Origin: an uncultured Solirubrobacterales bacterium
Lineage (GTDB): Bacteria; Actinomycetota; Thermoleophilia; Solirubrobacterales; 70-9
Direction: 5' to 3'
NCBI GenBank assembly: GCA_963745305.1
Contig: CAVUWL010000001.1
Span: forward strand, 32,278 to 96,277
DNA: 64,000 nucleotides
The notes beneath the pieces are model-generated. The model was given only the letters and a program-made list of their open reading frames with translations, did no database searches and was not told the DNA's origin. Each line of letters starts with the position of its first letter. Position 1 is the first letter of the stretch. Of the stretch, positions 1-64,000 are shown in pieces. A program made the position numbers and the translations under genes.

Positions 1-2875
1 CCCCCGAGGTCCGCGCCGCGGTCCTGCGCGCCCACGACGAAGCGGTCGCCGAGGGAGTCTCCTACCTGCGAGCGCCACGCCTGCTTCGTGCAGCGCGGCG
101 CGGGGGCGAAGACGATCGAGCCCGGCGCCGGCCTGGTCGCGATGGCCTTCCGCCACCGCTCCTCGCGCGCCGGCGACCCGGCCCTCCACACCCACCTCGT
201 CACCGCCAACCTGACCCGCGCCGCCTCCGACGGCCGCTGGCTCAGCCTCGCCGCCCCGAAGGGCCGCACTCCCTTCTGGCGCCAGGCCAAGGCAGCCGGC
301 TACGTCTACCAGGCGGCGCTTCGCGCCAACGTCACCCGCGAGCTTGGACTGCAGTGGCATGCCCGTCCACAACGGCTACGCCGACCTCGCCGGGATCGAG
401 CGCACCGCGATCGAGCACTTCTCCCAGCGCCGGGCCGAGATCGTCGAGGCGATGGCCGAGCGCGGCATCGACCTCCGCGGCCGCCGCCGAAGTCGCCGCC
501 TACAGAACCCGCGACGCCAAGGACTACGGCGTAGACCCCGACACCCAGCGCTCGGAGTGGGTGGCCCGCGCGGCGGAGTTCGACCTCACCCCGGACTCGA
601 TCGACAGGCTCCTGCCATTCCGCCGTTCGCCGCGAGCCGCGTCCGATCGGCGCCGCCGAGCTCGAGCGCGCCCTCGCCGAGCTGGAGGCCACCCACTCCC
701 ACTTCGACCGCCGCGACCTGATCTGCGCGCTCGCCAACCAGCTCCCCGAGGGCGCCGACGCCAGCGCCCTCGATCGCGCGGTCGACGGTCTGCTCAGCAG
801 CGAGCGCCTGATCGAGATCCACCGCGGCGCGGATGCGATCGACTCCACCTACTACACGACCCCGCGCCTCTGGGAGCTGGAGCAGCGCTTCGTCAAGACC
901 GCCCGCGAGGGACAGAAGGCCGGCGCCGCGGTGGTAGATGAGGCAACCCTCGCCGCCGTCCTCGCACCGCCACAGCTACCTGAGCGCCGAGCAGGCCGAG
1001 ATGGTCCGTCGCCTCACCACCGGCGGCGAGCGGATCGTCCCGGTCGCGGCGCTGCCGGGCTCGGGCAAGACCACCGCCCTTGCCGCCGCGCGCGAGGCAT
1101 GGGTGGCGGCCGGGCACCCGGTGATCGGGGTCGCCACCGCCCGCAGCGCCTCGGGCGAGTTGAGCGACGCCGGCGTCCCCGCCACCTCGATCACCGCGCT
1201 CCTGATCCGCACCGGCGAGGCGACCGAGACCGGACACCGCCCGCTTGCCCCCGGCACGGTGATCGTCATGGATGAGTCGAGCACGACCTCGACCCCGCAC
1301 GCCGCGGCCCTCGCCGAGCTGGCCGAGCAGCTGCGAGGGCAAGCTGGTCGCGATCGGCGATCCGCGCCAGATCGGGGCGGTCGGTCCCGGCGGTCTCTAC
1401 GGGCACCTGACCAAGGTGATCGAGCCGGCCGTCCTCACCGAGATCCGCCGCCAGCGCGACCCGCTCGACCGCCGCATCGTCGAGCTCGCCCACGAAGGCC
1501 GCGGCTCCGACGCGCTCGACCTCTTGCGCTCCAGAGAGCGGCTGGTGATCGCCGACACCCTGCCCGAGGCCCTCGACGCGCTCGTCCTCGACTGGCACGA
1601 GCGCTACAGCGCCGGCGAGGACGCGGTGATGATCGCCCGCCGCGGTCGTGACGTCGCCGAGCTGAACGCGAAGGCACGCGAGATCCTTGCCGCCGAGCGC
1701 AGGGTGGGGGAGACGGCTCTGAGCGTCGCCGGGCGGGAGTTCGCCATCGGCGACCGTGTCGTCACCCGGATCAACACCCCGGAGGTATCCAACCGCGAGC
1801 GCTGGCACGTGATCGCGATCGACCAGGCGAGGCAATGCGTCTGAACTGCAGCGGGTTGGCGGTGACCAGCGCAACGTTGTCCTCGACCGCGACTACCTCG
1901 AGCGCCGCACCCCCTCCGGCGAGGCGGCGATCCAGCACGCCTACGCGCTGACCACCTACGCCACCGAGTCAAAGACCTTCGACTCCGCCTTCGCCTTGCT
2001 CGACGCTGGGATCAGCCGCGAGGACTTCCTCGTCGCGGTCTCCCGCGCCCGCGGCGCCACCACCGCCTACGGCGTCGCCGCCTCCGAGCTGACCGACCCC
2101 GAGCTCGGTCCCGGCACCCGCGAGATCGAGGACTCAGCCCACGAGCTGCGAGCCGGCGCCGAGCGATCCGCTGGCGAGTTCGCCGCGGTCGAGGTCGCCG
2201 CCCGCAAGCGCCTTGAGGCGCAGCCGGCCTTCGAGCTGATCAAACGTCGCACCGAGTTGGAGCGCCGGCTTGCCGGCCAGAAGGAGCCTTCGCCAGTCAG
2301 GCAGCGACTCGACGCCGTGGAGCAGCGGCTTGCCGGAGGCAACGCCCGCCTCGCCGAGCTGTCCGCGAAGCGCGAGGCGCTCTCAGCCGAGCGCCGCCCC
2401 GATCGCGGCGAGCTGGCACGTATCGAAAGCACCGAGCGTCTCGCCTTCCAGCAGCTCGGCCGTCTTCGCGACGAGCGCGACAGCCTTGCGGTTGAAGTCG
2501 CGATCGAGTCCCGCCGCCCCGCCGGTCTGAGCGACGCCGAGCGCTCCGAGCTGGCGCTGATCGGCGAGCGCCTGCAGCAGCTGCGCCGCCGCGAGGTGGC
2601 CGCCGAGCGGCTCCAGCCGTCCAAGCTGATCGAGGAGACCCTGGGCGACCGGCCCGCTGACCCCGCCAGGGCGGCGCTTTGGAACGAAGGCGTCGATCTG
2701 ATCTACGCCTTCCGCCACGGACACGGGATCGCCTCGCGCGGTGGCGATCCGCTTGGTCCAAAGACCGGCGACGCGGAGCGAAGGGCGGCCGAGCTGCGGC
2801 TTGACCCGTATCCAACAGAGCCTCGGCCAGGAGCGGTCGCGAAGCGCCGAGCGGTCCATCTCTATCGCGCGCTGA
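1..2875 (+). pseudogene. MobF/TraA-type conjugative relaxase-helicase; 5' end outside window, reading frame broken repeatedly
   Basis: Relaxase His-triad block AFRHRSSRAGDPALHTHLVTAN (ORF 88..534). RecD-like P-loop LPGSGKTTALAAAREAW and VIVMDESS (ORF 938..1651). GDPRQIGAVGPGG and later helicase blocks (ORF 1272..1844). Coiled-coil C-terminal region (ORF 1996..3099). Last block RIQQSLGQERSRSAERSISIAR ends at TGA 2873..2875 in another frame. Coding signal switches forward frame near 340, 475, 640, 965, 1330, 1830 and 2795. Confidence 0.8.
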
Positions 2876-2954
2876 GGCAGAGGCCAATGCCCGGGCGGCA
2901 GCCGGGAGCCACGCGAGCCGCATGGTCGCACGCTTCGCGTGCGGGGGCGGCCGC

Positions 2955-3522
2955 ATGGCCTCCCAGCCGCAGAGCCCGAGAAACCAGGCCGAGTGCCGAG
3001 CACAGATCCTCGATCAGCTTCTTCACTCCGAGCGCGATCGGCTGCTGCGCCAGGTGCGCTTGCACTCCCGGCGCCGGCAGGACGCAGAGGATGCGCTGAG
3101 CGATGCCTGCGTCCAGTTTCTTCGCTACTACGACGGCCGGCAGGGTGAAGATGCTTTGCGTTGGATGCTGGTCGTCGCCAAACGGTGTGCCTGGGCGATC
3201 GGCGCGGCGAGCGCGGTTGCGCGAAGGCCGCTCTCAGGTGGTTCCTTTCGAGATGGCCGGCGAGGATCTGGCGATCGTTGTGAGGGAGGAGCGGATCGGG
3301 CCGGCCGAGCTGACAGAGCGCTCTGAGGAGACGGCCCGGGTGGTCGAGGCGATCGAGCAGCTGAAGCCCGACGAGCGCACGGCGCTGATCCTGCTCGGCC
3401 TCGGTTGCTCATACAAGGAGATCGCCGAGCTGCGCGGATGGAGTGCCACGAAGGTCGACCGTTGCATCAGGGAGGGCCGGGCGCGGGTCAGGGATCAGCT
3501 GGGGAGGGGGGACAGATGCTGA
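2955..3522 (+). pseudogene. ECF-type sigma-70 family factor, two halves in different frames
   Basis: Region-2-like DAEDALSDACVQFLRYYD (frame of ORF 2922..3326). Region-4 HTH LKPDERTALILLGLGCSYKEIAELRGWSATKVDRCIREGRARV (ORF 3103..3522). Frame change somewhere in 3190-3240. Start could be ATG 2922 or 2955. Confidence 0.7.
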
Positions 3523-3854
3523 GGCCAGAGCCTTTAGCCCTTATGGAGGTTCTGCAACCGATCGAGTTCAACGACGCGCTCCTGCGCCTGCAGGGAATGA
3601 TCGGCTCAGAGGTCAAGGTGATCGTCAACTTCTACGGGCGCTTCTTCGGCTGCGGCTTTGAGGGAGAGCTTGATTCGGTCCAGACGCTGCCGCCCGATGA
3701 CACCGCGGTGCGCCTGGTCTTCGACGCCGGCGCTGGGCTCTTCCTCGACCCCGCCGATGTGGAGGCGTTCCTCGGCGGCAGCGCCGGGTCGGGTCCGAGC
3801 TGGCTGGAGCTCCACCTCTCCTTTGGCGCCACGGTGACGATCGAGTCCGCTTGA
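3516..3854 (+). CDS. hypothetical small protein, start overlaps the sigma-factor stop
   Basis: ATG 3516 overlaps the sigma-factor TGA 3520..3522 (ATGCTGA). High third-position GC ORF MLRPEPLALMEVLQPIEFNDALLRLQG... No recognisable domain. Confidence 0.5.
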   Translation: MLRPEPLALMEVLQPIEFNDALLRLQGMIGSEVKVIVNFYGRFFGCGFEGELDSVQTLPPDDTAVRLVFDAGAGLFLDPADVEAFLGGSAGSGPSWLELHLSFGATVTIESA

Positions 3855-3955
3855 GCTGGTTCCGGAACACGACAAGCCACACCTTCGAGCTCATCCAGCC
3901 CGCGAGCGTCTCCTCACCCTCAAACCTCGTGCCGACCCGATCGCCACCTAGCCCG

Positions 3956-5103
3956 TTACACGGAGACCAGGCTCCGCTCATCGCTTTCGCTGGCTGCCTC
4001 CTCGCCTGAGGGCTCGGTGGATCCGCGGCCCGGTTCCTCGGCGGCCCGCGTCGCTGAGGGCTCGCCGCTCGCCTCAGAGCTCACAGCCCCAGCGCCGCTA
4101 CCTTCCACCCGCTCCCGCACCTCGCGTGCGATCGCCTCGACCAGCTCCGGCCGCCCCTCCAACGTGGCCTTCGCCTTCGCCCGGCCCTGCCCGAGGCGCT
4201 CCTCGCCGTAGGCGAAGAACGCTCCCCGCCGCTCGATCACCCTGTGCTCGACCCCGAGGTCAAGCACGCAGCCGACCTGGGAGATCCCGCGTCCGAAGTC
4301 GATGTCGAACTCCGCCACTCCGAACGGAGCCGCCACCTTGTTCTTGGCGACTTTGACCCGCACCCGGTTGCCGACCGCGTCATCCCCGTCCTTGAGCGTC
4401 TCGACGCGGCGGATGTCGAGCCGCTGAGAGGCGTAGAACTTCAGCGCCCGCCCACCCGGTTGAGTCTCTTTCGGCCCGTAGATCACGCCGATCCGCTCGC
4501 GCAGCTGGTTGGTGAAAAGGCAGGTCGCGCTTGACTCTGCCGCAGGTTGCCGGCCAGCTTGCGCAGCGCCTGACTCATCATCCGCGCCTGCAGGCCGACG
4601 GTCTGATCGCCCATCTGGCCCTCCAGCTCCGCTTTCGGCACCAGTGCCGCCACCGAGTCGACCACCACCAGCGCCACTTCCCCGGATCGCACCAGCAGGT
4701 CGGCGATCTCCAGAGCCTGCTCGCCCCAGTCGGGCTGGGAGAGCAGCAGCGCATCCATGTCGACGCCGATCGCGGCGGCATAGGCCGGGTCCATCGCGTG
4801 CTCGGCGTCGATGAACGCGCATCGCCCACCCGCGCGCTGCGCCTCGGCGATCACGTGGTAGGCGAGAGTCGTCTTGCCGGAGGACTCGGGCCCGTAGACC
4901 TCGACAACCCGGCCCCTGGGCACCCCGCCGACTCCGAGCGCCAGGTCCAGTGAGAGCGCCCCGGTCGAGATCGCCTCGACCTCGGGCAGCCCGCTCTCGC
5001 TCGGCGAGATCACCGAGCCCTCGCCGAACTGCCGCTCGATTCGCGCCAGCGCACTCGCCAGATCGACGACAGCACCGTTGCCATTTCCGTTTGCCTTGCT
5101 CAT
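3956..5103 (-). pseudogene. recA: RecA recombinase with one frameshift
   Basis: N-terminal half in ORF 4483..5103: P-loop [52 protein letters not shown]-terminal half in ORF 3956..5269: [36 protein letters not shown]. Frames join near 4530. Acidic C-terminal tail. Confidence 0.9.
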
Positions 5104-5507
5104 CGCTCATTCCTCCTTTTATCGATTTCCTCTGACCAGGGCGGCGGCCATCCACCACCCTCCAATGCGTGTTGAAGTTCCTCAGCGCCGACATGGGCCA
5201 GCGCATGCGTCCGCTCCCGCTGAAACCCGCGGCCCAGATAGGGCGAGAGCGCGAGTCGGCGACTGTCAAACAACCGGTGGTGGGTGCGACAGAGCGCGAT
5301 CACGCAATCCGGACTCGCGCAACCTCCGAGTCGCTGTGGCACCAGATGAGCCGGGTCGACGGGGCGCCTCCCACAGACCACACAGCCGGTTCCGGAGACC
5401 TTGAGTCGCTGCTCGGGTGAAGCGGGAGTTCGGGGCGCACGAACGATCGATCCGGGCGGCAGTGGCCCAGAGAGCAGTCCTCTTCGGCTCATCGGCCTCG
5501 AGTCCAT
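5100..5507 (-). CDS. small HNH endonuclease-like protein, translationally coupled to recA
   Basis: [16 protein letters not shown]...[10 protein letters not shown] (Cys pair plus HNH-type His/Asn-like core). Its stop overlaps the recA start as ATGA at 5100..5103. Confidence 0.65.
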
Positions 5508-5666
5508 ATGACTTCTAAAGATCCGAGGACCGAGATTTGTCCCCCCCTTTAGATCGGGCGGGCAGATCCAAGACCGCCGAAGGCCAATGGGGGTCAGTTT
5601 TGGTGGGCCCGCCCCTTAAAAGACCGAGCCCAAACCGGCTCCGTAACCACCACAGAAGGGAACCCC

Positions 5667-6017
5667 ATGAACAACGTCACCCTCACCGGTCATCTCACCC
5701 ACGATCCCGAGCTGGTCTACCACGACGACCGTCCGATCTGCAAGATGCGCCTCGCCGTCGACAATGGCTCGCGCCCGACGACCTACATCGACGTGCGTAC
5801 CTTCGACGAACAGGCCTATGTCTGCGCCGAGTACATGCACAAGGGCAGCAAGATCGCCGTCAATGGCCGCCTTATCTATGACGAGTGGCGCAGCGCCGAC
5901 GATTCCAAGCGCTACCGCTACAGCGTCATCGGCTGGGTCGAGTTTCTTGACCGACCCCCTCGCGAGAAGGACACCGAATCCGACAAGAATGAGCCCCAGG
6001 TAGCCGTTGCCGCGTAG
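5667..6017 (+). CDS. ssb: single-stranded DNA-binding protein
   Basis: OB-fold SSB pattern MNNVTLTGHLTHDPELVY...RLAVDN...FIDVRTFDEQAYVCAEYMHKGSKIAVNGRLIYDEW. GAAGGGA Shine-Dalgarno-like motif 6 nt upstream of the ATG. Confidence 0.85.
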   Translation: MNNVTLTGHLTHDPELVYHDDRPICKMRLAVDNGSRPTTYIDVRTFDEQAYVCAEYMHKGSKIAVNGRLIYDEWRSADDSKRYRYSVIGWVEFLDRPPREKDTESDKNEPQVAVAA

Positions 6018-6023
6018 TTCCGT

Positions 6024-6080
6024 CCCTCCCGGGGGCCCCGGCTTCTGGTGCCGAGGTCTCCGGGAGGCCTTTTCTTTCTT
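6024..6080 (+). terminator. rho-independent terminator candidate after ssb
   Basis: CCCTCCCGG (about 6024..6033) pairs with CCGGGAGG (about 6058..6067), followed by CCTTTTCTTTCTT. Confidence 0.55.
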
Positions 6081-6465
6081 CCAATCCGCAGAACTCACAC
6101 CTCTCGACTCTTCGGTGGACCTTCGCGCCCCATCATCACTAGCCGGATCGCGTCGTCGAACCGCTGAGCAACCCGTTCCTGTCCAGTCCTGCATAGCGGC
6201 TTATGGCGAACAGCATCCAATTCCCGCCGAGGCCTCAAACGGTCTCAAGCATGCCCCCGACTCACCTTCCGGCCCTCACCTCCTCTTCCGGTTGAGAATT
6301 CACCCCGCCCTCTTTACTCCAGTCCGCTCCGAGGCCCAGTGACGTCGTATCGCTCACCCCTGTGGGTTTAACGGCGTCGACAGTGGCTCGTTCCACCGGG
6401 CACTCAAGTCAACGGGCAGAAACTGCCACCCAGTCCCAGCGCCCGCACTTTTTCGGCCTCTACGC

Positions 6466-7242
6466 TCAGCCCACGACCTGCGCGATCGCCGCCGCCGCGA
6501 AGGCAAACCCGAGCAAAGCGCTCACCCTTTGGACGGTGCGACGTGGGCGACGGGCCATCTTCTCCGAGGCGCTCACGACGGCGAGGCCCCCACACCAGAC
6601 CAGGCGCGCCGATGGCGCGACCAACATCACCAACATTATCGGCCAGCATGAGGCCACACAGGCGCTTCCATGGACAACCCCAAAGCGCACGGTGCCGGCG
6701 CTGGCCCGCCAACCACGCGGCGGCAGCGGCGAGGTGCGATGACAGCGGTTGAGCGCGATCCGCTTGGCGGGCGAGAGCTCCCACAGCGCCGCAATTGCAA
6801 GGCCGACGGTGAGTAGGACGGCCGATTGTTTAATCGGCATGAGCCCAATGAGGAATAGCGCCAACGCCCCAAAGGCGAGCCAGAGCATCAGGTAGGCGAG
6901 GATGAACTCCCAGACCGCGCGCCGGCGCCGGCGCCGCAGGCTGTTTACCGCCACATGCCCGCTCGCCGGGATCGCCGCCGGCAACATCATCGCCAGGGCC
7001 ATCAGCGACCACATCGGCATCCCGGCCAGAGCTTGTGAGAAGGGGCCGCCCGCGCCGGCGATCTGTCCGCTCATGCCCGGCATGCACATCCAGATCGAAG
7101 CCGAAGAGGACGGCGGGGCGCCGGCGGTCGCGCTCGGCAGGGCCGCCATCGTCAGTGCCAGCGCGATCCAGGCAAGGCTCGCGAGGATTGCCACGCCGAG
7201 CACCGGCGAAGGCAGGATCTGCGCTGCGCTGCCGTGGGCCAC
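6466..7242 (-). CDS. polytopic membrane protein, DUF2182-like (predicted metal-binding membrane protein)
   Basis: 258-aa ORF with about six hydrophobic segments and Cys/His positions (NRCHRTSP, HGSACVASCW). Family assignment is from memory only. Lies 25 nt downstream of the tyrosinase on the same strand. Confidence 0.55.
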   Translation of the reverse strand: MAHGSAAQILPSPVLGVAILASLAWIALALTMAALPSATAGAPPSSSASIWMCMPGMSGQIAGAGGPFSQALAGMPMWSLMALAMMLPAAIPASGHVAVNSLRRRRRRAVWEFILAYLMLWLAFGALALFLIGLMPIKQSAVLLTVGLAIAALWELSPAKRIALNRCHRTSPLPPRGWRASAGTVRFGVVHGSACVASCWPIMLVMLVAPSARLVWCGGLAVVSASEKMARRPRRTVQRVSALLGFAFAAAAIAQVVG

Positions 7243-7266
7243 CCGCCAGCTGGGTTACCCACGGCA

Positions 7267-8697
7267 TCAGGCGTCGTAGAAGACGCTGACCCGCCCGATT
7301 CGCACCGGTGGGTCTGCCTCGGAGGGTGGCTGGACCAAGTCGTTCTCGTCGGGAACTTCCGGCGGGATCAGCGCCAGCGGCCTGAACGTCACCGCAAGCT
7401 CGTGCCCGGCCCACTCGCCGCGCGCCGCCAGTTCGTGGGCGATCGAACTGATGTCCATCGCGATCCGCAGCCCGTGGGCGGGCTCATCGCCCTGCGGATC
7501 TCGTGCCCCCTCGATGCCGAAGAAAGAGAGGTTGCCGACGTGATGGAGGCCTCGAGCTCCGCCGGCGCATCTTCCGGCAGGTCGGCATAGACCCCGTAGA
7601 CCGTTCCGGGGTTCGTCTCGCCTTCGATGTCCTCGACGTTCAGATAGACGTTCTGGCTCGGGCTCAGGGTCTCCGCGGCGTCAGCGTCGATCAAGACATC
7701 GACGCTGACGGCCGCGCCGTGCAGCTCAAAGCTCTTTTCAGTGGCACCGATTAGCTGTGGTTCTGGAGATTTCAAAGGTGCGGCCTCCGAGGCTCTTGCT
7801 GCCGGTACCGACGGCGCCCTGACAGCCGCGGCGACAGGCGCTTGTCCGGCCGACGTGTCGTAGCTGTAGCCGAGATCGGCCACCGTTGCAAGGACCTCCT
7901 CGCATTTCATCGCCACCTTATGGCCGTTCTTGTCAAAGAACTCAAAGCTGTGCCCGCGCCACTTCGATTCGGCCGGATCGATGTGGCCGGAAGTTTCGCT
8001 CCACACCGACCACAACCGGTCGATGTTCGCGTGATGGAGCCAGAAAATCGGGTCCTGCGCGGCGGTAAGGATGTTCCCCATCAGACCCGTCCCGCCACCA
8101 ACGAAATTGTGAATCGCGTTATGCGGGGTATCCTCGAGCCTGCCGGTGCGGTGAGAGAACTGGGTGGCGGCGTTGACACCGCCACCGAATTCAGCCGCGC
8201 CGATGAAGTGCCCTCGCGCCAGCGCTTTCGACGGCGCGGTTGCGAGGGCTGGCAGCCCTGCGCCGGAGTTAATTCCCGGGCGCCCGCCGGCTGACGTAAA
8301 GCGGATTTGCCTCTCCGTTCGCCGACTGTGGTTTGCGAAAGGCGTGCGGCAGCGTCGCGTATTTACCATCGAGTCCATAATTCCAATATGGCAGCGCCCA
8401 GTCGGCAGGCCCACCAGCCTCGATGACGGCCGCTCGAACGATTTCCTCGAAGTGGTAGAGAAACATCCGGTGCCAGGGCAAGAAGAACCAGGTACCGTGC
8501 TGGCATTGATTCCACAATGCCTGGTTCGGCTTCGCTTCGGTACCATGAATCGCCGCCTGGTAGGCCCAGCTCGTCGGGTCACTCGCCGGCCTCGCCTGCA
8601 AGACCTTCACTGCCTTGGCATAGCCGCTGATGATCGGATCCTCTGGCGTTAGACCCCAGACCTCGCGTCGAACAAAGGTGCCCCCACTGCTAGTCAT
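7267..8697 (-). pseudogene. tyrosinase / polyphenol oxidase with C-terminal shielding-type domain, two frameshifts
   Basis: CuA region [34 protein letters not shown] (ORF 8269..8697). CuB region [10 protein letters not shown]...[15 protein letters not shown] (ORF 7389..8582). Final segment [16 protein letters not shown]...VRIGRVSVFYDA (ORF 7267..7458). Frame changes near 8275 (GGGAATTAAC) and near 7500-7560. Confidence 0.85.
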
Positions 8698-8924
8698 GGA
8701 TCCTCCAGTTCTATGTGCTGTCGCCTAGTCGGCGATGCGGAGACTGCACCCCACCAAATCGAGTTAAGCCTCCACCCGAAACAGCTGGATCGTAAATGAC
8801 TCCAGCTCGTGCTTGCCGGTCGATTTGCCAATCAGAGAGTCAAAATACCGATAAAAGTGAAACACAACCAGTCCGACGTCCCACGGCCGACGCGCGAAGC
8901 GCCCAGTCCCTGTCCGGTGGTGGG

Positions 8925-10925
8925 TCACCCCACCCCGTCAACCCCAACCCGCTCCCTCCAGTAACCCAACCCACCATGTCCATGCATCGCCGTGTACAGC
9001 GGCCGACACCCGGCGTCTTTGAATTCATTTTCCGTCGGGAAGGACTCGCGTCCCACCAGGAACTCCGCCAGCTCCCGCTTGATCCGCCCCTCTGTCCACG
9101 GCCGCTTCAGCTTCTTGTACCGGAGGCCGAATCGGTCCGCCCAAAGCTCCGCGCCGCCGTGAGACCGGACAGCGAAGCAGACTGGCCCCATCCCCGCGGC
9201 TTCGAATTCCTTCAGGCTTGGCCAGTCTTCCCGACCGCTCAGGAATGGAGCCAAGGCAGCTTGCAGCCTGGTCTCGTTCCAGCTGACGATCCCTCGCGGT
9301 ACGTTCACACCGAAGCGGTTTCCCCAGTAGTAGGGCCCGCCCCACGCCATCAGCTGAGCGTGCAGCCGCCCCCGGCCAGCATCTGCGAACTCTTGGTAGC
9401 TGGGCCACTCATCTCGACCGGCCAGCAACTCGCCAAGCTTCTTCGCGATCCGCTTCTTTGGCCACGGCCGTGGTTTCCGCAGTCTGCCAGCGCCGACCAT
9501 GCCCGGCTTGAATTCCCGCAGCCTCGTCGTCGCCTCGCCCATCAGCGGTCCCCGGCCGCGCCTAAAAATCCATGCCCGCTGCAGCGCGGGGCCCGAGCCC
9601 GGTTCGATCACCACGCAGTCGACCAATTCCTTGACGACTTCACAGCGCTCTCGCCTATCCAGCGATTGCCAGTCCGCCTCGATCGCCCCCAAATCTAAAA
9701 CCGGCCCATCCATCTCCCGCCGCGCCCTAGCCAGCTCAAGCAGCGCCCGCTCGTTCAGCCGCTGCCGCCTCGCCAATCCCGCCTCAAAGGAATGAGAGCC
9801 GAGCGTTCTCCGCAGACGCGGATTTCCGCCGTAGGCGTCCAGATCTTCAAACGTCGCCTCAGCCGCAACCCGGCATTTCTCCACCGCGGCCTGACACCTC
9901 TGCATGGTCGCCGCGCTGGCACCCGCCGATGCCGGGCCGCGCCGGTCAAAAATGAACTCTTCGACCAGAGGATCAAGTTCCTCTGCCGCCATGTGCGCCG
10001 GTGCAACACAACTACTGTCGTTGCTCCTGCAGTTGTAGCTGTTGGCACCTTTGTAGCTCGATGCCGGTTGCGGAGCCGCCATCGTCTCCCCGCAGGTGGC
10101 GCACCTGATCATGCCGGCCACCAGGCCACCAAATCGGTTGGTCTGAGTCTGTGGCAGGCCCTGGCACTCCTGCCAGCTCGCCGCATCGATGATCGGCTTG
10201 TGTGCTTTTCGATTGCGATGCGATCCTGAGAAGGCCTCTCCTCGATAGGTTGGATCGGCGATCATCCGCATCACCATCGGCCTGTTGAAACTCCTCCCAC
10301 GCTTGGGTTTCAACCCAGAGCCGTTCAGGAACTCCGCGAGCTCGTCATAGCTCGCTCCCCGCCGCCGGCGCCCGTAGATTGTCTTAATCAGCGCCGCCTC
10401 TCGCGGTTCGATTTGCAGCCGGCGGTCCTCACCCCGCCGATACCCGAACGGACCCTCGCGGCCGACGTAGATCCCGCGCTCTATTGCTCTTTCTGTAGCG
10501 ATATCCCAGCTTGAGCGCATCCGGTCCAGTTCCCACTCGCCGATCGAAAATAAAGTCCTTGCGACGAGCTTCCCCGTCGGTGTGCTCAGGTCAACACCGT
10601 CTTGGACGCTGACGAAGGTCCCTCCGGCGCTTTCAATCCTCGCGATTGACTGCAGCCCGTCCACCACAGAGCGAGCGAAGCGATCGAATTTGGCTACCAC
10701 GATGCCGTTTGACTCGCCGCTCTCCACCCGCGCCAGCGCCCGCCTCAGCAGCGGCCGATTTGCCCGAGCGCCGCTCTCGTCGAGCTCTTCGAAAACCTCG
10801 CCCAGCTCCGCATCATGCGATCTGGTCCAGGCCTCGATCTCCTCGCGTTGCACCGATGGCGAGATGAAGCTTTCGCCCTCTCGGCCTCGGACATCTGAGA
10901 CCCTGATGTAGCCGTCAACGTGCAA
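8925..10925 (-). CDS. large serine recombinase with three C-terminal ~53-aa repeats
   Basis: Resolvase-type N-terminus GYIRVSDVRGREGESFISPSVQ...VVAKFDRFARS. Recombinase domain and Cys cluster (CATCG...C). C-terminal repeats W..RI...L..FL.GR..WPS..EF..AG...GG...W..RFG x3 at about 8925..9430. TTG start. Confidence 0.9.
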   Translation of the reverse strand: MHVDGYIRVSDVRGREGESFISPSVQREEIEAWTRSHDAELGEVFEELDESGARANRPLLRRALARVESGESNGIVVAKFDRFARSVVDGLQSIARIESAGGTFVSVQDGVDLSTPTGKLVARTLFSIGEWELDRMRSSWDIATERAIERGIYVGREGPFGYRRGEDRRLQIEPREAALIKTIYGRRRRGASYDELAEFLNGSGLKPKRGRSFNRPMVMRMIADPTYRGEAFSGSHRNRKAHKPIIDAASWQECQGLPQTQTNRFGGLVAGMIRCATCGETMAAPQPASSYKGANSYNCRSNDSSCVAPAHMAAEELDPLVEEFIFDRRGPASAGASAATMQRCQAAVEKCRVAAEATFEDLDAYGGNPRLRRTLGSHSFEAGLARRQRLNERALLELARARREMDGPVLDLGAIEADWQSLDRRERCEVVKELVDCVVIEPGSGPALQRAWIFRRGRGPLMGEATTRLREFKPGMVGAGRLRKPRPWPKKRIAKKLGELLAGRDEWPSYQEFADAGRGRLHAQLMAWGGPYYWGNRFGVNVPRGIVSWNETRLQAALAPFLSGREDWPSLKEFEAAGMGPVCFAVRSHGGAELWADRFGLRYKKLKRPWTEGRIKRELAEFLVGRESFPTENEFKDAGCRPLYTAMHGHGGLGYWRERVGVDGVG

Positions 10926-10928
10926 TCT

Positions 10929-12941
10929 CTATGACTTTCGACTGGGATCGTTCTGCTCGATCACGTCGGCCGACCACTTTGGCTCCAACCGCTCGGCCCA
11001 GTAGCCGATCCCCCCGTGGTGCACCACTGCGCTGTAGAGGCTCCGCCGGTTTGTTTCGAGAAACTCCCGCTTCTTGGGAACGTGTTTGCCTTCTCCTATG
11101 AACTCGATCAGCTCACGCTCGATCCGCTCATCGGTCCAGAATCTCTTCTCCGTTGTGCGGAACTCGAGCCCGAACTCCCTGGCCCACCGCGCCATCCCGC
11201 CGCGATGCTGAATCGCCTCATAGACTGCCGTCATTCCTGCCGCTTTGAGCTCCTTGATCTGCGGCCACTCCGTCCGGCCCTCAACAAAGGGTGCCAGCGC
11301 GTTCCGAAGTAGGGGATCGGTCCAAAAGAACGTCCGCTCTCGGACTGCTAACCCCAGCTTGTGTGCCCAAAAATACGGGCCACCCCAATCCATCACCTGA
11401 GCGTGTAGGAGGGCACGTCCATCATCTGCGAAATCACCGTAGCTTGGCCATGCGCTGCGATTTCCCAGGAAGGCGCGCAGCTCCCTCTCGATCCGCTCCT
11501 TTGACCACGATCGAATTGCCACGAGCTTGCTCGCACCCCTGGGTTCTTGCTCGAATCGTTCGGCCTTCCTGGCGCCACCCCTATCGGCGTACGGTCCCTG
11601 ACCCGGCTCCCAGACCCACGTGCGCTCCGCCACCGGCTTCTTGCCCCGCGCCACCACAACGCAGTCCACGAACTCACCCACAGCTGCTCGCCGTTCATCC
11701 CAGCTCAGCTTCGACCATCGAGCTTCGAGATCTGTGGCGTTGAATTGAGGTCGCCGTATCGTCTTCGTTGACCGGTTCACCACCAGTAGCGCTTGCTCGA
11801 CCGTGCGTTGGCGACTGATCACCCCAGCCTCGAAAGCATCCGCCCCCAGCCTGCGATGCAGGCTCGAATTGTCACGATAGGCAGCCAGGGTCTCCCTTGC
11901 CTTCTCAAGCGCCTCCTCGCCGCCCGCTACGCTGACCTCGCTGCCGCTTGAGCCGGCCTGGCGGCATATCTTGAACACGAATTCCTCGATCAACGGGTCA
12001 AGTTGATCGTTTCGCACGTGGGCCGGTTCGCGACACCTGCCGCTCAGATCGCGGCAGTTATAGCGGTAGACGCCGCTTTGATTCCACGTCGCGCCCATCA
12101 ACACGCCGCAGCCAGCACACCGCACTCGCCCGCTGGCCAGAGCTTGCACCTCTCGATGGGGCTTTCTCGCGGCCGGCTGACATGCCTCCCAGGTGTCTTG
12201 ATCCACGATCGGCTCGTGCCCCTTCGGATTGTTGTGAGGCCCAGAGTGAACTTCTCCCCGGTAGGCGCGAGTCTTCACCAGTAGTTCCACGTGGGAGCAA
12301 CTAAAAGGAACGCCGGTATGGGTTTTCAGCTCCGAGTCGTTCAAAAAGCGGGCGATCGTTCGGAACGACTCTCCCCGCAGGCGCCGCCCATACATCTCTC
12401 TGATCACCGGCGCCTCCTTCGGCTCGATCCGCAGCCTGCGGTCCTTTCCCCGCCGGTACCCCGGCGGAGCGGACTGAAAAATGTAGATCCCGCGAGCGAC
12501 TGCCCGTCCTCGCGCGATGTCCCAGTTAATCCGTACTCGTTCGAGCTCCCACTCTCCGATTGAGAACATAATCCGCAGCACCAGCTTGCCCGTTGAAGTG
12601 CTCAAATCGAATCCGTCCTGCACACTGACGAATGTCCCTCCCGCGTCCTCGATCCGAGCAATAGCGCTCAGGCCGTCCAGGAGAGAGCGACCAAAGCGGT
12701 CGAGCTTGGCAACGACCATCCCATCGGATTCACCGTTTTCCACCCGCTCGATCGCTTTCATCAAAAGTGGTCGGTCCGCTCGCCCTCCGCTCTCGTCAAG
12801 CTCTTCGAAGACATCGCCGAGGAGTGCTCTGTTCGAGCTTGTCCAGGCCTCGATCTGCTCGCGCTGGACCGATGGAGAGATGAACGCATCACCCCGTCGG
12901 CCTGCTACCTGTGAAACCCGGATGTAGCCGTCGAGGATCAA
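10929..12941 (-). CDS. large serine recombinase, paralog of 8925..10925
   Basis: MILDGYIRVSQVAGRRGDAFISPSVQ...VVAKLDRFGRS. Cys cluster CAGCG. Same triple C-terminal repeat at about 10929..11455. TTG start. Stop is 3 nt from the start of the downstream recombinase. Confidence 0.9.
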   Translation of the reverse strand: MILDGYIRVSQVAGRRGDAFISPSVQREQIEAWTSSNRALLGDVFEELDESGGRADRPLLMKAIERVENGESDGMVVAKLDRFGRSLLDGLSAIARIEDAGGTFVSVQDGFDLSTSTGKLVLRIMFSIGEWELERVRINWDIARGRAVARGIYIFQSAPPGYRRGKDRRLRIEPKEAPVIREMYGRRLRGESFRTIARFLNDSELKTHTGVPFSCSHVELLVKTRAYRGEVHSGPHNNPKGHEPIVDQDTWEACQPAARKPHREVQALASGRVRCAGCGVLMGATWNQSGVYRYNCRDLSGRCREPAHVRNDQLDPLIEEFVFKICRQAGSSGSEVSVAGGEEALEKARETLAAYRDNSSLHRRLGADAFEAGVISRQRTVEQALLVVNRSTKTIRRPQFNATDLEARWSKLSWDERRAAVGEFVDCVVVARGKKPVAERTWVWEPGQGPYADRGGARKAERFEQEPRGASKLVAIRSWSKERIERELRAFLGNRSAWPSYGDFADDGRALLHAQVMDWGGPYFWAHKLGLAVRERTFFWTDPLLRNALAPFVEGRTEWPQIKELKAAGMTAVYEAIQHRGGMARWAREFGLEFRTTEKRFWTDERIERELIEFIGEGKHVPKKREFLETNRRSLYSAVVHHGGIGYWAERLEPKWSADVIEQNDPSRKS

Positions 12942-12974
12942 ATCCCAAGCCAGCTCAATTGGGCAAACCTACGC

Positions 12975-13252
12975 ATGCTAGCTATTCATGCTAACCCATT
13001 AGCAGGAATAGCTCCGACGATTGGTGAATCGCCCGCCCAAAACGCCAAGCCCCCGATGCCCTGGCCCGGCTTAATTCATTCGCCAAGGACCACGCCGAGC
13101 GTGAGGCGCAACAGGCTCAGTCTCGCGAGCGCCACCGCGCCGAGCGCGATCGCGCCATCCGCGCCGCCTATCGCGACGGTTTGCCGATGGCCGCCATCGC
13201 CAGGGCGCTGAATATGTCTCACCAGCGCGTATCCCAGATCGTCAGAAGCTAG
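12975..13252 (+). other. possible small HTH protein remnant
   Basis: Frame ending at TAG 13250..13252 reads ...FAKDHAEREAQQAQSRERHRAERDRAIRAAYRDGLPMAAIARALNMSHQRVSQIVRS (sigma-r4/HTH-like). There is no canonical start in that frame upstream of 13181. It may join ORF 12975..13211 by a frameshift. Confidence 0.3.
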
Positions 13253-13417
13253 TGTCCCGAGTCGTAAGTCGTGTGTCAGATCCGGCGAGTGGATCGCCGG
13301 TCGTGGCAAGGACGCAGGATGCAGACTTTGCCGGTTGGCAAAGGCAAATCCGAGGACACCGCCACGGGCGTTGAGACGCCGCCTGGGTGGTGCAGGACTT
13401 GCGACTCGGGACACTAG
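13249..13417. repeat. 22-bp inverted repeat (21/22 match) flanking a 125-bp spacer
   Basis: CTAGTGTCCCGAGTCGTAAGTC at 13249..13270. GACTTGCGACTCGGGACACTAG at 13396..13417 is its reverse complement with one mismatch. Confidence 0.85.
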
Positions 13418-13625
13418 ATCGGAGTGGGGAGGGGGGGCAACTTTTCGCGCCCCCCCTCCTTATGCCGACATGCCCACCTACTACCGGCGGTCCGAGAGAT
13501 GACCGAATCCGCTGTTCCCGAGAGAGCCCGCCCGGTTTCTCTAGCCGCTCGCGGCCACAGAACTCTGCGAATTAATGCTCACCCACAAATTGCGCCCTAA
13601 CCGAATGTCCCGCCTCTGTCCAACC

Positions 13626-14984
13626 TCACCCATCGCCCTCGCCGTGATTCCCCACCGGCACCAACCTGTCACGAGGGATATGGACCGGCTCGACTCTCTC
13701 GTTTCCGACCACAACGGCGTAGGCCTCCTCGGCGCCCAGGAACGGCACCAGGCTGATGTAGGCAGACATCCGAATCAGTTCCGCCAATCGCCCCGGCACT
13801 CTCGGCACGTCGATGTCATAGAGCAGCGCGTAGATTGCCCCGCCGATTGCCTCGCCGACGACCGGCGGCGTCTCGGGAGCCAGCTCGTAGCCGGGCTCCA
13901 GCAGCCCCTCGATCATCTTGCCAACGGCCTCGCGGTGCTCAAGCGCCCTGCTTCCGGCCGCATACATATCCGTTCCATTGAGGCGCGCGTACTCGGGCTC
14001 CGCCACGCTGAACTGAAACATTGCCTCCTCGGCCGCCAGCACTCGGTGCTGCCAATCAAAGGCCGAACGCGCCGCGGCCTCCATCTTCAGCGAGGCGTTG
14101 TCCAACGCAGCGACCATCGCGTCCTCTTTGTTGGCGAACGATTCGTAAAAGGTCCGCTGCGAAGTGCGAGCTCGTTGCACAATCTCGGCCACCGAGGTCT
14201 CCAGGTAGCCCTGCTCGGCGATCACCGCGGCCATCGCTCGCAGCACCCGCTCCTGTGGGCTCGAGGCCGCTTGGCGCTCTTCGAACGGCCGCGGCTCAAG
14301 CGAACGCGGCTGTGGTGCCCGCAGTGGACCGGGGGGTGGGGGGTAGCCGAGCATCCAGTCCCAGAGCGCCGGCGCCAGCTCGACCAGCTCCTCCTCTTGG
14401 CCCGAATTAAGGCGCCTGCGAATTACCTTCTGCACCCCGCCGATCAGCGCCCTGATTACCTCCGTCGGCATGTCCTCTCCACCGCGGGCCGAGTCGAGCA
14501 GCCGCTCCAGCACGGCCTCAAATCCGTCCAGTACTCGCTCGGCCAGAGCGACTCCCTTCGGCCCAGCCGCGTAGACATCAAAGACGACCCTCGCCGCCAC
14601 CGGCTGCTCCACGATCGCGCCAATCAGGGCTCCGAACGCCTCCCTGATCGACTCCCGATCTTCTCGCTCCAACCCCCCGCTGAGCCGCTCCGTCACCGGT
14701 TCGACCAGCTCCTCGATCATCGCCAGGAAACAGGCCTCCTTGTCCTCGAAGTGCTGGTAAAACGCGCTCCGCGAAACCCCGCACAACTCGGACAAATCGG
14801 CGACTCGGGTTGCCTCATAGCCTTTCGCCGCCACGGTCGCGAGCATCGATGCGAACAGCCTCTCGCGCTGATTTCGTTCCGCCACATCGCGCGGCGTGCC
14901 TCGTCCTGGGGGCATCATTCTCGCCCTCAGTTCGTCCGAATCGCCCCAGGGAGTTTGCACCATGTCAAGCGACGATACCCCCAT
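13626..14984 (-). CDS. double-domain (tandem-fused) TetR-family regulator, unit 1
   Basis: Two TetR HTH units: RERLFASMLATVAAKGYEATRVADLSELCGVSRSAFYQHF and QERVLRAMAAVIAEQGYLETSVAEIVQRARTSQRTFYESF. By homology with 43003..44286 the true start is probably MVQTPWG at 14963. Confidence 0.85.
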   Translation of the reverse strand: MGVSSLDMVQTPWGDSDELRARMMPPGRGTPRDVAERNQRERLFASMLATVAAKGYEATRVADLSELCGVSRSAFYQHFEDKEACFLAMIEELVEPVTERLSGGLEREDRESIREAFGALIGAIVEQPVAARVVFDVYAAGPKGVALAERVLDGFEAVLERLLDSARGGEDMPTEVIRALIGGVQKVIRRRLNSGQEEELVELAPALWDWMLGYPPPPGPLRAPQPRSLEPRPFEERQAASSPQERVLRAMAAVIAEQGYLETSVAEIVQRARTSQRTFYESFANKEDAMVAALDNASLKMEAAARSAFDWQHRVLAAEEAMFQFSVAEPEYARLNGTDMYAAGSRALEHREAVGKMIEGLLEPGYELAPETPPVVGEAIGGAIYALLYDIDVPRVPGRLAELIRMSAYISLVPFLGAEEAYAVVVGNERVEPVHIPRDRLVPVGNHGEGDG

Positions 14985-14999
14985 CTTGGCCTCCTCAGC

Positions 15000-15045
15000 G
15001 GTACGTCTACGTATTTAAGAGTAAAATTTACTGGTACGTCAACGT
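15000..15045. promoter_or_regulatory. candidate operator: two GGTACGTC(T/A)ACGT boxes in an AT-rich divergent promoter region
   Basis: GGTACGTCTACGT at 15000..15012 and GGTACGTCAACGT at 15033..15045. Each contains a TACGT-nn-ACGT inverted repeat. They are separated by ATTTAAGAGTAAAATTTACT and lie 16-60 nt upstream of the TetR ORF. A TTGACA hexamer sits at 15155..15160. Confidence 0.35.
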
Positions 15046-15449
15046 CCCAGACACCGTATCAAGCCGTGCCTCGTTTCAGCCAATATTTTCCCCATTATAA
15101 TGCGAAATTCGTAGGGCTCGCGACCCGTTTGCTCCTAAATGTTCGCCGATGGGCTTGACAAACGCGGTCCGCATGTGGTCCAATATCTGCGGGCTTACGG
15201 CACCCACTGATCCGTTTGCGGGTAGGCGGTGTTCCAGCCCAGGAGAAGATATGAACCGGCTGACCCGGACTGGGGCAGGGGATCCACGGAAGTGGATCGG
15301 GCCCAGGGGATGGGAAGCCATGGCAGAGGAGTTGCTACGTGAGGACATCGTCGGGACTGGGTTCCGGCTTCACCGCAGATCGAGCCATCGGCTCGGCGTG
15401 GTCTTCCGTGGCCTCTTCCGAGGATTTATCTGTTTCGGTTGTGTCCCTT

Positions 15450-15695
15450 GGCCGCGGCACTGGTTGCTCTGACCTTGAGCGGCTCGCGCAACGCCCCGTG
15501 AGCAAGGTAAGACCGCCCCTCCGCGGCGGAGGCGGGGGCGAGGGAGCGAGATTGCCGGTGATGCTTAGCGCGACCGAGCGGAAGCTGAGCACGCGGACGG
15601 AATTTAAAAATTGCGCTCGTCCCGGCTCCCTGGCCGACGACGCAAATGGAGCCCTGACTCTCCGGGTTCCCGATCAAAACAGCGTGGGCGGCCCC
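15450..15695. repeat. leader repeat modules A+B, copy 1
   Basis: Module A 15450..15606 (157 nt) recurs at 16257..16413. Module B 15611..15695 recurs at 16106..16186. A shorter B relative occurs in the unit-2 leader at 44779..44835 (GCGCTCGTC..TCCCTG..GAC...GGGCGGCCCC). Confidence 0.8.
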
Positions 15696-15860
15696 TTAGG
15701 TCTTGGGGGCAATCCCTGCCGTCCCCGGGCTTGGGCCGCCTGCGACTGTTCTCAGCTCCGTGCCACATCAGGCCGGACCGCAGTCACCCGCAGGGTGGCC
15801 GCAGGCCGAGGCCGAGCTGTTGCGAGTGCGTTGACGGCGAGTCCGGCTCACAATTTCCTC

Positions 15861-15937
15861 AGGTCGGCAGGGAGCTTTGCCTCTTCGCCCACCTACTGTC
15901 CCGCCACCACGCTGTCGGCAAAACTCCCTGCCGACCT
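15861..15937. repeat. long hairpin (21-bp stem, 35-nt loop), copy 1
   Basis: AGGTCGGCAGGGAGCTTTGCC at 15861..15881 pairs with GGCAAAACTCCCTGCCGACCT at 15917..15937 (one mismatch). Confidence 0.8.
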
Positions 15938-16105
15938 ACATGCTGGTGTAGGCGTAACCGCTCCATCCCACGACGCGACCCCGGGGACCACCACCCCCAC
16001 CGCGTCTCTCGCCCTAACGGCTGGCCAAACCATCCGGGCTGTGCCATCCTCGTTGGGCTTCTTCCCGGTCCAGCACCCTCAAGTGATGGCCCCCAACTTC
16101 CAAGC

Positions 16106-16413
16106 TTGCGCTCGTCCCGGCTCCCTGGCCGACGGCGCAAATGGAGCCCTGAATCTCCGGGCTCCTCGTAACGGTGCGGGCGGCCCCTACAGCCTCGCGA
16201 TGCTCCCTGCTCCCGAGTCTGGGGCCGCCCGCGTCTCCTCTTCAAGCCCTGCTCTAGGCCGTGGCGCTGGTTGCTCTGACCTCGAGCGGTTTGAGCAACG
16301 CCCCGTGAGCAAGGTAAGACCACCCGTCCGCGGCGGAGGCGTGAGCGAGGGAGCGAGATTTCCGGTGATCGTGAGCGCGACCGAGCGGGAGCTGAGCACG
16401 CGGACGGAATTTA
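16106..16413. repeat. leader repeat modules B+A, copy 2
   Basis: See 15450..15695. The order of B and A is swapped relative to copy 1. Confidence 0.8.
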
Positions 16414-16439
16414 TGAGGACCGCGGCCAATAATCTAGTT

Positions 16440-16516
16440 AGGTCGGCAGGGAGCTTTGCCTCTTCGCCCACCTATCGTCCCTTCTCTCCTCTCTCGGCAA
16501 AGCTTCCTGTCGACCT
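16440..16516. repeat. long hairpin, copy 2
   Basis: AGGTCGGCAGGGAGCTTTGCC at 16440..16460 pairs with GGCAAAGCTTCCTGTCGACCT at 16496..16516 (two mismatches). It lies about 170 nt upstream of the first cassette gene. Confidence 0.8.
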
Positions 16517-16684
16517 ACATGCCTCAGTTTCCGTGACCGTTTCGTCCCTCGACGCGTCGCGGGGGACCACCGAGTCCGCCTCGTCCCTCGCTCCAAGGGC
16601 TACCCACTCCTCCCTGCCCATCTACCTGGCTCGGTGGGCAGGGAGGAGTGGGGGAGACGGCTTCGCCGCCAGCGGAGCCCCCGG

Positions 16685-19376
16685 ATGAACTCCCCCCGCG
16701 TTCCCCTCGCGCTCGCTACGACCCTCGCCGCGCTCACGTCCCTCGTTCTCACTGCCTCCCCCGCCCTCGCCAAGGAATTCCACACCTTCAAATCCTCCTT
16801 CGGAAAAGGCGGATCCGGCAACGGGGAACTCGCCCTGGTTGCCCCCAGCCTCTCCGAACCAAAGAGCGCGGGCAGCGACCTTGCCGTCAACACCGAAGCC
16901 GGCGACGTTTACGTCGCCGACACCGGCAACGCCCGCGTCCAGGTGTTCTCATCCTCTGGCAGTTTCATTCGTACCTTCGCCACCGCCGACCCAACCTTCA
17001 TTGCCGTAGATAACTCCACCGGCGCCTCCAAGGGCGACGTCTACGTCGCCGACTCCACCACCAACACCGTCTCCAAATTCCAATCCAACGGCACCCTGAT
17101 CACCAGCTGGGGCACCGTCGGCCAGCTCTCAGGCTTTGCCGGCATCGCTGGCATCGCCGTCGACTCCTCCGGCAACCTTTGGATCTACGACCAAACCGGC
17201 CAGATGCGCGAGTACGCCCCAGACGCCAGCCCCATCACTGAATGGAACTCCGGCTTTGGCGTCACTCCCATCGGCATCGCCGTCGACTCCTCCGGCAACC
17301 TCTACGTCGCCCGCGGCGAACCCGCTATTGCCAAGCTCAGCACCACCGGCGCGACCATCGCCGAATCGGTCGATCCCGGCCCTGCCACCGGCCTCGCCCT
17401 CGACCCCTCCGGCGATGACCTCTACGTCGACCACGGCGCCGAAGTCGTCCACTACGGCTCGACCGGCGAACATCTTGAGAGCTTCGGTCTTCCCGATAGC
17501 GGCGCAGGTGCCGGCCTTGCCCTCGGCTCCTCCCACACCGTCTACCTCGCCGACACCACCAACCAGCGCATCGACATTTTCACTCTCAGCCCCGGCGTCG
17601 ACCTCACCGTCGCCAAGCAAGGCACCGGCTCCGGCGAAGTCACCTCCAGCCCGTCCGGCATCGCCTGCGGCTCCACCTGCACCGAAGAATTCGCCAACGG
17701 CGGCAAGGTCATCCTCACCGCCACCCGCGCCACCCACAGCAAGTTCACCGGCTGGGAAGGCTGCCCAAATGTGATCAGCACCAACGAATTCGACCCCAGC
17801 GAATGCGAAGTCCCAGATCTCACCGCCGCCTCCGAAGTCAAGGCCGCCTTCGAGCCGATCCCCCAGGCCGAACTTAAAGTCGAACTCGAAGGCTCCGGCG
17901 AACTCACCAGCTCTCCCTCCGGCATTGCCTGCACCGAAGGTGACGCCGGCACCTGCGCCGCACAATTCGACACCGAAGGCCCCGAAGCCACCGTCACCCT
18001 CTTCGCCTCGGCCGCCGCCGACAACCACTTCAAGGAATGGACCGGCTGCGAAGAACCGAGCGAAACCGAATGTAAGGTCACGATCAGCGCCGCCCGCTCG
18101 GTCAAGGCCGTCTTCGCCCCCACCTTCCAGACCCTGCCAATCGCCAAATCCGGGCCCGGCGAAGTCACCAGCTCTCCCGCGGGAATCGACTGCGGCGAAG
18201 ACCAGTGCTCCCACGAATTCCAGGAAGGCTCCACCGTCACCCTCACCGCCAGTCCCGGCGCTCACAACCACGTCACCTGGGGGCCGGGGAGTGCAAGGCC
18301 GAATCTGGCCCCAACCACGAACAATGCGAAGTCGAAATCGGCTCCTCCGAAACCACTGTGCAAGCCGAATTCTCCGTCAATATCCACACCCTCACCGTCG
18401 CCACCAGCGGCGCCGGCTCGCTCAGCGCCGCCAGCGGCCCGATCTCCAACTGCCCGAAGTTCGGCGGCACCTGCTCGGGCCGCTACCCCGAGGCCTCCAC
18501 CGTCACCCTCATCGCCTCGCCCTTCGCCCACCACCACGTGGAATGGGAAGCTGGCGAGTGCACCGAAGAACCGAGCCCCACCGAATGCGAAGTCGAAGTC
18601 GGCCCCTCTGACGAAACACTCCCCGTCGCCTTCGCCCCCAACACCCAGACCCTCACAGTCCTCCCCACCGGCCCCGGGCTCATCAGCGCCGACAGCGGCA
18701 CGATCGCCTACTGCTCCGCGACCGGCGGCACCTGCTCGGGCAACTACATCGAAGCCGCCACCCTCACCCTGATTGCGTCCCCCGGCCCCGGCCAGGCGGT
18801 CTCCTGGCATGGCTGCGCCGCCGAACCCACGTCCGACACCTGTCAAGTCGAAATCAGCCCCGCCGCCTCCGCCGGTAAAAGCCACCTTCGCCCAAATCAC
18901 CCACACCTTGATCGTTACCAAGGTCGGCTCCGGACAGGGCTCGGTCACCTGCAACGGCGCCCCCTGCGCCTCCGCCTACCCCGCAGGCACCGACCCTCAC
19001 GCTCACTGCCACCCCCGCCGCCGGCTCCACCTTCGCCGGCTGGAGTGGGGGAGGGTGCTCCGGCACCGGCGCCTGCCATCTCACTCTCGAAGCCGACACC
19101 ACCCTCACCGCCACCTTCAACGCCAAACCGCCGCCAGCCGAACAACACTGCGTCGTCCCCACCCTCACCGGCAAGACCCTCGCCCAGGCCGGCTCCGCCC
19201 TCGGCGCCGCCCACTGCACCCTCGGCAAGGTGACCAAACCCAAGCCTAAGAAAGGTCACAAGCTCGGCCCGCTCGTCGTCAAGTCCATCTCACCGCCCGC
19301 TGGCACCACCTTGCCCGCTGACAGTCAGGTCAACGTCACCCTCGGCTCGAAGCCTAAGCCTAAGAAGAAGCACTAG
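16685..19376 (+). pseudogene. secreted NHL-propeller + InlB-B-repeat protein with PASTA-like C-terminal domain, three frameshifts (unit 1)
   Basis: Signal peptide MNSPRVPLALATTLAALTSLVLTASPALA. NHL blades GDVYVADTGNARVQVFSSSG, GDVYVADSTTNTVSKF, GNLYVARG. About seven repeats of G.GEVTSSPSGIACG..C...F..G..V.LTA.P...S.F.GW.G.C.....C.V. C-terminus CVVPTLTGKTLAQAGSALGAAHCTLGKVTKPKPKKGHKLGPLVVKSISPPAGTTLPADSQVNVTLGSKPKPKKKH. Frame changes at the G5 run 18279..18283, near 18870 and near 18990. Confidence 0.8.
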
Positions 19377-19470
19377 GAGCCCAACTATGAGTCTTCGCCA
19401 ACCCCACCACGCCGCCACCGCTGAGCTAGCAACCGCAAGCCGCGGCGCAGTCACCCGTAGGGCGCAGCGA

Positions 19471-19606
19471 GGCGGAGCGAGCAAGCAGTCGCAATCTGAC
19501 TCTTCTGCGCCGCGAGCGAAGCCGAAGCATTTGTCGCTCGGCCGAGGCCGAGCGACAGCGAGCGCCTCGACGGCGGTCCCGGCTCACAATCTCATTAGGT
19601 CGGCAG
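19471..19606. repeat. dispersed intergenic repeat (unit 1)
   Basis: 19471..19530 resembles 24233..24295 (GCGAGCAAGCAGTCGC(A/G)ATCTGA...). 19531..19606 resembles 15806..15880 (GGCCGAGGCCGAGC...CCGGCTCACAAT.TC.T.AGGTCGGCAG). Confidence 0.7.
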
Positions 19607-19679
19607 TAAGCGCTCCGTCGACCAACCACGCTCCACGGACCACCCCCCACACCCCGCCCCTCACCACCGGAGCCCGCGC

Positions 19680-22600
19680 ATGACCTCCCGCCCTGCCCGC
19701 AGCCTCCTCGCAACGCTCGCTCTAGCCACCGGGTTGTTCCTCACCATCGCAGGTTCGGCGTCCGCCGAAACCTACACCAAGATCGCCGAAATCACCGGCC
19801 CCGAAGGCTCCAAACCCGCCCCCCCGCCCCCGAATTCCAAGCAGTGAACCCCGGGGAGGGCGTCGCCGTCGACCCCGCCAACGGCCACATCTTCATCGCC
19901 GACAGCAGCGCCGGCAAGGTCTACGACTTCTCCTCCCCCTCCGACACTTCCCCCACCGTCATCGACGGCTCCACCACCCCCTCTGGCCCCTTCCCCAGTG
20001 AACGAGACAATCTCTCCCTCGCCGTCGACAACACCACCGGCGACCTCTACGTCTTCGACGCCTCCCACGCCCTCCTCGACAAGTTCGACCGCAACGGCAA
20101 TCTCATCACCAGCTTCGGCGACGCCACCCCCACTCCCGACGGTCAGCTCACCGGCGCCGCCACCCCTGCCCACTCCTTCCGTCCTTATCAGGGAGCGTTT
20201 AATGGAGGTGAATCTGCGCCAATTGCCGTCGACCAGCAGACCGGCGAACTCTACGTCCTCGACCAGGGAGCCGAGGACGAAGCAGACCAGCCAGGGGAAG
20301 TCACCAAACACCAGGTCGTCGACGCCTTCGACCAAAACGGCGCCTACCTCCGCCAGCTCACCGCCTCTCCCCATGAACTGTACTCAATTGCGACCCACCT
20401 CACCTCGATCGCCGTCGATGCCGCCTCCGGCCACCTCTTCCTCTTCGACCCCTTCCACCAGCAAACGGCGGGGAAAGGAGGAGCCACTTATCCTCCCGAA
20501 CTGTACGACTTCGACGCCTTCAGCCTCGAATTTCTCGACACCTGGAACGGCGCCGAATCCCCTCTCGGCCCCTCCTCCCGCACCCCCCAAGGCAAGCTCG
20601 GCGTTACGGCCAATGTCGCCACGGATGATTCGGGCCATCTCTTCGTCGCCGTTGGCAGCAACAACGAAGGAGAAGAACCGTTCAGGGACCTCGACGTCTT
20701 CGACACCTCCGGCGCCTACCTCTTCCAGGTTCCGCTCCCGATTCCACCCACAAATACCTCTGAACGAAATTCCGCCGGTTTGGCCGTCGACGAAGCCACT
20801 GGCGACCTCTATGTCACCACACACAATGCGAACTCCGTCGAAGTCTACGCCCCCACCGTCCCCGGCCCCCGCATCGCCCCCCAACCCGCCTCGCCCCCCA
20901 CCCGCACCGCGGCCACCGTCCACGCCGCCGTCCAGCCCAATCCCGGCGAAGAAATCACCTTCTGCGCCTTCGAATACGGCACCACCCAGGCCTTCGGCCA
21001 AACCGAATCCTGCGCACCCTCACCTCCCTACACATCAGCCAAGGAAGTCGACGCCAATCTCACTGGCCTCTCCGCCGGCACCACCTACTTCTACCGCCTC
21101 TCCCTCACCAACTCCGCCGCCCACACCCGCACCGGCCCCATCCGCTCCCTCCAAACCCTCCCTGCCGTCACCGAACTCCAGACAACCGCCCCCGCCACCG
21201 CCATCACCCAGCAGTCGGCCACCCTCCACGGCTCCTTCACCGGCGAAGAAACGCTCGCCACCGAATACTTCTTCGAATACGGCACCTCCGCAAACTACGG
21301 TCAGAAGACCTCCACCGCCACCGTTCCCGCCCCCGCTTCCGCCACTCAGCCCGAGCACCGTCGAAGCCCCGAATCGAAGCAGAACTCGTCCCCGGCACCA
21401 CCTACCACTACCGCATCGTCGCCGAAAACAAATTCGGCACCACCGTCGGCCAAGACGAGACCTTCACCACCTACCCGGCCCCCCACCATCGAAGGCTTCT
21501 CCTCCTCCGACCTCACCGCCACCTCCGCCGACCTCCACGCCACGATCAACCCCCAGGGCTTCCCGACACCACCTGCCGCTTCGAATACGGCACCACCACC
21601 GCCTACGGCCAGACCGCCCCCTGCCCGAACCGCTCGAAGGCACCTCGGCTCCGCCAGCGCCAGCGTCGAAGTCCACATCCCGGCCTCCAGCGCGGCGTCA
21701 CCTACCACTTCCGCGTCCTCGCCGCACAACGCACTCGGCGGCACCGCCACCTCCGAAGACCAGAGCTTCGAATTCTTCCCCCCCGCCTGCCCCAACTCCG
21801 CCGTCCGCCAGCAGACCGGCTCCGCCTACCTCCCCGACTGCCGCGCCTACGAGCTCGTCTCCCCCGCCAACGCCAACGGCACCCTCCTCTTCCCCGGCGG
21901 CCCCAACACCGGCCAGGCCACCAGCCCCTCCCGCTTCTCCTTCGTCGGCGACTTCAGCGCCCTCCCCGGCGCCGAACACCATCGACACCGCCGGCGACCT
22001 CTACGTCGCCACCCGCACCGACACCGGCTGGGTCTCCCACTACATCGGCCTCCCCGGCAACCAGGCCGGCTGCATCGGCGGCCCGCCCAACCAACCCTGA
22101 GACTCCAGCCAGGCACGCGGCCCGACCAAGATCCAGAACACGCGTCCTCACCGACCCCTCGATGAGCCGCTTCCTCGACTTCGTCGACGGCGCCCCGATC
22201 GCCTGCTTCGGCGGCGGCAACGGCACCGGCGACGCCGGCGACGCCATCGCCTCCGCCTCCAACGCCCCCTACCTCTGGAGCGCCGAAGGCAGCCCCTCGC
22301 CCGCCTCCCCACCGACCTCGCCTCCACCCCCGGCGCCGCCGCCGCCCTCGACTGCCCCCTCGCCGACAACGTCCAGCTCGGTCCCGCCAGTGCTCCAGCG
22401 AAGTCACCGCCTCCGCCGACCTCACCCACCTCGTCTTCTCCTCCAACCGGCTCTCCTTCTCCGCCCGAAGGCGGCCTCACCGCCGCCCCCGGCTCCGCCT
22501 ACGACGACGACCTCGCCACCGGCGAAGTCACCCTCATCTCCAGGCTCCCGGCACGGCGGCAGACCATCCCCCAGGACCCCTCCTTCGCCACCGTGCCCGG

Positions 22601-24115
22601 CAACTACGCTGAAACCAAGTGCCCGGCGGCGCAGAAGAGTTCCTCCGCTTCCCCGCCGTCTCCACCGACGGCTCCCACATCCTCATCTCCACCGCCACCG
22701 CCGCGACCCCGCTCTATCGGCCGTGTACAGGAGACGGACTGCCATGCACCTCGCTTCACCGACACCCCCATCCACCTCTACATGCGCGTCGACGACGGCC
22801 GCGTCACCTACGAGATCGCCGAAAACCCGACCACCCACGAACCCGCCGCCGTCCACTACGTCGGCATGACCCCCGACGGCTCCAAGGTCTTCTTCACCTC
22901 CGAAGAACACCTCACCTCCGAAGACCCCGACACGTCGGCTCCTCCCTCTACATGTGGAGCGCCGAAAAGGCCGAAGCAGGAGAACACCCCCTCACCCTCA
23001 TCTCCAAGGGCCAAAGCGAAGCAACCCGGCGCACCCGGCAACACCGCCGCCTGCACTCCGGCTCGCCAGACCGATACAGCCGGAGATCCAGCCAGAGAAG
23101 TCCCCTGGACCACCAGCTGCGGCGTCGTCCCCTACTCCGGCTGCCCTACTCCCAGCAACGGCCGGCCTCGGCGGCAACGGCATCTCCGACACCGCCATCG
23201 CCGCCAAACGGCGACATCTACTTCTTCTCCCCCGAGCAGCTCGACGGCACCGCGGCGTCCCGGCCAGCAGAACCTCTACGACTACCGCGAAGGCCGGCCC
23301 CACTACGTCGCCACCTTCGCCCCCGGCAGCTACTGCGCCACGCTCGCCAGGATGCTCGACACGCAGGCGAACGTCTGCGCCGAACGGCCCGATCGTCCGC
23401 ATCAGGTCACCCCCGACGACACCCACATGGCCTTCCTCACCGCCGACCGCATCACCTCCTACGACAACACCGCCGGCTGCGAGACCTCGACTCCCGAGAT
23501 GTACTCCTACACCCCCGCCACCGGCGCCATCGTCTGCGATTCCTGCAACCCCGACGGCCAGCCCCCCACCGCCGACGTCTCGCCTCCCAGGACGGCCTCT
23601 TCATGACCGACGACGGCCGCACCTTCTTCTCCACCGCCGAATCCCTCGTCCCCGCACGACACCAACGAAGGCGAGCGACGTCTATGAGTTCGTCGACGGC
23701 CGCCCCCAGCTCATCACCCCCGGCACCGGCACCGCCACCGTCAGCCGGCCGAAGCCTCGTCGCCGTCGACGAGGTGCCCGGCCTCGTCGGCGTCTCCGCC
23801 AACGGCACCGACGTCTACTTCTCCACCTACGACACCCTCATCTCCGAAGACCACAACGGCAACTTCCTCAAGTTCTACGACGCCCGCACCAACGGCGGCT
23901 TCCCCCAGCCCCCGCCCGCCCAGCCCTGCGCCGCCGCCGAAGAGTGCCACGGCCCCGGCACCGAAGCCCCCGCCCTCCCCACCCAGGGCACCGCCGCCAC
24001 CCTCACCGGCGGCAACGCCACCCCCGGCTCCCACAAGCACCACAAGAAACACCACAAGCGCAAGAGCAAGCGCCACAACCACCGAGCCGCACGCCAACCG
24101 GAGGGCCGGAAGTGA
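19680..24115 (+). pseudogene. giant secreted beta-propeller protein 1 (unit 1), heavily frameshifted
   Basis: Signal peptide MTSRPARSLLATLALATGLFLTIAGSASA. NHL-like blades (GHIFIADSSAGKVYDF, GDLYVFDASH, GELYVLDQG, GDLYVTTHNANSVEVY). FN3-like modules (CAFEYGTTQAFG...TTYFYRLSLTN; YFFEYGTSANYG; TTYHYRIVAENKFG). ACPNSAVRQQTGSAYLPDCRAYELVSP. PD40-like blades (STDGSHILIST, TPDGSKVFFTSEEHL, SANGTDVYFSTYD). Tail AAEECHGPG...GGNATPGSHKHHKKHHKRKSKRHNHRAARQPEGRK. The coding path jumps between ORFs 19844.., 19998.., 22162.., 22593.., 22619.., 22954..; the first shift is in the C7 run 19819..19825. Confidence 0.8.
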
Positions 24116-24169
24116 ACTCCTTGCGACGTAACTCCGTTCGCACGACGCACTCTGAGCAGCGTCGCAACC

Positions 24170-24330
24170 GCGTCACCTCGTTGGCGCAAGCAGACTGAGC
24201 AGTCGCCGCTACACGCATAGCGACCCCGCGAGCCGTTGCGAGCAAGCAGTCGCGATCTGATTCCCGTGCGCCGCTCGCATGGCGAAGCATCGCGAGGGAG
24301 CCGTCGGCGGATTATGTGAAAGACCAGCGC
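24170..24330. repeat. dispersed intergenic repeat (unit 1)
   Basis: AAGCAGACTGAGCAGTCGCC resembles 35691..35712. 24233..24295 resembles 19471..19530. 24296..24330 (GTCGGCGGATTATGTGAAAGACCAGCGCTC) resembles 35826..35860. Confidence 0.65.
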
Positions 24331-24399
24331 TCCGCCAATCGCCGATCGCGATCTGATGACTCTCGGGGATTGGCGAGTGCCCCGCCGACCACGCCGCAG

Positions 24400-27329
24400 T
24401 CGCCACCCGCCGGCACTCACTCGCGCGGCCAGTCGTCCGCCGCTCTGCGTCCTGCGCCGTGCTGGGCACGCTCCTCCTCGCGTCGCCAGCAATGGCCAGC
24501 ACCTCCGATCCACTCCTTCTCCGCCCTACCCTCCACCACCCAGGCCGGCGGCCACCCCGACATCGACTTCGAGTTCGCCCTCTCCAGCTCACCAGTCGCA
24601 GTCCCCGACCCCTGCGCCTGCGACGACGCCACGAACGTCACCGTCCACCTCCCCGCCGGCTTCATCGGCAACCCCCACGCCACCCCCCAATGCGCCATCG
24701 CCGACTTCGCCGCCGACCACTGTCCCGTCGACTCCCAGCTCGGCATCGCCGAAGTCGGGATCGCTTCCGATGTCGCGGCAGGGCCCGGAATCTTCGCTCG
24801 CTCTTCGTCGCCCCCGTCTACAACCTCATCCCCCCTCCCGACCAGCCCGCCCTCCTCGGCTTCAAGAGCGGCCTCGTCGACACCCCCACCTTCGAGGTCA
24901 TCAGCGCCCGCACCAGACGCCGACTACGGCCTCGACGTCGACGGTCACCGACATCGACCACTTCTTCCCCCTCGTCCGCTTCGCCCAGCGTCACCTGGGG
25001 CGTTCCCGCCGCCCCGATCCACGACTACCTCCGCTTCGGCCTCGGCGAGCAGTCGATAGCACTCGGTTCCATTGGCGGCAGACAACCCGAATCGCTGCTC
25101 TGCGACGCCAACGGCAACCGAGCACCGACGATCCCGCCACGGCTACCAGCTCTGTGCGAATCCTCGGCCCCGCCGCCCTCGCCGGAGGCAGCGAAGGAAC
25201 TGGGGCGGCCCCGGCTTCCCGGTCTCCTCCAACAGCCCCGAAGACCCCCTTCCTCCAGAACCCCACCACCTGCGGCCTCGCCTCCCTCTCCACCTCCCTC
25301 GACGTCCTCTCCTACGACGGCGGCGAAACCCACGCCGACTCCACCTGGCCGCCCACCACCGACTGCGCCCAGCTCACCTTCAACCCCTCCCAGGCGATCG
25401 ACCCGACCACCGACCGCCGCCGACAGTCCCTCCGGCGCCGAATTCCGCCTCACCGTCCCCCAGTTCGAGAGCCCCGAAGTCCCCTCGCCCTCTGAGCTCA
25501 GCGCCGCCGACGTCACCCTCCCCGAGGCTTCTCCCTCGCCCCCAACGTCACCAACGGCAAGACCACCTGCTCTGAAGCCCAGTCGCGCTTCGGCACCACC
25601 GAAGAAGCCCAGTGCCCCGAAGACTCCAAGATCGGCACGATCTCCGTCGAAACCCCCGTCCTCCCCGGCGTCCTCCCCGGCGCCGTCTACCTCGGCGAAC
25701 CCAAGCCCGGCAACCGCTTCCGCATGATCCTCGCCTTCAACGGCTTCGGCGTCCACGTCAAGCTGCCCGGCACCGTCACCCCCGACCCGGTGACCGGCCA
25801 GATCCACATCGACTTCCAGAACCTCCCCCAGGCCCCCTTCGCCTACTTCAACCTCCACTTCTTCGGCTCCGAGCGCGGCCCCCTCGACACCCCCACCCAG
25901 TGCGGCACCTACGAAGTCTCCAACGAATGGACCCCCTGGGACTCCGCCCTCCCCGACCAGACCTCCCGCCAGTTCTTCAACGTCGACCGAAGGCCCGAAC
26001 GGCACCCCCTGCCCGAACGGCCCCCGCCCCTTCCACCCCGCCTTCCAGGCCGCCTCCGCCTCCAACACCGCCGCCGCCCACACCGCCTTCTCCCTCGACC
26101 TCACCCGCGAAGACGGCGAACAGAACCTCAGCTCCCTGAAGCGTCACCACCCCGCCCGGCTTCGCCGCCACCCTCAAGGGCGTCTCCTACTGCCCCGAGG
26201 CCGCGATCGCCGCCGCCGCCCTCGAAACCCACACCGGCCTCGCCGAGCAGGCCAGCCCCAGCTGCCCCGCCTCCAGCCTACGTCGGCGAACTCACCGCCG
26301 GCGCCGGCCCCGGCACCCACCCCCTCTACCTCCCCGGCAAGGTCTACCTCGCCGGCCCCTACCAGGGCGCCCCGCTCAGCTTCGTCTTCATCACCCCCGC
26401 CGTCTCCGGCGGCTATGACCTCGGCAACGTCGTCGTCCGCGAAGGCCTCGACGTCAACCCCGAAACCGCCCAGGTCACCGCCGTCGGCGCCCCGCTGCCC
26501 CAGATCTTCCAGGGCATCCCCCTCCGCCTCCGCCAGATCTTCGTCAACCTCAACCGCCCGAACTTCGCCCTCAACCCGACCAACTGCGACCCCCTCGAAG
26601 TCAAGGCCGAAGTCTTCGGCACCGAAGGCGCCGTCTCCACCTCCTCCGAGCACTTCCAGGTCGCCAACTGCGCCTCCCTCTCCTTCGCCCCCAAGCTCAC
26701 CACTCGAGCTCTCCGGCTCCACCAAGCGCACCGGCAACCCGGCCCTGCAGGCGACCGTCACCTACCCCAGGGCGGCCCCAACGCCAACATCGCCCGCACC
26801 TCGGTCACCCTGCCCCCCACCGAGCTCCTCGACAACGCCCACATCAACGACCCCTGCACCCGGGTCCAGTTCGCCGCCAATCGCACTGCCCGCCGGCTCG
26901 CTCCTCGGCTATCGCCAAGGCCGAAACCCCGCTGCTCGAAAAGCCCCTCGAAGGCCCGGTCTACCTGCGCGCCACCGGTCGGCAACAAAGCTCCCCGACC
27001 TCGTCGCCGCCCTCAACGGCCAGATCGACATCAACCTCGACGGCCGCGTCGACATCCGTCCACGGCACGGCTCCGCACCACCTTCGACACCGTCCCCGAC
27101 GCCCCCGTCTCCAAGCTTCACCCTCAACCTCGACGGCGGCAACAAGGGCCTCCTCGAAAACACGACCAACCTCTGCTCGGCCACCCGTGCACGTCAACGT
27201 CCAGATGACTGGCCAAAACGGCAAGACGGCCGACCAGAACCCGATCCTCCAAACCCCCTGCGGCAAGAAGCACCACAAGCGCGCCAAGCTCGATCGAGCT
27301 TGGCGCGCCACCGGGGAGGGGGTCGCTGA
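24400..27329 (+). pseudogene. QAGGHPD-motif secreted protein, type A (unit 1), heavily frameshifted
   Basis: LPSTTQAGGHPDIDFEF (CAG..GAC at 24541..24561). FIGNPHATPQCAIADFAADHCPVDSQLGIAEV. Later blocks are spread over ORFs 24316.., 24356.., 24459.., 25724.., 26415.. (VYLGEPKPGNRFRMILAFNGFGVHVKLPGTVTPDPVTGQIHIDFQNLPQAPFAYFNLHFFGSERGPLDTP; GIPLRLRQIFVNLNRPNFALNPTNC). Tail TPCGKKHHKRAKLDRAW. The homologous stop TGA 27327..27329 is out of frame after a G-run at 27313..27322. Confidence 0.75.
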
Positions 27330-27440
27330 TGGGCGCCAAGCTAAAGTTCGCCACTGCCCGTGCCAAGCTCCGGCGCAGCCGGGAGTGGGGGAGGGGTGTG
27401 TCTTCAGTCCCATCCACCGCAGCGGCCCAGTCGCCGATAG

Positions 27441-27545
27441 TAAGTCCAGAGATCGCCTCGCCCCGTACTAGCGCGAAGCGCGGAGCAGGACGCCAAGGGT
27501 TTCCTGAGCGGTGGCGCCATTCCCCAGTGGCAACGGACGTGCCCC
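27441..27545. repeat. dispersed repeat inside the 5' extension of the giant ORF
   Basis: TAGTAAGTCCAGAGATCGCCTCGCCCCGTACTAGCGCGAAGCGCGGAGCAGG... aligns by eye over about 100 nt with 35716..35820 (…CGCCCGTACTAGCGCGAAGCGCGGGTCAGG…). Confidence 0.7.
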
Positions 27546-27628
27546 GAGCCCAAGCGAGGGAGCGTCACCAATTGGTTCTTCGTGACCGAGCGAAGATCAC
27601 GCTCTGGGCGCGGAACAGGCGCCGGGCT

Positions 27629-30600
27629 ATGTCGGCCGCCAGCGTTGTGGCTGTCGTAGCGGGGACCCTCCTCCTCGCCACGCCAGCGCTTGCGCTGACC
27701 GTGACCACATCCCTCCCCACCCGCTCCGGAACCGCCGCCACCCTCAACGGCGTTGTCGATCCCCAGGGCGTCGAACTCAAATCGGGGGCCGCGGGCTGCC
27801 GCATCGAATGGGGCAAAACCGAAGCCTACGGCGAAGTAGCCCCTTGTAACTTTCTCACCGAAGTGAACGGAGCGGACTTCACTCCCAAAGGCATTGTCCC
27901 CACCGGCCTGGAATCCGGCGACGCTGTCGCTGAAATCACCGGCCTCGAACTGGGCCATACCTACCACTACCGCCTCGCGGCCGCCAACGCCACTGAAGCC
28001 AAGACGGGCGCCGACCAGTCCTTCATTGCTGGCTTTGGGCACGCCTTTTCGACTTCCTTCTCCGGTTCCGGCCCCACCACCCTCACCAACCCCACCGCCG
28101 TCGCCGTCGACGAATCCAGCGGCGACGTCTACGTCACCAACTCCCCTGTGAATGAGCTCCAGACCCTCACCGTCGGCGCCACCGCCACCGGCGACCTCAC
28201 CAAAGCCTCCACCGAAGTGACCGGCCTCCACCTATCGGCAGGTGAACTCGCCGAAGGCGCCAGCATCGAAGGCGAAGGCATCCCCCTCCACACCACGGTC
28301 CTCGCCGTCAACGAAACCGAACACAAGCTCACTCTCTCCAAGCCAGCCACCACCACCGCCACCACCGTCCCCCTCGCGGTTACGCCCAACGGCGGCACCT
28401 TCACCCTCACCTTCAAGGGCCAGACCACCAACCCTATCCACTTTCCCGCCTCGAGCGTCGTCGTGCAAAACGAACTTGAGGCACTCTCCACCCTCGGCCC
28501 GAAAAGCGTCAGCATCACCGAACCAGGCCAAAACTCGCGCGGCCCCTATGCGGTCGAATTTGTAGGCAAGCTTGCCGGTTCCTCACAGCCCTCGATCGCC
28601 GTCGACCCCTCCGCCCTCACCGCCGGCCCCCACACCGCCCAGGTTGCCGTCGCCCGCCCCGGCAGCTCCACCGCCGACGTCGAGAAGTTCTCCCCCACCG
28701 GCGAATTCCTCCTCATGATCGGCCGCGAAGTGAACCGCAAGGCGGTCGAAAGCCACGGCACCGAAGCCGAACAGGACGTCTGCGCCGCCGAACCTGGAGA
28801 AGCCGAACCTGGCGAAGACTGCCAGCCCGGCGCCCCCACCACCGCTCCCGGTGGTTTCACCGACCCCGCTCTTCTCGCCGTCGACAACTCCGCTCTCGAC
28901 CACTCCACCGGCGACCTCTACGTCGGCGATCGCCTCACCGGCGCTGGTAGCGGCGACATCCAGAAATTCGGCCCCGAAGGCCACCTCATCACTACCTGGG
29001 GCGACTCCGGCCTCCTCGACGGCTCCACCGACCCCGAAGGCGGCTTCGCAACCCCTGGCACAGATGAAGGCCTCAGCGGCCTCGCCGTCGACCCCTCTGG
29101 TCGCCTCTTTGCCACCGCCGAAAAACGCTATTCCGAGTTCGACCCCTCCGGCGCCTTCCTCGCCGGCACCCCCTTCCCCACCGGAATTGCGAGCCTCGCC
29201 GTCGACTCTTCCGGCCATCTCTATCTCAGCGAGACCAGGGAAGGGGGGGCACTCGGCAAGTGGTCCGCACAGGGCACCCGCATCGGCACTCTCGTCAACA
29301 ATTTCGCCGGCACCCCCACCAGCCTTGCCATCGACCCCGTCACTCGCGACCTCTTCGCCCTCTACGGCGACCGCGTCAAGCGCTTCGCCGGCTCCTGCGA
29401 CAACTTCCAGGCCCCCTGCACTCCCCTCGAAACCTTCGGTGAAGGCCAGCTCTCCGGCCCCGGGAACCTCGCCCTCGACGCCTCCTCCGGCGCCGTCTAC
29501 GTCGCCGACACCGGCAACCACCGCGTCGCCGCCTTCACCGCCGCCCCCTACCTCCCCCGCGCCGCCGCCGCCGCCGCCCCCAAGGCCTCCACCGCCGAGA
29601 CACTCACCGGCAACGCCGACCCCGCCGGCGCCCCTCCCATCGAAGCCTGCGCCTTCCAGTACGCTCCCGTCTCTGCCTTCAACGAAGTCCAGAACCTTAC
29701 CCTCCACGGCGCCACCGGCGGCACCTTCTCCCTCCTCACTTACTCCTCCGAAGACCGTAGATTCGAACAAGAGCACGAAGACACCACACTAGCACTCCCC
29801 TACAATGCTCCCGCCCAGCATGTCGCCGCTGCGAACGAATCCACCGCGAATATTGGCAAGGGCAATCTTTCCGTCACCGGCCCTCCCGGCGGTCCCTTCC
29901 GTATCGAATTCGTCGGTCGCTTCGCCCACCATCGCAACGCTCTGCTGGTCGTCAATTCCTCCTCCAACCTCACCCCACCCACAGCCACCACCGAAGTCCT
30001 CCGCCAGACCGAAGGCGACGCCGCCTGGGGCACCGCCCCCACTTCCGCATGCGAACCCCTCCCTTCACCTCAATTCTCCACCGCCACCCCCGTTACCGCC
30101 CAGGCGACCGGCCTTCAGCCCGGCACCGCCTACTTCTTCCGCCTCCTCGCCGAAGACAAAAACGGCCCCGCCCAGAGCTACGAAGAAAACGAATTCACCA
30201 CCCTCCCCCTCGCCCCCACCGTCGGTGCCACCTCGGCCTCTGCCGTCCACGCCGACACCGCCCAGATCGCCACCGAGATCGACCCCGGCGGCGGCGAAGC
30301 CGCCTACCACACGCACTACTATCTCGAATACGTCACCCAAAAACACTTCGAAGAAGAAGAATTCACCGGCGCCGCCCGCAGCCCCGAACTCGACGCCGGC
30401 GGCGCCCATACCCCCCAGAGCCTCACCGTCTCCCTCAGCGCTCTGGACCAGAACACTACCTACCACTACCGCGCCATCGCCTCCAACGAATGCGAACTCG
30501 AAAAGCAATGCCTGGTGCCGGGAGCCGCCCACACCTTCACCACCCTGCCCTCCCCTGAACAGATCCACGACACCTGCCCCAACGCCCACGTCCGCCAGCA

Positions 30601-33600
30601 GACCGGCTCAGCTCTCCTCCTCGACTGCCGCGCCTACGAGCTCGTCTCCGCCGCCAACGCGGGTGGCTATGACGTCGAGTCCACCCTGATCGAAGGCCAG
30701 TCCCCCTTCGCCGGCTACCCGCAGGCCTCCGGCCGCGTCCTCTACGGCGTCCACGGCGGCGGCATCCCCGGCACCGATCACCCCACCGACCGCGGCGTCG
30801 ACCCCTACCTCGCCACCCGCACCGAAAACGGCTGGAGTACCGAATACGTCGGCATCCCCTCCAACGCCACCCCCTCGACCGCCCCCTTTGCCTCCACCTT
30901 GCTCGAAGCCGATCAGGGCCTCGGCGCCTTCTCCTTCGGCGGCCCCGAAATCTGCCAGCCCTGCTTCGCCGACGGCTCCACCGGCATCCCCCTCCGCAAC
31001 TCAGACGGCAACCTCGTCCAGGGCATGGCCGGCTCTGAAGACCCCGGCCCCTCCGCCGAACCGGCCGGTTTCATCGCCAAGCACTTCTCCGCCGACGGCA
31101 CCCACTTCCTCTTCGGCTCGACCGCCAAATTCGAGACTGACGGCAACGAAGGCCAGATCTCGATCTATGACCGTAACCTCGCTACCGGCGTTACCCACGT
31201 CGTCTCCAAGGCCCCCGGCGGCGGCAGCCTGCCCTGTGAAATCAACTGCCAAAGCAACGGCATCGGCGTCCTCGACGTCTCCGCCGACGGCTCCCACATC
31301 CTCCTCGGCCAGCTCGTCTCCGTGAAAGAAGGGATCAAGCGCTGGCGCCTCTACATGAACGTCGGCGACTCCGGCGAAACCACCGCGCTCACCCCCGGCG
31401 CCACCGAAGGCGTCCTCTTCGACGGCATGACCGCAGACGGCTCCAAGGTCTTCTTCTCCTCCCCACAGCACCTCACCAATGAAGACACCTCCCACACCGG
31501 CCCCGCCATCTTCCTCTGGCAAGAAGGCCACCTGCTCGCCCTCATCACCAAGGGCAACTCCGGCTCCTGCGATCCGCTCGCCAATTCAGCCCACGAACAC
31601 TGGAATGTGAGCGGATCTGAAAAAACCTGCGGCGCGCTCGCGATCGGCGGCGGCGGCGGCGTCTCCTCCGCCACCGGCGCCGTCTACTTCCTCTCCCCCG
31701 AGCTCCTCGCCGGCACCGAAGAACCCAAAGATGGCGTCCTGAACGCTCCCAACCTCTACCGCGCCGGCCCCGAAGACGGCTACGCCACCCACTTCGTCGC
31801 CACCCTCGAATCGGCGCTTAACGGCCCCCAGCCGCCCCGCTCCGGCCGCTCCTTCCTCCGCGAATTCGGCTTCTTCACCAAGGCCACCGGCCTCGCCGTC
31901 GATCGCGCCAGCGGCGACGTCTACGTCCTCGACCTCGGCGGCGGTGAAAACGAACTGCCGGCCGGCGTCGCCAAGTTCGACTCCTCCGGCAACCTAATCC
32001 AAGGCTGGGGCTCCCACGGCCACCTCTCCGGCTCCTCCGCCACCGGCACCGGCGAACTCACTGCCGGCTCCAACACGATTACCAAAGTCACCACCGCCTC
32101 CGGCGCCTTCAGCCCCGGCCAGGAGATATCCGCCCCCGGCATCCCCCCCGAAACCACCATCGCCGCCTGCTCTCCCTCTTGCGAAGCCCCGACCTCCCTC
32201 GAAATTTCCCAGGAAGCGACCGCCTCCGGGCCGGCGCAGCTCAGCGCCAAGCAGCCCTTCTCGGAGCTGCCCTCCTCCGGCTCGCCCACCCAGCTCGCCG
32301 TCGATCAGTCCAGCGGCGACCTCTACGTCCCCGACCTCCTCCACTTCGCCGTCGACGTCTTCGACTCCTCTGGCAACTACCTCACCCAGATCGGCGGCAT
32401 CTTCGGCCCCACCGCGCTCGCCGTCGACCCCTCCAACGGCGATCTCTACGTCGCCACCATCTTCGGCGGCATTGACGTCTTCGAACCCTCCGCAGGCTCC
32501 CCCCCGACCTTCACCCCGAACCCCGAATTGTCCATCCCCGCTGCCCACTCGACCACCGGCCTCGCCGTCGCTCCCAACGGCACCGTCTACGTCGCCAACG
32601 GCTCCGAAACCGCGGTTTATAAAAAAGGCCCCACTGCCTATGAAAAAGTCTCCACCCTCGACCCCGAACCCTCCCAGGGCGTCGCCATCGACCCCACCAC
32701 CGGCTACGTCTCCGTCGACGAGGGAAATCGCGTCGTCCAGTTCGACTCCTCCGGTCACCAGCTCGCCACCTTCAGCTCTGAAGCCTTCTCCGGATCGGTC
32801 GGCCTCGCCCTCGACCCCGGCGGCGACCTCTACGCCACCACCGCGGGAGGCGCCAAGCTCGCCGCCTTCGGTCGCTTCGGCCTGCCCCCCGGCCCCGCGA
32901 TCGACAACCCCGCCGTCATCGACTCCGTCACCGAACCCGAAGCCCGCCACACCGCCGACTTCCAACTCACCCCATCCGGCGAATTCGCCGCCTTCCCCTC
33001 CTCCCTCGCCCTCGCTGGTGCTGAAGAAGAACCCGCTGGCCACGATGTCCTCTACCGCTACGATGCCGCCGCCAAAAAGCTCACCTGCGTCTCCTGCACC
33101 CCCACCGGCGCTCCCTCCACCGGCGACTCCAACCTCGCCCCCGACGGCCTCAGCCTCACCGAAGACGGCCGCGTCTTCTTCGACTCCACCGACCGCCTCG
33201 CCGCCGCCGATACCGACAATCGCCGCGACGCCTATGAGTGGGAGGCGGCCGGGACCGGCAACTGCACCGCGCAAAGCCCCTCCTTCAGCGTCCGCACCGG
33301 CGCCTGCCTAGCCCTCATCTCCGCCGGCACTTCCACCTTCGACTCCGGCCTCCTCGGCGTCTCCGCCGACGGCACCGACGCCTACTTCTTCACCCGCGAC
33401 TCCCTCGTCCCCCAGGACAAAAACGGCCCCACCATGAAGATCTACGACGCCCGCGAAGGCGGCGGCTTCCCCTACCTCCCCCCGCGCGAAGACTGCAAGG
33501 CCTCCGACGAGTGCCACGGCGCCGCCAGCCCGCTTCCTCCACCGATCGAAGCCGGCTCAGAAGCCGGCTCCCCCCACAACGCCGAAGAAGAACCCAAACC

Positions 33601-33736
33601 GTGCAAGAAGAGCTTCGTCAAAAAGCACGGCAAGTGTGTCCAGCGCCACCCCCACAAGCACCGCCACCACGTGCGCCATGAACGCAGCAAGAAGCACCGA
33701 GCCAAGCACCACAGGAAAGGATCGGTGCACTCTTGA
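27629..33736 (+). CDS. giant secreted beta-propeller protein 2 (unit 1), intact; stop codon supplied by the group II intron
   Basis: Uninterrupted ORF 27329..33736. Signal peptide MSAASVVAVVAGTLLLATPALA starts at ATG 27629. FN3-like modules (WGKTEAYG...GHTYHYRLAAANA; TAYFFRLLAEDKNG; TTYHYRAIASNE). NHL blades (GDVYVTNS, GDLYVGDR, GAVYVADTGNHRVAAF, GDVYVLDLGG, GDLYVPDL, GDLYVATI). TCPNAHVRQQTGSALLLDCRAYELVS. PD40-like blades (SADGTHFLFGS, SADGSHILLG, TADGSKVFFSS, SADGTDAYFFT). CKASDECHG. PCKKSFVKKHGKCVQRHPHKHRHH. Exon 1 ends at 33670. Confidence 0.85.
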   Translation: MSAASVVAVVAGTLLLATPALALTVTTSLPTRSGTAATLNGVVDPQGVELKSGAAGCRIEWGKTEAYGEVAPCNFLTEVNGADFTPKGIVPTGLESGDAVAEITGLELGHTYHYRLAAANATEAKTGADQSFIAGFGHAFSTSFSGSGPTTLTNPTAVAVDESSGDVYVTNSPVNELQTLTVGATATGDLTKASTEVTGLHLSAGELAEGASIEGEGIPLHTTVLAVNETEHKLTLSKPATTTATTVPLAVTPNGGTFTLTFKGQTTNPIHFPASSVVVQNELEALSTLGPKSVSITEPGQNSRGPYAVEFVGKLAGSSQPSIAVDPSALTAGPHTAQVAVARPGSSTADVEKFSPTGEFLLMIGREVNRKAVESHGTEAEQDVCAAEPGEAEPGEDCQPGAPTTAPGGFTDPALLAVDNSALDHSTGDLYVGDRLTGAGSGDIQKFGPEGHLITTWGDSGLLDGSTDPEGGFATPGTDEGLSGLAVDPSGRLFATAEKRYSEFDPSGAFLAGTPFPTGIASLAVDSSGHLYLSETREGGALGKWSAQGTRIGTLVNNFAGTPTSLAIDPVTRDLFALYGDRVKRFAGSCDNFQAPCTPLETFGEGQLSGPGNLALDASSGAVYVADTGNHRVAAFTAAPYLPRAAAAAAPKASTAETLTGNADPAGAPPIEACAFQYAPVSAFNEVQNLTLHGATGGTFSLLTYSSEDRRFEQEHEDTTLALPYNAPAQHVAAANESTANIGKGNLSVTGPPGGPFRIEFVGRFAHHRNALLVVNSSSNLTPPTATTEVLRQTEGDAAWGTAPTSACEPLPSPQFSTATPVTAQATGLQPGTAYFFRLLAEDKNGPAQSYEENEFTTLPLAPTVGATSASAVHADTAQIATEIDPGGGEAAYHTHYYLEYVTQKHFEEEEFTGAARSPELDAGGAHTPQSLTVSLSALDQNTTYHYRAIASNECELEKQCLVPGAAHTFTTLPSPEQIHDTCPNAHVRQQTGSALLLDCRAYELVSAANAGGYDVESTLIEGQSPFAGYPQASGRVLYGVHGGGIPGTDHPTDRGVDPYLATRTENGWSTEYVGIPSNATPSTAPFASTLLEADQGLGAFSFGGPEICQPCFADGSTGIPLRNSDGNLVQGMAGSEDPGPSAEPAGFIAKHFSADGTHFLFGSTAKFETDGNEGQISIYDRNLATGVTHVVSKAPGGGSLPCEINCQSNGIGVLDVSADGSHILLGQLVSVKEGIKRWRLYMNVGDSGETTALTPGATEGVLFDGMTADGSKVFFSSPQHLTNEDTSHTGPAIFLWQEGHLLALITKGNSGSCDPLANSAHEHWNVSGSEKTCGALAIGGGGGVSSATGAVYFLSPELLAGTEEPKDGVLNAPNLYRAGPEDGYATHFVATLESALNGPQPPRSGRSFLREFGFFTKATGLAVDRASGDVYVLDLGGGENELPAGVAKFDSSGNLIQGWGSHGHLSGSSATGTGELTAGSNTITKVTTASGAFSPGQEISAPGIPPETTIAACSPSCEAPTSLEISQEATASGPAQLSAKQPFSELPSSGSPTQLAVDQSSGDLYVPDLLHFAVDVFDSSGNYLTQIGGIFGPTALAVDPSNGDLYVATIFGGIDVFEPSAGSPPTFTPNPELSIPAAHSTTGLAVAPNGTVYVANGSETAVYKKGPTAYEKVSTLDPEPSQGVAIDPTTGYVSVDEGNRVVQFDSSGHQLATFSSEAFSGSVGLALDPGGDLYATTAGGAKLAAFGRFGLPPGPAIDNPAVIDSVTEPEARHTADFQLTPSGEFAAFPSSLALAGAEEEPAGHDVLYRYDAAAKKLTCVSCTPTGAPSTGDSNLAPDGLSLTEDGRVFFDSTDRLAAADTDNRRDAYEWEAAGTGNCTAQSPSFSVRTGACLALISAGTSTFDSGLLGVSADGTDAYFFTRDSLVPQDKNGPTMKIYDAREGGGFPYLPPREDCKASDECHGAASPLPPPIEAGSEAGSPHNAEEEPKPCKKSFVKKHGKCVQRHPHKHRHHVRHERSKKHRAKHHRKGSVHS

Positions 33737-35626
33737 TGCGCCGCTGTACAGAAGATGGAGGCAGGCCCTCCGTGGTCGCCGTGCAGGCGGAGATCACAAA
33801 CCACCCCAAGGTGCGGCGGTCAAGAGCCGCTCGTGCTGAGCGTTGCGGGAAAAGGCGTGCCGACGAGCACGTCAGGTATGACCCGATGAAGACGAGCGAG
33901 AGCGAACCACTGCTGAAGTGTCGAAATGTGTTAGACGACATCGAAACCAGGCCATGTGGTGGCGCCTGGGATGAGCCTGGGATGGCACCTGTTTACTGCC
34001 CAGGCGGTGTCCGGCATGTAGGTGGCGTGAGCGCGGGTCAGGCTCCTGTACGGAACATGGGAACCTGTCGTCTCGCGGGAGAGCGGCTCATGGTCGAAGA
34101 TCTCCGGCCGCTCATCCCAGGGAAGGCCCCAAGCGGCAGAAACCGCAAGGGACCACATCCTGATGTGAGGCACAGGGGCGGATCGCCCGGTAGTAGTAAT
34201 GAAGGCTCCGTAATGGGGCTGGAGCGAAGCGGGCGGGCCATCCAGGCAAGGACAGCGGTCAACCACGAGGTGAGTGGGAGGACCCGGTGACCGAGCCAAA
34301 GTCAAAGGTCAAGAAGTCGTTTTGCATCGACAAGAGGGTGGTCTGGAAGGCGTGGAAGCAAGTCAAGGCCAACCAGGGCGCTCCAGGTGTTGACGAGGAG
34401 TCGGTTGCGGAGTTCGAGAGGAGCCTGGAAGGGAACCTCTACGTGCTGTGGAACCGGATGTCCTCGGGTGCCTACATGCCACCGCCTGTGAAGGCGGTGC
34501 AGATACCGAAGAAGAGTGGGCGAGGGTCAAGAACCCTCGGTGTGCCCACAGTCGCAGACAGGGTCGCGCAGACGGTCGCCAAGCTGCACTTGGAGCCCGA
34601 GGTGGAGCCAGTGTTCCACCCCGACTCCTACGGCTACCGACCGAACCGCTCGGCCCTTGACGCGGTGGGGACATGCCGGGAGCGGTGTTGGAGATATGAC
34701 TGGGTTCTAGATTTGGACCTGAAGTCATTTTTCGACTCCGTCGATCACAAGCTCATCCTGAAAGCGGTAGCCGCCCACACCGATGAGCGGTGGGTGCTCC
34801 TCTACGTCGAGCGCTGGCTGAAGGCCCCGCTCGACAATGGGGACGGCAACCTGGAAGCGCGTGATCGCGGCACCCCTCAAGGGTCCGCGATCTCCCCGGT
34901 GCTCGCCAACATCTATCTCCACTATGCGTTCGATACATGGATGGCCAGGGAGTTCCCGGCCGTTCCCTTCGAGCGCTATGCAGACGATGTTGTCGTACAC
35001 ACCAAAAGTGAGCGCCAGGCGCGGTTTGTGCTCGGCGAGATCAAGAAGCGGATGGCGGACTGTCACCTGGAGCTAAACCAGGAGAAGAGCCGCATTGTGT
35101 ACTGCAAGGACGCAAACCGCACCGGCTCTCACGAGCACGAGCGGTTCGACTTCCTCGGGTACACGTTTCGACACCGGCAAGCCCGCAACGGGCGGGGCGA
35201 GCTGTTTCGTAGCTTCTCCCCAGCAGTCAGTGACGAAGCCGCGAAAGCGATACGCCGGACGATCCGCAAATGGAGGATTCACCTATGGAGCGGGACACCA
35301 CTCACGGACCTCGCACGGGAGCAGGGCGCGATCGTGCGAGGCTGGATCAACTACTACGGGCATTTCCACCCGTCCGAGCTGGCCAGGTCTCTCCTGCGCA
35401 TCGACGAGTACCTGATGCGCTGGGCGATGCGGAAGTTCAAGCGACTGAAAGGCCGCCGCGAGCGGGCCTGGGAGTTCCTGGCGGACGTGCATGCACGTCA
35501 ACCGGAGCTCTTTGCTCACTGGCGGTTGGTACGACCCTACGACCGGATGGTGGGAGCCGTATGACGGGAGACTGTCACGTGCGGTTCTGCGAGAGCCGGG
35601 GGGCGAAATCCTCCCTGCCACTCACC
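33671..35626 (+). mobile_element. group II intron, copy 1 (1956 nt)
   Basis: Begins GTGCGCC (GUGYG consensus). Canonical 34-nt domain V GAGCCGTATGACGGGAGACTGTCACGTGCGGTTC at 35554..35587. Domain-VI-like hairpin with bulged A (CCTCCCTGCCACTCACC) ends at 35626. RT/maturase ORF sits in the domain IV position. Similarity to copy 2 (51628..53583, same length) starts and stops exactly at these borders. Borders are +/-1 nt because of a shared C. Confidence 0.85.
34287..35564 (+). CDS. group II intron reverse transcriptase/maturase (no endonuclease domain)
   Basis: RT blocks GAPGVDEESV, RTLGVPTVADRVAQ, YGYRPNRSALDA, LDLDLKSFFDSVDH, GTPQGSAISPVLANIYL, FERYADDVVVH. Maturase X domain GWINYYGH. The ORF ends inside domain V. 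Confidence 0.9.
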   Translation: MTEPKSKVKKSFCIDKRVVWKAWKQVKANQGAPGVDEESVAEFERSLEGNLYVLWNRMSSGAYMPPPVKAVQIPKKSGRGSRTLGVPTVADRVAQTVAKLHLEPEVEPVFHPDSYGYRPNRSALDAVGTCRERCWRYDWVLDLDLKSFFDSVDHKLILKAVAAHTDERWVLLYVERWLKAPLDNGDGNLEARDRGTPQGSAISPVLANIYLHYAFDTWMAREFPAVPFERYADDVVVHTKSERQARFVLGEIKKRMADCHLELNQEKSRIVYCKDANRTGSHEHERFDFLGYTFRHRQARNGRGELFRSFSPAVSDEAAKAIRRTIRKWRIHLWSGTPLTDLAREQGAIVRGWINYYGHFHPSELARSLLRIDEYLMRWAMRKFKRLKGRRERAWEFLADVHARQPELFAHWRLVRPYDRMVGAV

Positions 35627-35662
35627 AAACGAGCCAACCACAAGCGCGGAGGTAAGAAATGA
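35627..35662 (+). other. predicted 3' exon of giant gene 2 (KRANHKRGGKK-stop)
   Basis: Joining 33670 to 35627 keeps the frame and gives ...RHPHKHRHH-KRANHKRGGKK*. The uninterrupted paralog tail at 61720..61765 reads RHHRRANPHRGGHK* across the same junction (GGCACCAC-AGGCGAGCCAACC vs CGCCACCAC|AAACGAGCCAACC). Confidence 0.65.
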
Positions 35663-35715
35663 TCTTCCGCCGACACAATCACGTCCGCGCTGCCAAGACT
35701 GAGCAGTCCTCGCTA

Positions 35716-35860
35716 GTCCGTCCCTCGAAACGCTCGCCCGTACTAGCGCGAAGCGCGGGTCAGGCGGTCCAAGGTTCCCAGGGCGTTGGCGCAATTCCCC
35801 GACGACAGCGGAGGCGAAGCCGAGCAGTCGTCGGTTTATGTAGATGGGCCAGCGCTCAGG
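35716..35860. repeat. dispersed intergenic repeat (unit 1)
   Basis: Related to 27441..27545 and, at its 3' end, to 24296..24330. Confidence 0.7.
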
Positions 35861-35934
35861 GCGGTCCCAGTCACGAACTGATTCTTCCTGGGGCCGCCCT
35901 GAGCGCCCCGCCGACCACCTCACACACGGCCAAG

Positions 35935-38900
35935 CGTGGCCGAATCTTCCCCCGCCGGCACCACCTACCCGCCCGAGTCGCCGCCGCTGTTTTGTCCGCC
36001 GCCGCCATCGTGGTGGCTGGCGCAGTCTGGCTGCCCGCCGCCGCCCAGGCTTCAGAGGCAGTTACCTCCTTCAAGACCACCCTCGTCGAACCGGTCCCCC
36101 CGCTCGAAAATGACGCGGCGACTGGCACTGTCGAGGCTGCGCCCACCTCCGAAAGCTTCACCCTCAAAGAACCCAGTGGATCTAAGCTCACCGTCAAAGT
36201 CTCGCCCTCGACGATCTACCGCGAGTTTGGCGCCCCCAATCCCACCCTCGGCAACGTCGGTGCCGGCGACTTCGTCGAAGTTGTCGGCCCCGGCGAAGGC
36301 ATTGAACTGACAGCGACCAAAGTCCAGATCGCCGATCCGACTGCCGGCATCGTCCAAGCTGCGCCCAGCGGCGAAAGCTTCACCATCGAAACGCTCACTG
36401 GATCCACCGACACGGTCGAAGTCTCGCCCTCGACCACCTACGTCAAGGCCAAGCCCGAACCGGGCGAAACAAGCCCAACCCTGGCTGACGTCGGGGTCGG
36501 CGACTACGTCGGGATCGTCGGCCCTCTCTCCGGGCACACCGTCACCGCGACCGGGGTGGGGATCTCCGTCCCCCAGGCCGGCGGCCACCCCGACCTCACC
36601 ACCTCCTTCGCCCTCGCCGAACCCGGCCAACCCGAAGCCGCCCAGAACGTCATCTTCAACGCCCCCACCGGCGTCTTCGGCAACCCCCGCGCGATCACCC
36701 AGTGCCCCACCTCCGAATTCGCCCTCGACGCAGTGCCCCCCCGACTCCCAGGCCGGCCTGATCACCCTCCACGCCAACTACGCAGGCAACCCCGACTACC
36801 TCCTCGGCACCGCCCCGATCTTCTCGATCGTCCCCTCCGAAGGGGAAACCGCCCGCTTCGCCTTCGTCGTCCCCGTCCTCGACATCCCGATCGCGATCCC
36901 CGTTCAGGTCCGCACCACCGCCGACTACGGCCTCCGCTTCACCGTCAAAGACATCACCCAGCTCACCCCCCTCGCCTCCGCCAGGATGACCTTCTGGGGC
37001 TTCCCCGCCGAATCGAACCCACACGCTTCGAACGCTTCCCCAAAGGGACCCCGGGGAACCCCACCGGCTGCCCCGGAGAAGAAGGCACCGCCTGCCTCGC
37101 AAAGGCCCACCGATGCCAGCATCTTCCCCCAGCCGCTCACCGACAACCCCACCACCTGCACCGGGCGCCAGCTTACCGCCACCCTCGAAGTCGAAACCTA
37201 CGCCGACCCCATCCATCACCCGGCGACCGAAGCCACCTACCCCACGATCGAAGGCTGCGAAAACGAGGTCTTCAACCCCGTCCTCCAGGCCTCCCCGACC
37301 ACCAACCAGACCGACTCCGCCTCGGGCTTGAACGTCGACCTCAAATCCCCCCAGTTCCTCACCTACGCCTCCGAGCCCTCCGAGATCCGCTCCGCCACCG
37401 TCACCCTGCCCGAAGGCTTCACCATCAACCCCGACGCCGCCGACGGCCAGACCGAATGCACCGAATCGCAGGCAAACTTCAGCTCACGAAGGCCCCGCCG
37501 AATGCCCCGACACCGCCAAGATCGGCACCTTCTCGATCGGCACCCCCGCCCTCCCCGAACGCCTCGAAGGCTCCGTCTATCATCGGCGAACCCAAGCCCG
37601 GCGACCAGTACCGGCTCTTCATGACCGCCTCTGGCTTCGGCATGAACATCAAGCTCGTCGGCTCGGTCATTCCCAATCCGAAGACCGGCCAGCTCATCGC
37701 CGAATTCCCCAACCTTCCCCAGGCTCCCTTCGAAGACTTCCAGCTCCACCTCTTCTCCGGCGAACGCGCCCTCATGGCCACCCCGACCGCCTGCACGATC
37801 TACCCCGTCGAGCGCCGAGTTCTACCCCTGGAACGCCACCCTCGCCGAACAGACCTCCAGCCAGATCTTCAGCCTCGAATCGGGTCCCCACGGCTCCCAG
37901 TGCCCGGGCCAGGTCCGCCCCTTCATCCCAACCCTCGAAGCCGGCACCTCCAACGCCACCGCCGGCGCCTTCTCCAACTTCGCCCTCAAGCTGAACCGCG
38001 AAGACGGCGACCAGGACCTCGGCCATATCAACTTCACCATGCCCCCGGGCCTCACCGCCAACCTGCACGGCGTCACCTACTGCTCCGACGCGGCGATCGC
38101 CCAGCCGCGGCGAACACTCCGGGCCGCACCGAGCAGGCCGACCCAAGCTGCCCGGCCTCTAGCGAAATCGGCACCTCAAACGTCGCCGCCGGCCCCGGCA
38201 CCCACCCCTTCCACGCCACCGGCAAGATCTACTTGGCCGGCCCCTTCCAGGGCGCCCCGCTCAGCCTCGTGGTGGTCACCCCTGCCTTGGCCGGCCCCTA
38301 TGACTACGGCACCGTCGTCGTCCGCGTCGCCCTCCACATCGACCCCCTCGACGCCCACGTCATCGCCGACTCCCAGGCGGTCCCCGAGATCATCGGCGGC
38401 ATCCCGCTGCGCATCCGCTCGATCCAGGTCAACATCAATAAGCCGAACTTCATGATCAACCCGACCAACTGCTCCGAATTTCACACCACCTCCGAAGGGG
38501 TCGGGGACCAGGGCACAGCGGTCAGCTTCACCTCCCCCTTCATCGCGGTCAACTGCGACACCCTGCCCTTTGCGCCGAAGATGTCGATCACCCAGCTCGG
38601 CGGTCACAAGGCCACCGCTCGCAGCAAGGACCCCAGCCTCGCGATCGAACTCAATACCACGAGCGGGCGATGCCAACATCAAATCGCTCACCGTCACCCT
38701 GCCCAAAGCCTTCGAGATCGACCAGCGCCACCTCGGCAACATCTGCGACCGGGCAGAACTCGCCTCGGACCAGTGCGCCGGCCGCCAGCCGATCGGCGAA
38801 GCGACCACCAACACGCCGCTGCTCGAAGCCCCCCTCAAGGGCCCTGTCTATGCGGTCTCGGGCTTCGGCGACTCTTGCCCCACCTCGCCTTCATCCTCGC

Positions 38901-39214
38901 CGGCCAGGTCACCCTGATGCCCGAGGCCGAATCCTCCTCGGTTCAACACGGCCGCCTGAAAACCGTCGTCCCGGTCATCCCCGACGCCCCGATCGGCCAC
39001 TTCCGCTTCACCCTCTTCGGCGGCTCCCAGGGCTACCTCTCAAACACCCAGAGCCTCTGCAGCGCTCCGACCGCTCTCCACGATCGAATTCAACGCCCAA
39101 AACGGCAAGAAGCTGACCCAACAGGTAAAGACCAAGACCGCGTGTAAGTACGAAGTCGAAGAGATCAAAGCACGGCACCAAGCGTCGTCGTCGCTAGTAC
39201 CTCGGGAGCCTTGA
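35935..39214 (+). pseudogene. QAGGHPD-motif secreted protein, type B with DUF5666-like N-terminal repeats (unit 1), heavily frameshifted
   Basis: Signal-peptide-like ARVAAAVLSAAAIVVAGAVWLPAAAQA. Three repeats of the type GTVEAAPTSESFTLKEPSGSKLTVKVSPSTIY...GDFVEVVG. PQAGGHPDLTTSF (36574..36594). VFGNPRAITQC. First shift at 36725-36735 (GACGCAGTGCCCCCCC vs AATGAATGCCCACCC in the paralog). Later blocks lie in ORFs 36986.., 37xxx, 38039.., 38570... True end ...STIEFNAQNGKKLTQQVKTKTACKYEVEEIKARHQASSSLVPREP at TGA 39212..39214. Start codon not resolved. Confidence 0.75.
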
Positions 39215-39279
39215 GGCGCTCGCCGATCGCTCCTTTGAGCGCGAGGGCCAGATTCGCCAAAGGGATCTGGGATCAGAAA

Positions 39280-39904
39280 ATGCTCAGAGAAAGACTGACC
39301 TACGGCAACGTCGTCGCCACGCTCGCGCTCTTCATCGCCCTGGGCGGCTCCGCCTACGCGGCGCTCCGCGTTCCCCCCAACAGCGTCGGCGCCCGCCAGC
39401 TCAAGGCCTCCTCGGTCACCAGCGGCAAGATCGCAAGCGGAGCGATCACCGCCGCCAAGGTCGCCGAACACTCGCTGACCGGCTCCGACATCAACCTCCC
39501 CGCCCTCGGCACCGTTCCCAATGCCGCCAACGCCGCCAACGCCTCAAACGCCAACACCGTCGGCGGTCACGCCGCCTCCTGTCCCGCCAACACCACCTTG
39601 ATCCGCGGCCTCTGCTTTGACTCCCAATCCAACCCCGAAGCCCCCAATCTCGAGGCCGCGGCAGAGGACTGCGCCGCCAAGGGCGGCTACCTGCCGACTC
39701 CGATGGAGCTCTACTCAACCCAGGGCATCCTGCACCTGGGCACCGGTCTCGGCCCCTCCCAGCACCAGTTCACCGATGACCTCTACAGCCTCAACGACCG
39801 ACAACGAATACACGACGATCGTCGTCAATGGCTCCGGCGACCCCACTGAACAGCCGGCCGGCGATCCATCCGCCTACTACTGCGTCTACCCACTGGTGCG
39901 TTAG
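39280..39904 (+). pseudogene. N-terminally anchored protein with Cys-containing lectin-like C-terminal domain, one frameshift
   Basis: MLRERLTYGNVVATLALFIALGGSAYA. Repeats of V.S.KIA.GAIT.AKVA. C-terminal CPANTTLIRGLCFD...AAAEDCAAKGGYLPTPMELY (reminiscent of DUF1566-type domains, from memory). Last 37 aa (…DNEYTTIVVNGSGDPTEQPAGDPSAYYCVYPLVR) are in the frame of ORF 39617..39904. Shift near 39790. Confidence 0.5.
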
Positions 39905-39998
39905 GGGCGAAGTGGTGGGGGAGAGGGCAGAATCTGGCACTAACTCCCAGGGGCGAGCCCAGATTAACTCAATACCAAGAAGGTCATGAGGATCCGTC

Positions 39999-40859
39999 TT
40001 GTCATTCCTGCGTTCCACTCTCCGAGCTGCGGAGAGGCATCCCCGAGTCGACAGCTGCACATCCGATCGAGTCCGCGCCAGGCGTAGCGGGGCCGTCGCA
40101 TCTGTGGTTTTCGCGGTCGGTCTGTCCCTTGCCGCCACAGCCGCAAGCGCGGCGCTCGCTCAGCACGGCGACCTCTTCGTCAGCTTCAACGGCGCCATCT
40201 CACCCACCTCCCTGCCCCGCCATACTCTGGCCCCGATCTCACTCACCGTCTCGGGCACGGTCAGGACCCCTCCCGGCACCCAGCCCCCGCCGCTTCGCCA
40301 GATCGAGATCTCGATCAATCGCAATGGTCACCTCGAAACCGTCGGGCTGCCGATCTGCCACGCCGCCCAGATCGAAGCGACCACCTCCGCCCAGGCCCTC
40401 GCCGTCTGCCGCGACGCCCTGGTCGGCTCGGGCACCTACGTCGCCCAGGCCTCCTTCCCCGAAAAGTCGACCTTTCCCGCCCAGGGTCACATCCTCGCCT
40501 TCAACGGCCTAAGCGAAGGCCGCCAGGTGATCCTCGCCCACATCTACGGCACCAACCCGGTTTCCGGCACCAGCGTCATCACCTTCTACATCCACCGCCT
40601 CCACGGCGCCTACGGCACCCAGCTGATCGACAACCTGCCCGCCTCGCTTAACCACTACGGCTACGTCAAGCACATCTCCCTCACCCTGCACCGCACCTAC
40701 ACCTACCGCGGCGCCCGCCACAGCTACCTCTCAGCCGCCTGTCCCGCCCCGGTCGGGTTCTCGGGTGCGCTGTTCCCCTTCGCCCATGCCTCAATGCGCT
40801 TCGAGGACGGAGTCAGCCTCGCCTCGACCATTGTCCGCAGCTGCAAGGTCAGCCGGTGA
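39999..40859 (+). CDS. secreted Cys-containing hypothetical protein (paralog of 42006..42830)
   Basis: Signal-like AVASVVFAVGLSLAATAASAALA. Blocks shared with the paralog: GLPIC, A..(A/I)C..ALVG.G, H.L.FNG, R.HSYLSA.CP.P. Start codon uncertain (TTG 39999 or a later GTG). Confidence 0.6.
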   Translation: MSFLRSTLRAAERHPRVDSCTSDRVRARRSGAVASVVFAVGLSLAATAASAALAQHGDLFVSFNGAISPTSLPRHTLAPISLTVSGTVRTPPGTQPPPLRQIEISINRNGHLETVGLPICHAAQIEATTSAQALAVCRDALVGSGTYVAQASFPEKSTFPAQGHILAFNGLSEGRQVILAHIYGTNPVSGTSVITFYIHRLHGAYGTQLIDNLPASLNHYGYVKHISLTLHRTYTYRGARHSYLSAACPAPVGFSGALFPFAHASMRFEDGVSLASTIVRSCKVSR

Positions 40860-41031
40860 GAAGCCCCACGGCACAGGCAGTGGGGAGCCAAGGACCACGC
40901 TTGCAGCCGCAAGGACGACGATCCTCGGCCTTGACCAACTCGACCATCGGCGAAGCATCGGCCTGGAAGCCAATCGGCCTTGCTCCAGGCACCATCGTCC
41001 AGATTCCCTGAGTCATAGGAAAGCACGATCG

Positions 41032-41298
41032 ATGGCGACACGAATCAGCTGCATCATCCCGCATCCCCACGATCCCGAGGGCCGCATCTTCGGTGTCGGC
41101 GGCCTCTTCGGCTGGACCGAGTGGGAGGACGTCGTCATCGGCGAGATCGAAGACGGTGCCAACTATTACGTGGAAGTCGAAGACCATCAGCGTGTCGACG
41201 TGGTGGTGGCAACTCACCCCGACGGCCGCACGTACCTGACCACCGATCCCGACCACACCGCCACCAACCACCTCCTCTCCTTGCCCCACTGCCCATAG
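41032..41298 (+). CDS. DUF3892-like small protein
   Basis: MATRISCIIPHPHDPEGRIFGVGGLFGWTEWEDVVIGEIEDGANYYVEVEDHQRVDVVVATHPDGRTYLTTDPDHTATNHLLSLPHC. Matches my memory of the DUF3892 pattern (GG..W.....I..I......YyV.......V.V......yL.T..D....N.LL.LP.C). Confidence 0.55.
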   Translation: MATRISCIIPHPHDPEGRIFGVGGLFGWTEWEDVVIGEIEDGANYYVEVEDHQRVDVVVATHPDGRTYLTTDPDHTATNHLLSLPHCP

Positions 41299-41322
41299 AA
41301 CTTAAATAGGTATGCACCCGAA

Positions 41323-41773
41323 ATGAAGAGGTCCCTGGCTCTGGCCGCCGTAGCGACGTTTCTGTTTATCGCCTCCCTCGCCTCCGCCGCAGGAATAACC
41401 CGCAAGGAATACGTCGCCAAGGTTGACCCGATCTGCAAGGCCTATGAAGTGAAGTCCGTGCAGCCCTGGACCAAGTCAGAAAAGCGCCAGCTCAGTGTCA
41501 TCCGACGCTTGGCCAGGGAAAGAGCCCAGGAAGGAAGGAACCTGAAGCATCTCTACATCGAGCTCAGGGCAGTGCCCCAGCCCAAAGCAGACGAAGCCAG
41601 GCTGACCAGATGGCTTGGCTATCTCCGCTCAGGGTGCTTTGCTTTTGGATGGAGAGAGCAGGGCGATCAGAGCAGGCCATCCGCATAAGTACCGCCAGCT
41701 TGAAGCCCAGATCAAGCACGACGCCACGCTCGCCAATAGGGCGGTCTCGCGGTTTGATTTCGCCTACTGCTAG
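41323..41773 (+). pseudogene. small secreted hypothetical protein, one frameshift
   Basis: Signal peptide MKRSLALAAVATFLFIASLASAAG. After about 41618 the coding signal continues in another frame (…LLLDGESRAIRAGHPHKYRQLEAQIKHDATLANRAVSRFDFAYC, TAG 41771..41773). Confidence 0.45.
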
Positions 41774-42005
41774 GTCGAGACCGCCTGCGTAGTGCTGGTA
41801 CACCCAAGTTTTAAAACTTTTGATCAATCGAACCCAACGACGGTTCTCGCTGCCTTGTAGAGGAGCGGTGTGGTGGTCCGCGGATGTGCTAATAATTGTT
41901 GCCTTGGATGTCGCCGCTTGCGACGCAATCGGCCTCCTGGGACCTAGGGCCGCAGGGGAATGATGCGTCGCTAAACCCGAGTCCAGGATTGAAGAGTGAG
42001 CAACC

Positions 42006-42830
42006 TTGCCTGATCCGCGAAGCAAAAGGGCCACACGGCTCGGCGTCAGGTGGCGTGTCTGGTTGCCATCGGTCCTTGCTTCCCTCGGAATGCTCGCACT
42101 CCTGGCAGGACCGGTCTATGCCGAACGCTATGAGACGACTGGGGGCCTGATCGTCTTCATCAAAGGTGGCATCTTTCCCCGTAAGCTGCCCCGCAGCTAT
42201 GCGGCGCCGGTCGCCGTGCGCTTGCAGGCCGGCATTAGCACCGCCGAATCGATCCCGCTTCCCCGCGTTAAATCGATCAAACTCGAATTGGCCTGGCGCG
42301 GCGCGCTCGACGTCAGGGGACTTCCGATCTGCCCCCAGTCCCGACTCCGGTTCATAGACAGTCACCAGGCCACCTCGATCTGTGGCAGCGCCCTCGTCGG
42401 GCGCGGTCGGCTCTTTGACCGGGTTTTCGTCCCCGGCCAGGCTCCCTTCGGCCTCCATGCCCACCTGCTCGTCTTCAATGGAAAGACCAAGCGAGGGCAC
42501 ACGGCTGTCTACGTGCTCGCCTACACATCAGACCCCCCGGTCTCCTTTGTCCTCCCCTTCCACGTCCGCCGCCAGTCCGGTCCGTTCCCGACGGTCTTGG
42601 TTACCCGGGTGCCCCGCTCGATCGGTCCCTGGCCTCATTTCGCCCATTTCAGCATCGTCGTCTCACGCCACTTCTCCTACCGCGGCAGGACCCACAGCTA
42701 CCTCAGCGCTTCCTGCCCGCTTCCACCACGCTTCACCTCCGGGCCTCTCTCCCTGGCTCGTGCAACCTTTGAACTCGCCGAAGGCCCAGACCTCAAACAG
42801 GAAACCGTCCGCACCTGCCGCGCCCGCTGA
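42006..42830 (+). CDS. secreted Cys-containing hypothetical protein (paralog of 39999..40859)
   Basis: Signal-like VWLPSVLASLGMLALLAGPVYA. Shares GLPICPQ, SICGSALVGRG, HLLVFNG, RTHSYLSASCPLPP with the paralog. Confidence 0.65.
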   Translation: MPDPRSKRATRLGVRWRVWLPSVLASLGMLALLAGPVYAERYETTGGLIVFIKGGIFPRKLPRSYAAPVAVRLQAGISTAESIPLPRVKSIKLELAWRGALDVRGLPICPQSRLRFIDSHQATSICGSALVGRGRLFDRVFVPGQAPFGLHAHLLVFNGKTKRGHTAVYVLAYTSDPPVSFVLPFHVRRQSGPFPTVLVTRVPRSIGPWPHFAHFSIVVSRHFSYRGRTHSYLSASCPLPPRFTSGPLSLARATFELAEGPDLKQETVRTCRAR

Positions 42831-43002
42831 CCGACCATAACGTGGCCAATTCCGTACTCCATCATTCGGTTGACCTGGTCCCCGCATATTGATCCAGTTT
42901 TGTCGAACGCGACGGCGGTTAGTAGCTGACCCTCGACCGAGACGACAAGAATTACCGTTTGGCTACCAGATGCCCACCCCAAGCTTTTGAAGCTGAGCGC
43001 TC

Positions 43003-44286
43003 CTACCGACCTCGACTGCGCCCTCGTCCTCCGCCGTTGGCCACCGCGCAGGACTCCTCGACTCCGAGGAATGGGGCAAGTGTGATGTAGGTAAGAACCG
43101 GGGCGATCTGCGGCAGGCCCTCGGGCCCGGAGTCTCGCACCTGTCGATAGACCAGCTCATATGCCGCCCCGCCGATCGCCTCAGCGGCAATCGGCTCGGT
43201 CTTCGGAGCCCGTTCATAGCCTGGATTCAAGAAAACGAAGAGGGATTCGAGAAGGCTGTCCCGACGCTCCAGCGCCCTCGTCGTTCCGCTCAGGATCTCG
43301 ACCAGGGCGATCCGGGCGAAAGCCGGGTGGGCGGCGAGGAAGTCGAGCATCGCCTCAAAAGAGACCCGCACCGCGGCTGGCCACTCCTTTGCCCGTCGGT
43401 AGGCGGGCAGGGTCACGGCCAGCATCTGCGCCTGACCCGCGTCCAGCGCCGCCACGAAGACGTCCTCCTTATCGTCGAAATGCTCATAAAAGGTGCTGAG
43501 CGAGGCGGAGGCTCGCTCAACGATCTCTGCAATCGTCGTCGCCGCGTAGCCGCGCTCGGCGATTGCCTCGGTCGCCGCCGAGACGATTCGCTCCGCGGGT
43601 TTCTTGGAGCGATATATCCCAGCCTCAGGGTCATGCCCCTGCCTGACCCTCCGTTTCAGCTCTCTGGGGGGTGGTTCATAGCCGAGACTCCACCGCGCCA
43701 GCGGCCCGGCCAGGCTGCTCAGCTCCTCCTCCTTACCGCGCCGCAAACGTGTGTAGATCACCTTGCGCAGCCCCCCGACTATTGCCTGCACCAGCTCCGC
43801 TGGCATCGTTGGCCCAGCCTCTCGCGTGTCGAAGGCCTGCTGGTAAAGGGCCTCAAAGCCGGCTACGGTCTGATCCATCAAGGCCACGGCGTCTGACCCC
43901 GCGCTGAAGGACTCCACAAAGCACATTCGCGCCGCGGCTGGCTGAGCGACGATCTGCTCCATGAAGGCCGCCAGCGCCGATCCCCTCCCGTCATAGCGGG
44001 CCGAGACAGCCCTGGAGGTTCGCCGCAGGATCTCCTCCATCGTCGCCACGAAGCACTCCTGCCTGTCGGCAAACTGCTGATAGAACGCCGTTCTTGAGAC
44101 TCCCGACAGCGCGACTATGTCGGCCACGGTGGTCGCCGCGTAGCCCTGATCGGCCACCGTGGCCACCATTGCGGCAAATAGCCGCTCGCGTTGGCTGCGC
44201 ACCACCTCCTCGCGCGGAACCCCCGGTCCTGGGCGAATCTTGCGGTCGCGCAGCTCCTCTGCGTTGCCCCAGGGAGTGATGACCAT
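43003..44286 (-). CDS. double-domain (tandem-fused) TetR-family regulator, unit 2
   Basis: RERLFAAMVATVADQGYAATTVADIVALSGVSRTAFYQQF and AERIVSAATEAIAERGYAATTIAEIVERASASLSTFYEHF. Collinear with 13626..14984. Confidence 0.85.
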   Translation of the reverse strand: MVITPWGNAEELRDRKIRPGPGVPREEVVRSQRERLFAAMVATVADQGYAATTVADIVALSGVSRTAFYQQFADRQECFVATMEEILRRTSRAVSARYDGRGSALAAFMEQIVAQPAAARMCFVESFSAGSDAVALMDQTVAGFEALYQQAFDTREAGPTMPAELVQAIVGGLRKVIYTRLRRGKEEELSSLAGPLARWSLGYEPPPRELKRRVRQGHDPEAGIYRSKKPAERIVSAATEAIAERGYAATTIAEIVERASASLSTFYEHFDDKEDVFVAALDAGQAQMLAVTLPAYRRAKEWPAAVRVSFEAMLDFLAAHPAFARIALVEILSGTTRALERRDSLLESLFVFLNPGYERAPKTEPIAAEAIGGAAYELVYRQVRDSGPEGLPQIAPVLTYITLAPFLGVEESCAVANGGGRGRSRGR

Positions 44287-44861
44287 CTCTTGAACCCTAC
44301 CCAGGCCAGCTCAGCTCATCTTGCCCCCTCGGGCGCCACTCGCGTGGGTAAGGCCCTGTTTAGCCCTGCAGAATCGCGACATATTTCCGCATCCAAAGCT
44401 CGGATCGCGTGTTTCGATCCATATGAAATCCGGCTTAGGCACCTCTATTGCGGCCCAGCGCTTGACATCGCCGTAAGGATATGTTTTTCTCTTGGGTGCA
44501 GACTGAGGCAGCGGATTTGGGAACGGTCAAGTCTCCCGTGGCGGTTCGAGCTGGGCTCGACGCACCGTCAGGGCCGCAGGGCGCGCCAGGCGGAGGAACA
44601 AGGCATAGGAGGGCCGGTGGCAATCACCTGTAAAGACCATTTATTGCAATGTTGCCTCGAGAGCGCCGCTCACCGCGGACCCATCCTTTTCGTGCAGTGG
44701 AGCTCTGGAGATGCCGCACCCGCAGCCCCGCCCTCTGAATTCGCGCCGCGCCGCAACGTTTGCTTGCCTAACCCTCAATTCGGCGCTCGTCTCTTCCCTG
44801 ACAGACACCGCTCAGCTAACAGTGCGGGCGGCCCCCGTCCTGTCCGTGGCATGGGTGGTGG

Positions 44862-47297
44862 ATGACCAGGGATCGGAAATCGATCGGTGGAGAGCAGCTG
44901 AGAGACGCCACGCCAGGCGCCAGCTCCGATCGCCCAACCACCTGCATCGTTGAGAGTCAAAGACCGGATGCCGCGGGTCGGCCTCTCCACCGGGGTATCC
45001 ATACCCCGTTCCCTCCCGCTGTCGGCGTGGTCCTCTCTTTCATCTCAGCTCTCGCGGCGCTGATGGCCCTCGCCGCCGCCCCCGCGTTCGCGTCCGGAAC
45101 CGAAACCCTCAAGGTCTCCATCTCAGGGAGCGGTACCGGCACGGTCAGCGGAGCCGGCATCGAATGCGGCAATGGCGCCGAAACCTGCGAAGCACAGTTC
45201 GCCGCCAAATCCGTCATCACACTCACCGCTACCCCAACCGAACGCTCAACCTTCGCTCGTTGGTCCGGCTGCACAGAAGTGCCAAGCCCGACCAAGTGCA
45301 GGGTCAGAATTGCCGCAGGGGTTCCGACTGAAATCGGCGCAGAATTCTCCGCCATCCCCCAGGAGACGCTCGCAGTTGTCAACCCCGGCGCCGGGCTGGG
45401 CGGCGGCCGCGTTGTCGGCACCACTCCCGGACGCGAATTCAGCGAAATCGAATGCGGTAACGAACGCGAAGGCTGCCAGGCCGAATACAACCAGGCAGCC
45501 GTCATCACCCTCACCGCGACCCCAACCGAACGCTCAACCTTCAGCGGCTGGGAAGCCGGCGACTGCAAATCCGAAAGCGGCCCCGGCAACGACGAATGCA
45601 AAGTCGAAATGACCAAAGCCGAGACCGTCAAAGCCGAATTCGTCCCGATCCCCCAGAAGACCCTCTCCGTCGCCGCCCAAGGCGCCGGCCAGGGCACCCT
45701 CACCGCTTCTCCTGGAGGCGAATTCGCCTCGATCGAATGTGGCAACGGCGCCACCGCCTGCGAAGCGCAGTACAACCAGGGCACCACTCTCGTCCTCACC
45801 GCTCGCTCTTCAACCCACAGCAAGTTCGTTGCCTGGACCGGCTGCGAAGCGCAACCCAGCGAAACCGAATGCGAAGTGACGCTGAGCGCCACCAGGGCCA
45901 TCACCGCCGAATTCCTCCCTATCCCCCAGCAGCCTCTCGAACTCTCCGTCACCGGGCCCGGTGAAGTGACCAGCTCCCCGCCGGGCATCGCCTGCACCTC
46001 GACCGGCGAAACCTGCAGCGAACACTTCGACTCCGAAGGCTCCGAAGGCAGGGTCACGCTCTTCGCTTCGCCCCCTGCCGACCACCACGTCGTCTGGAGC
46101 GGCTGCGAAATCTCGAGCGGAACCGAATGCACGGTGACGATGAGCTCCGCCCGATCGGTAACCGCCCAATTTCTCCCCACTCTGCAAACGGTGCTCGTCA
46201 CCCGCATCGGCGCCGGCGAAATCACCAGCTCCCCATCCGGCATAGCCTGCGACGAAGACCTCTGCAGCGCAGACTTTCAGGAAGGAGCCACCGTCGTCCT
46301 CACTGCCCACCCCGCCGCCCACAACCGTCTCGGTGCCTGGGGAGTCGGTGAGTGCAAAGAAGAACCGAGTCCCACCGAATGCGAAATCGAAATCGGCGCC
46401 TCCTTCTCGATCGTCGCGGCCGAATTCGCTCCCATTTCGCACACCTTTGCCGTCGCGGTCAGCGGTGGAGGCTCGGTGAGCGCTAGCGCCGGCCCGATCG
46501 CCGGCTGCGCTCACGGTGGCGGCGTCTGCGCGGGAGAATACGATGAGGGTTCAACGCTTGTTCTTACCGCGTCGCCCTTTTCCAACAGCACCCTTCCCAC
46601 CTGGAGCGGCTGCACACCGAAGCCCAATCCCGCCGAATGTGAGGTCACGATCGGCTCTTCGGGCGAAACGATCCATGCCGATTTTCCGCCCAACTCCCAC
46701 ACCCTCACTGTAGAACCCTTCGGCTCCGGCTCGATTAGTGCCGATAGCGGCACGATCTCCGACTGCTCCGAAGCCGGCGGCACCTGCGCCGGCTCCTATA
46801 TCGAAGCAGCCACCCTCACTCTGATCGCAACTCCCGGCCCCCATCAGGCCGTCGCCTGGCACGGCTGCACCCACACCGAAGAGGACAGTTGTCAGGTTGA
46901 AATCGGCGCCTCTTCCTCCTCCGTCAAAGCCAGCTTCGCACAGATCACCCATGCTCTCACAGTCACGAGGGTCGGCTCGGGGCAGGGTTCGGTCACCTGC
47001 AACGGCGCCACCTGCGCCTCCAGCTACCCCGAAGGTACCACCCTGACCCTGACTGCCTCCCCGGCCGCCGGCTCGGCCTTCGCAGGCTGGAGTGGGGGAG
47101 GGTGCTCGGGAACCGGAGCCTGCCATCTCACCTTCGAAGCCGACACCACTGTCACCGCGACCTTCAACGCCAACACCGCGCCGCCTATCGAAGAAGAAAA
47201 GAAGCCGCCGCCGCTCAAATGTCGCAACGGCTTCGTCAAGAAGAATGGCCGCTGCGTCCGCAAGTCCAAGCCTCGTCATCACAAGAAGAAGCACTAG
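44862..47297 (+). CDS. secreted InlB-B-repeat protein (about eight repeats) with Cys-hairpin basic tail, intact (unit 2)
   Basis: Signal-like VVLSFISALAALMALAAAPAFA (GTG 45027 is an alternative start). Repeats of G.G.V......I.CG.....C.A.Y..G..V.LTA.P...S.F.GW.G..C......ECKV....A..V.A.F. Tail PPLKCRNGFVKKNGRCVRKSKPRHHKKKH. Confidence 0.8.
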   Translation: MTRDRKSIGGEQLRDATPGASSDRPTTCIVESQRPDAAGRPLHRGIHTPFPPAVGVVLSFISALAALMALAAAPAFASGTETLKVSISGSGTGTVSGAGIECGNGAETCEAQFAAKSVITLTATPTERSTFARWSGCTEVPSPTKCRVRIAAGVPTEIGAEFSAIPQETLAVVNPGAGLGGGRVVGTTPGREFSEIECGNEREGCQAEYNQAAVITLTATPTERSTFSGWEAGDCKSESGPGNDECKVEMTKAETVKAEFVPIPQKTLSVAAQGAGQGTLTASPGGEFASIECGNGATACEAQYNQGTTLVLTARSSTHSKFVAWTGCEAQPSETECEVTLSATRAITAEFLPIPQQPLELSVTGPGEVTSSPPGIACTSTGETCSEHFDSEGSEGRVTLFASPPADHHVVWSGCEISSGTECTVTMSSARSVTAQFLPTLQTVLVTRIGAGEITSSPSGIACDEDLCSADFQEGATVVLTAHPAAHNRLGAWGVGECKEEPSPTECEIEIGASFSIVAAEFAPISHTFAVAVSGGGSVSASAGPIAGCAHGGGVCAGEYDEGSTLVLTASPFSNSTLPTWSGCTPKPNPAECEVTIGSSGETIHADFPPNSHTLTVEPFGSGSISADSGTISDCSEAGGTCAGSYIEAATLTLIATPGPHQAVAWHGCTHTEEDSCQVEIGASSSSVKASFAQITHALTVTRVGSGQGSVTCNGATCASSYPEGTTLTLTASPAAGSAFAGWSGGGCSGTGACHLTFEADTTVTATFNANTAPPIEEEKKPPPLKCRNGFVKKNGRCVRKSKPRHHKKKH

Positions 47298-47394
47298 GAG
47301 CCAACCAGTGAGCCTTCGCCGATTCCGCTCTTCCCTCACCCCCAGGAATTGCCCTGCCCCATCCGGCCGCGCGGGGTTGGCGGACCAACTGCCT

Positions 47395-50300
47395 ATGTCC
47401 CGTTCCGGGCGTTTCCTCTGCGCCGCTGCGATCGCGGTGTCTGCGGCGTTCTGGTTGCTCCCCTCGGTTGCCCAGGCCGTTCCGGCACGTAACTTCGACA
47501 CCCAGCTCACCGGCTTGACGCCCCCGACCGCCCCGGTGCAGGGCCCCTTCAGGACTCCCTTCGGCGTCGCGATCGGAGCTGACGACAACCTCTGGGTTGT
47601 CGACGAAGGCCGTGGCGCGATCCCTGAGTTCGACCCCCTCGGTGGCTACCTCTCCCAGGTCCCCGACTCCGCCGGCCGCCGCCTGGCCGTCGATCGTTCC
47701 AGCGGTGATATCTACGCCGTTAGTGGAGCCAACGGTGCAAACGCGATCGGGGTATTCGAAAGCAACGGCACCTTTCTCCGCCACATCGCATTCGGTCGAG
47801 AAGAGTGTGGCGAAATCGCGGTGGCCGTCGACAACTCCGGCGGCGCCGGCGGTCCCGGCGAAGGCGAACAGGGCCGGCTCTACCTCACCTATAACTGCGG
47901 TATCCGCGGCGTCCAAGCCCTCGATCCCGATGGAAACCCCGTCGACTTCTCCGGCTCCGCCGGCTATATCTTCGGTAACGAAATCACCGGTACGCCCGCC
48001 GGCGAATTCGAAAGCGCCAACAACGCACTCGCTACCGATGCCCACGGCGACGTATACCTCTTCGGCCGCGCCGGGAGCGAAGAACCCGCCGGCTATGAGT
48101 TTGCACCCAGCGGCACTTTCATTCGGGCCTTCACGGGTGCCGAAGTTCCTGGTGGCCTTTCCCGCGACATCGAAGGTATCGCCGTCGATCCCACCAACGG
48201 GAATGTCCTTTTTGCAGCAGCAGATTACGCCGAAAGCGCCATCTATGAATTCAACGAAACCGGAAAATTCCTCCAAAAGATCAGCGGCACCTCCGAAGGC
48301 AATACCTTCGCTGGTCTCAGTGGCGGCATCGCCGTCAGCTCGACCGGCTACCTCTACGCAGCCGACGCCGCCGCAGGGGTCATCGACGTCTTCCTTCCAC
48401 CAGGCCTCGGCCCCTTGCCCGAAGCTAGGACCGAAGCCGCCACCGAAATCGAACGCAATTCTGCGACCCTCCATGCCAAAGCCAGTTTGGCCGGCGGCAG
48501 CCATATCACGAAATGCCAGTTCGAATACGCCATTGCCGCCGCCTACAGGCCCTCGGCGGAACCCGAACCCTATACCGATACCGCACCCTGCCTTAACAAT
48601 GCGGGCGAAACAGTCGGTACCGGCGCAGCGCCGATCGAAGGCGCCACCGAACTACACGCACCCATCCAAGGAATCCACGCTGGCGACACCTTCCACTTTC
48701 GCATCTCACTCACCAATGATGATGATGTCGCCCGCTACGGCTCCGACCGTACCTTCGAAACACCTCCCGCCGTCACCGCTGTCAAGACCCTTCCTCCGAC
48801 CGAGATCACCAACAAGTCCGCACTCCTGCACGGCTCCTTTACCGGCGAAGGTATCCCCACCACCTACCACTTCGAATACACAACGGAAGGCGATTTCGAA
48901 GACCACGGCTACGGAACCTCGATCAAGCTGCCCGTCCCCGATGCCGGCGCTCCGGAAGGGGCTGGTGAAGTTTTCGTCCCCCCGGTTGAAGCCGCCGGTG
49001 TCGTCCCCGACACCCCCTACGTCTACCGGCTTGTCGCCACCAACAAATATGGGACGACCATCGGCGAAAATCAGTCCTTTACCACCTTCCAGCCACCTAG
49101 CATCGAAGGATTCTTCACCTCCCACCTCAGCGCCACCTCCGCCGACCTTGAAGCCAAGATCAACCCCCAGGGCTTTGCCACTGAATGTCGCTTCGAATAC
49201 GGCCCCACGACTTCCTATGGAGCCATTGCGCCTTGCCCAGAAGCGCTAGGGAGGACACAGCGGCCTGCCGATCGTGGTCCCAATCTCCGGCCTCCAGTCG
49301 GGCGTCACCTACCACTTCCGCGTCATCGTCGAAAACAAATGGGGAGCCGTCACCTCCGAAGATCAGAGCTTCGAATTCTTCCCCCCGGCTTGCCCCAATC
49401 CGCCATCCGCAACCAGACCGGCTCCGCATACCTACCCGACTGCCGCGCCTATGAGCTCGTCTCCCCGCCGAACGCCAACGGCACTCTGCTCTACGCCGGT
49501 GGGCCAAACACGGGGAACGCCACAAACCCATCCCGCCTCTCCTTCACCGGGCTCTACGGCTCCATTCCTGGCGCCAAGACCATCAACTCCGCCGGTGACC
49601 TCTACGTCGCTACCCGCACCGACACCGGTTGGGAATCCAAATATATCGGCCTCCCCGGCAGTCAGGCCGGCTGCATGGGTGGGCCACCCAACTATCCGCT
49701 CTCCCACGTCGTCTCCCCGAACCCGCCGTATCTCACCAACTCGGTCCCTCGGATTCCTCCATGAAAGGTTCCTCATCTGGAACGACGGTACTCCCGGTAG
49801 CATGCTTCAACGGGACTTCGCCCTTCGCCGATACCAACTGGGAACTGGACTCGCCGTCCAATGCTCCCTACATGTACAGCGCCGAAGGCGGCCTGATCCA
49901 GCGCCTGCCGACCGACTTGCCGGGGGGAACGGGAGCGGTGGAAGCCAGCACTCAAGTGCCCCTATCCACACAGGAGACCGTGACGCCGCCCTGCACCAGC
50001 GAAGTCGCGGCCTCCGGTGATCTCAGCCACCTGGTCTTCTCTTCCAACACCACCTCCTTCTCCGAACCAGGACAGCCGCCTGGCCTTACCAAAGCCCCCG
50101 GCTCCGCTTATGACAACGACATTGCTTCCGGCACGGTCGAGTTGATCTCGCTGGGGCCCAATGGCGAAAACATTCCCCAGGACCCCGTCTTCGCCAATGC
50201 TCCTCCCCAACCCAACAACGGAAGCAGAATCGAAGTGCCCGGCGGCGCCGAAGAGTTCCTCCGCTTCCCGGCCATCTCCACCGACGGTTCCCACATCCTC

Positions 50301-51693
50301 ATTTCGACCGCGACCGCCGGCACCAGCATTTGCAACAACGGGGGTGAAATCAGATTCGGGCTCTGTCCTCGATTTACAGCCACGCCCCGTCCATCTCTAC
50401 ATGCGCGTTAAGGATCTCATCACCTACGAAATCGCCGAAGGCCACACAAACCCGTCGCCATTCATCGGCATGACTCCCGATGGCTCAAAGGTGTTCTTTA
50501 GCTCCGAAGAACACCTGACCACTGAAGACCCCGGGCATGTCGGCGCCTCCCTCTACATGTGGTCTCAGAAGGGCGAAGAAGAACACCATCCACTTACGCT
50601 GATCTCAAAGGGCGAAAGCGAAGAATCCGGCGCATCCGGGAACACCGGCGAATGCCACCCGGCACGCCGTAGTGGGGCGCCCTGGACCACCAACTGCAGC
50701 GCCGTGCCGATCTCGACTTACCTTTACTCCTTCCTTACGGGTGGGGCTGGCGGCAACGGCTTTTCGGACTCCGCGATCTCCGCCGACGGTGATATCTACT
50801 TCTACTCTCCAGAGCAGCTCGAAGGCACCGAGGGTGTTCCTGGGCAGGAGAACCTCTACGACTACCGCGACGGCAAGGCACGCTATGTGACCACGCTCAA
50901 GCCCGAAGAAAAGTGCACCAAAACCGCAGTCCTCGGCGTTGACACGGTCTGCACCACCGAAGCGGTGCTGCGCATCGACGTCAGTCCCGACGACAGCCAT
51001 ATGGCCTTCGTCACCGCCTCTCGGTTGAGCTCCTATGACAACGCCGGCCATCTTGAGATGTACTCCTACACCCCTGCCTCGGGGGCGCTCGTTTGCGATT
51101 CCTGTAACCCCGACGGCCAGCCCGCGACCGCCGATGTCCAGGCCAGCCAGGACGGGCTGTTCATGACTGACGATGGCCGCGCATTTTTCTCCACAACCGA
51201 ATCGCTGGTACCCCAGGACACAAACGAAGGCCCTGATGTCTATGAGTTCGTCGACGGCCGCCCGCAGCTGATCTCTCCCGGCACTGGGACGGCCACTGCT
51301 GGAAGCGCCGTCTTTAGCTTCGCCGCCTCAAACGAGTTGCCTGGCCTGGTTGGCGTCAGCGCCGACGGCACCGACGTCTACTTCGGCACCTTCGACAGCC
51401 TCGTCTCCGGCGATCACAACGGAAACTTCTTTCGCTTCTACGACGCCCGCACCGATGGCGGTTTTCGTCAGGCCGCGCCGGTCCAACCCTGTGCCGCTGC
51501 AGAAGAATGCCACGGTCCCGGCAGAGAAGAACCCGGACTTCCGACCCAAGGCACAGGATCCGCCCTGACCGGAGGTAACGCCACCTTGCGAAGCCACCTA
51601 AGGCACCGCACCAAGAGGCACAAGCGCGTGCGCCATGAACGCAGCAAGAAGCACCGAGCCAAGCAACACCGGAAAGGATCGGTGCGCCCTTGA
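47395..51693 (+). pseudogene. giant secreted beta-propeller protein 1 (unit 2), at least four frameshifts; interrupted by group II intron
   Basis: MSRSGRFLCAAAIAVSAAFWLLPSVAQA. NHL-like blades (DNLWVVDEGRGAIPEF, GDIYAVSG, GDVYLFGRAG). FN3-like modules (CQFEYAIAAAY, TFHFRISLTND, YHFEYTTEGDF, PYVYRLVATNKYG, CRFEYGPTTSYG, VTYHFRVIVENKWG). ACPNP-AIRNQTGSAYLPDCRAYELVSP. PD40-like blades (STDGSHILIST, TPDGSKVFFSSEEHL, SADGTDVYFGTFD). AAEECHGPG. Path: frame of ORF 47092.. to about 49250, ORF 49274.. to about 49400, back to about 49760, ORF 49629.. to about 50370, then ORF 50161... Exon 1 ends at 51627. Confidence 0.8.
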
Positions 51694-53583
51694 TGCGGCG
51701 CTGCACAGAAGATGGAGGTAGGCCCTCCGTGGTCGCCTTGCAGGAGGCGATCACAAACCACCCCGAGGTGCGGCGGTCAAGAGCCGCTCGTGCTGAGCGT
51801 CGTGGGAAAAGGCGCACCAACGAGTGCGTCAGGTATGACCCGATGAAGGCGAAGACGACTGAACCGCAGGAAACGTGTCGAAAGCTTTTAGACGACATCA
51901 AAACCAGGCTCGGCGCTTATGCCTGGGATGAGCCTGGGAGTCACCTGTCTACTGACCAGGCGGTGTCCGGCATATATGCGGCGCCAGCGCGGGTCAGGCT
52001 CCTGTGCGGAACATGGGAACCTGTCGTCTCGCGGGAAGCCGGCTCATGGTCATCTGACCTCCGGCCGGCTCTCCCAGGGAAGGCCCCAAGCGGCAGAAAC
52101 CGCAAGGGACCACATCCTGATGCGAGGCACAGGGGCGGACTGCCCGGTAGTAGTGATGAAGGCTCTGTAATGGGGCTGGAGCGAAGCGGGCGGGCCATCC
52201 AGGCGAAGTTGACGGTCAACCACGAAGTGTGTGGGAGGACCCGGTGACCGAGCCAAAGTCAAAGGTCAAGAAGTCGTTTTGCATCGACAAGCGGGTGGTC
52301 TGGGAGGCCTGGAAGCAAGTCAGGGCCAACCAGGGCGCTCCAGGAGTCGATGAGGAATCGGTTGCGGAGTTCGAGAGGAACCTCAAGGGGAACCTATACG
52401 TGCTGTGGAACCGGATGTCCTCGGGTGCCTACATGCCACCGCCTGTGAAGGCGGTGCAGATACCGAAGAAGGATGGGCGAGGGTCAAGAACCCTCGGTGT
52501 GCCCACCGTCGCCGACAGGGTCGCGCAGACGGTCGCCAAGCTGTATTTGGAACCAGAGGTGGAGCCGATGTTCCACCCCGACTCCTACGGCTATCGACCG
52601 AACCGCTCGGCCCTTGATGCGGTGGGGACGTGCCGGGAGCGCTGTTGGAAGTCGGACTGGTTGATTGATTGTGATCTCCGCTCCTTCTTCGACCTCGTTG
52701 ACCATCAGCTCATCCTCAAAGCGGTAGCCGCCCACACCAAGGAGCGGTGGGTACTCCTCTACGTCGAGCGCTGGCTGAAGGCCCCGCTGGACAATGGGGA
52801 CGGCAACCTGGAAGCGCGTGATCGTGGCACTCCACAGGGTTCTGCGATCTCCCCGGTGCTCGCCAACATCTATCTCCACTATGCGTTCGATGCCTGGATG
52901 GCCAGGGAGTTCCCGGCCGTCCCCTTCGAGCGCTACGCAGACGATGTTGTCGTACACACCAAAAGTGAGCGCCAGGCACGGGTTGTGCTCGGCGAGATCG
53001 AGAAGCGGATGGCGGACTGTCACCTGGAGCTAAACCAGGAAAAGAGCCGCATCGTCTACTGCAAGGACTCGAATCGCAAAGGCTCTCACGAGCACGAGCG
53101 CTTCGACTTCCTCGGGTACACGTTTCGCCACCGACAAGCCCGTAACGGGCGGGGTGAGCTGTTCCGCAGCTTCTCCCCAGCAGTCAGTGACGAAGCCGCG
53201 AAAGCGATACGCCGGACGATCCGGACTTGGAGGATTCACCTATGGAGCGGGACGCCCCTTACGGACATCGCACGAGAGCAAAGTGCGATCGTGCGAGGCT
53301 GGATCAACTACTACGGGCATTTCTACCCGACCGAGTTGAAGCAGTCCCTCAAGCGCATCGACGAGTACTTGGTGCGCTGGGCGATGCGGAAGTACAAACG
53401 ACTGAAAGGCCGCCGCGAGCGGGCCTGGGAGTTCCTGGCGGACGTGTCCTCACGCGAACCAGAGCTCTTTGCTCACTGGCGGTTGGTACGACCCTACGAC
53501 CGGATGGTGGGAGCCGTATGACGGGAGACTGTCACGTGCGGTTCTGCGAGAGCCGGGAGGCGCAATCCTCCCTGCCACTCACC
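51628..53583 (+). mobile_element. group II intron, copy 2 (1956 nt)
   Basis: GTGCGCC start. Domain V GAGCCGTATGACGGGAGACTGTCACGTGCGGTTC at 53511..53544. Ends ...CCTCCCTGCCACTCACC at 53583. About nine-tenths identical to copy 1 by eye. Confidence 0.85.
52244..53521 (+). CDS. group II intron reverse transcriptase/maturase
   Basis: Same blocks as 34287..35564 (YADD, GWINYYGH). ORF track starts at GTG 52229. GTG 52244 corresponds to the copy-1 start. Confidence 0.9.
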   Translation: MTEPKSKVKKSFCIDKRVVWEAWKQVRANQGAPGVDEESVAEFERNLKGNLYVLWNRMSSGAYMPPPVKAVQIPKKDGRGSRTLGVPTVADRVAQTVAKLYLEPEVEPMFHPDSYGYRPNRSALDAVGTCRERCWKSDWLIDCDLRSFFDLVDHQLILKAVAAHTKERWVLLYVERWLKAPLDNGDGNLEARDRGTPQGSAISPVLANIYLHYAFDAWMAREFPAVPFERYADDVVVHTKSERQARVVLGEIEKRMADCHLELNQEKSRIVYCKDSNRKGSHEHERFDFLGYTFRHRQARNGRGELFRSFSPAVSDEAAKAIRRTIRTWRIHLWSGTPLTDIAREQSAIVRGWINYYGHFYPTELKQSLKRIDEYLVRWAMRKYKRLKGRRERAWEFLADVSSREPELFAHWRLVRPYDRMVGAV

Positions 53584-53640
53584 AAGAGCAGGCGCCATCC
53601 ACGCCGAGCCGCTCATCACGATGGCAGGGCTGCGCGATGA
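53584..53640 (+). other. predicted 3' exon of giant gene 1 (KSRRHPRRAAHHDGRAAR-stop)
   Basis: Joining 51627 to 53584 gives ...TKRHKR-KSRRHPRRAAHHDGRAAR*. The uninterrupted unit-1 paralog reads KHHKR-KSKRHNHRAARQPEGRK* (CACAAGCGC-AAGAGCAAGCGCC at about 24052..24073 vs CACAAGCGC|AAGAGCAGGCGCC). Confidence 0.65.
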
Positions 53641-53708
53641 GCGCAGAGCAAAGAAGCAATCGCCATCTATCTCATTTTGGATATCGAGCCCGCCACAAAT
53701 TATCCATT

Positions 53709-56663
53709 ATGATCTCGCCTCTTCGCCTCTTCGCCGCAGCGGTCTCAGGATTCCAGCCGACTGAGGATCTCGAGGCGCGTGGCTCCGCGCGCCGGCTGAG
53801 CATCGCCGTGTGCGTGACCGCGGTGGTGGTGGGCTTGCTGGTGCCCGCAGTTGCCCAAGCGGTACCGATCTTTCGCTTTACCACCCTGCCCTCCACCACA
53901 CAGGCGGGCGGTCATCCCGACGTCGCCTTTTCATATGCGGTCGGCAACCGTGCGCAGAATCCCAGTCCTTGCGGCTGTGATGACCCTAAGAACATCTCCG
54001 TTCACCTCCCCACTGGTCTGATCGGCAATCCCCATGCCACCCCGCAGTGCACCATCGCCGCATTTGCCTCAGAAGAATGCCCTACCGACTCTCAGGTCGG
54101 GATCACCCAGGTCCACGTAAGCACCGGCACCTGCATCGAACTGGAAGAATGTACGATCAGCTTTCTGACCCCCGTCTTCGCCCTTGTCGCTCCTCCCGAA
54201 GACGCGGGCCTCCTCGGTTTTAAAACCGGCATTTTCGCCAGTCCGATACTCACAGTCATAAGCTCCCGTACCGACAGCGACTACGGTATCAACGCGACGG
54301 TCGAAAATACCCCACATTTCTTCCCGCTGTTCAGCTTCAAAGAGGATATCTGGGGTATTCCCTCCGAACATAGCCACGACGACCTCAGATTTGGCTTCCG
54401 TCAGTTGCCGACAATCGGAGGGACGGAAATCTGTACGACCGGCGGTGAACCGAGTACCTTCGACCCCAACACGATGGCCACCTGGTGTCCGTTCCGCGGA
54501 GAACACAAAGCGGTTGGCACAAACACCGAATTCGGTGGACCCGGAGGTCCCGTTTCCTCCGACAGCCCCCACGTCCCTTTCTGGCAAAACCCAACCACCT
54601 GCGGTGAATCTTCGCTCGTTGCCTCGCTCGACGTCCTCAGCTACACAGAAGAATTTACCCAGGCGGACTCCTCCTACCCTGCGACCACCGACTGCGATCA
54701 GCTCACCTTTAACCCCAGCCAATCGGTGGTCCCCACGACATCGGCTGCAGATTCACCCTCCGGCGCCGAACTGCATCTCAGCGTTCCCCAGTTCGAGAGC
54801 CCCAGCGTACCGTCACCCTCCGAGCTCCGCGACGCCACCATCACCTTTCCCGAAGGCTTCTCCCTCGCGCCTAACGTGGCCAACGGCAAGACCACTTGTT
54901 CCGAAGCGCAGGCGCGTTTTGGCACGACCGAAGAAGCCCAATGCCCCGAAGACGCGAAGGTCGGTACGATCTCCATTGATACCCCCGTCCTGCCCGGCCC
55001 CCTCCTCGGCGCCGTCTACCTTGGTGAACCGCAACCGGGCAACCGCTTCCGACTATTCCTTGTCCTCGACGGCTTCGGACTCCACATCAAGCTGTCTGGC
55101 AAGGTCATCCCCGACCCGGTCACGGGGCAGATTCGAATCGCCTTCCAGAACCTCCCTCAAACCCCCTTTGAATCCTTCAACGTGCACATTTTCGGCTCCG
55201 AGCGGGGCGCCCTCGACACGCCGAGCCAGTGCGGCTCCTATGAAGTAAGCAGCGTCTTCACTCCGTGGGACGCCGCTCTGCCAGAACAGACCTCCCGCCA
55301 GTTCTTCAAAGTGACCGAAGGGCCAAACGGCAGCTCCTGCCCAGACGGCGCGCGCCCCTTCAGCCCCGGCTTGAAGTCTGCCTCTTCCGCCAACACCGCC
55401 GCCGCCCATACCTCATTCTCGATTGATCTGACCAGAAACGACGGCGAACAGAATCTGAAGGCGCTGAACGTCACCACACCACCGGGCTTCTCTGCGACCC
55501 TTAAGGGCGTTTCTTATTGCCCGGACGCCGCGATCGCAGCCGCCGCCCTGGAAAGCCATACAGGTCTCGCTGAGGAAGCCAGCCCCAGCTGTCCTGCATC
55601 GAGTTTGATCGGCGAATCGAGCGCCGGAACCGGAGCCGGCGATCACCCGCTTTTCCTCCCCGGCAGGGTCTACCTTGCCGGTCCTTACAAGGGTGCGCCG
55701 CTAAGCCTCGCGATCATTACTCCGGCAGTCTCCGGAGGCTATGACCTCGGCAACGTCGTGGTCCGCGCTGCGCTTCATGTCAATCCCGAAACCGCCCAGA
55801 TCACCGCCATCTCTGACCCCCTGCCCCAGATCTTCCAGGGTATCCCCCTCCGCCTGCGCGCGATTCTCGTCAACCTCAACCGTCCGGGTTTCGCCTTAAA
55901 CCCGACCGATTGCAACCCCCTCGCCGTGACCGCTCAGGTCTTCGGCACAGAAGGCGCCGTTTCCACCCCCTCCGAGCACTTCCAGGTCGCCAACTGTGTC
56001 TCCCTCTCCTTTGCCCCCAGGCTTGCGATGGGATTCTCGGGCTCCACCAAACGCGCCGGCAACCCGTCTCTTCGCACCGAACTCACCTATCCAAGCAGCG
56101 GCCCCTACGCCAACGTCTCTCGCGTCGCCGTCACCCTGCCGCCAACCGAGATTGTCGACAACGCCCACATCAAGGACCCTTGCACCAAGGACCAGTTCTT
56201 CGAAGGCAAGGTCCCCGGCGAAAAGTGCCCCCCAGGTTCCGACATCGGCTTCGCAAAGGCAAGCACGCCCCTCCTTGAAAAGCCCCTCGAAGGCCCGGTC
56301 TACCTGCGGACCGGAGGCGGCCACAAGCTCCCCGACATCGTCGCCGCCTTAAACGGTCAGATAGACATCGCCCTCGACGGCCACGTGGACGCCGTTCACT
56401 CTGGCATTCGTACCACCTTCGAAACAGTCCCCGACGCCCCCGTTTCCCACTTCACATTGAGCCTCGACGGCGGACGTAAGGGTCTCCTCCAAAACGACAC
56501 GAACCTCTGCACCAACACCCTTCGCGCGGTCGCTGACATCGCCGCCCAAAACGGCAAGGCGGCTAATCAGAACCCCGTTCTCAGCACTCCTTGCGCCAAG
56601 AAACACCAAAAGCGCGCCAGGCTTGGACGAGCTTTGGGCGTCAACCGGGCAGGTGGGCGTTGA
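53709..56663 (+). CDS. QAGGHPD-motif secreted protein, type A (unit 2), intact
   Basis: Signal-like LSIAVCVTAVVVGLLVPAVAQA. FRFTTLPSTTQAGGHPDVAF (53901..53921). LIGNPHATPQCTIAAFASEECPTDSQVG. WQNPTTCGESSL. FPEGFSLAPNVANGKTTCSEAQARFG. VYLGEPQPGNRFRLFLVLDGFGLHIKLSGKVIPDPVTGQIRIAFQNLPQTPFESFNVHIFGSERGALDTP. GIPLRLRAILVNLNRPGFALNPTDC. Tail TPCAKKHQKRARLGRALGVNRAGGR. Start ATG 53709 is the first in-frame ATG before the hydrophobic segment. Confidence 0.8.
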   Translation: MISPLRLFAAAVSGFQPTEDLEARGSARRLSIAVCVTAVVVGLLVPAVAQAVPIFRFTTLPSTTQAGGHPDVAFSYAVGNRAQNPSPCGCDDPKNISVHLPTGLIGNPHATPQCTIAAFASEECPTDSQVGITQVHVSTGTCIELEECTISFLTPVFALVAPPEDAGLLGFKTGIFASPILTVISSRTDSDYGINATVENTPHFFPLFSFKEDIWGIPSEHSHDDLRFGFRQLPTIGGTEICTTGGEPSTFDPNTMATWCPFRGEHKAVGTNTEFGGPGGPVSSDSPHVPFWQNPTTCGESSLVASLDVLSYTEEFTQADSSYPATTDCDQLTFNPSQSVVPTTSAADSPSGAELHLSVPQFESPSVPSPSELRDATITFPEGFSLAPNVANGKTTCSEAQARFGTTEEAQCPEDAKVGTISIDTPVLPGPLLGAVYLGEPQPGNRFRLFLVLDGFGLHIKLSGKVIPDPVTGQIRIAFQNLPQTPFESFNVHIFGSERGALDTPSQCGSYEVSSVFTPWDAALPEQTSRQFFKVTEGPNGSSCPDGARPFSPGLKSASSANTAAAHTSFSIDLTRNDGEQNLKALNVTTPPGFSATLKGVSYCPDAAIAAAALESHTGLAEEASPSCPASSLIGESSAGTGAGDHPLFLPGRVYLAGPYKGAPLSLAIITPAVSGGYDLGNVVVRAALHVNPETAQITAISDPLPQIFQGIPLRLRAILVNLNRPGFALNPTDCNPLAVTAQVFGTEGAVSTPSEHFQVANCVSLSFAPRLAMGFSGSTKRAGNPSLRTELTYPSSGPYANVSRVAVTLPPTEIVDNAHIKDPCTKDQFFEGKVPGEKCPPGSDIGFAKASTPLLEKPLEGPVYLRTGGGHKLPDIVAALNGQIDIALDGHVDAVHSGIRTTFETVPDAPVSHFTLSLDGGRKGLLQNDTNLCTNTLRAVADIAAQNGKAANQNPVLSTPCAKKHQKRARLGRALGVNRAGGR

Positions 56664-59600
56664 TGAAGACCAAGCCCAATCTGCTTCGCTTTTTCCGCGA
56701 TTCAGTGTGTATTCAGCTTGCCGTCACTTCTGTCGTTGCGATCGCGGCACTCCTTTTTACCGCCGCCCCCGCTCTCGCCGACCGCAGCTACGACACCCAG
56801 ATCACCGAACTTCCGGACGCCTTTGGCATTACGGTGGATTACTCCGACAGCCTTTGGGTCGCCAACTCCGGCAACAACGGTCAAATCTCTGAGTATGGGC
56901 CCTTCTCCTCAAACCTCGTCGCCACCCAGAACGGCAGCGGCGCCGGTGAACAATTCAGCGCCTACTACAACCGAAGTGTGGCGCTCGACGATCTGAACGG
57001 TTACCTCTACGTCGCAAACTCTGACACAGATAAGCTGGATGTCTTCGAAAATGGCACCGGGCCCCTTATCGAACAATGGGGTGGCTTCGGCGGTGGGTTC
57101 GTCTACGCGGCCATCGACAACTCAGGGGGGACCGCAAACGGTACAGTGTATGTGGCAGCCTCCGGCCCAAAGAATATCCAGGCCTTTGACGCAAATCATA
57201 GCCAGGCCAATTTCTCGGCCCTCGACGAGCCATATATTGCCGGTAACCGAATCACCGGAACGCCCAATGGCACCTTCGGCTTCATTCGAAACATCGCTGT
57301 TGATTCCAACGGCAACATTTATCTTGTTGACCAGGAAAAGAGTGAAGTCGACGAGTTCAAGCCAAGTGGCGAATACGTTCGCTCCTTCAAGAAGGCGGAA
57401 CTCACCACCCCGACCGCTGTTGCGGTCGACCCGACCAACGCCAACGTCCTCATAGCGGAAGAAGGCGGTGGGGTCATTGACGAATTCACTTCCTCCGGTG
57501 AATTCCTCGCCCAGATCAATGGATCGGAAACCCCCGCCGGATCGTTCTCGCCCGCCGGCATCTCCTTCAACTCCGAAGGCTACCTGTATGTCTCCGATTC
57601 CGCGCACGAAGCGGTAGACCTCTTCACTCCGAACGTCCCACTACCCAAGATCAGCTATGAACCACCATCGAACCTCAAGCAGACCTCCGTCACTCTGAAC
57701 GCAAAGGTCGATCCCAACGGCGGTGAAGTCACCGGCTGTTACTTTGAATACGGGGTCACCGCCGCCTACGGCTCGCCCCATGTCCCCTGTTCGCCAGAAC
57801 CTCCCTACTCGGGAACCGCAGAAACCAACGTCAGCGCCGAAATCTCGGGGCTCACTTCTGAGACCGCGTATCACTACCGGGTCGTGGTCACAGCTGCGAG
57901 CGGCCATCCAAGAAGGGGTGGCGATCAGACATTCACGCTGCACGCCGTGGCGAACCTCGCGACCGAACCGGCGACGGCGCTTACTCCCACCGGCGCCACG
58001 CTCAACGCCTCCTTCCTCGGCAACGGCGAGGACACCCACTACTACTTCGAATGGGGGACCACCACCTCCTACGGAAACCAGACGACAATTCCACCGGGAG
58101 AAGATGCCGGCTCCCCCTCGGGCCCGACCCCCACCGGACTCTCATTTCACCTCACAGGCCTGGAACCGGCAACCACCTATCACTACCGGGTGGTCGCTGA
58201 AAACGGCGCCGGCACGACCACGGCCGGCGATCGGACCTGACGACTCCGGCGGCGCCGCCCCTGGTCAGCGGCGAGCAGGTGGGCAATGTGCATGCCGATA
58301 CCGCCCAGGTACACGCTGAGATCAATCCGGGCGGGGGAGAAACCACCTACCACGTCGCCTATGGCACCACCAGCAGCTACGGATCGCTCGGCCCGATCCC
58401 CGATGCAAAAGCGGGATCCGGGAGAACTCTGCAGAGCGTCACCGTCCAGCTGAGCGCCCTCACGCCCGGCACCACCTACCACTACCAGGTGGTCGCTCAG
58501 AACGCCACCGAAACCACCAAGGCGACGCGACCGTACCTTCACGACCCTGCCTTTCACCAAGGAAATCACCGACACCTGCCCCAACTCCCACGTCCGCCAG
58601 CAGACCGGCGCCGCCCAACTCCTCGACTGTCGCGCCTACGAGCTGGTCTCCGCGGCCAATACCGCCGGCTATGACGTCGAGTCCAATCTCGTCCCCGGCC
58701 AGGCCCCCTTCGCCGGCTATCCCGCAAGCCTCCGGCCGGGTCCTCTACGGCGTCCACGACGGTGCCATCCCCGGCGTCGGCTATCCGACCAACCGCGGCG
58801 TCGACCCCTATCCTCGCCACCCGCGGCGCAAGACGGCTGGAGCACCGAATACGTCGGCATCCCCTCCAACGCAACCCCCTCCTCCGCTCCCTTTGCCTCG
58901 ACCCTGCTCGAAGCCGACGCCGGCCTCGACACCTTCGCCTTCGGCGGCCCGGAAATCTGCTCGCCCTGCTTCGCCGACGGCTCCACCGGCGTCCCGCTCC
59001 GCCTCCCGGCGGCGAGCTGATCCAGGGCATGGCCGGCTCGCTCGACCCCGGTCCTGCCGCCGAACCGGCCGGCTACGTCGCCAAGCCGCTCTCCGCCGAT
59101 GGCACCCATCTCGTCTTCGGCTCGACGTCCAAGTTCGCAGCGGGAGGGAACTCCAAGGCCAGATCTCGATCTATGACCGCGATCTGAGGACGAACGAAAC
59201 CCACGTCGTCTCCGACGATTCCGCCGGCAGCCCGATCGCCTGCCTCAACAACTGCTCATCCGACGGAATCGCCGAGCTCGACATCTCCAAGGGACGGCTC
59301 CCACATCCTCCTCGGCCAGCTCGTCGAAGAAGCCGGAGGTGCCAAGTACTGGCACCTCTACATGAATGTCGATGACTCGGTCCAGACGGTCGAACTCACC
59401 CCCGGCACCGCCGCAGGCGTCCTCTTCGACGGCATGACCGCCGATGGCTCCAAGGTCTTCTTCTCCTCCGAAGAACACCTGACCCAGGAAGATGAACAGC
59501 ACAGCGGCGCTGACATTTACATGTGGGAAGAAGGGCCACCCGCTCACCCTGATCTCCCAGGGACCGAAGGCAACGCAAGCTCATGCGATCCCGCCGCCAA

Positions 59601-61765
59601 CACCGCACACGTTCACTGGAACACGGCCGAAAAAGAAGAAGAGAACTGCGGCGCCGTCGCCGTCGGCGGAGGCGGGGGCGTAGCCTCAGCCAACGGCACC
59701 ATCTCCTTCCTTTCCCCCGAGCCTCCTCGACGGCTCCCAGAACGCAGACGGCGTCAAGAACGCCCCCAACCTCTACATTGTCCGTCCCGGCACTGGCGCC
59801 CCATTCGTCGCCACCCTCGAATCGTCCCTGAACACCTCGCTCCCGCCAAAAACGATCCACCCGTTCGTCGGTTCCTTCGGCTCGTTCGAAAAGCCCACCG
59901 CCGTCGCGATCGCCGAAGGCCCCGGTGAAGAAGGTGACACCTACGTCCTCGACACCGGCCGAACATTCGGACCGGGTTTGGCGAGGAAGTTCGACCCCGC
60001 TGGTGACCCGATCACTGCATTCGGCAAGAACGGCAAACTTGCCGGGCAGAGCGCCAAAGGCAGCGGCGACCTACAGAGCGGCTCGACCACGATCGAATCG
60101 GTGACGACGACCGGCGGCGCCTTCAGCGTCGGCCAGGGAATCACCGGCGCCGGCATCCCCTCGGGGGCGACGATCACAGCCCTCGGCGCCGGCTCGCTTG
60201 AAATCTCTCAACCAGCGACTGCGTCGGGACTCACATCGCTAACCGGCGGGCTCAACTTTGAAGAGTACGGCTATGCCGGCATGCCGGGCGGAATCGCGGT
60301 CGACAACGATCCTTCCAGCCCCTCCTACCGCGACCTCTACGTCCCCGACCTCATTCACGACGTCATCGACAAGTTCGGGCCTTCGGGCGAATTCATCTCC
60401 CAGATCAAATCTTCCCCAATGCATTTCCCACTGGTGCGACGGTTGATCAGGCCAACGGGGACGTCTACGTCTCCGAGTATTCCCACCGAGCGGTCCAGGT
60501 CTTTGGGCCCACGGAGAAGCGATCAAAGCGCGGAAACGAATTGGAACATAGCCCCACCGGGGTCGGCGTAGCCTCGGACGGCGGCGTCTACGTCGTCGAC
60601 GGCGACGGGATTACGCCAGAAGGAACCGAAGTCTACGAACCTTCCAGCCACTCGCCGCTCGAATACAAAAGCACAGGCAAACTGTTTGACGCGAACCCAT
60701 CCTTCGGCGTCGCCGTCGCGCCCGACGGAAGCGTTTACGTCGACGAAGGCACCCAGGTCAGCCAGTTCGATCCCGCCGGTCAGCGGCTCGGCACTCCCCT
60801 CGGCGTCGGGCTACCTGAAGGAACATCCCGTACTCACGGGTGGCACGGCCTCAATTGGGCTTGGCGCGAGCTCAAATAGCCTGGTCATCTCCAACCCCGG
60901 CTCCGGCCCCGGCGAAAACGGGGACGCTATCGCCTTCCGCTCCCTCTATCCGCCCTCCCCGCAGACCGACAACCCGCTCGTCGTCGATTCGGTCACTGCG
61001 CCCGAAACTCGCCAAACGGCCGACTTCCAGATCACCCCCTCGGGCAATGACGCCGCTTTCACCTCGACCCTCGCCCTGGCGGGCCATGAAGAAGAAACCG
61101 CCGGCAACACCGAGGTCTACCGCTACGACGCCCCGACCGAAAGGCTCGACTGCGTCTCGTGCACCCCCACCGGCGCTCCCTCGGCGCGGCGAAGCCGGCC
61201 TAGCCTCCGAATGGCTTGAGCCTCACCGACGAAGGCCGCGTCTTCTTCACCACCACCGACCAGCTCACCGCGGCCGACACCGACAAAAAACAGGACGTCT
61301 ATGAGTGGGAGCCCCTGGGCGCCGGGAACTGCGAAGAATCCAGCCTGAGCTTCACAAGGCCAGCGAACGCATGCCTCGCGCTGATCTCCGCCGGCACCAG
61401 CGCCTTTGACTCCGGCCTGCTCGGCGTCGATGCAAACGGTAAGGATGCCTACTTCTTCACCCGCGACAGCCTCGTCCCCCAAGACAAGAACGGCCCTACG
61501 GTGAAGATCTATGACGCCCGCGAAGGCGGGGGCTTTCCCTTCGAACCACCCCCGGCCCCATGCAGGGCCTCCGATGAGTGCCACGGCGCTTCAAGCCCCG
61601 CTCCCCCGCCGCTCGAGGTCGGCAGCGAATCAGGCACTCCCATAACCATGGAAACGAACCGAAGGCCTGCAAGAAGGGTTACGTCAAAAAGCACGGTAGC
61701 TGCGTCCGTAGAGCACGCAAAGGCACCACAGGCGAGCCAACCCCCACCGTGGAGGTCACAAGTGA
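56663..61765 (+). pseudogene. giant secreted beta-propeller protein 2 (unit 2), many frameshifts
   Basis: ATG 56663 overlaps the preceding stop (TGATG). MKTKPNLLRFFRDSVCIQLAVTSVVAIAALLFTAAPALA. NHL blades (DSLWVANSGNNGQISEY, GYLYVANSDTDKLDVF, GNIYLVDQEKSEVDEF, GYLYVSDSAHEAVDLF). FN3-like modules (CYFEYGVTAAYG, TAYHYRVVVTA, YYFEWGTTTSYG, TTYHYRVVAENGAG, TTYHYQVVAQNA). TCPNSHVRQQTGAAQLLDCRAYELVSAANTAGYDVES. CRASDECHG. ACKKGYVKKHGSCV. Tail RHHRRANPHRGGHK ends at TGA 61763..61765. The first 1.6 kb is one ORF (56591..58240); afterwards coding blocks are scattered over all frames. Confidence 0.75.
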
Positions 61766-61881
61766 GCGCCACCACGGGAATGCGGTGGTTGAGGTATTCT
61801 GCTGCCCCGCCGGAGGCTTTCGGTTCAAGCGTGGCAAGGACGCCACACCGCGCAAGGTCCGGAGTTGCAGCAAGTTGCTGA

Positions 61882-64000
61882 TTGCCAGTATTCTTCATCC
61901 TGGCGATCAACACTGCGCCATCCGGAGCAGCGGAGCCAATCACCTCCTTCAAGACCACCCTGATCGAAGCGAATGCCTTCGGCGAATCCGGCAAGGTCTT
62001 TTCAGGGGTGATCAAGAGTGCTCCCAGCCACCAGAGCTTCACGATTGAAACGCCCAGCGGGTCGATCGACACGGTCGTCGCTTTCCCAACCACGAAAATC
62101 AGCGGCCACGGTTTCTCGGAACTCTCACTAAGCAGCCTGCAAAGCGGGGAATCGGTCGTGGTTTTGGGATCCCTCTCAGGCGCCGGTGCGATCATAAACG
62201 CCGCACGGATCTTCGTCGAACCGAAACCGGGAGAATTGACGGTTCCGAGCCTCGAATTCGTCACGGAAGGCGTCGTCCAGGCCGCACCCAGCGGGGAAAG
62301 CTTCACGATCGAAACTGGCGGCGGATCGATCGACACGGTCGACGTCTCTACCTCGACCACATATAGCAGGGCAGGCCGGTGCCAGGCATCCCGCAGCCGA
62401 GCTTGGGCGATGTCAGAAACGCCGATTTCGTGGGGATCTCCGGAACCATCTCAGGCACGACTGTGACAGCGACTCACGTTGTTATCGCTACCCCTCAAGC
62501 CGGCGGTCACCCCGACCTTAAAACCTCCTTCGCGCTCAAAGACCCCGGCGCGCCCGAAGCGGCTAGGAACATCATCTTCAACGCGCCCACCGGAGTCTTC
62601 GGCAACCCCCGCGCGATCACCCAGTGCCTCCTCGCCAGCTTTGCCCTCAATGAATGCCCACCCAACTCCCAGGCCGGCCTGATCACGATCCATGCCAACT
62701 ACGCGGGCAACCCCGATTACCTCCTCGGCACCGCCCCGATCTTCTCCATCGCTCCCGAAGAAGGAGAAACCGCGCGCTTCTCTTTCATCGTCCCCGTTCT
62801 GGACATCCCGATCACAATCCCCGTGACGGTCCGCACCGCCACCGACTACGGCCTGCGTTTCACCGTCTCCGACATCGCCGAGCTCGCCCCTCTCGCAGAA
62901 GCCAAGCTGACCTTCTGGGGCTTCCCGGCCGACGACAAGCCATGATGCCGAACGCTTCCCGATCGGCACCCCCGGCAACCCGACCGGCTGTGCCCACGAA
63001 GTTGGCACCGGCTGCATCGCCGAACCGACTTCGGACAGCATCGTGCCCCAGCCCCTACTGGACAACCCGACGGTCTGCACGGGCAATGAACCCACCAGCC
63101 TGCTCGAAGTGCAAACCTACGGGGACCCCACGCACCCCTCCGAAGATAGTGCCACCTACCCCCCGATCGAAGGCTGCGAGAGAGAGGTCTTCAAACCGGT
63201 CCTCCAGGCCTCTCCCACCACCACCCAGACCGACTCCGCCTCGGGCCTCAACGTCGACCTCAAAACTCCGCAGTTCCTCACCTTCGCAGCCGAGCCCTCA
63301 GAGATCAAAGCTGCCGACGTCACCCTGCCCGAAGGGTTTCACGATCAACCCGGACGCCGCCGACGGGCAGACCGCCTGCAGCGAGGCCCAAGCCAACTTC
63401 GAATCCGAAGGCCCCGCCGAATGTCCCGATCAGTCCAAGATCGGCACCTTCTCGATCGGCACCCCTGCTCTGCCTGAACGTCTCGAAGGCTCCGTCTACC
63501 TCGGCGAACCGAAACCCGGCGACCAGTACCGCCTATTCATGATCGCCTCGGGGTTCGGTATGAACATCAAGCTCGATCGGCTCGGTCAGACCCAACCCGG
63601 TGACCGGCCAGCTCACCGCCGAATTCCCAAACCTGCCCCAGGCACCCTTCGAAGACTTCCAGCTGCACCTCTTTTCCGGCGAACGGGCGCTGATGGCAAC
63701 CCCGACGTCGTGCACGATCTACACAGTGAACGGCGAGTTCTACCCTTGGAACGCGACTCAGCCCGAACAGAGTTCAAGCCAGATCTTCGGCCTCGAATCA
63801 GGTCCCCACGGCAGCGAATGCCCCGGCCCAGATCCGTCCCTTCAAACCAAGTTTGGAAGCCGGCACCACCAACGCCACCGCCAACGCCTTTAGCTCCTTC
63901 AGCCTCAAGCTAAGCCGCGAAGACGGAGATCAGAATCTCGGCCACATCAATTTCACCATGCCTCCCGGCCTGACCGCCAACCTGCACGGGATTACTTACT
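61882..64000 (+). pseudogene. QAGGHPD-motif secreted protein, type B (unit 2), frameshifted, runs off the window
   Basis: AEPITSFKTTLIEA plus DUF5666-like repeats (GVIKSAPSHQSFTIETPSGSIDTVVAF; GVVQAAPSGESFTIETGGGSIDTVDV). PQAGGHPDLKTSF (62496..62516). VFGNPRAITQC. NECPPNSQAGLITIHANYAGNPDYLLGTAPIF. Premature TGA at 62943. Later blocks lie in ORFs 63043.., 62654.., 63600.. (LPEGF, GEPKPGDQYRLFMIASGFGMNIKL, FPNLPQAPFEDFQLHLFSGERALMATP). An in-frame TGA directly precedes 61882 inside the signal-peptide-like region. Confidence 0.75.

Follow-up and report, generated by a model that had tools for sequence, protein, structure and literature searches.

Undescribed secreted, rod-like proteins of soil Actinomycetota: a large family encoded beside giant propeller proteins

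The QA2 gene belongs to a very large and undescribed family of secreted, rod-like proteins of soil Actinomycetota, which we call Q. A Q protein is made of four homologous beta-sandwich modules of ∼200–280 a.a., each with two conserved Cys pairs, and its gene follows that of a giant NHL propeller protein (N). We give about an even chance to the reading that Q is a conserved disulfide-stapled stalk or scaffold that, together with a variable propeller protein, makes up a surface complex resembling fibrillar adhesins.

The window (the whole stretch of 64,000 nucleotides analyzed here) contains exactly four copies of the family by tblastn with QA2 as query (24499–27326, 36565–39063, 53709–56660 and 62487 to beyond 64000), and a type-B query lengthens the two B copies to 36028–39162 and 61927 to beyond 64000; the four paralogs listed by a first-pass annotation, made from the sequence alone, were all recovered (Table 1). 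QA2 is the sole intact copy because the other three each change reading frame four to six times, as the same annotation had held and as open reading frames, tblastn and GC3 phase (one phase and zero switches in QA2) bear out. QA1 and QA2 are 73.6% identical at the DNA level, QB2 and QB1 79.3%, and the in-frame pieces of QB1 share 72–97% identity with an intact type-B protein of locus L001. QA2 is a 100% match to public protein P0001 (1008 a.a.), whose gene call starts at the ATG at 53637 (the 984-a.a. call starts at the ATG at 53709); the longest ORF over the gene opens at a TTG at 53469, within a group II intron ending at ∼53585. Homopolymer sequencing errors were rejected as a sufficient cause of the frameshifts: homopolymer density does not follow the broken genes, and exact junctions such as those at 37487, 37581 and 62937 fall outside homopolymers.

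Table 1. Features of the two cassettes in the window and of the intact gene QA2
Feature	Position	Strand	Basis
Double-TetR regulator, divergent, upstream of cassette 1	13626..14984	-	
N1a, giant with NHL and InlB-B-repeat domains, frame disrupted (7 phase switches)	16634..24198	+	
QA1, type A, frame disrupted	24499..27329	+	tblastn pieces in frames 1/2/3; ORF fragments; GC3-phase switches
N2a, intact 2135-a.a. NHL / fn3-like / PD40-like giant partner	27329..33736	+	
QB1, type B, two-repeat insert ahead of motif, frame disrupted	35935..39214	+	tblastn, GC3 phase
s1, ∼205-a.a. membrane-anchored protein, 3' end frame-shifted here	39211..39849	+	
s2, ∼262-a.a. secreted protein	39999..40859	+	
Double-TetR regulator, divergent, upstream of cassette 2	43003..44286	-	
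Intact 811-a.a. secreted protein, first gene of cassette 2	44862..47297	+	
N1b, propeller giant of cassette 2, frame disrupted	47092..51693	+	
QA2, type A, only intact family copy in window	53709..56663	+	ORF, 984 a.a.
QA2 N-terminal region, Sec-type signal peptide, residues 1-51	53709..53861	+	N-termini of 39 homologs compared
QA2 module 1, residues 54-333	53868..54707	+	hhalign self-comparison; per-module identity
QAGGHPD motif, residues 65-71, in module 1	53901..53921	+	sequence; column counts; AF2 secondary structure
QA2 module 2, 'even' type, residues 334-550	54708..55358	+	hhalign
QA2 module 3, 'odd' type, residues 551-767	55359..56009	+	hhalign; separate AF2 model
QA2 module 4, 'even' type, residues 768-963	56010..56597	+	hhalign
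QA2 polybasic C-terminal tail PCAKKHQKRARLGRALGVNRAGGR, after last conserved Cys	56598..56660	+	K/R/H counts
N2b, NHL / fn3-like giant after QA2, frame disrupted	56591..61881	+	
QB2, type B, frame disrupted, truncated by window end	61882..64000	+	tblastn, GC3 phase

An exhaustive profile search collected relatives in 9,777 clusters at 50% identity (3,732 at E<=1e-30) from independent sources (NCBI, ENA, JGI and Logan), and all taxonomically named relatives are from Solirubrobacterales, Thermoleophilia or Actinomycetota MAGs. A word-indexed search with the super-repeat of a giant relative gave nine matches, every named one from Actinomycetota. The family had been reported as unrecognizable, and the databases agree: no Pfam family matches the whole Q protein at E<=0.1 or any of its four modules at E<=10, NCBIfam gives nothing beyond a 14-bit RnfB noise match, PADLOC and PHROGs give no match, and the PDB holds no relative detectable by sequence or profile. 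The full-length confident match to a characterized family that had been named as possible counter-evidence was absent from Pfam, NCBIfam and PDB. A defence-system or phage origin of Q was rejected on the PADLOC and PHROG results; N and s1 have only weak Ig-like or tail-fibre-like matches in these collections. The repeats inserted in type B had been described as DUF5666-like, a label that Pfam does not support: DUF5666 (PF18914) is absent at E<=0.05 from the full type-B protein and at E<=10 from three isolated inserts, whose sole weak Pfam match is the OB-fold family Rep_fac-A_3 (E 0.005). Our literature search found nothing on NHL proteins of Solirubrobacterales or of the Conexibacter cell surface, or on Thermoleophilia S-layers.

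The modules of Q are arranged odd-even-odd-even, and their homology was established by hhalign comparison of sub-alignments (97.7% probability and E 1.9e-12 for modules 2 and 4, 94.3% over 185 columns for modules 2 and 3, and 86.8% for modules 1 and 2). Module 1, with a variable insert at residues 216–333, is the least conserved (44% mean pairwise identity, compared with 59–66% for modules 2–4 and 64% for module 2). In giant relatives of 3,420–7,161 a.a., the modules are found in 8–19 matched stretches with odd and even types alternating, and are repeated up to ∼16 times. A fitting description of the family is a rod of four modules, with more copies of these modules in the giants. The s2 protein was tried as a lone Q-like module and rejected (the hhalign probability was <=9% for the sequence alone and <=2% when 35 aligned s2 sequences were used).

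The AF2 model of Q is all-beta (pLDDT 79.6, pTM 0.66), and Foldseek places it nearest to proteins built from chained Ig-like stalk domains: PrgB (8beg_B, E 3.5e-10), integrin alpha legs, Sgo0707, ClfA/SdrD and a mastigoneme protein for the whole chain, with 4igb, 10pa and 2vr3 at E 1e-4 to 1e-3, and a DUF11 protein (E 1e-09) and Big-1 as the best BFVD matches. Module 3 modeled separately (pLDDT 80, pTM 0.81) has no significant PDB neighbor, and the best match of a single-module search had E 0.017 and TM 0.34. Such low TM-scores (<=0.27 over the full chain and 0.34 with a single module) make the fold comparison generic only, and the structure prediction suggested in the first-pass annotation yielded no specific fold neighbor.

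The earlier proposal that the protein is secreted and disulfide-stabilized is supported by the Sec-type signal peptides with AxA sites of the 39 homologs compared, by the 22 Cys of mature Q (18 invariant in the 39-homolog alignment) and by the even Cys count of 96% of QA homologs. The QA2 signal peptide has a basic n-region, a hydrophobic core and an AQA cleavage site predicted from the AxA pattern. At the other end, 9 of the last 25 residues of QA2 are K/R/H, and the tails of Q and N homologs have a median of 10–15.5 such residues versus about 2 expected; polybasic tails are found on N1, QA, N2 and QB (N2a also carries a signal peptide), and on neither s1 nor s2. A C-terminal hydrophobic segment is absent from all 135 Q/N proteins compared, LPxTG-like strings occur by chance in three, and no anchor domain (SLH, CWB2 and similar) was detected in Q by Pfam.

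Every conserved block of the first-pass annotation is retained across the 39 homologs, at 52–75% identity. Invariant residues are A66, G67, H69 and P70; P108/P112/C114; P295/C298; P381, G383, G393, K394 and C397; Y437, G439, R446 and R448; L482, P483, P486, H493, F495, G496, E498 and G500; and G711, L714, R715, R717, R725, F728, P732 and C735. Of the motif QAGGHPD, described as invariant just after the signal peptide, the core A-G-x-H-P stood up well: of the 94 proteins with a recognizable module 1 that stand for 50%-identity clusters, 87 keep it. The conservation is thus more than recent paralogy, and the motifs stay conserved at 30–45% identity. The trailing Asp is subfamily-specific (Tyr or Phe is commoner at position 71 across the family), Q65 is present in 34 of the 39 homologs, and the tie to the signal peptide does not hold, as the core is internal in fusion proteins; in QA2 the motif lies 13 residues after the predicted AQA site rather than 15–20. 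In the AF2 model the motif is the loop that joins strands one and two of module 1; it aligns with NTA(G/A)AHT of module 3 and is seen again in giant relatives up to 7,161 a.a. It marks the first hairpin of a module type that is repeated, and is not a signal-peptide feature.

The genomic context of Q genes is regular. Each giant propeller gene had been noted to be followed by one Q gene; N then Q on the same strand is the order in the window, and all 82 related loci read have N-Q-N-Q on one strand. The stop codon of N1 and the start codon of QA overlap by 4 nt in 18 out of 24 cassettes (4-nt overlaps are also common at other junctions). Fusions are also found: in P0146 an NHL propeller and two fn3-like domains are joined in frame to a full Q body, and in 36 long relatives N-terminal extensions with NHL, SGL, Ig or fn3 domains precede a Q body at the C-terminal end. 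Taken together, the synteny, the overlaps and the in-frame fusions support the one-to-one partnership suggested earlier, which would be a functional one judging from gene order and sequence. The two partners differ in variability: the standard deviation of length is 33–46 a.a. for Q and 243–281 a.a. for N, and the median global identity is 50–56% for Q and 33–37% for N. In many cassettes s1 comes after QB and s2 after s1 (an s2 paralog is at 42006..42830 of the window). The 811-a.a. protein at the start of cassette 2 has five Flg_new_2 (InlB B-repeat) domains and ends in CxxGFVKKxGxCV and a basic tail. Each window cassette has its own TetR-type regulator ahead of it; a full-length homolog is in the same position in 26 of the 82 loci, and any TetR-like match in 46.

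In the stalk model, Q would be exported by Sec, lose its signal peptide and fold as a rod of four beta-sandwich modules, each stapled by two disulfides. The polybasic tail may fix the base of Q to an anionic envelope polymer or membrane, and the N-terminal module 1, with its A-G-x-H-P hairpin loop, would be the distal end; there a variable propeller 'head' could join, either as the separate, co-translated NHL giant N or as an N-terminal fusion to Q, and bind ligands at the cell surface. N1-QA-N2-QB(-s1-s2) would be produced stoichiometrically from one operon, and its multiplication into several individually regulated cassettes per genome would equip the same constant stalk with a range of binding specificities. 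N may not need Q for display, because N has its own signal peptide and tail.

Fibrillar adhesins are composed of a tandem-repeat stalk, an adhesive domain and an anchor (Monzon et al.; bioRxiv 10.1101/2020.12.07.414375, PMC8286594). Q has the tandem, mutually homologous domains of such a stalk, and fibrillar adhesins (PrgB, Sgo0707, SdrD/ClfA), which are likewise secreted tandem homologous beta-sandwich modules, are its best Foldseek neighbors; in both, the variable part is N-terminal, the (putative) anchor is C-terminal and, in giant relatives, modules are multiplied. In Q itself, however, Pfam shows no known adhesive domain; NHL, SGL, Ig and fn3 domains occur in N and in the fused N-terminal extensions, and in most cases the 'head' is a giant protein of its own, encoded alongside Q. 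A polybasic tail is found instead of LPxTG/sortase, SLH, LysM or choline-binding anchors; the absence of a recognized cell-wall anchor counts against the stalk reading, in which retention by the tail is presumed. Q also lacks a hydrophobic segment and any detectable Pfam stalk domain, its modules are larger (∼200–280 a.a., with roughly 13 strands and a disulfide-closed helical loop), its four fixed modules (about 950 a.a.) are short compared with the longer stalk of classical fibrillar adhesins, and it relies on disulfides, where some fibrillar-adhesin domains rely on isopeptide bonds. The N2–N3 DEv-IgG pair of MSCRAMMs (ClfA/SdrD) is not a close match (Foldseek TMq 0.10–0.12, TMt 0.24–0.27), nor is Bbp to a single Q module (E 0.035, TM 0.32–0.35), and with LPxTG absent Q does not belong with the MSCRAMMs.

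Other known systems resemble Q in part. Integrin alpha legs rank second to eighth in Foldseek (7nxd_A with E 3.7e-08, 8t2v_A and 3fcs), and fused Q members similarly place a propeller head on Ig-like legs; the propellers, however, are NHL/SGL and not FG-GAP, there is neither a transmembrane helix nor a beta-subunit partner, and the likeness is architectural only, with no sequence similarity. Giant BIg/DUF11/Big-1 adhesins (SiiE, LapA-like) and phage Ig-like decoration proteins share long beta-sandwich repeat arrays with the Q family, but its repeat unit pairs an odd with an even module in a super-repeat of about 430 a.a., with no T1SS or RTX signal and no Pfam repeat model match. Mycobacterial HBHA is an actinobacterial surface protein whose Lys-rich polybasic C-terminus binds anionic glycans; it is small, coiled-coil and without a signal peptide, whereas the Q and N tails end large secreted beta-rich proteins after a conserved Cys, so the comparison would be functional only.

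It is unlikely that Q is instead a self-assembling envelope layer or sheath (S-layer or fibre) tiling the cell, with N as co-expressed cargo or decoration. Q is all-beta, disulfide-rich, secreted and multi-domain, with weak fold matches to EA1, BslA and pilins, its tail, like the anchors of S-layers, could attach to wall polymers, and the genomic investment is high (at least six diverged cassettes in a chromosome of 2.87 Mb). But an S-layer usually comes from a single highly expressed gene or a few of them, rather than from so many separately regulated cassettes; SLH and CWB2 domains are absent (Pfam), the tandem-module giants resemble fibres rather than lattice subunits, and the strict 1:1 synteny and propeller-head fusions point to a heteromeric, head-bearing structure.

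The invariance of H69 (39 out of 39 homologs), with T63/T64, Q65 and D71 around it and S128, Q129 and D191 invariant in the same module, could also suggest a ligand or metal binder or an enzyme, with this and other invariant His, Asp and Ser residues forming a site for metal capture or for an autocatalytic Thr/Ser-Gln ester or isopeptide cross-link as in Gram-positive adhesins. A single-module model weakly matches the copper-binding Ig-like proteins YcnI, CopC and CrdA, but at E>=0.017 and TM<=0.35, and one giant member is labelled 'CusF' by JGI. Internal odd modules of giants, however, often have Asn, Ser or Ala for the His (P0122 has five His, four Asn and one other; P0121 has no His), so a structural turn fits better than a catalytic residue, and the case for a catalytic or metal-ligand His in module 1 is weakened. 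The variability at positions 65 and 71 counts against it too, no enzyme family matches (Pfam, NCBIfam), and we consider such a function quite improbable. Adhesin domains known for intramolecular cross-links (isopeptide CnaA/CnaB, Thr-Gln ester, thioester TED) have no Pfam match in Q.

The strict pairing with translational coupling, and the far higher conservation of Q than of N (as for machinery with variable clients), would also fit an extracellular, chaperone- or usher-like assembly factor that serves the folding, disulfides or placement of N without being a permanent subunit. This is very unlikely: the fusions keep Q permanently joined to a head, the tandem-module giants have no obvious client, Q and N share the same retention tail, and neither Pfam nor Foldseek shows likeness to known chaperones or ushers. 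Finally, reading frames are disrupted in three of the window's four copies and in most N genes, and Nanopore-only MAGs (PMC12313526) are the source of many related loci, but the idea that there is no real family, only recent paralogy, misassembly or sequence error, is already refuted by the thousands of clusters, by QA being in a single frame in 78 out of 79 other loci, and by motifs conserved at low identity among members from four independent sources.

A more elaborate form of the stalk model, which we regard as unlikely when all its parts are taken jointly, is that the N1-QA-N2-QB cassettes encode an unrecognized heteromeric surface organelle specific to Actinomycetota, in which the A-G-x-H-P tip loop would dock the propeller protein, possibly through an autocatalytic covalent linkage, and a new sortase-independent polybasic-tail mechanism would retain all subunits. 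The indel-broken, otherwise well-conserved copies would then be silent donors for recombinational surface variation, and mobile group II introns targeting the tail-coding 3' ends may aid cassette shuffling.

Solirubrobacterales are abundant and poorly studied soil bacteria, and in some of them these cassettes take up roughly 3% of a ∼2.9-Mb genome, yet their Q and N products are both unannotated. The 9,777 clusters and at least two module types justify new domain models, and annotating the Q family would relabel thousands of 'hypothetical proteins' in soil metagenomes. The stalk reading also offers a testable model of how monoderm Actinomycetota without sortase signals may display large binding proteins, by a polybasic tail and a disulfide-stapled stalk; constant stalks with variable propeller heads would be a natural system relevant to soil adhesion, aggregation or nutrient capture.

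The gene at 53709..56663 (QA2), a type A member of the secreted QAGGHPD-motif family (Q), is an uninterrupted 984-codon ORF, running from an ATG at 53709 to a stop codon at 56663 in a window of ~65% G+C. The first-pass annotation had described four paralogs with only this one intact, sharing a string of conserved blocks; tblastn, frame analysis and a 39-sequence alignment confirm these observations. With the QA2 product as query, tblastn finds four Q copies (24499-27326, 36565-39063, 53709-56660 and 62487 to the window end), and a type B query lengthens both B copies (to 36028-39162 and 61927 to the window end). The third copy, QA2, is the sole one in a single frame, as the other three switch frame 4-6 times each; a GC3-phase track, which is independent of homology, also finds only QA2 single-frame among the Q copies. 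Each of the blocks is conserved in QA2 and 38 homologs (52-75% identity), and A66, G67, H69, P70 and 18 cysteines are invariant in this alignment.

Profile–profile comparison of sub-alignments shows that QA2 consists of four mutually homologous modules, of odd (M1, M3) and even (M2, M4) types: the probability is 97.7% for M2 and M4 (E 1.9e-12), 94.3% for M2 and M3 (over 185 columns), 86.8% for M1 and M2, and 62% for M1 and M3. Every module opens with F-x-P, followed by a first-hairpin loop, 'LPxGFxxNP....C ... CPxxSxvG' and 'GxVYLxxP', and closes with 'NPTxC'; there are two conserved Cys pairs per module, and the putative disulfide map joins residues 114-124, 298-329, 397-412, 508-544, 604-628, 735-763, 825-840 and 934-962. 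QAGGHPD in M1 aligns with NTAGAHT of M3 (where H567 is invariant), SPSGAE of M2 and KRAGNPA of M4. Because the motif aligns with the loops of the other modules, it is, on sequence grounds, the M1 form of a recurrent structural element, a module signature and not a feature tied to the signal peptide. The N-termini of Q homologs have a basic n-region, a hydrophobic core and an AxA site, and the mature N-terminus reads phi-P-I-x-x-F-x-A-x-P-S-T-T-Q-A-G-G-H-P-D; the motif does lie shortly after the signal peptide, as first noted, but it starts 13 residues after the predicted cleavage site and not 15-20. Module 1 is the most variable part of Q (mean identity of 44%, insert 39%; 59-66% for modules 2-4).

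The AlphaFold2 model of QA2 (built from the 39-sequence alignment) is all-beta, with a pLDDT of 79.6 and a pTM of 0.66, and places QAGGHPD in a loop between strands 54-61 and 72-78. M3 modelled alone (pLDDT 80, pTM 0.81) has ~13 strands, plus two short helices within the C604-C628 loop. Whole-chain Foldseek matches are chains of Ig-like domains, with PrgB at the top (E 3.5e-10); others are integrin alpha legs, Sgo0707, ClfA/SdrD, mastigoneme, factor XIII barrels and alpha-2-macroglobulin (all TM <=0.27), and among viral models DUF11 and Big-1 chains are matched. A single module has no significant PDB neighbour by Foldseek (best E 0.017, TM 0.34). Judged from these models, the resemblances are only generic.

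Many relatives are longer than QA2: 82 of the 150 best representatives have 1,041-2,000 aa, with the Q body C-terminal in most of these, and the N-terminal extensions of 36 of them contain Pur_ac_phosph_N/fn3, Ig_2, NHL, SGL or phytase-like propeller domains, or nothing known. One protein of 1,425 aa (P0146) fuses an NHL propeller in frame to two fn3-like domains, a complete Q body and a polybasic tail, with its motif 'FTQAGGHPYEL' ~570 residues from the N-terminus. Three giants of 3,420-7,161 aa (P0121, P0122 and P0128) are built almost wholly from odd and even Q modules in alternation, with 8-19 stretches matched. In the largest, P0122 (7,161 aa), a signal anchor and an M1-like module come first, then many M2-like and M3-like modules in alternation, and finally M4 and a Lys-rich end; the odd modules of this protein open with '(T)QAG(G/A)(H/N)P(D/N)LxLxVxRxDxxQxL'. 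The cluster of another related protein, P0124, carries the JGI label 'Cu/Ag efflux protein CusF', probably a misannotation.

One Q had been proposed to follow each giant NHL-propeller gene (N), and this order, N-Q-N-Q on one strand, is found in 82 of the 82 related loci read, often with s1 (~205 aa, membrane-anchored) and s2 (~262 aa, secreted) next; these small proteins, with no Pfam or NCBIfam match, come after the second Q in many cassettes. The Q matched by the QA2 query is always the first of the cassette (type A, QA). In type B (QB), the second, an insert of 100-170 aa, made up of one or two repeats, separates the motif from the first strand; the repeats had been called DUF5666-like, a label to be dropped, as Pfam finds no DUF5666 in the insert. 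Among 24 cassettes whose four long ORFs are all intact, 18 have a 4-nt overlap of the stop codon of the first N gene (N1) with the QA start, and 4-8 nt overlaps are the commonest arrangement at the QA/N2 and N2/QB junctions. Q proteins in these cassettes are near-constant in length (sd 33-46 aa), and N proteins have 799-2,177 aa (sd 243-281). Compared from cassette to cassette, QA has a median global identity of 50% and QB one of 56%, as against 33% for N1 and 37% for N2. QA and QB are 41% identical whether taken from the same cassette or from different ones; therefore the A/B split is older than the multiplication of cassettes, of which at least six lie on one complete 2.87-Mb chromosome (OY970304.1) and take up roughly 3% of that genome.

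Features of the window and modules of QA2 (strand where given)
Feature	Position	Strand	Remarks
Double-TetR genes	13626-14984; 43003-44286	-	~430 aa; two TetR_N domains; 44% identical mutually
Complete group II introns	33737-35628; 51694-53585	+	Rfam matches, RT ORFs
RF01999	33757-33877; 51714-51834		within the two introns
RF00029	35552-35626; 53509-53583		within the two introns
RT/maturase ORFs	34287-35564; 52229-53521		92% identical reverse transcriptases
Polybasic tail regions	33640-33736; 47200-47297; 56598-56660
s1	39211-39849	+	~205 aa; N-terminal membrane anchor; weak PHROG tail-fibre matches (E about 1e-3)
s2	39999-40859	+	~262-aa secreted Cys-containing protein; 29%-identical paralog at 42006-42830
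M1	residues 54-333		profile-profile comparison
M2	residues 334-550		profile-profile comparison
M3	residues 551-767		profile-profile comparison
M4	residues 768-963		profile-profile comparison

Both window cassettes are preceded by a divergent double-TetR gene. A full-length homolog occupies the same position in 26 of the 82 related loci (some TetR-like match is upstream in 46), which suggests that each cassette is regulated by its own double-TetR protein. Non-coding repeats lie just upstream of cassette 1 (15447-16601): 15447-15606 resembles 16254-16413 (90%), 15611-15747 resembles 16106-16236 (79%) and 15861-16022 resembles 16440-16601 (77%). Elsewhere in the window, the tandem paralogs 8925-10925 and 10929-12941 (minus strand; 666 and 670 aa) have 3' parts of ~70% DNA identity (10355-10916 and 12371-12932). 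In one related locus (L001), a 334-aa collagen triple-helix repeat protein (4374-5378; Pfam E 6.9e-05, below cut-off) is encoded directly upstream of N1.

A polybasic tail of 20-30 residues ends N1, QA, N2 and QB, and also an 811-aa InlB-B-repeat protein (in the window and in loci L002-L016). The four cassette proteins have a median of 10-15.5 K/R/H in the last 25 residues (versus ~2 expected), and s1 and s2 have no such tail; in N proteins a C-x(2,3)-G-(F/Y)-V-K-K-x-G-x-C-V mini-motif often stands before the tail. Because a C-terminal hydrophobic segment or credible LPxTG was found in none of 135 Q/N proteins, the tail may serve as a new tag for retention or adhesion. Each of the two group II introns of the window separates an N gene from the Q gene downstream, shares their strand and begins no more than 20 nt past the stop codon of the N gene. 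The ~67 nt of upstream exon that encode the polybasic tail '..VRHERSKKHRAKHHRKGSVHS' are nearly identical at both sites, the whole 1.96-kb block is 90% identical (versus 72-79% for the surrounding genes), and the tail peptide VRHERSKKHRAKHHRKGSVHS also ends two Q homologs from other assemblies (P0002 and P0016). These similarities suggest that the intron may home to the 3' ends of cassette genes, where the tail is encoded, or may co-convert these ends or drag them along.

The two window cassettes are colinear paralogs (72-79% DNA identity), and six of their nine large genes switch phase 2-7 times each on the GC3-phase track (27 switches in ~25.5 kb). The interleaved second N gene of cassette 1 (27329-33736, 6.4 kb), the 811-aa gene (44862-47297), QA2 and the housekeeping genes show essentially no switches; one apparent switch is seen in 3956..5269. 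Frame disruption is all-or-none by gene across 16634-64000. In-frame pieces of the broken genes keep 72-97% identity to intact proteins from other genomes and contain almost no in-frame stop codons; at the cleanest junctions (37487, 37581 and 62937) one extra nucleotide is inserted outside any homopolymer, and which genes are broken does not follow homopolymer density. QA is single-frame in 78 of 79 loci of other genomes. Many related MAGs are Nanopore-only assemblies (PMC12313526). The broken copies are young pseudogenes, perhaps silent cassettes, or else artefacts of a consensus drawn from a mixture of strains.

Fibrillar adhesins combine a tandem-repeat stalk, an adhesive domain and an anchor (bioRxiv 10.1101/2020.12.07.414375; PMC8286594). 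We give an even chance to the reading that the cassette proteins follow a similar design, with Q as the stalk, a variable head and a retaining tail: Q would be a conserved, disulfide-stapled rod with modules that can multiply; the head, of propeller and Ig/fn3 domains, would be N-terminal on Q or a partner protein; and the C-terminal element common to all subunits could hold them on an anionic envelope component. Translational coupling and natural fusions speak for a physical cooperation of N and Q. The adhesin-like stalk function of Q, the surface location, the orientation, the N–Q contact and the binding by head and tail are all parts of this reading that we infer. That Q is a lattice or sheath protein is unlikely, and a His-dependent binding, metal or cross-linking site a little more so. 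A-G-x-H-P is kept in 87 of 94 diverse representatives in which module 1 is recognisable (the next residue being Y, F or D). The motif position of the ten matched odd modules of P0122 has His in five, Asn in four and another residue in one, with no His at this position in the odd modules of P0121. We consider it improbable that Q is a dedicated assembly factor for N.

The explanation of Q conservation as mere paralogy or artefact is refuted. An exhaustive HMMER profile search of 1.84 billion cluster representatives matches 9,777 clusters at E<=1e-3; of these, 7,185 pass E<=1e-10 and 3,732 pass E<=1e-30. A word-indexed search gives 952 matches to QA2, the best 120 of which exceed 1,000 bits and are nearly all labelled 'hypothetical protein', from Solirubrobacterales MAGs. 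GTDB species representatives contain at least 576 Q-related loci (the best 80 all from Solirubrobacterales or Thermoleophilia), and the giant relatives with a name are from 'Actinobacteria/Actinomycetota bacterium'. The family had been thought to lack a known match, and indeed the whole QA2 protein matches nothing in Pfam-A, NCBIfam, PADLOC or PHROGs, its four separate modules match nothing in Pfam, and neither phmmer nor a profile search finds a relative among all PDB sequences.

Q and the fibrillar adhesins are alike in having modules repeated in tandem; since the known anchors, stalk and adhesive domains were searched for in Q and not found, it is not filed in any named adhesin family. By analogy Q may work like one, and would represent a new family of stalk modules. 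The earlier reading of Q thus stands in its essentials, with the motif recast as a module signature and the family as a proposed new form of the fibrillar-adhesin kind of surface protein.
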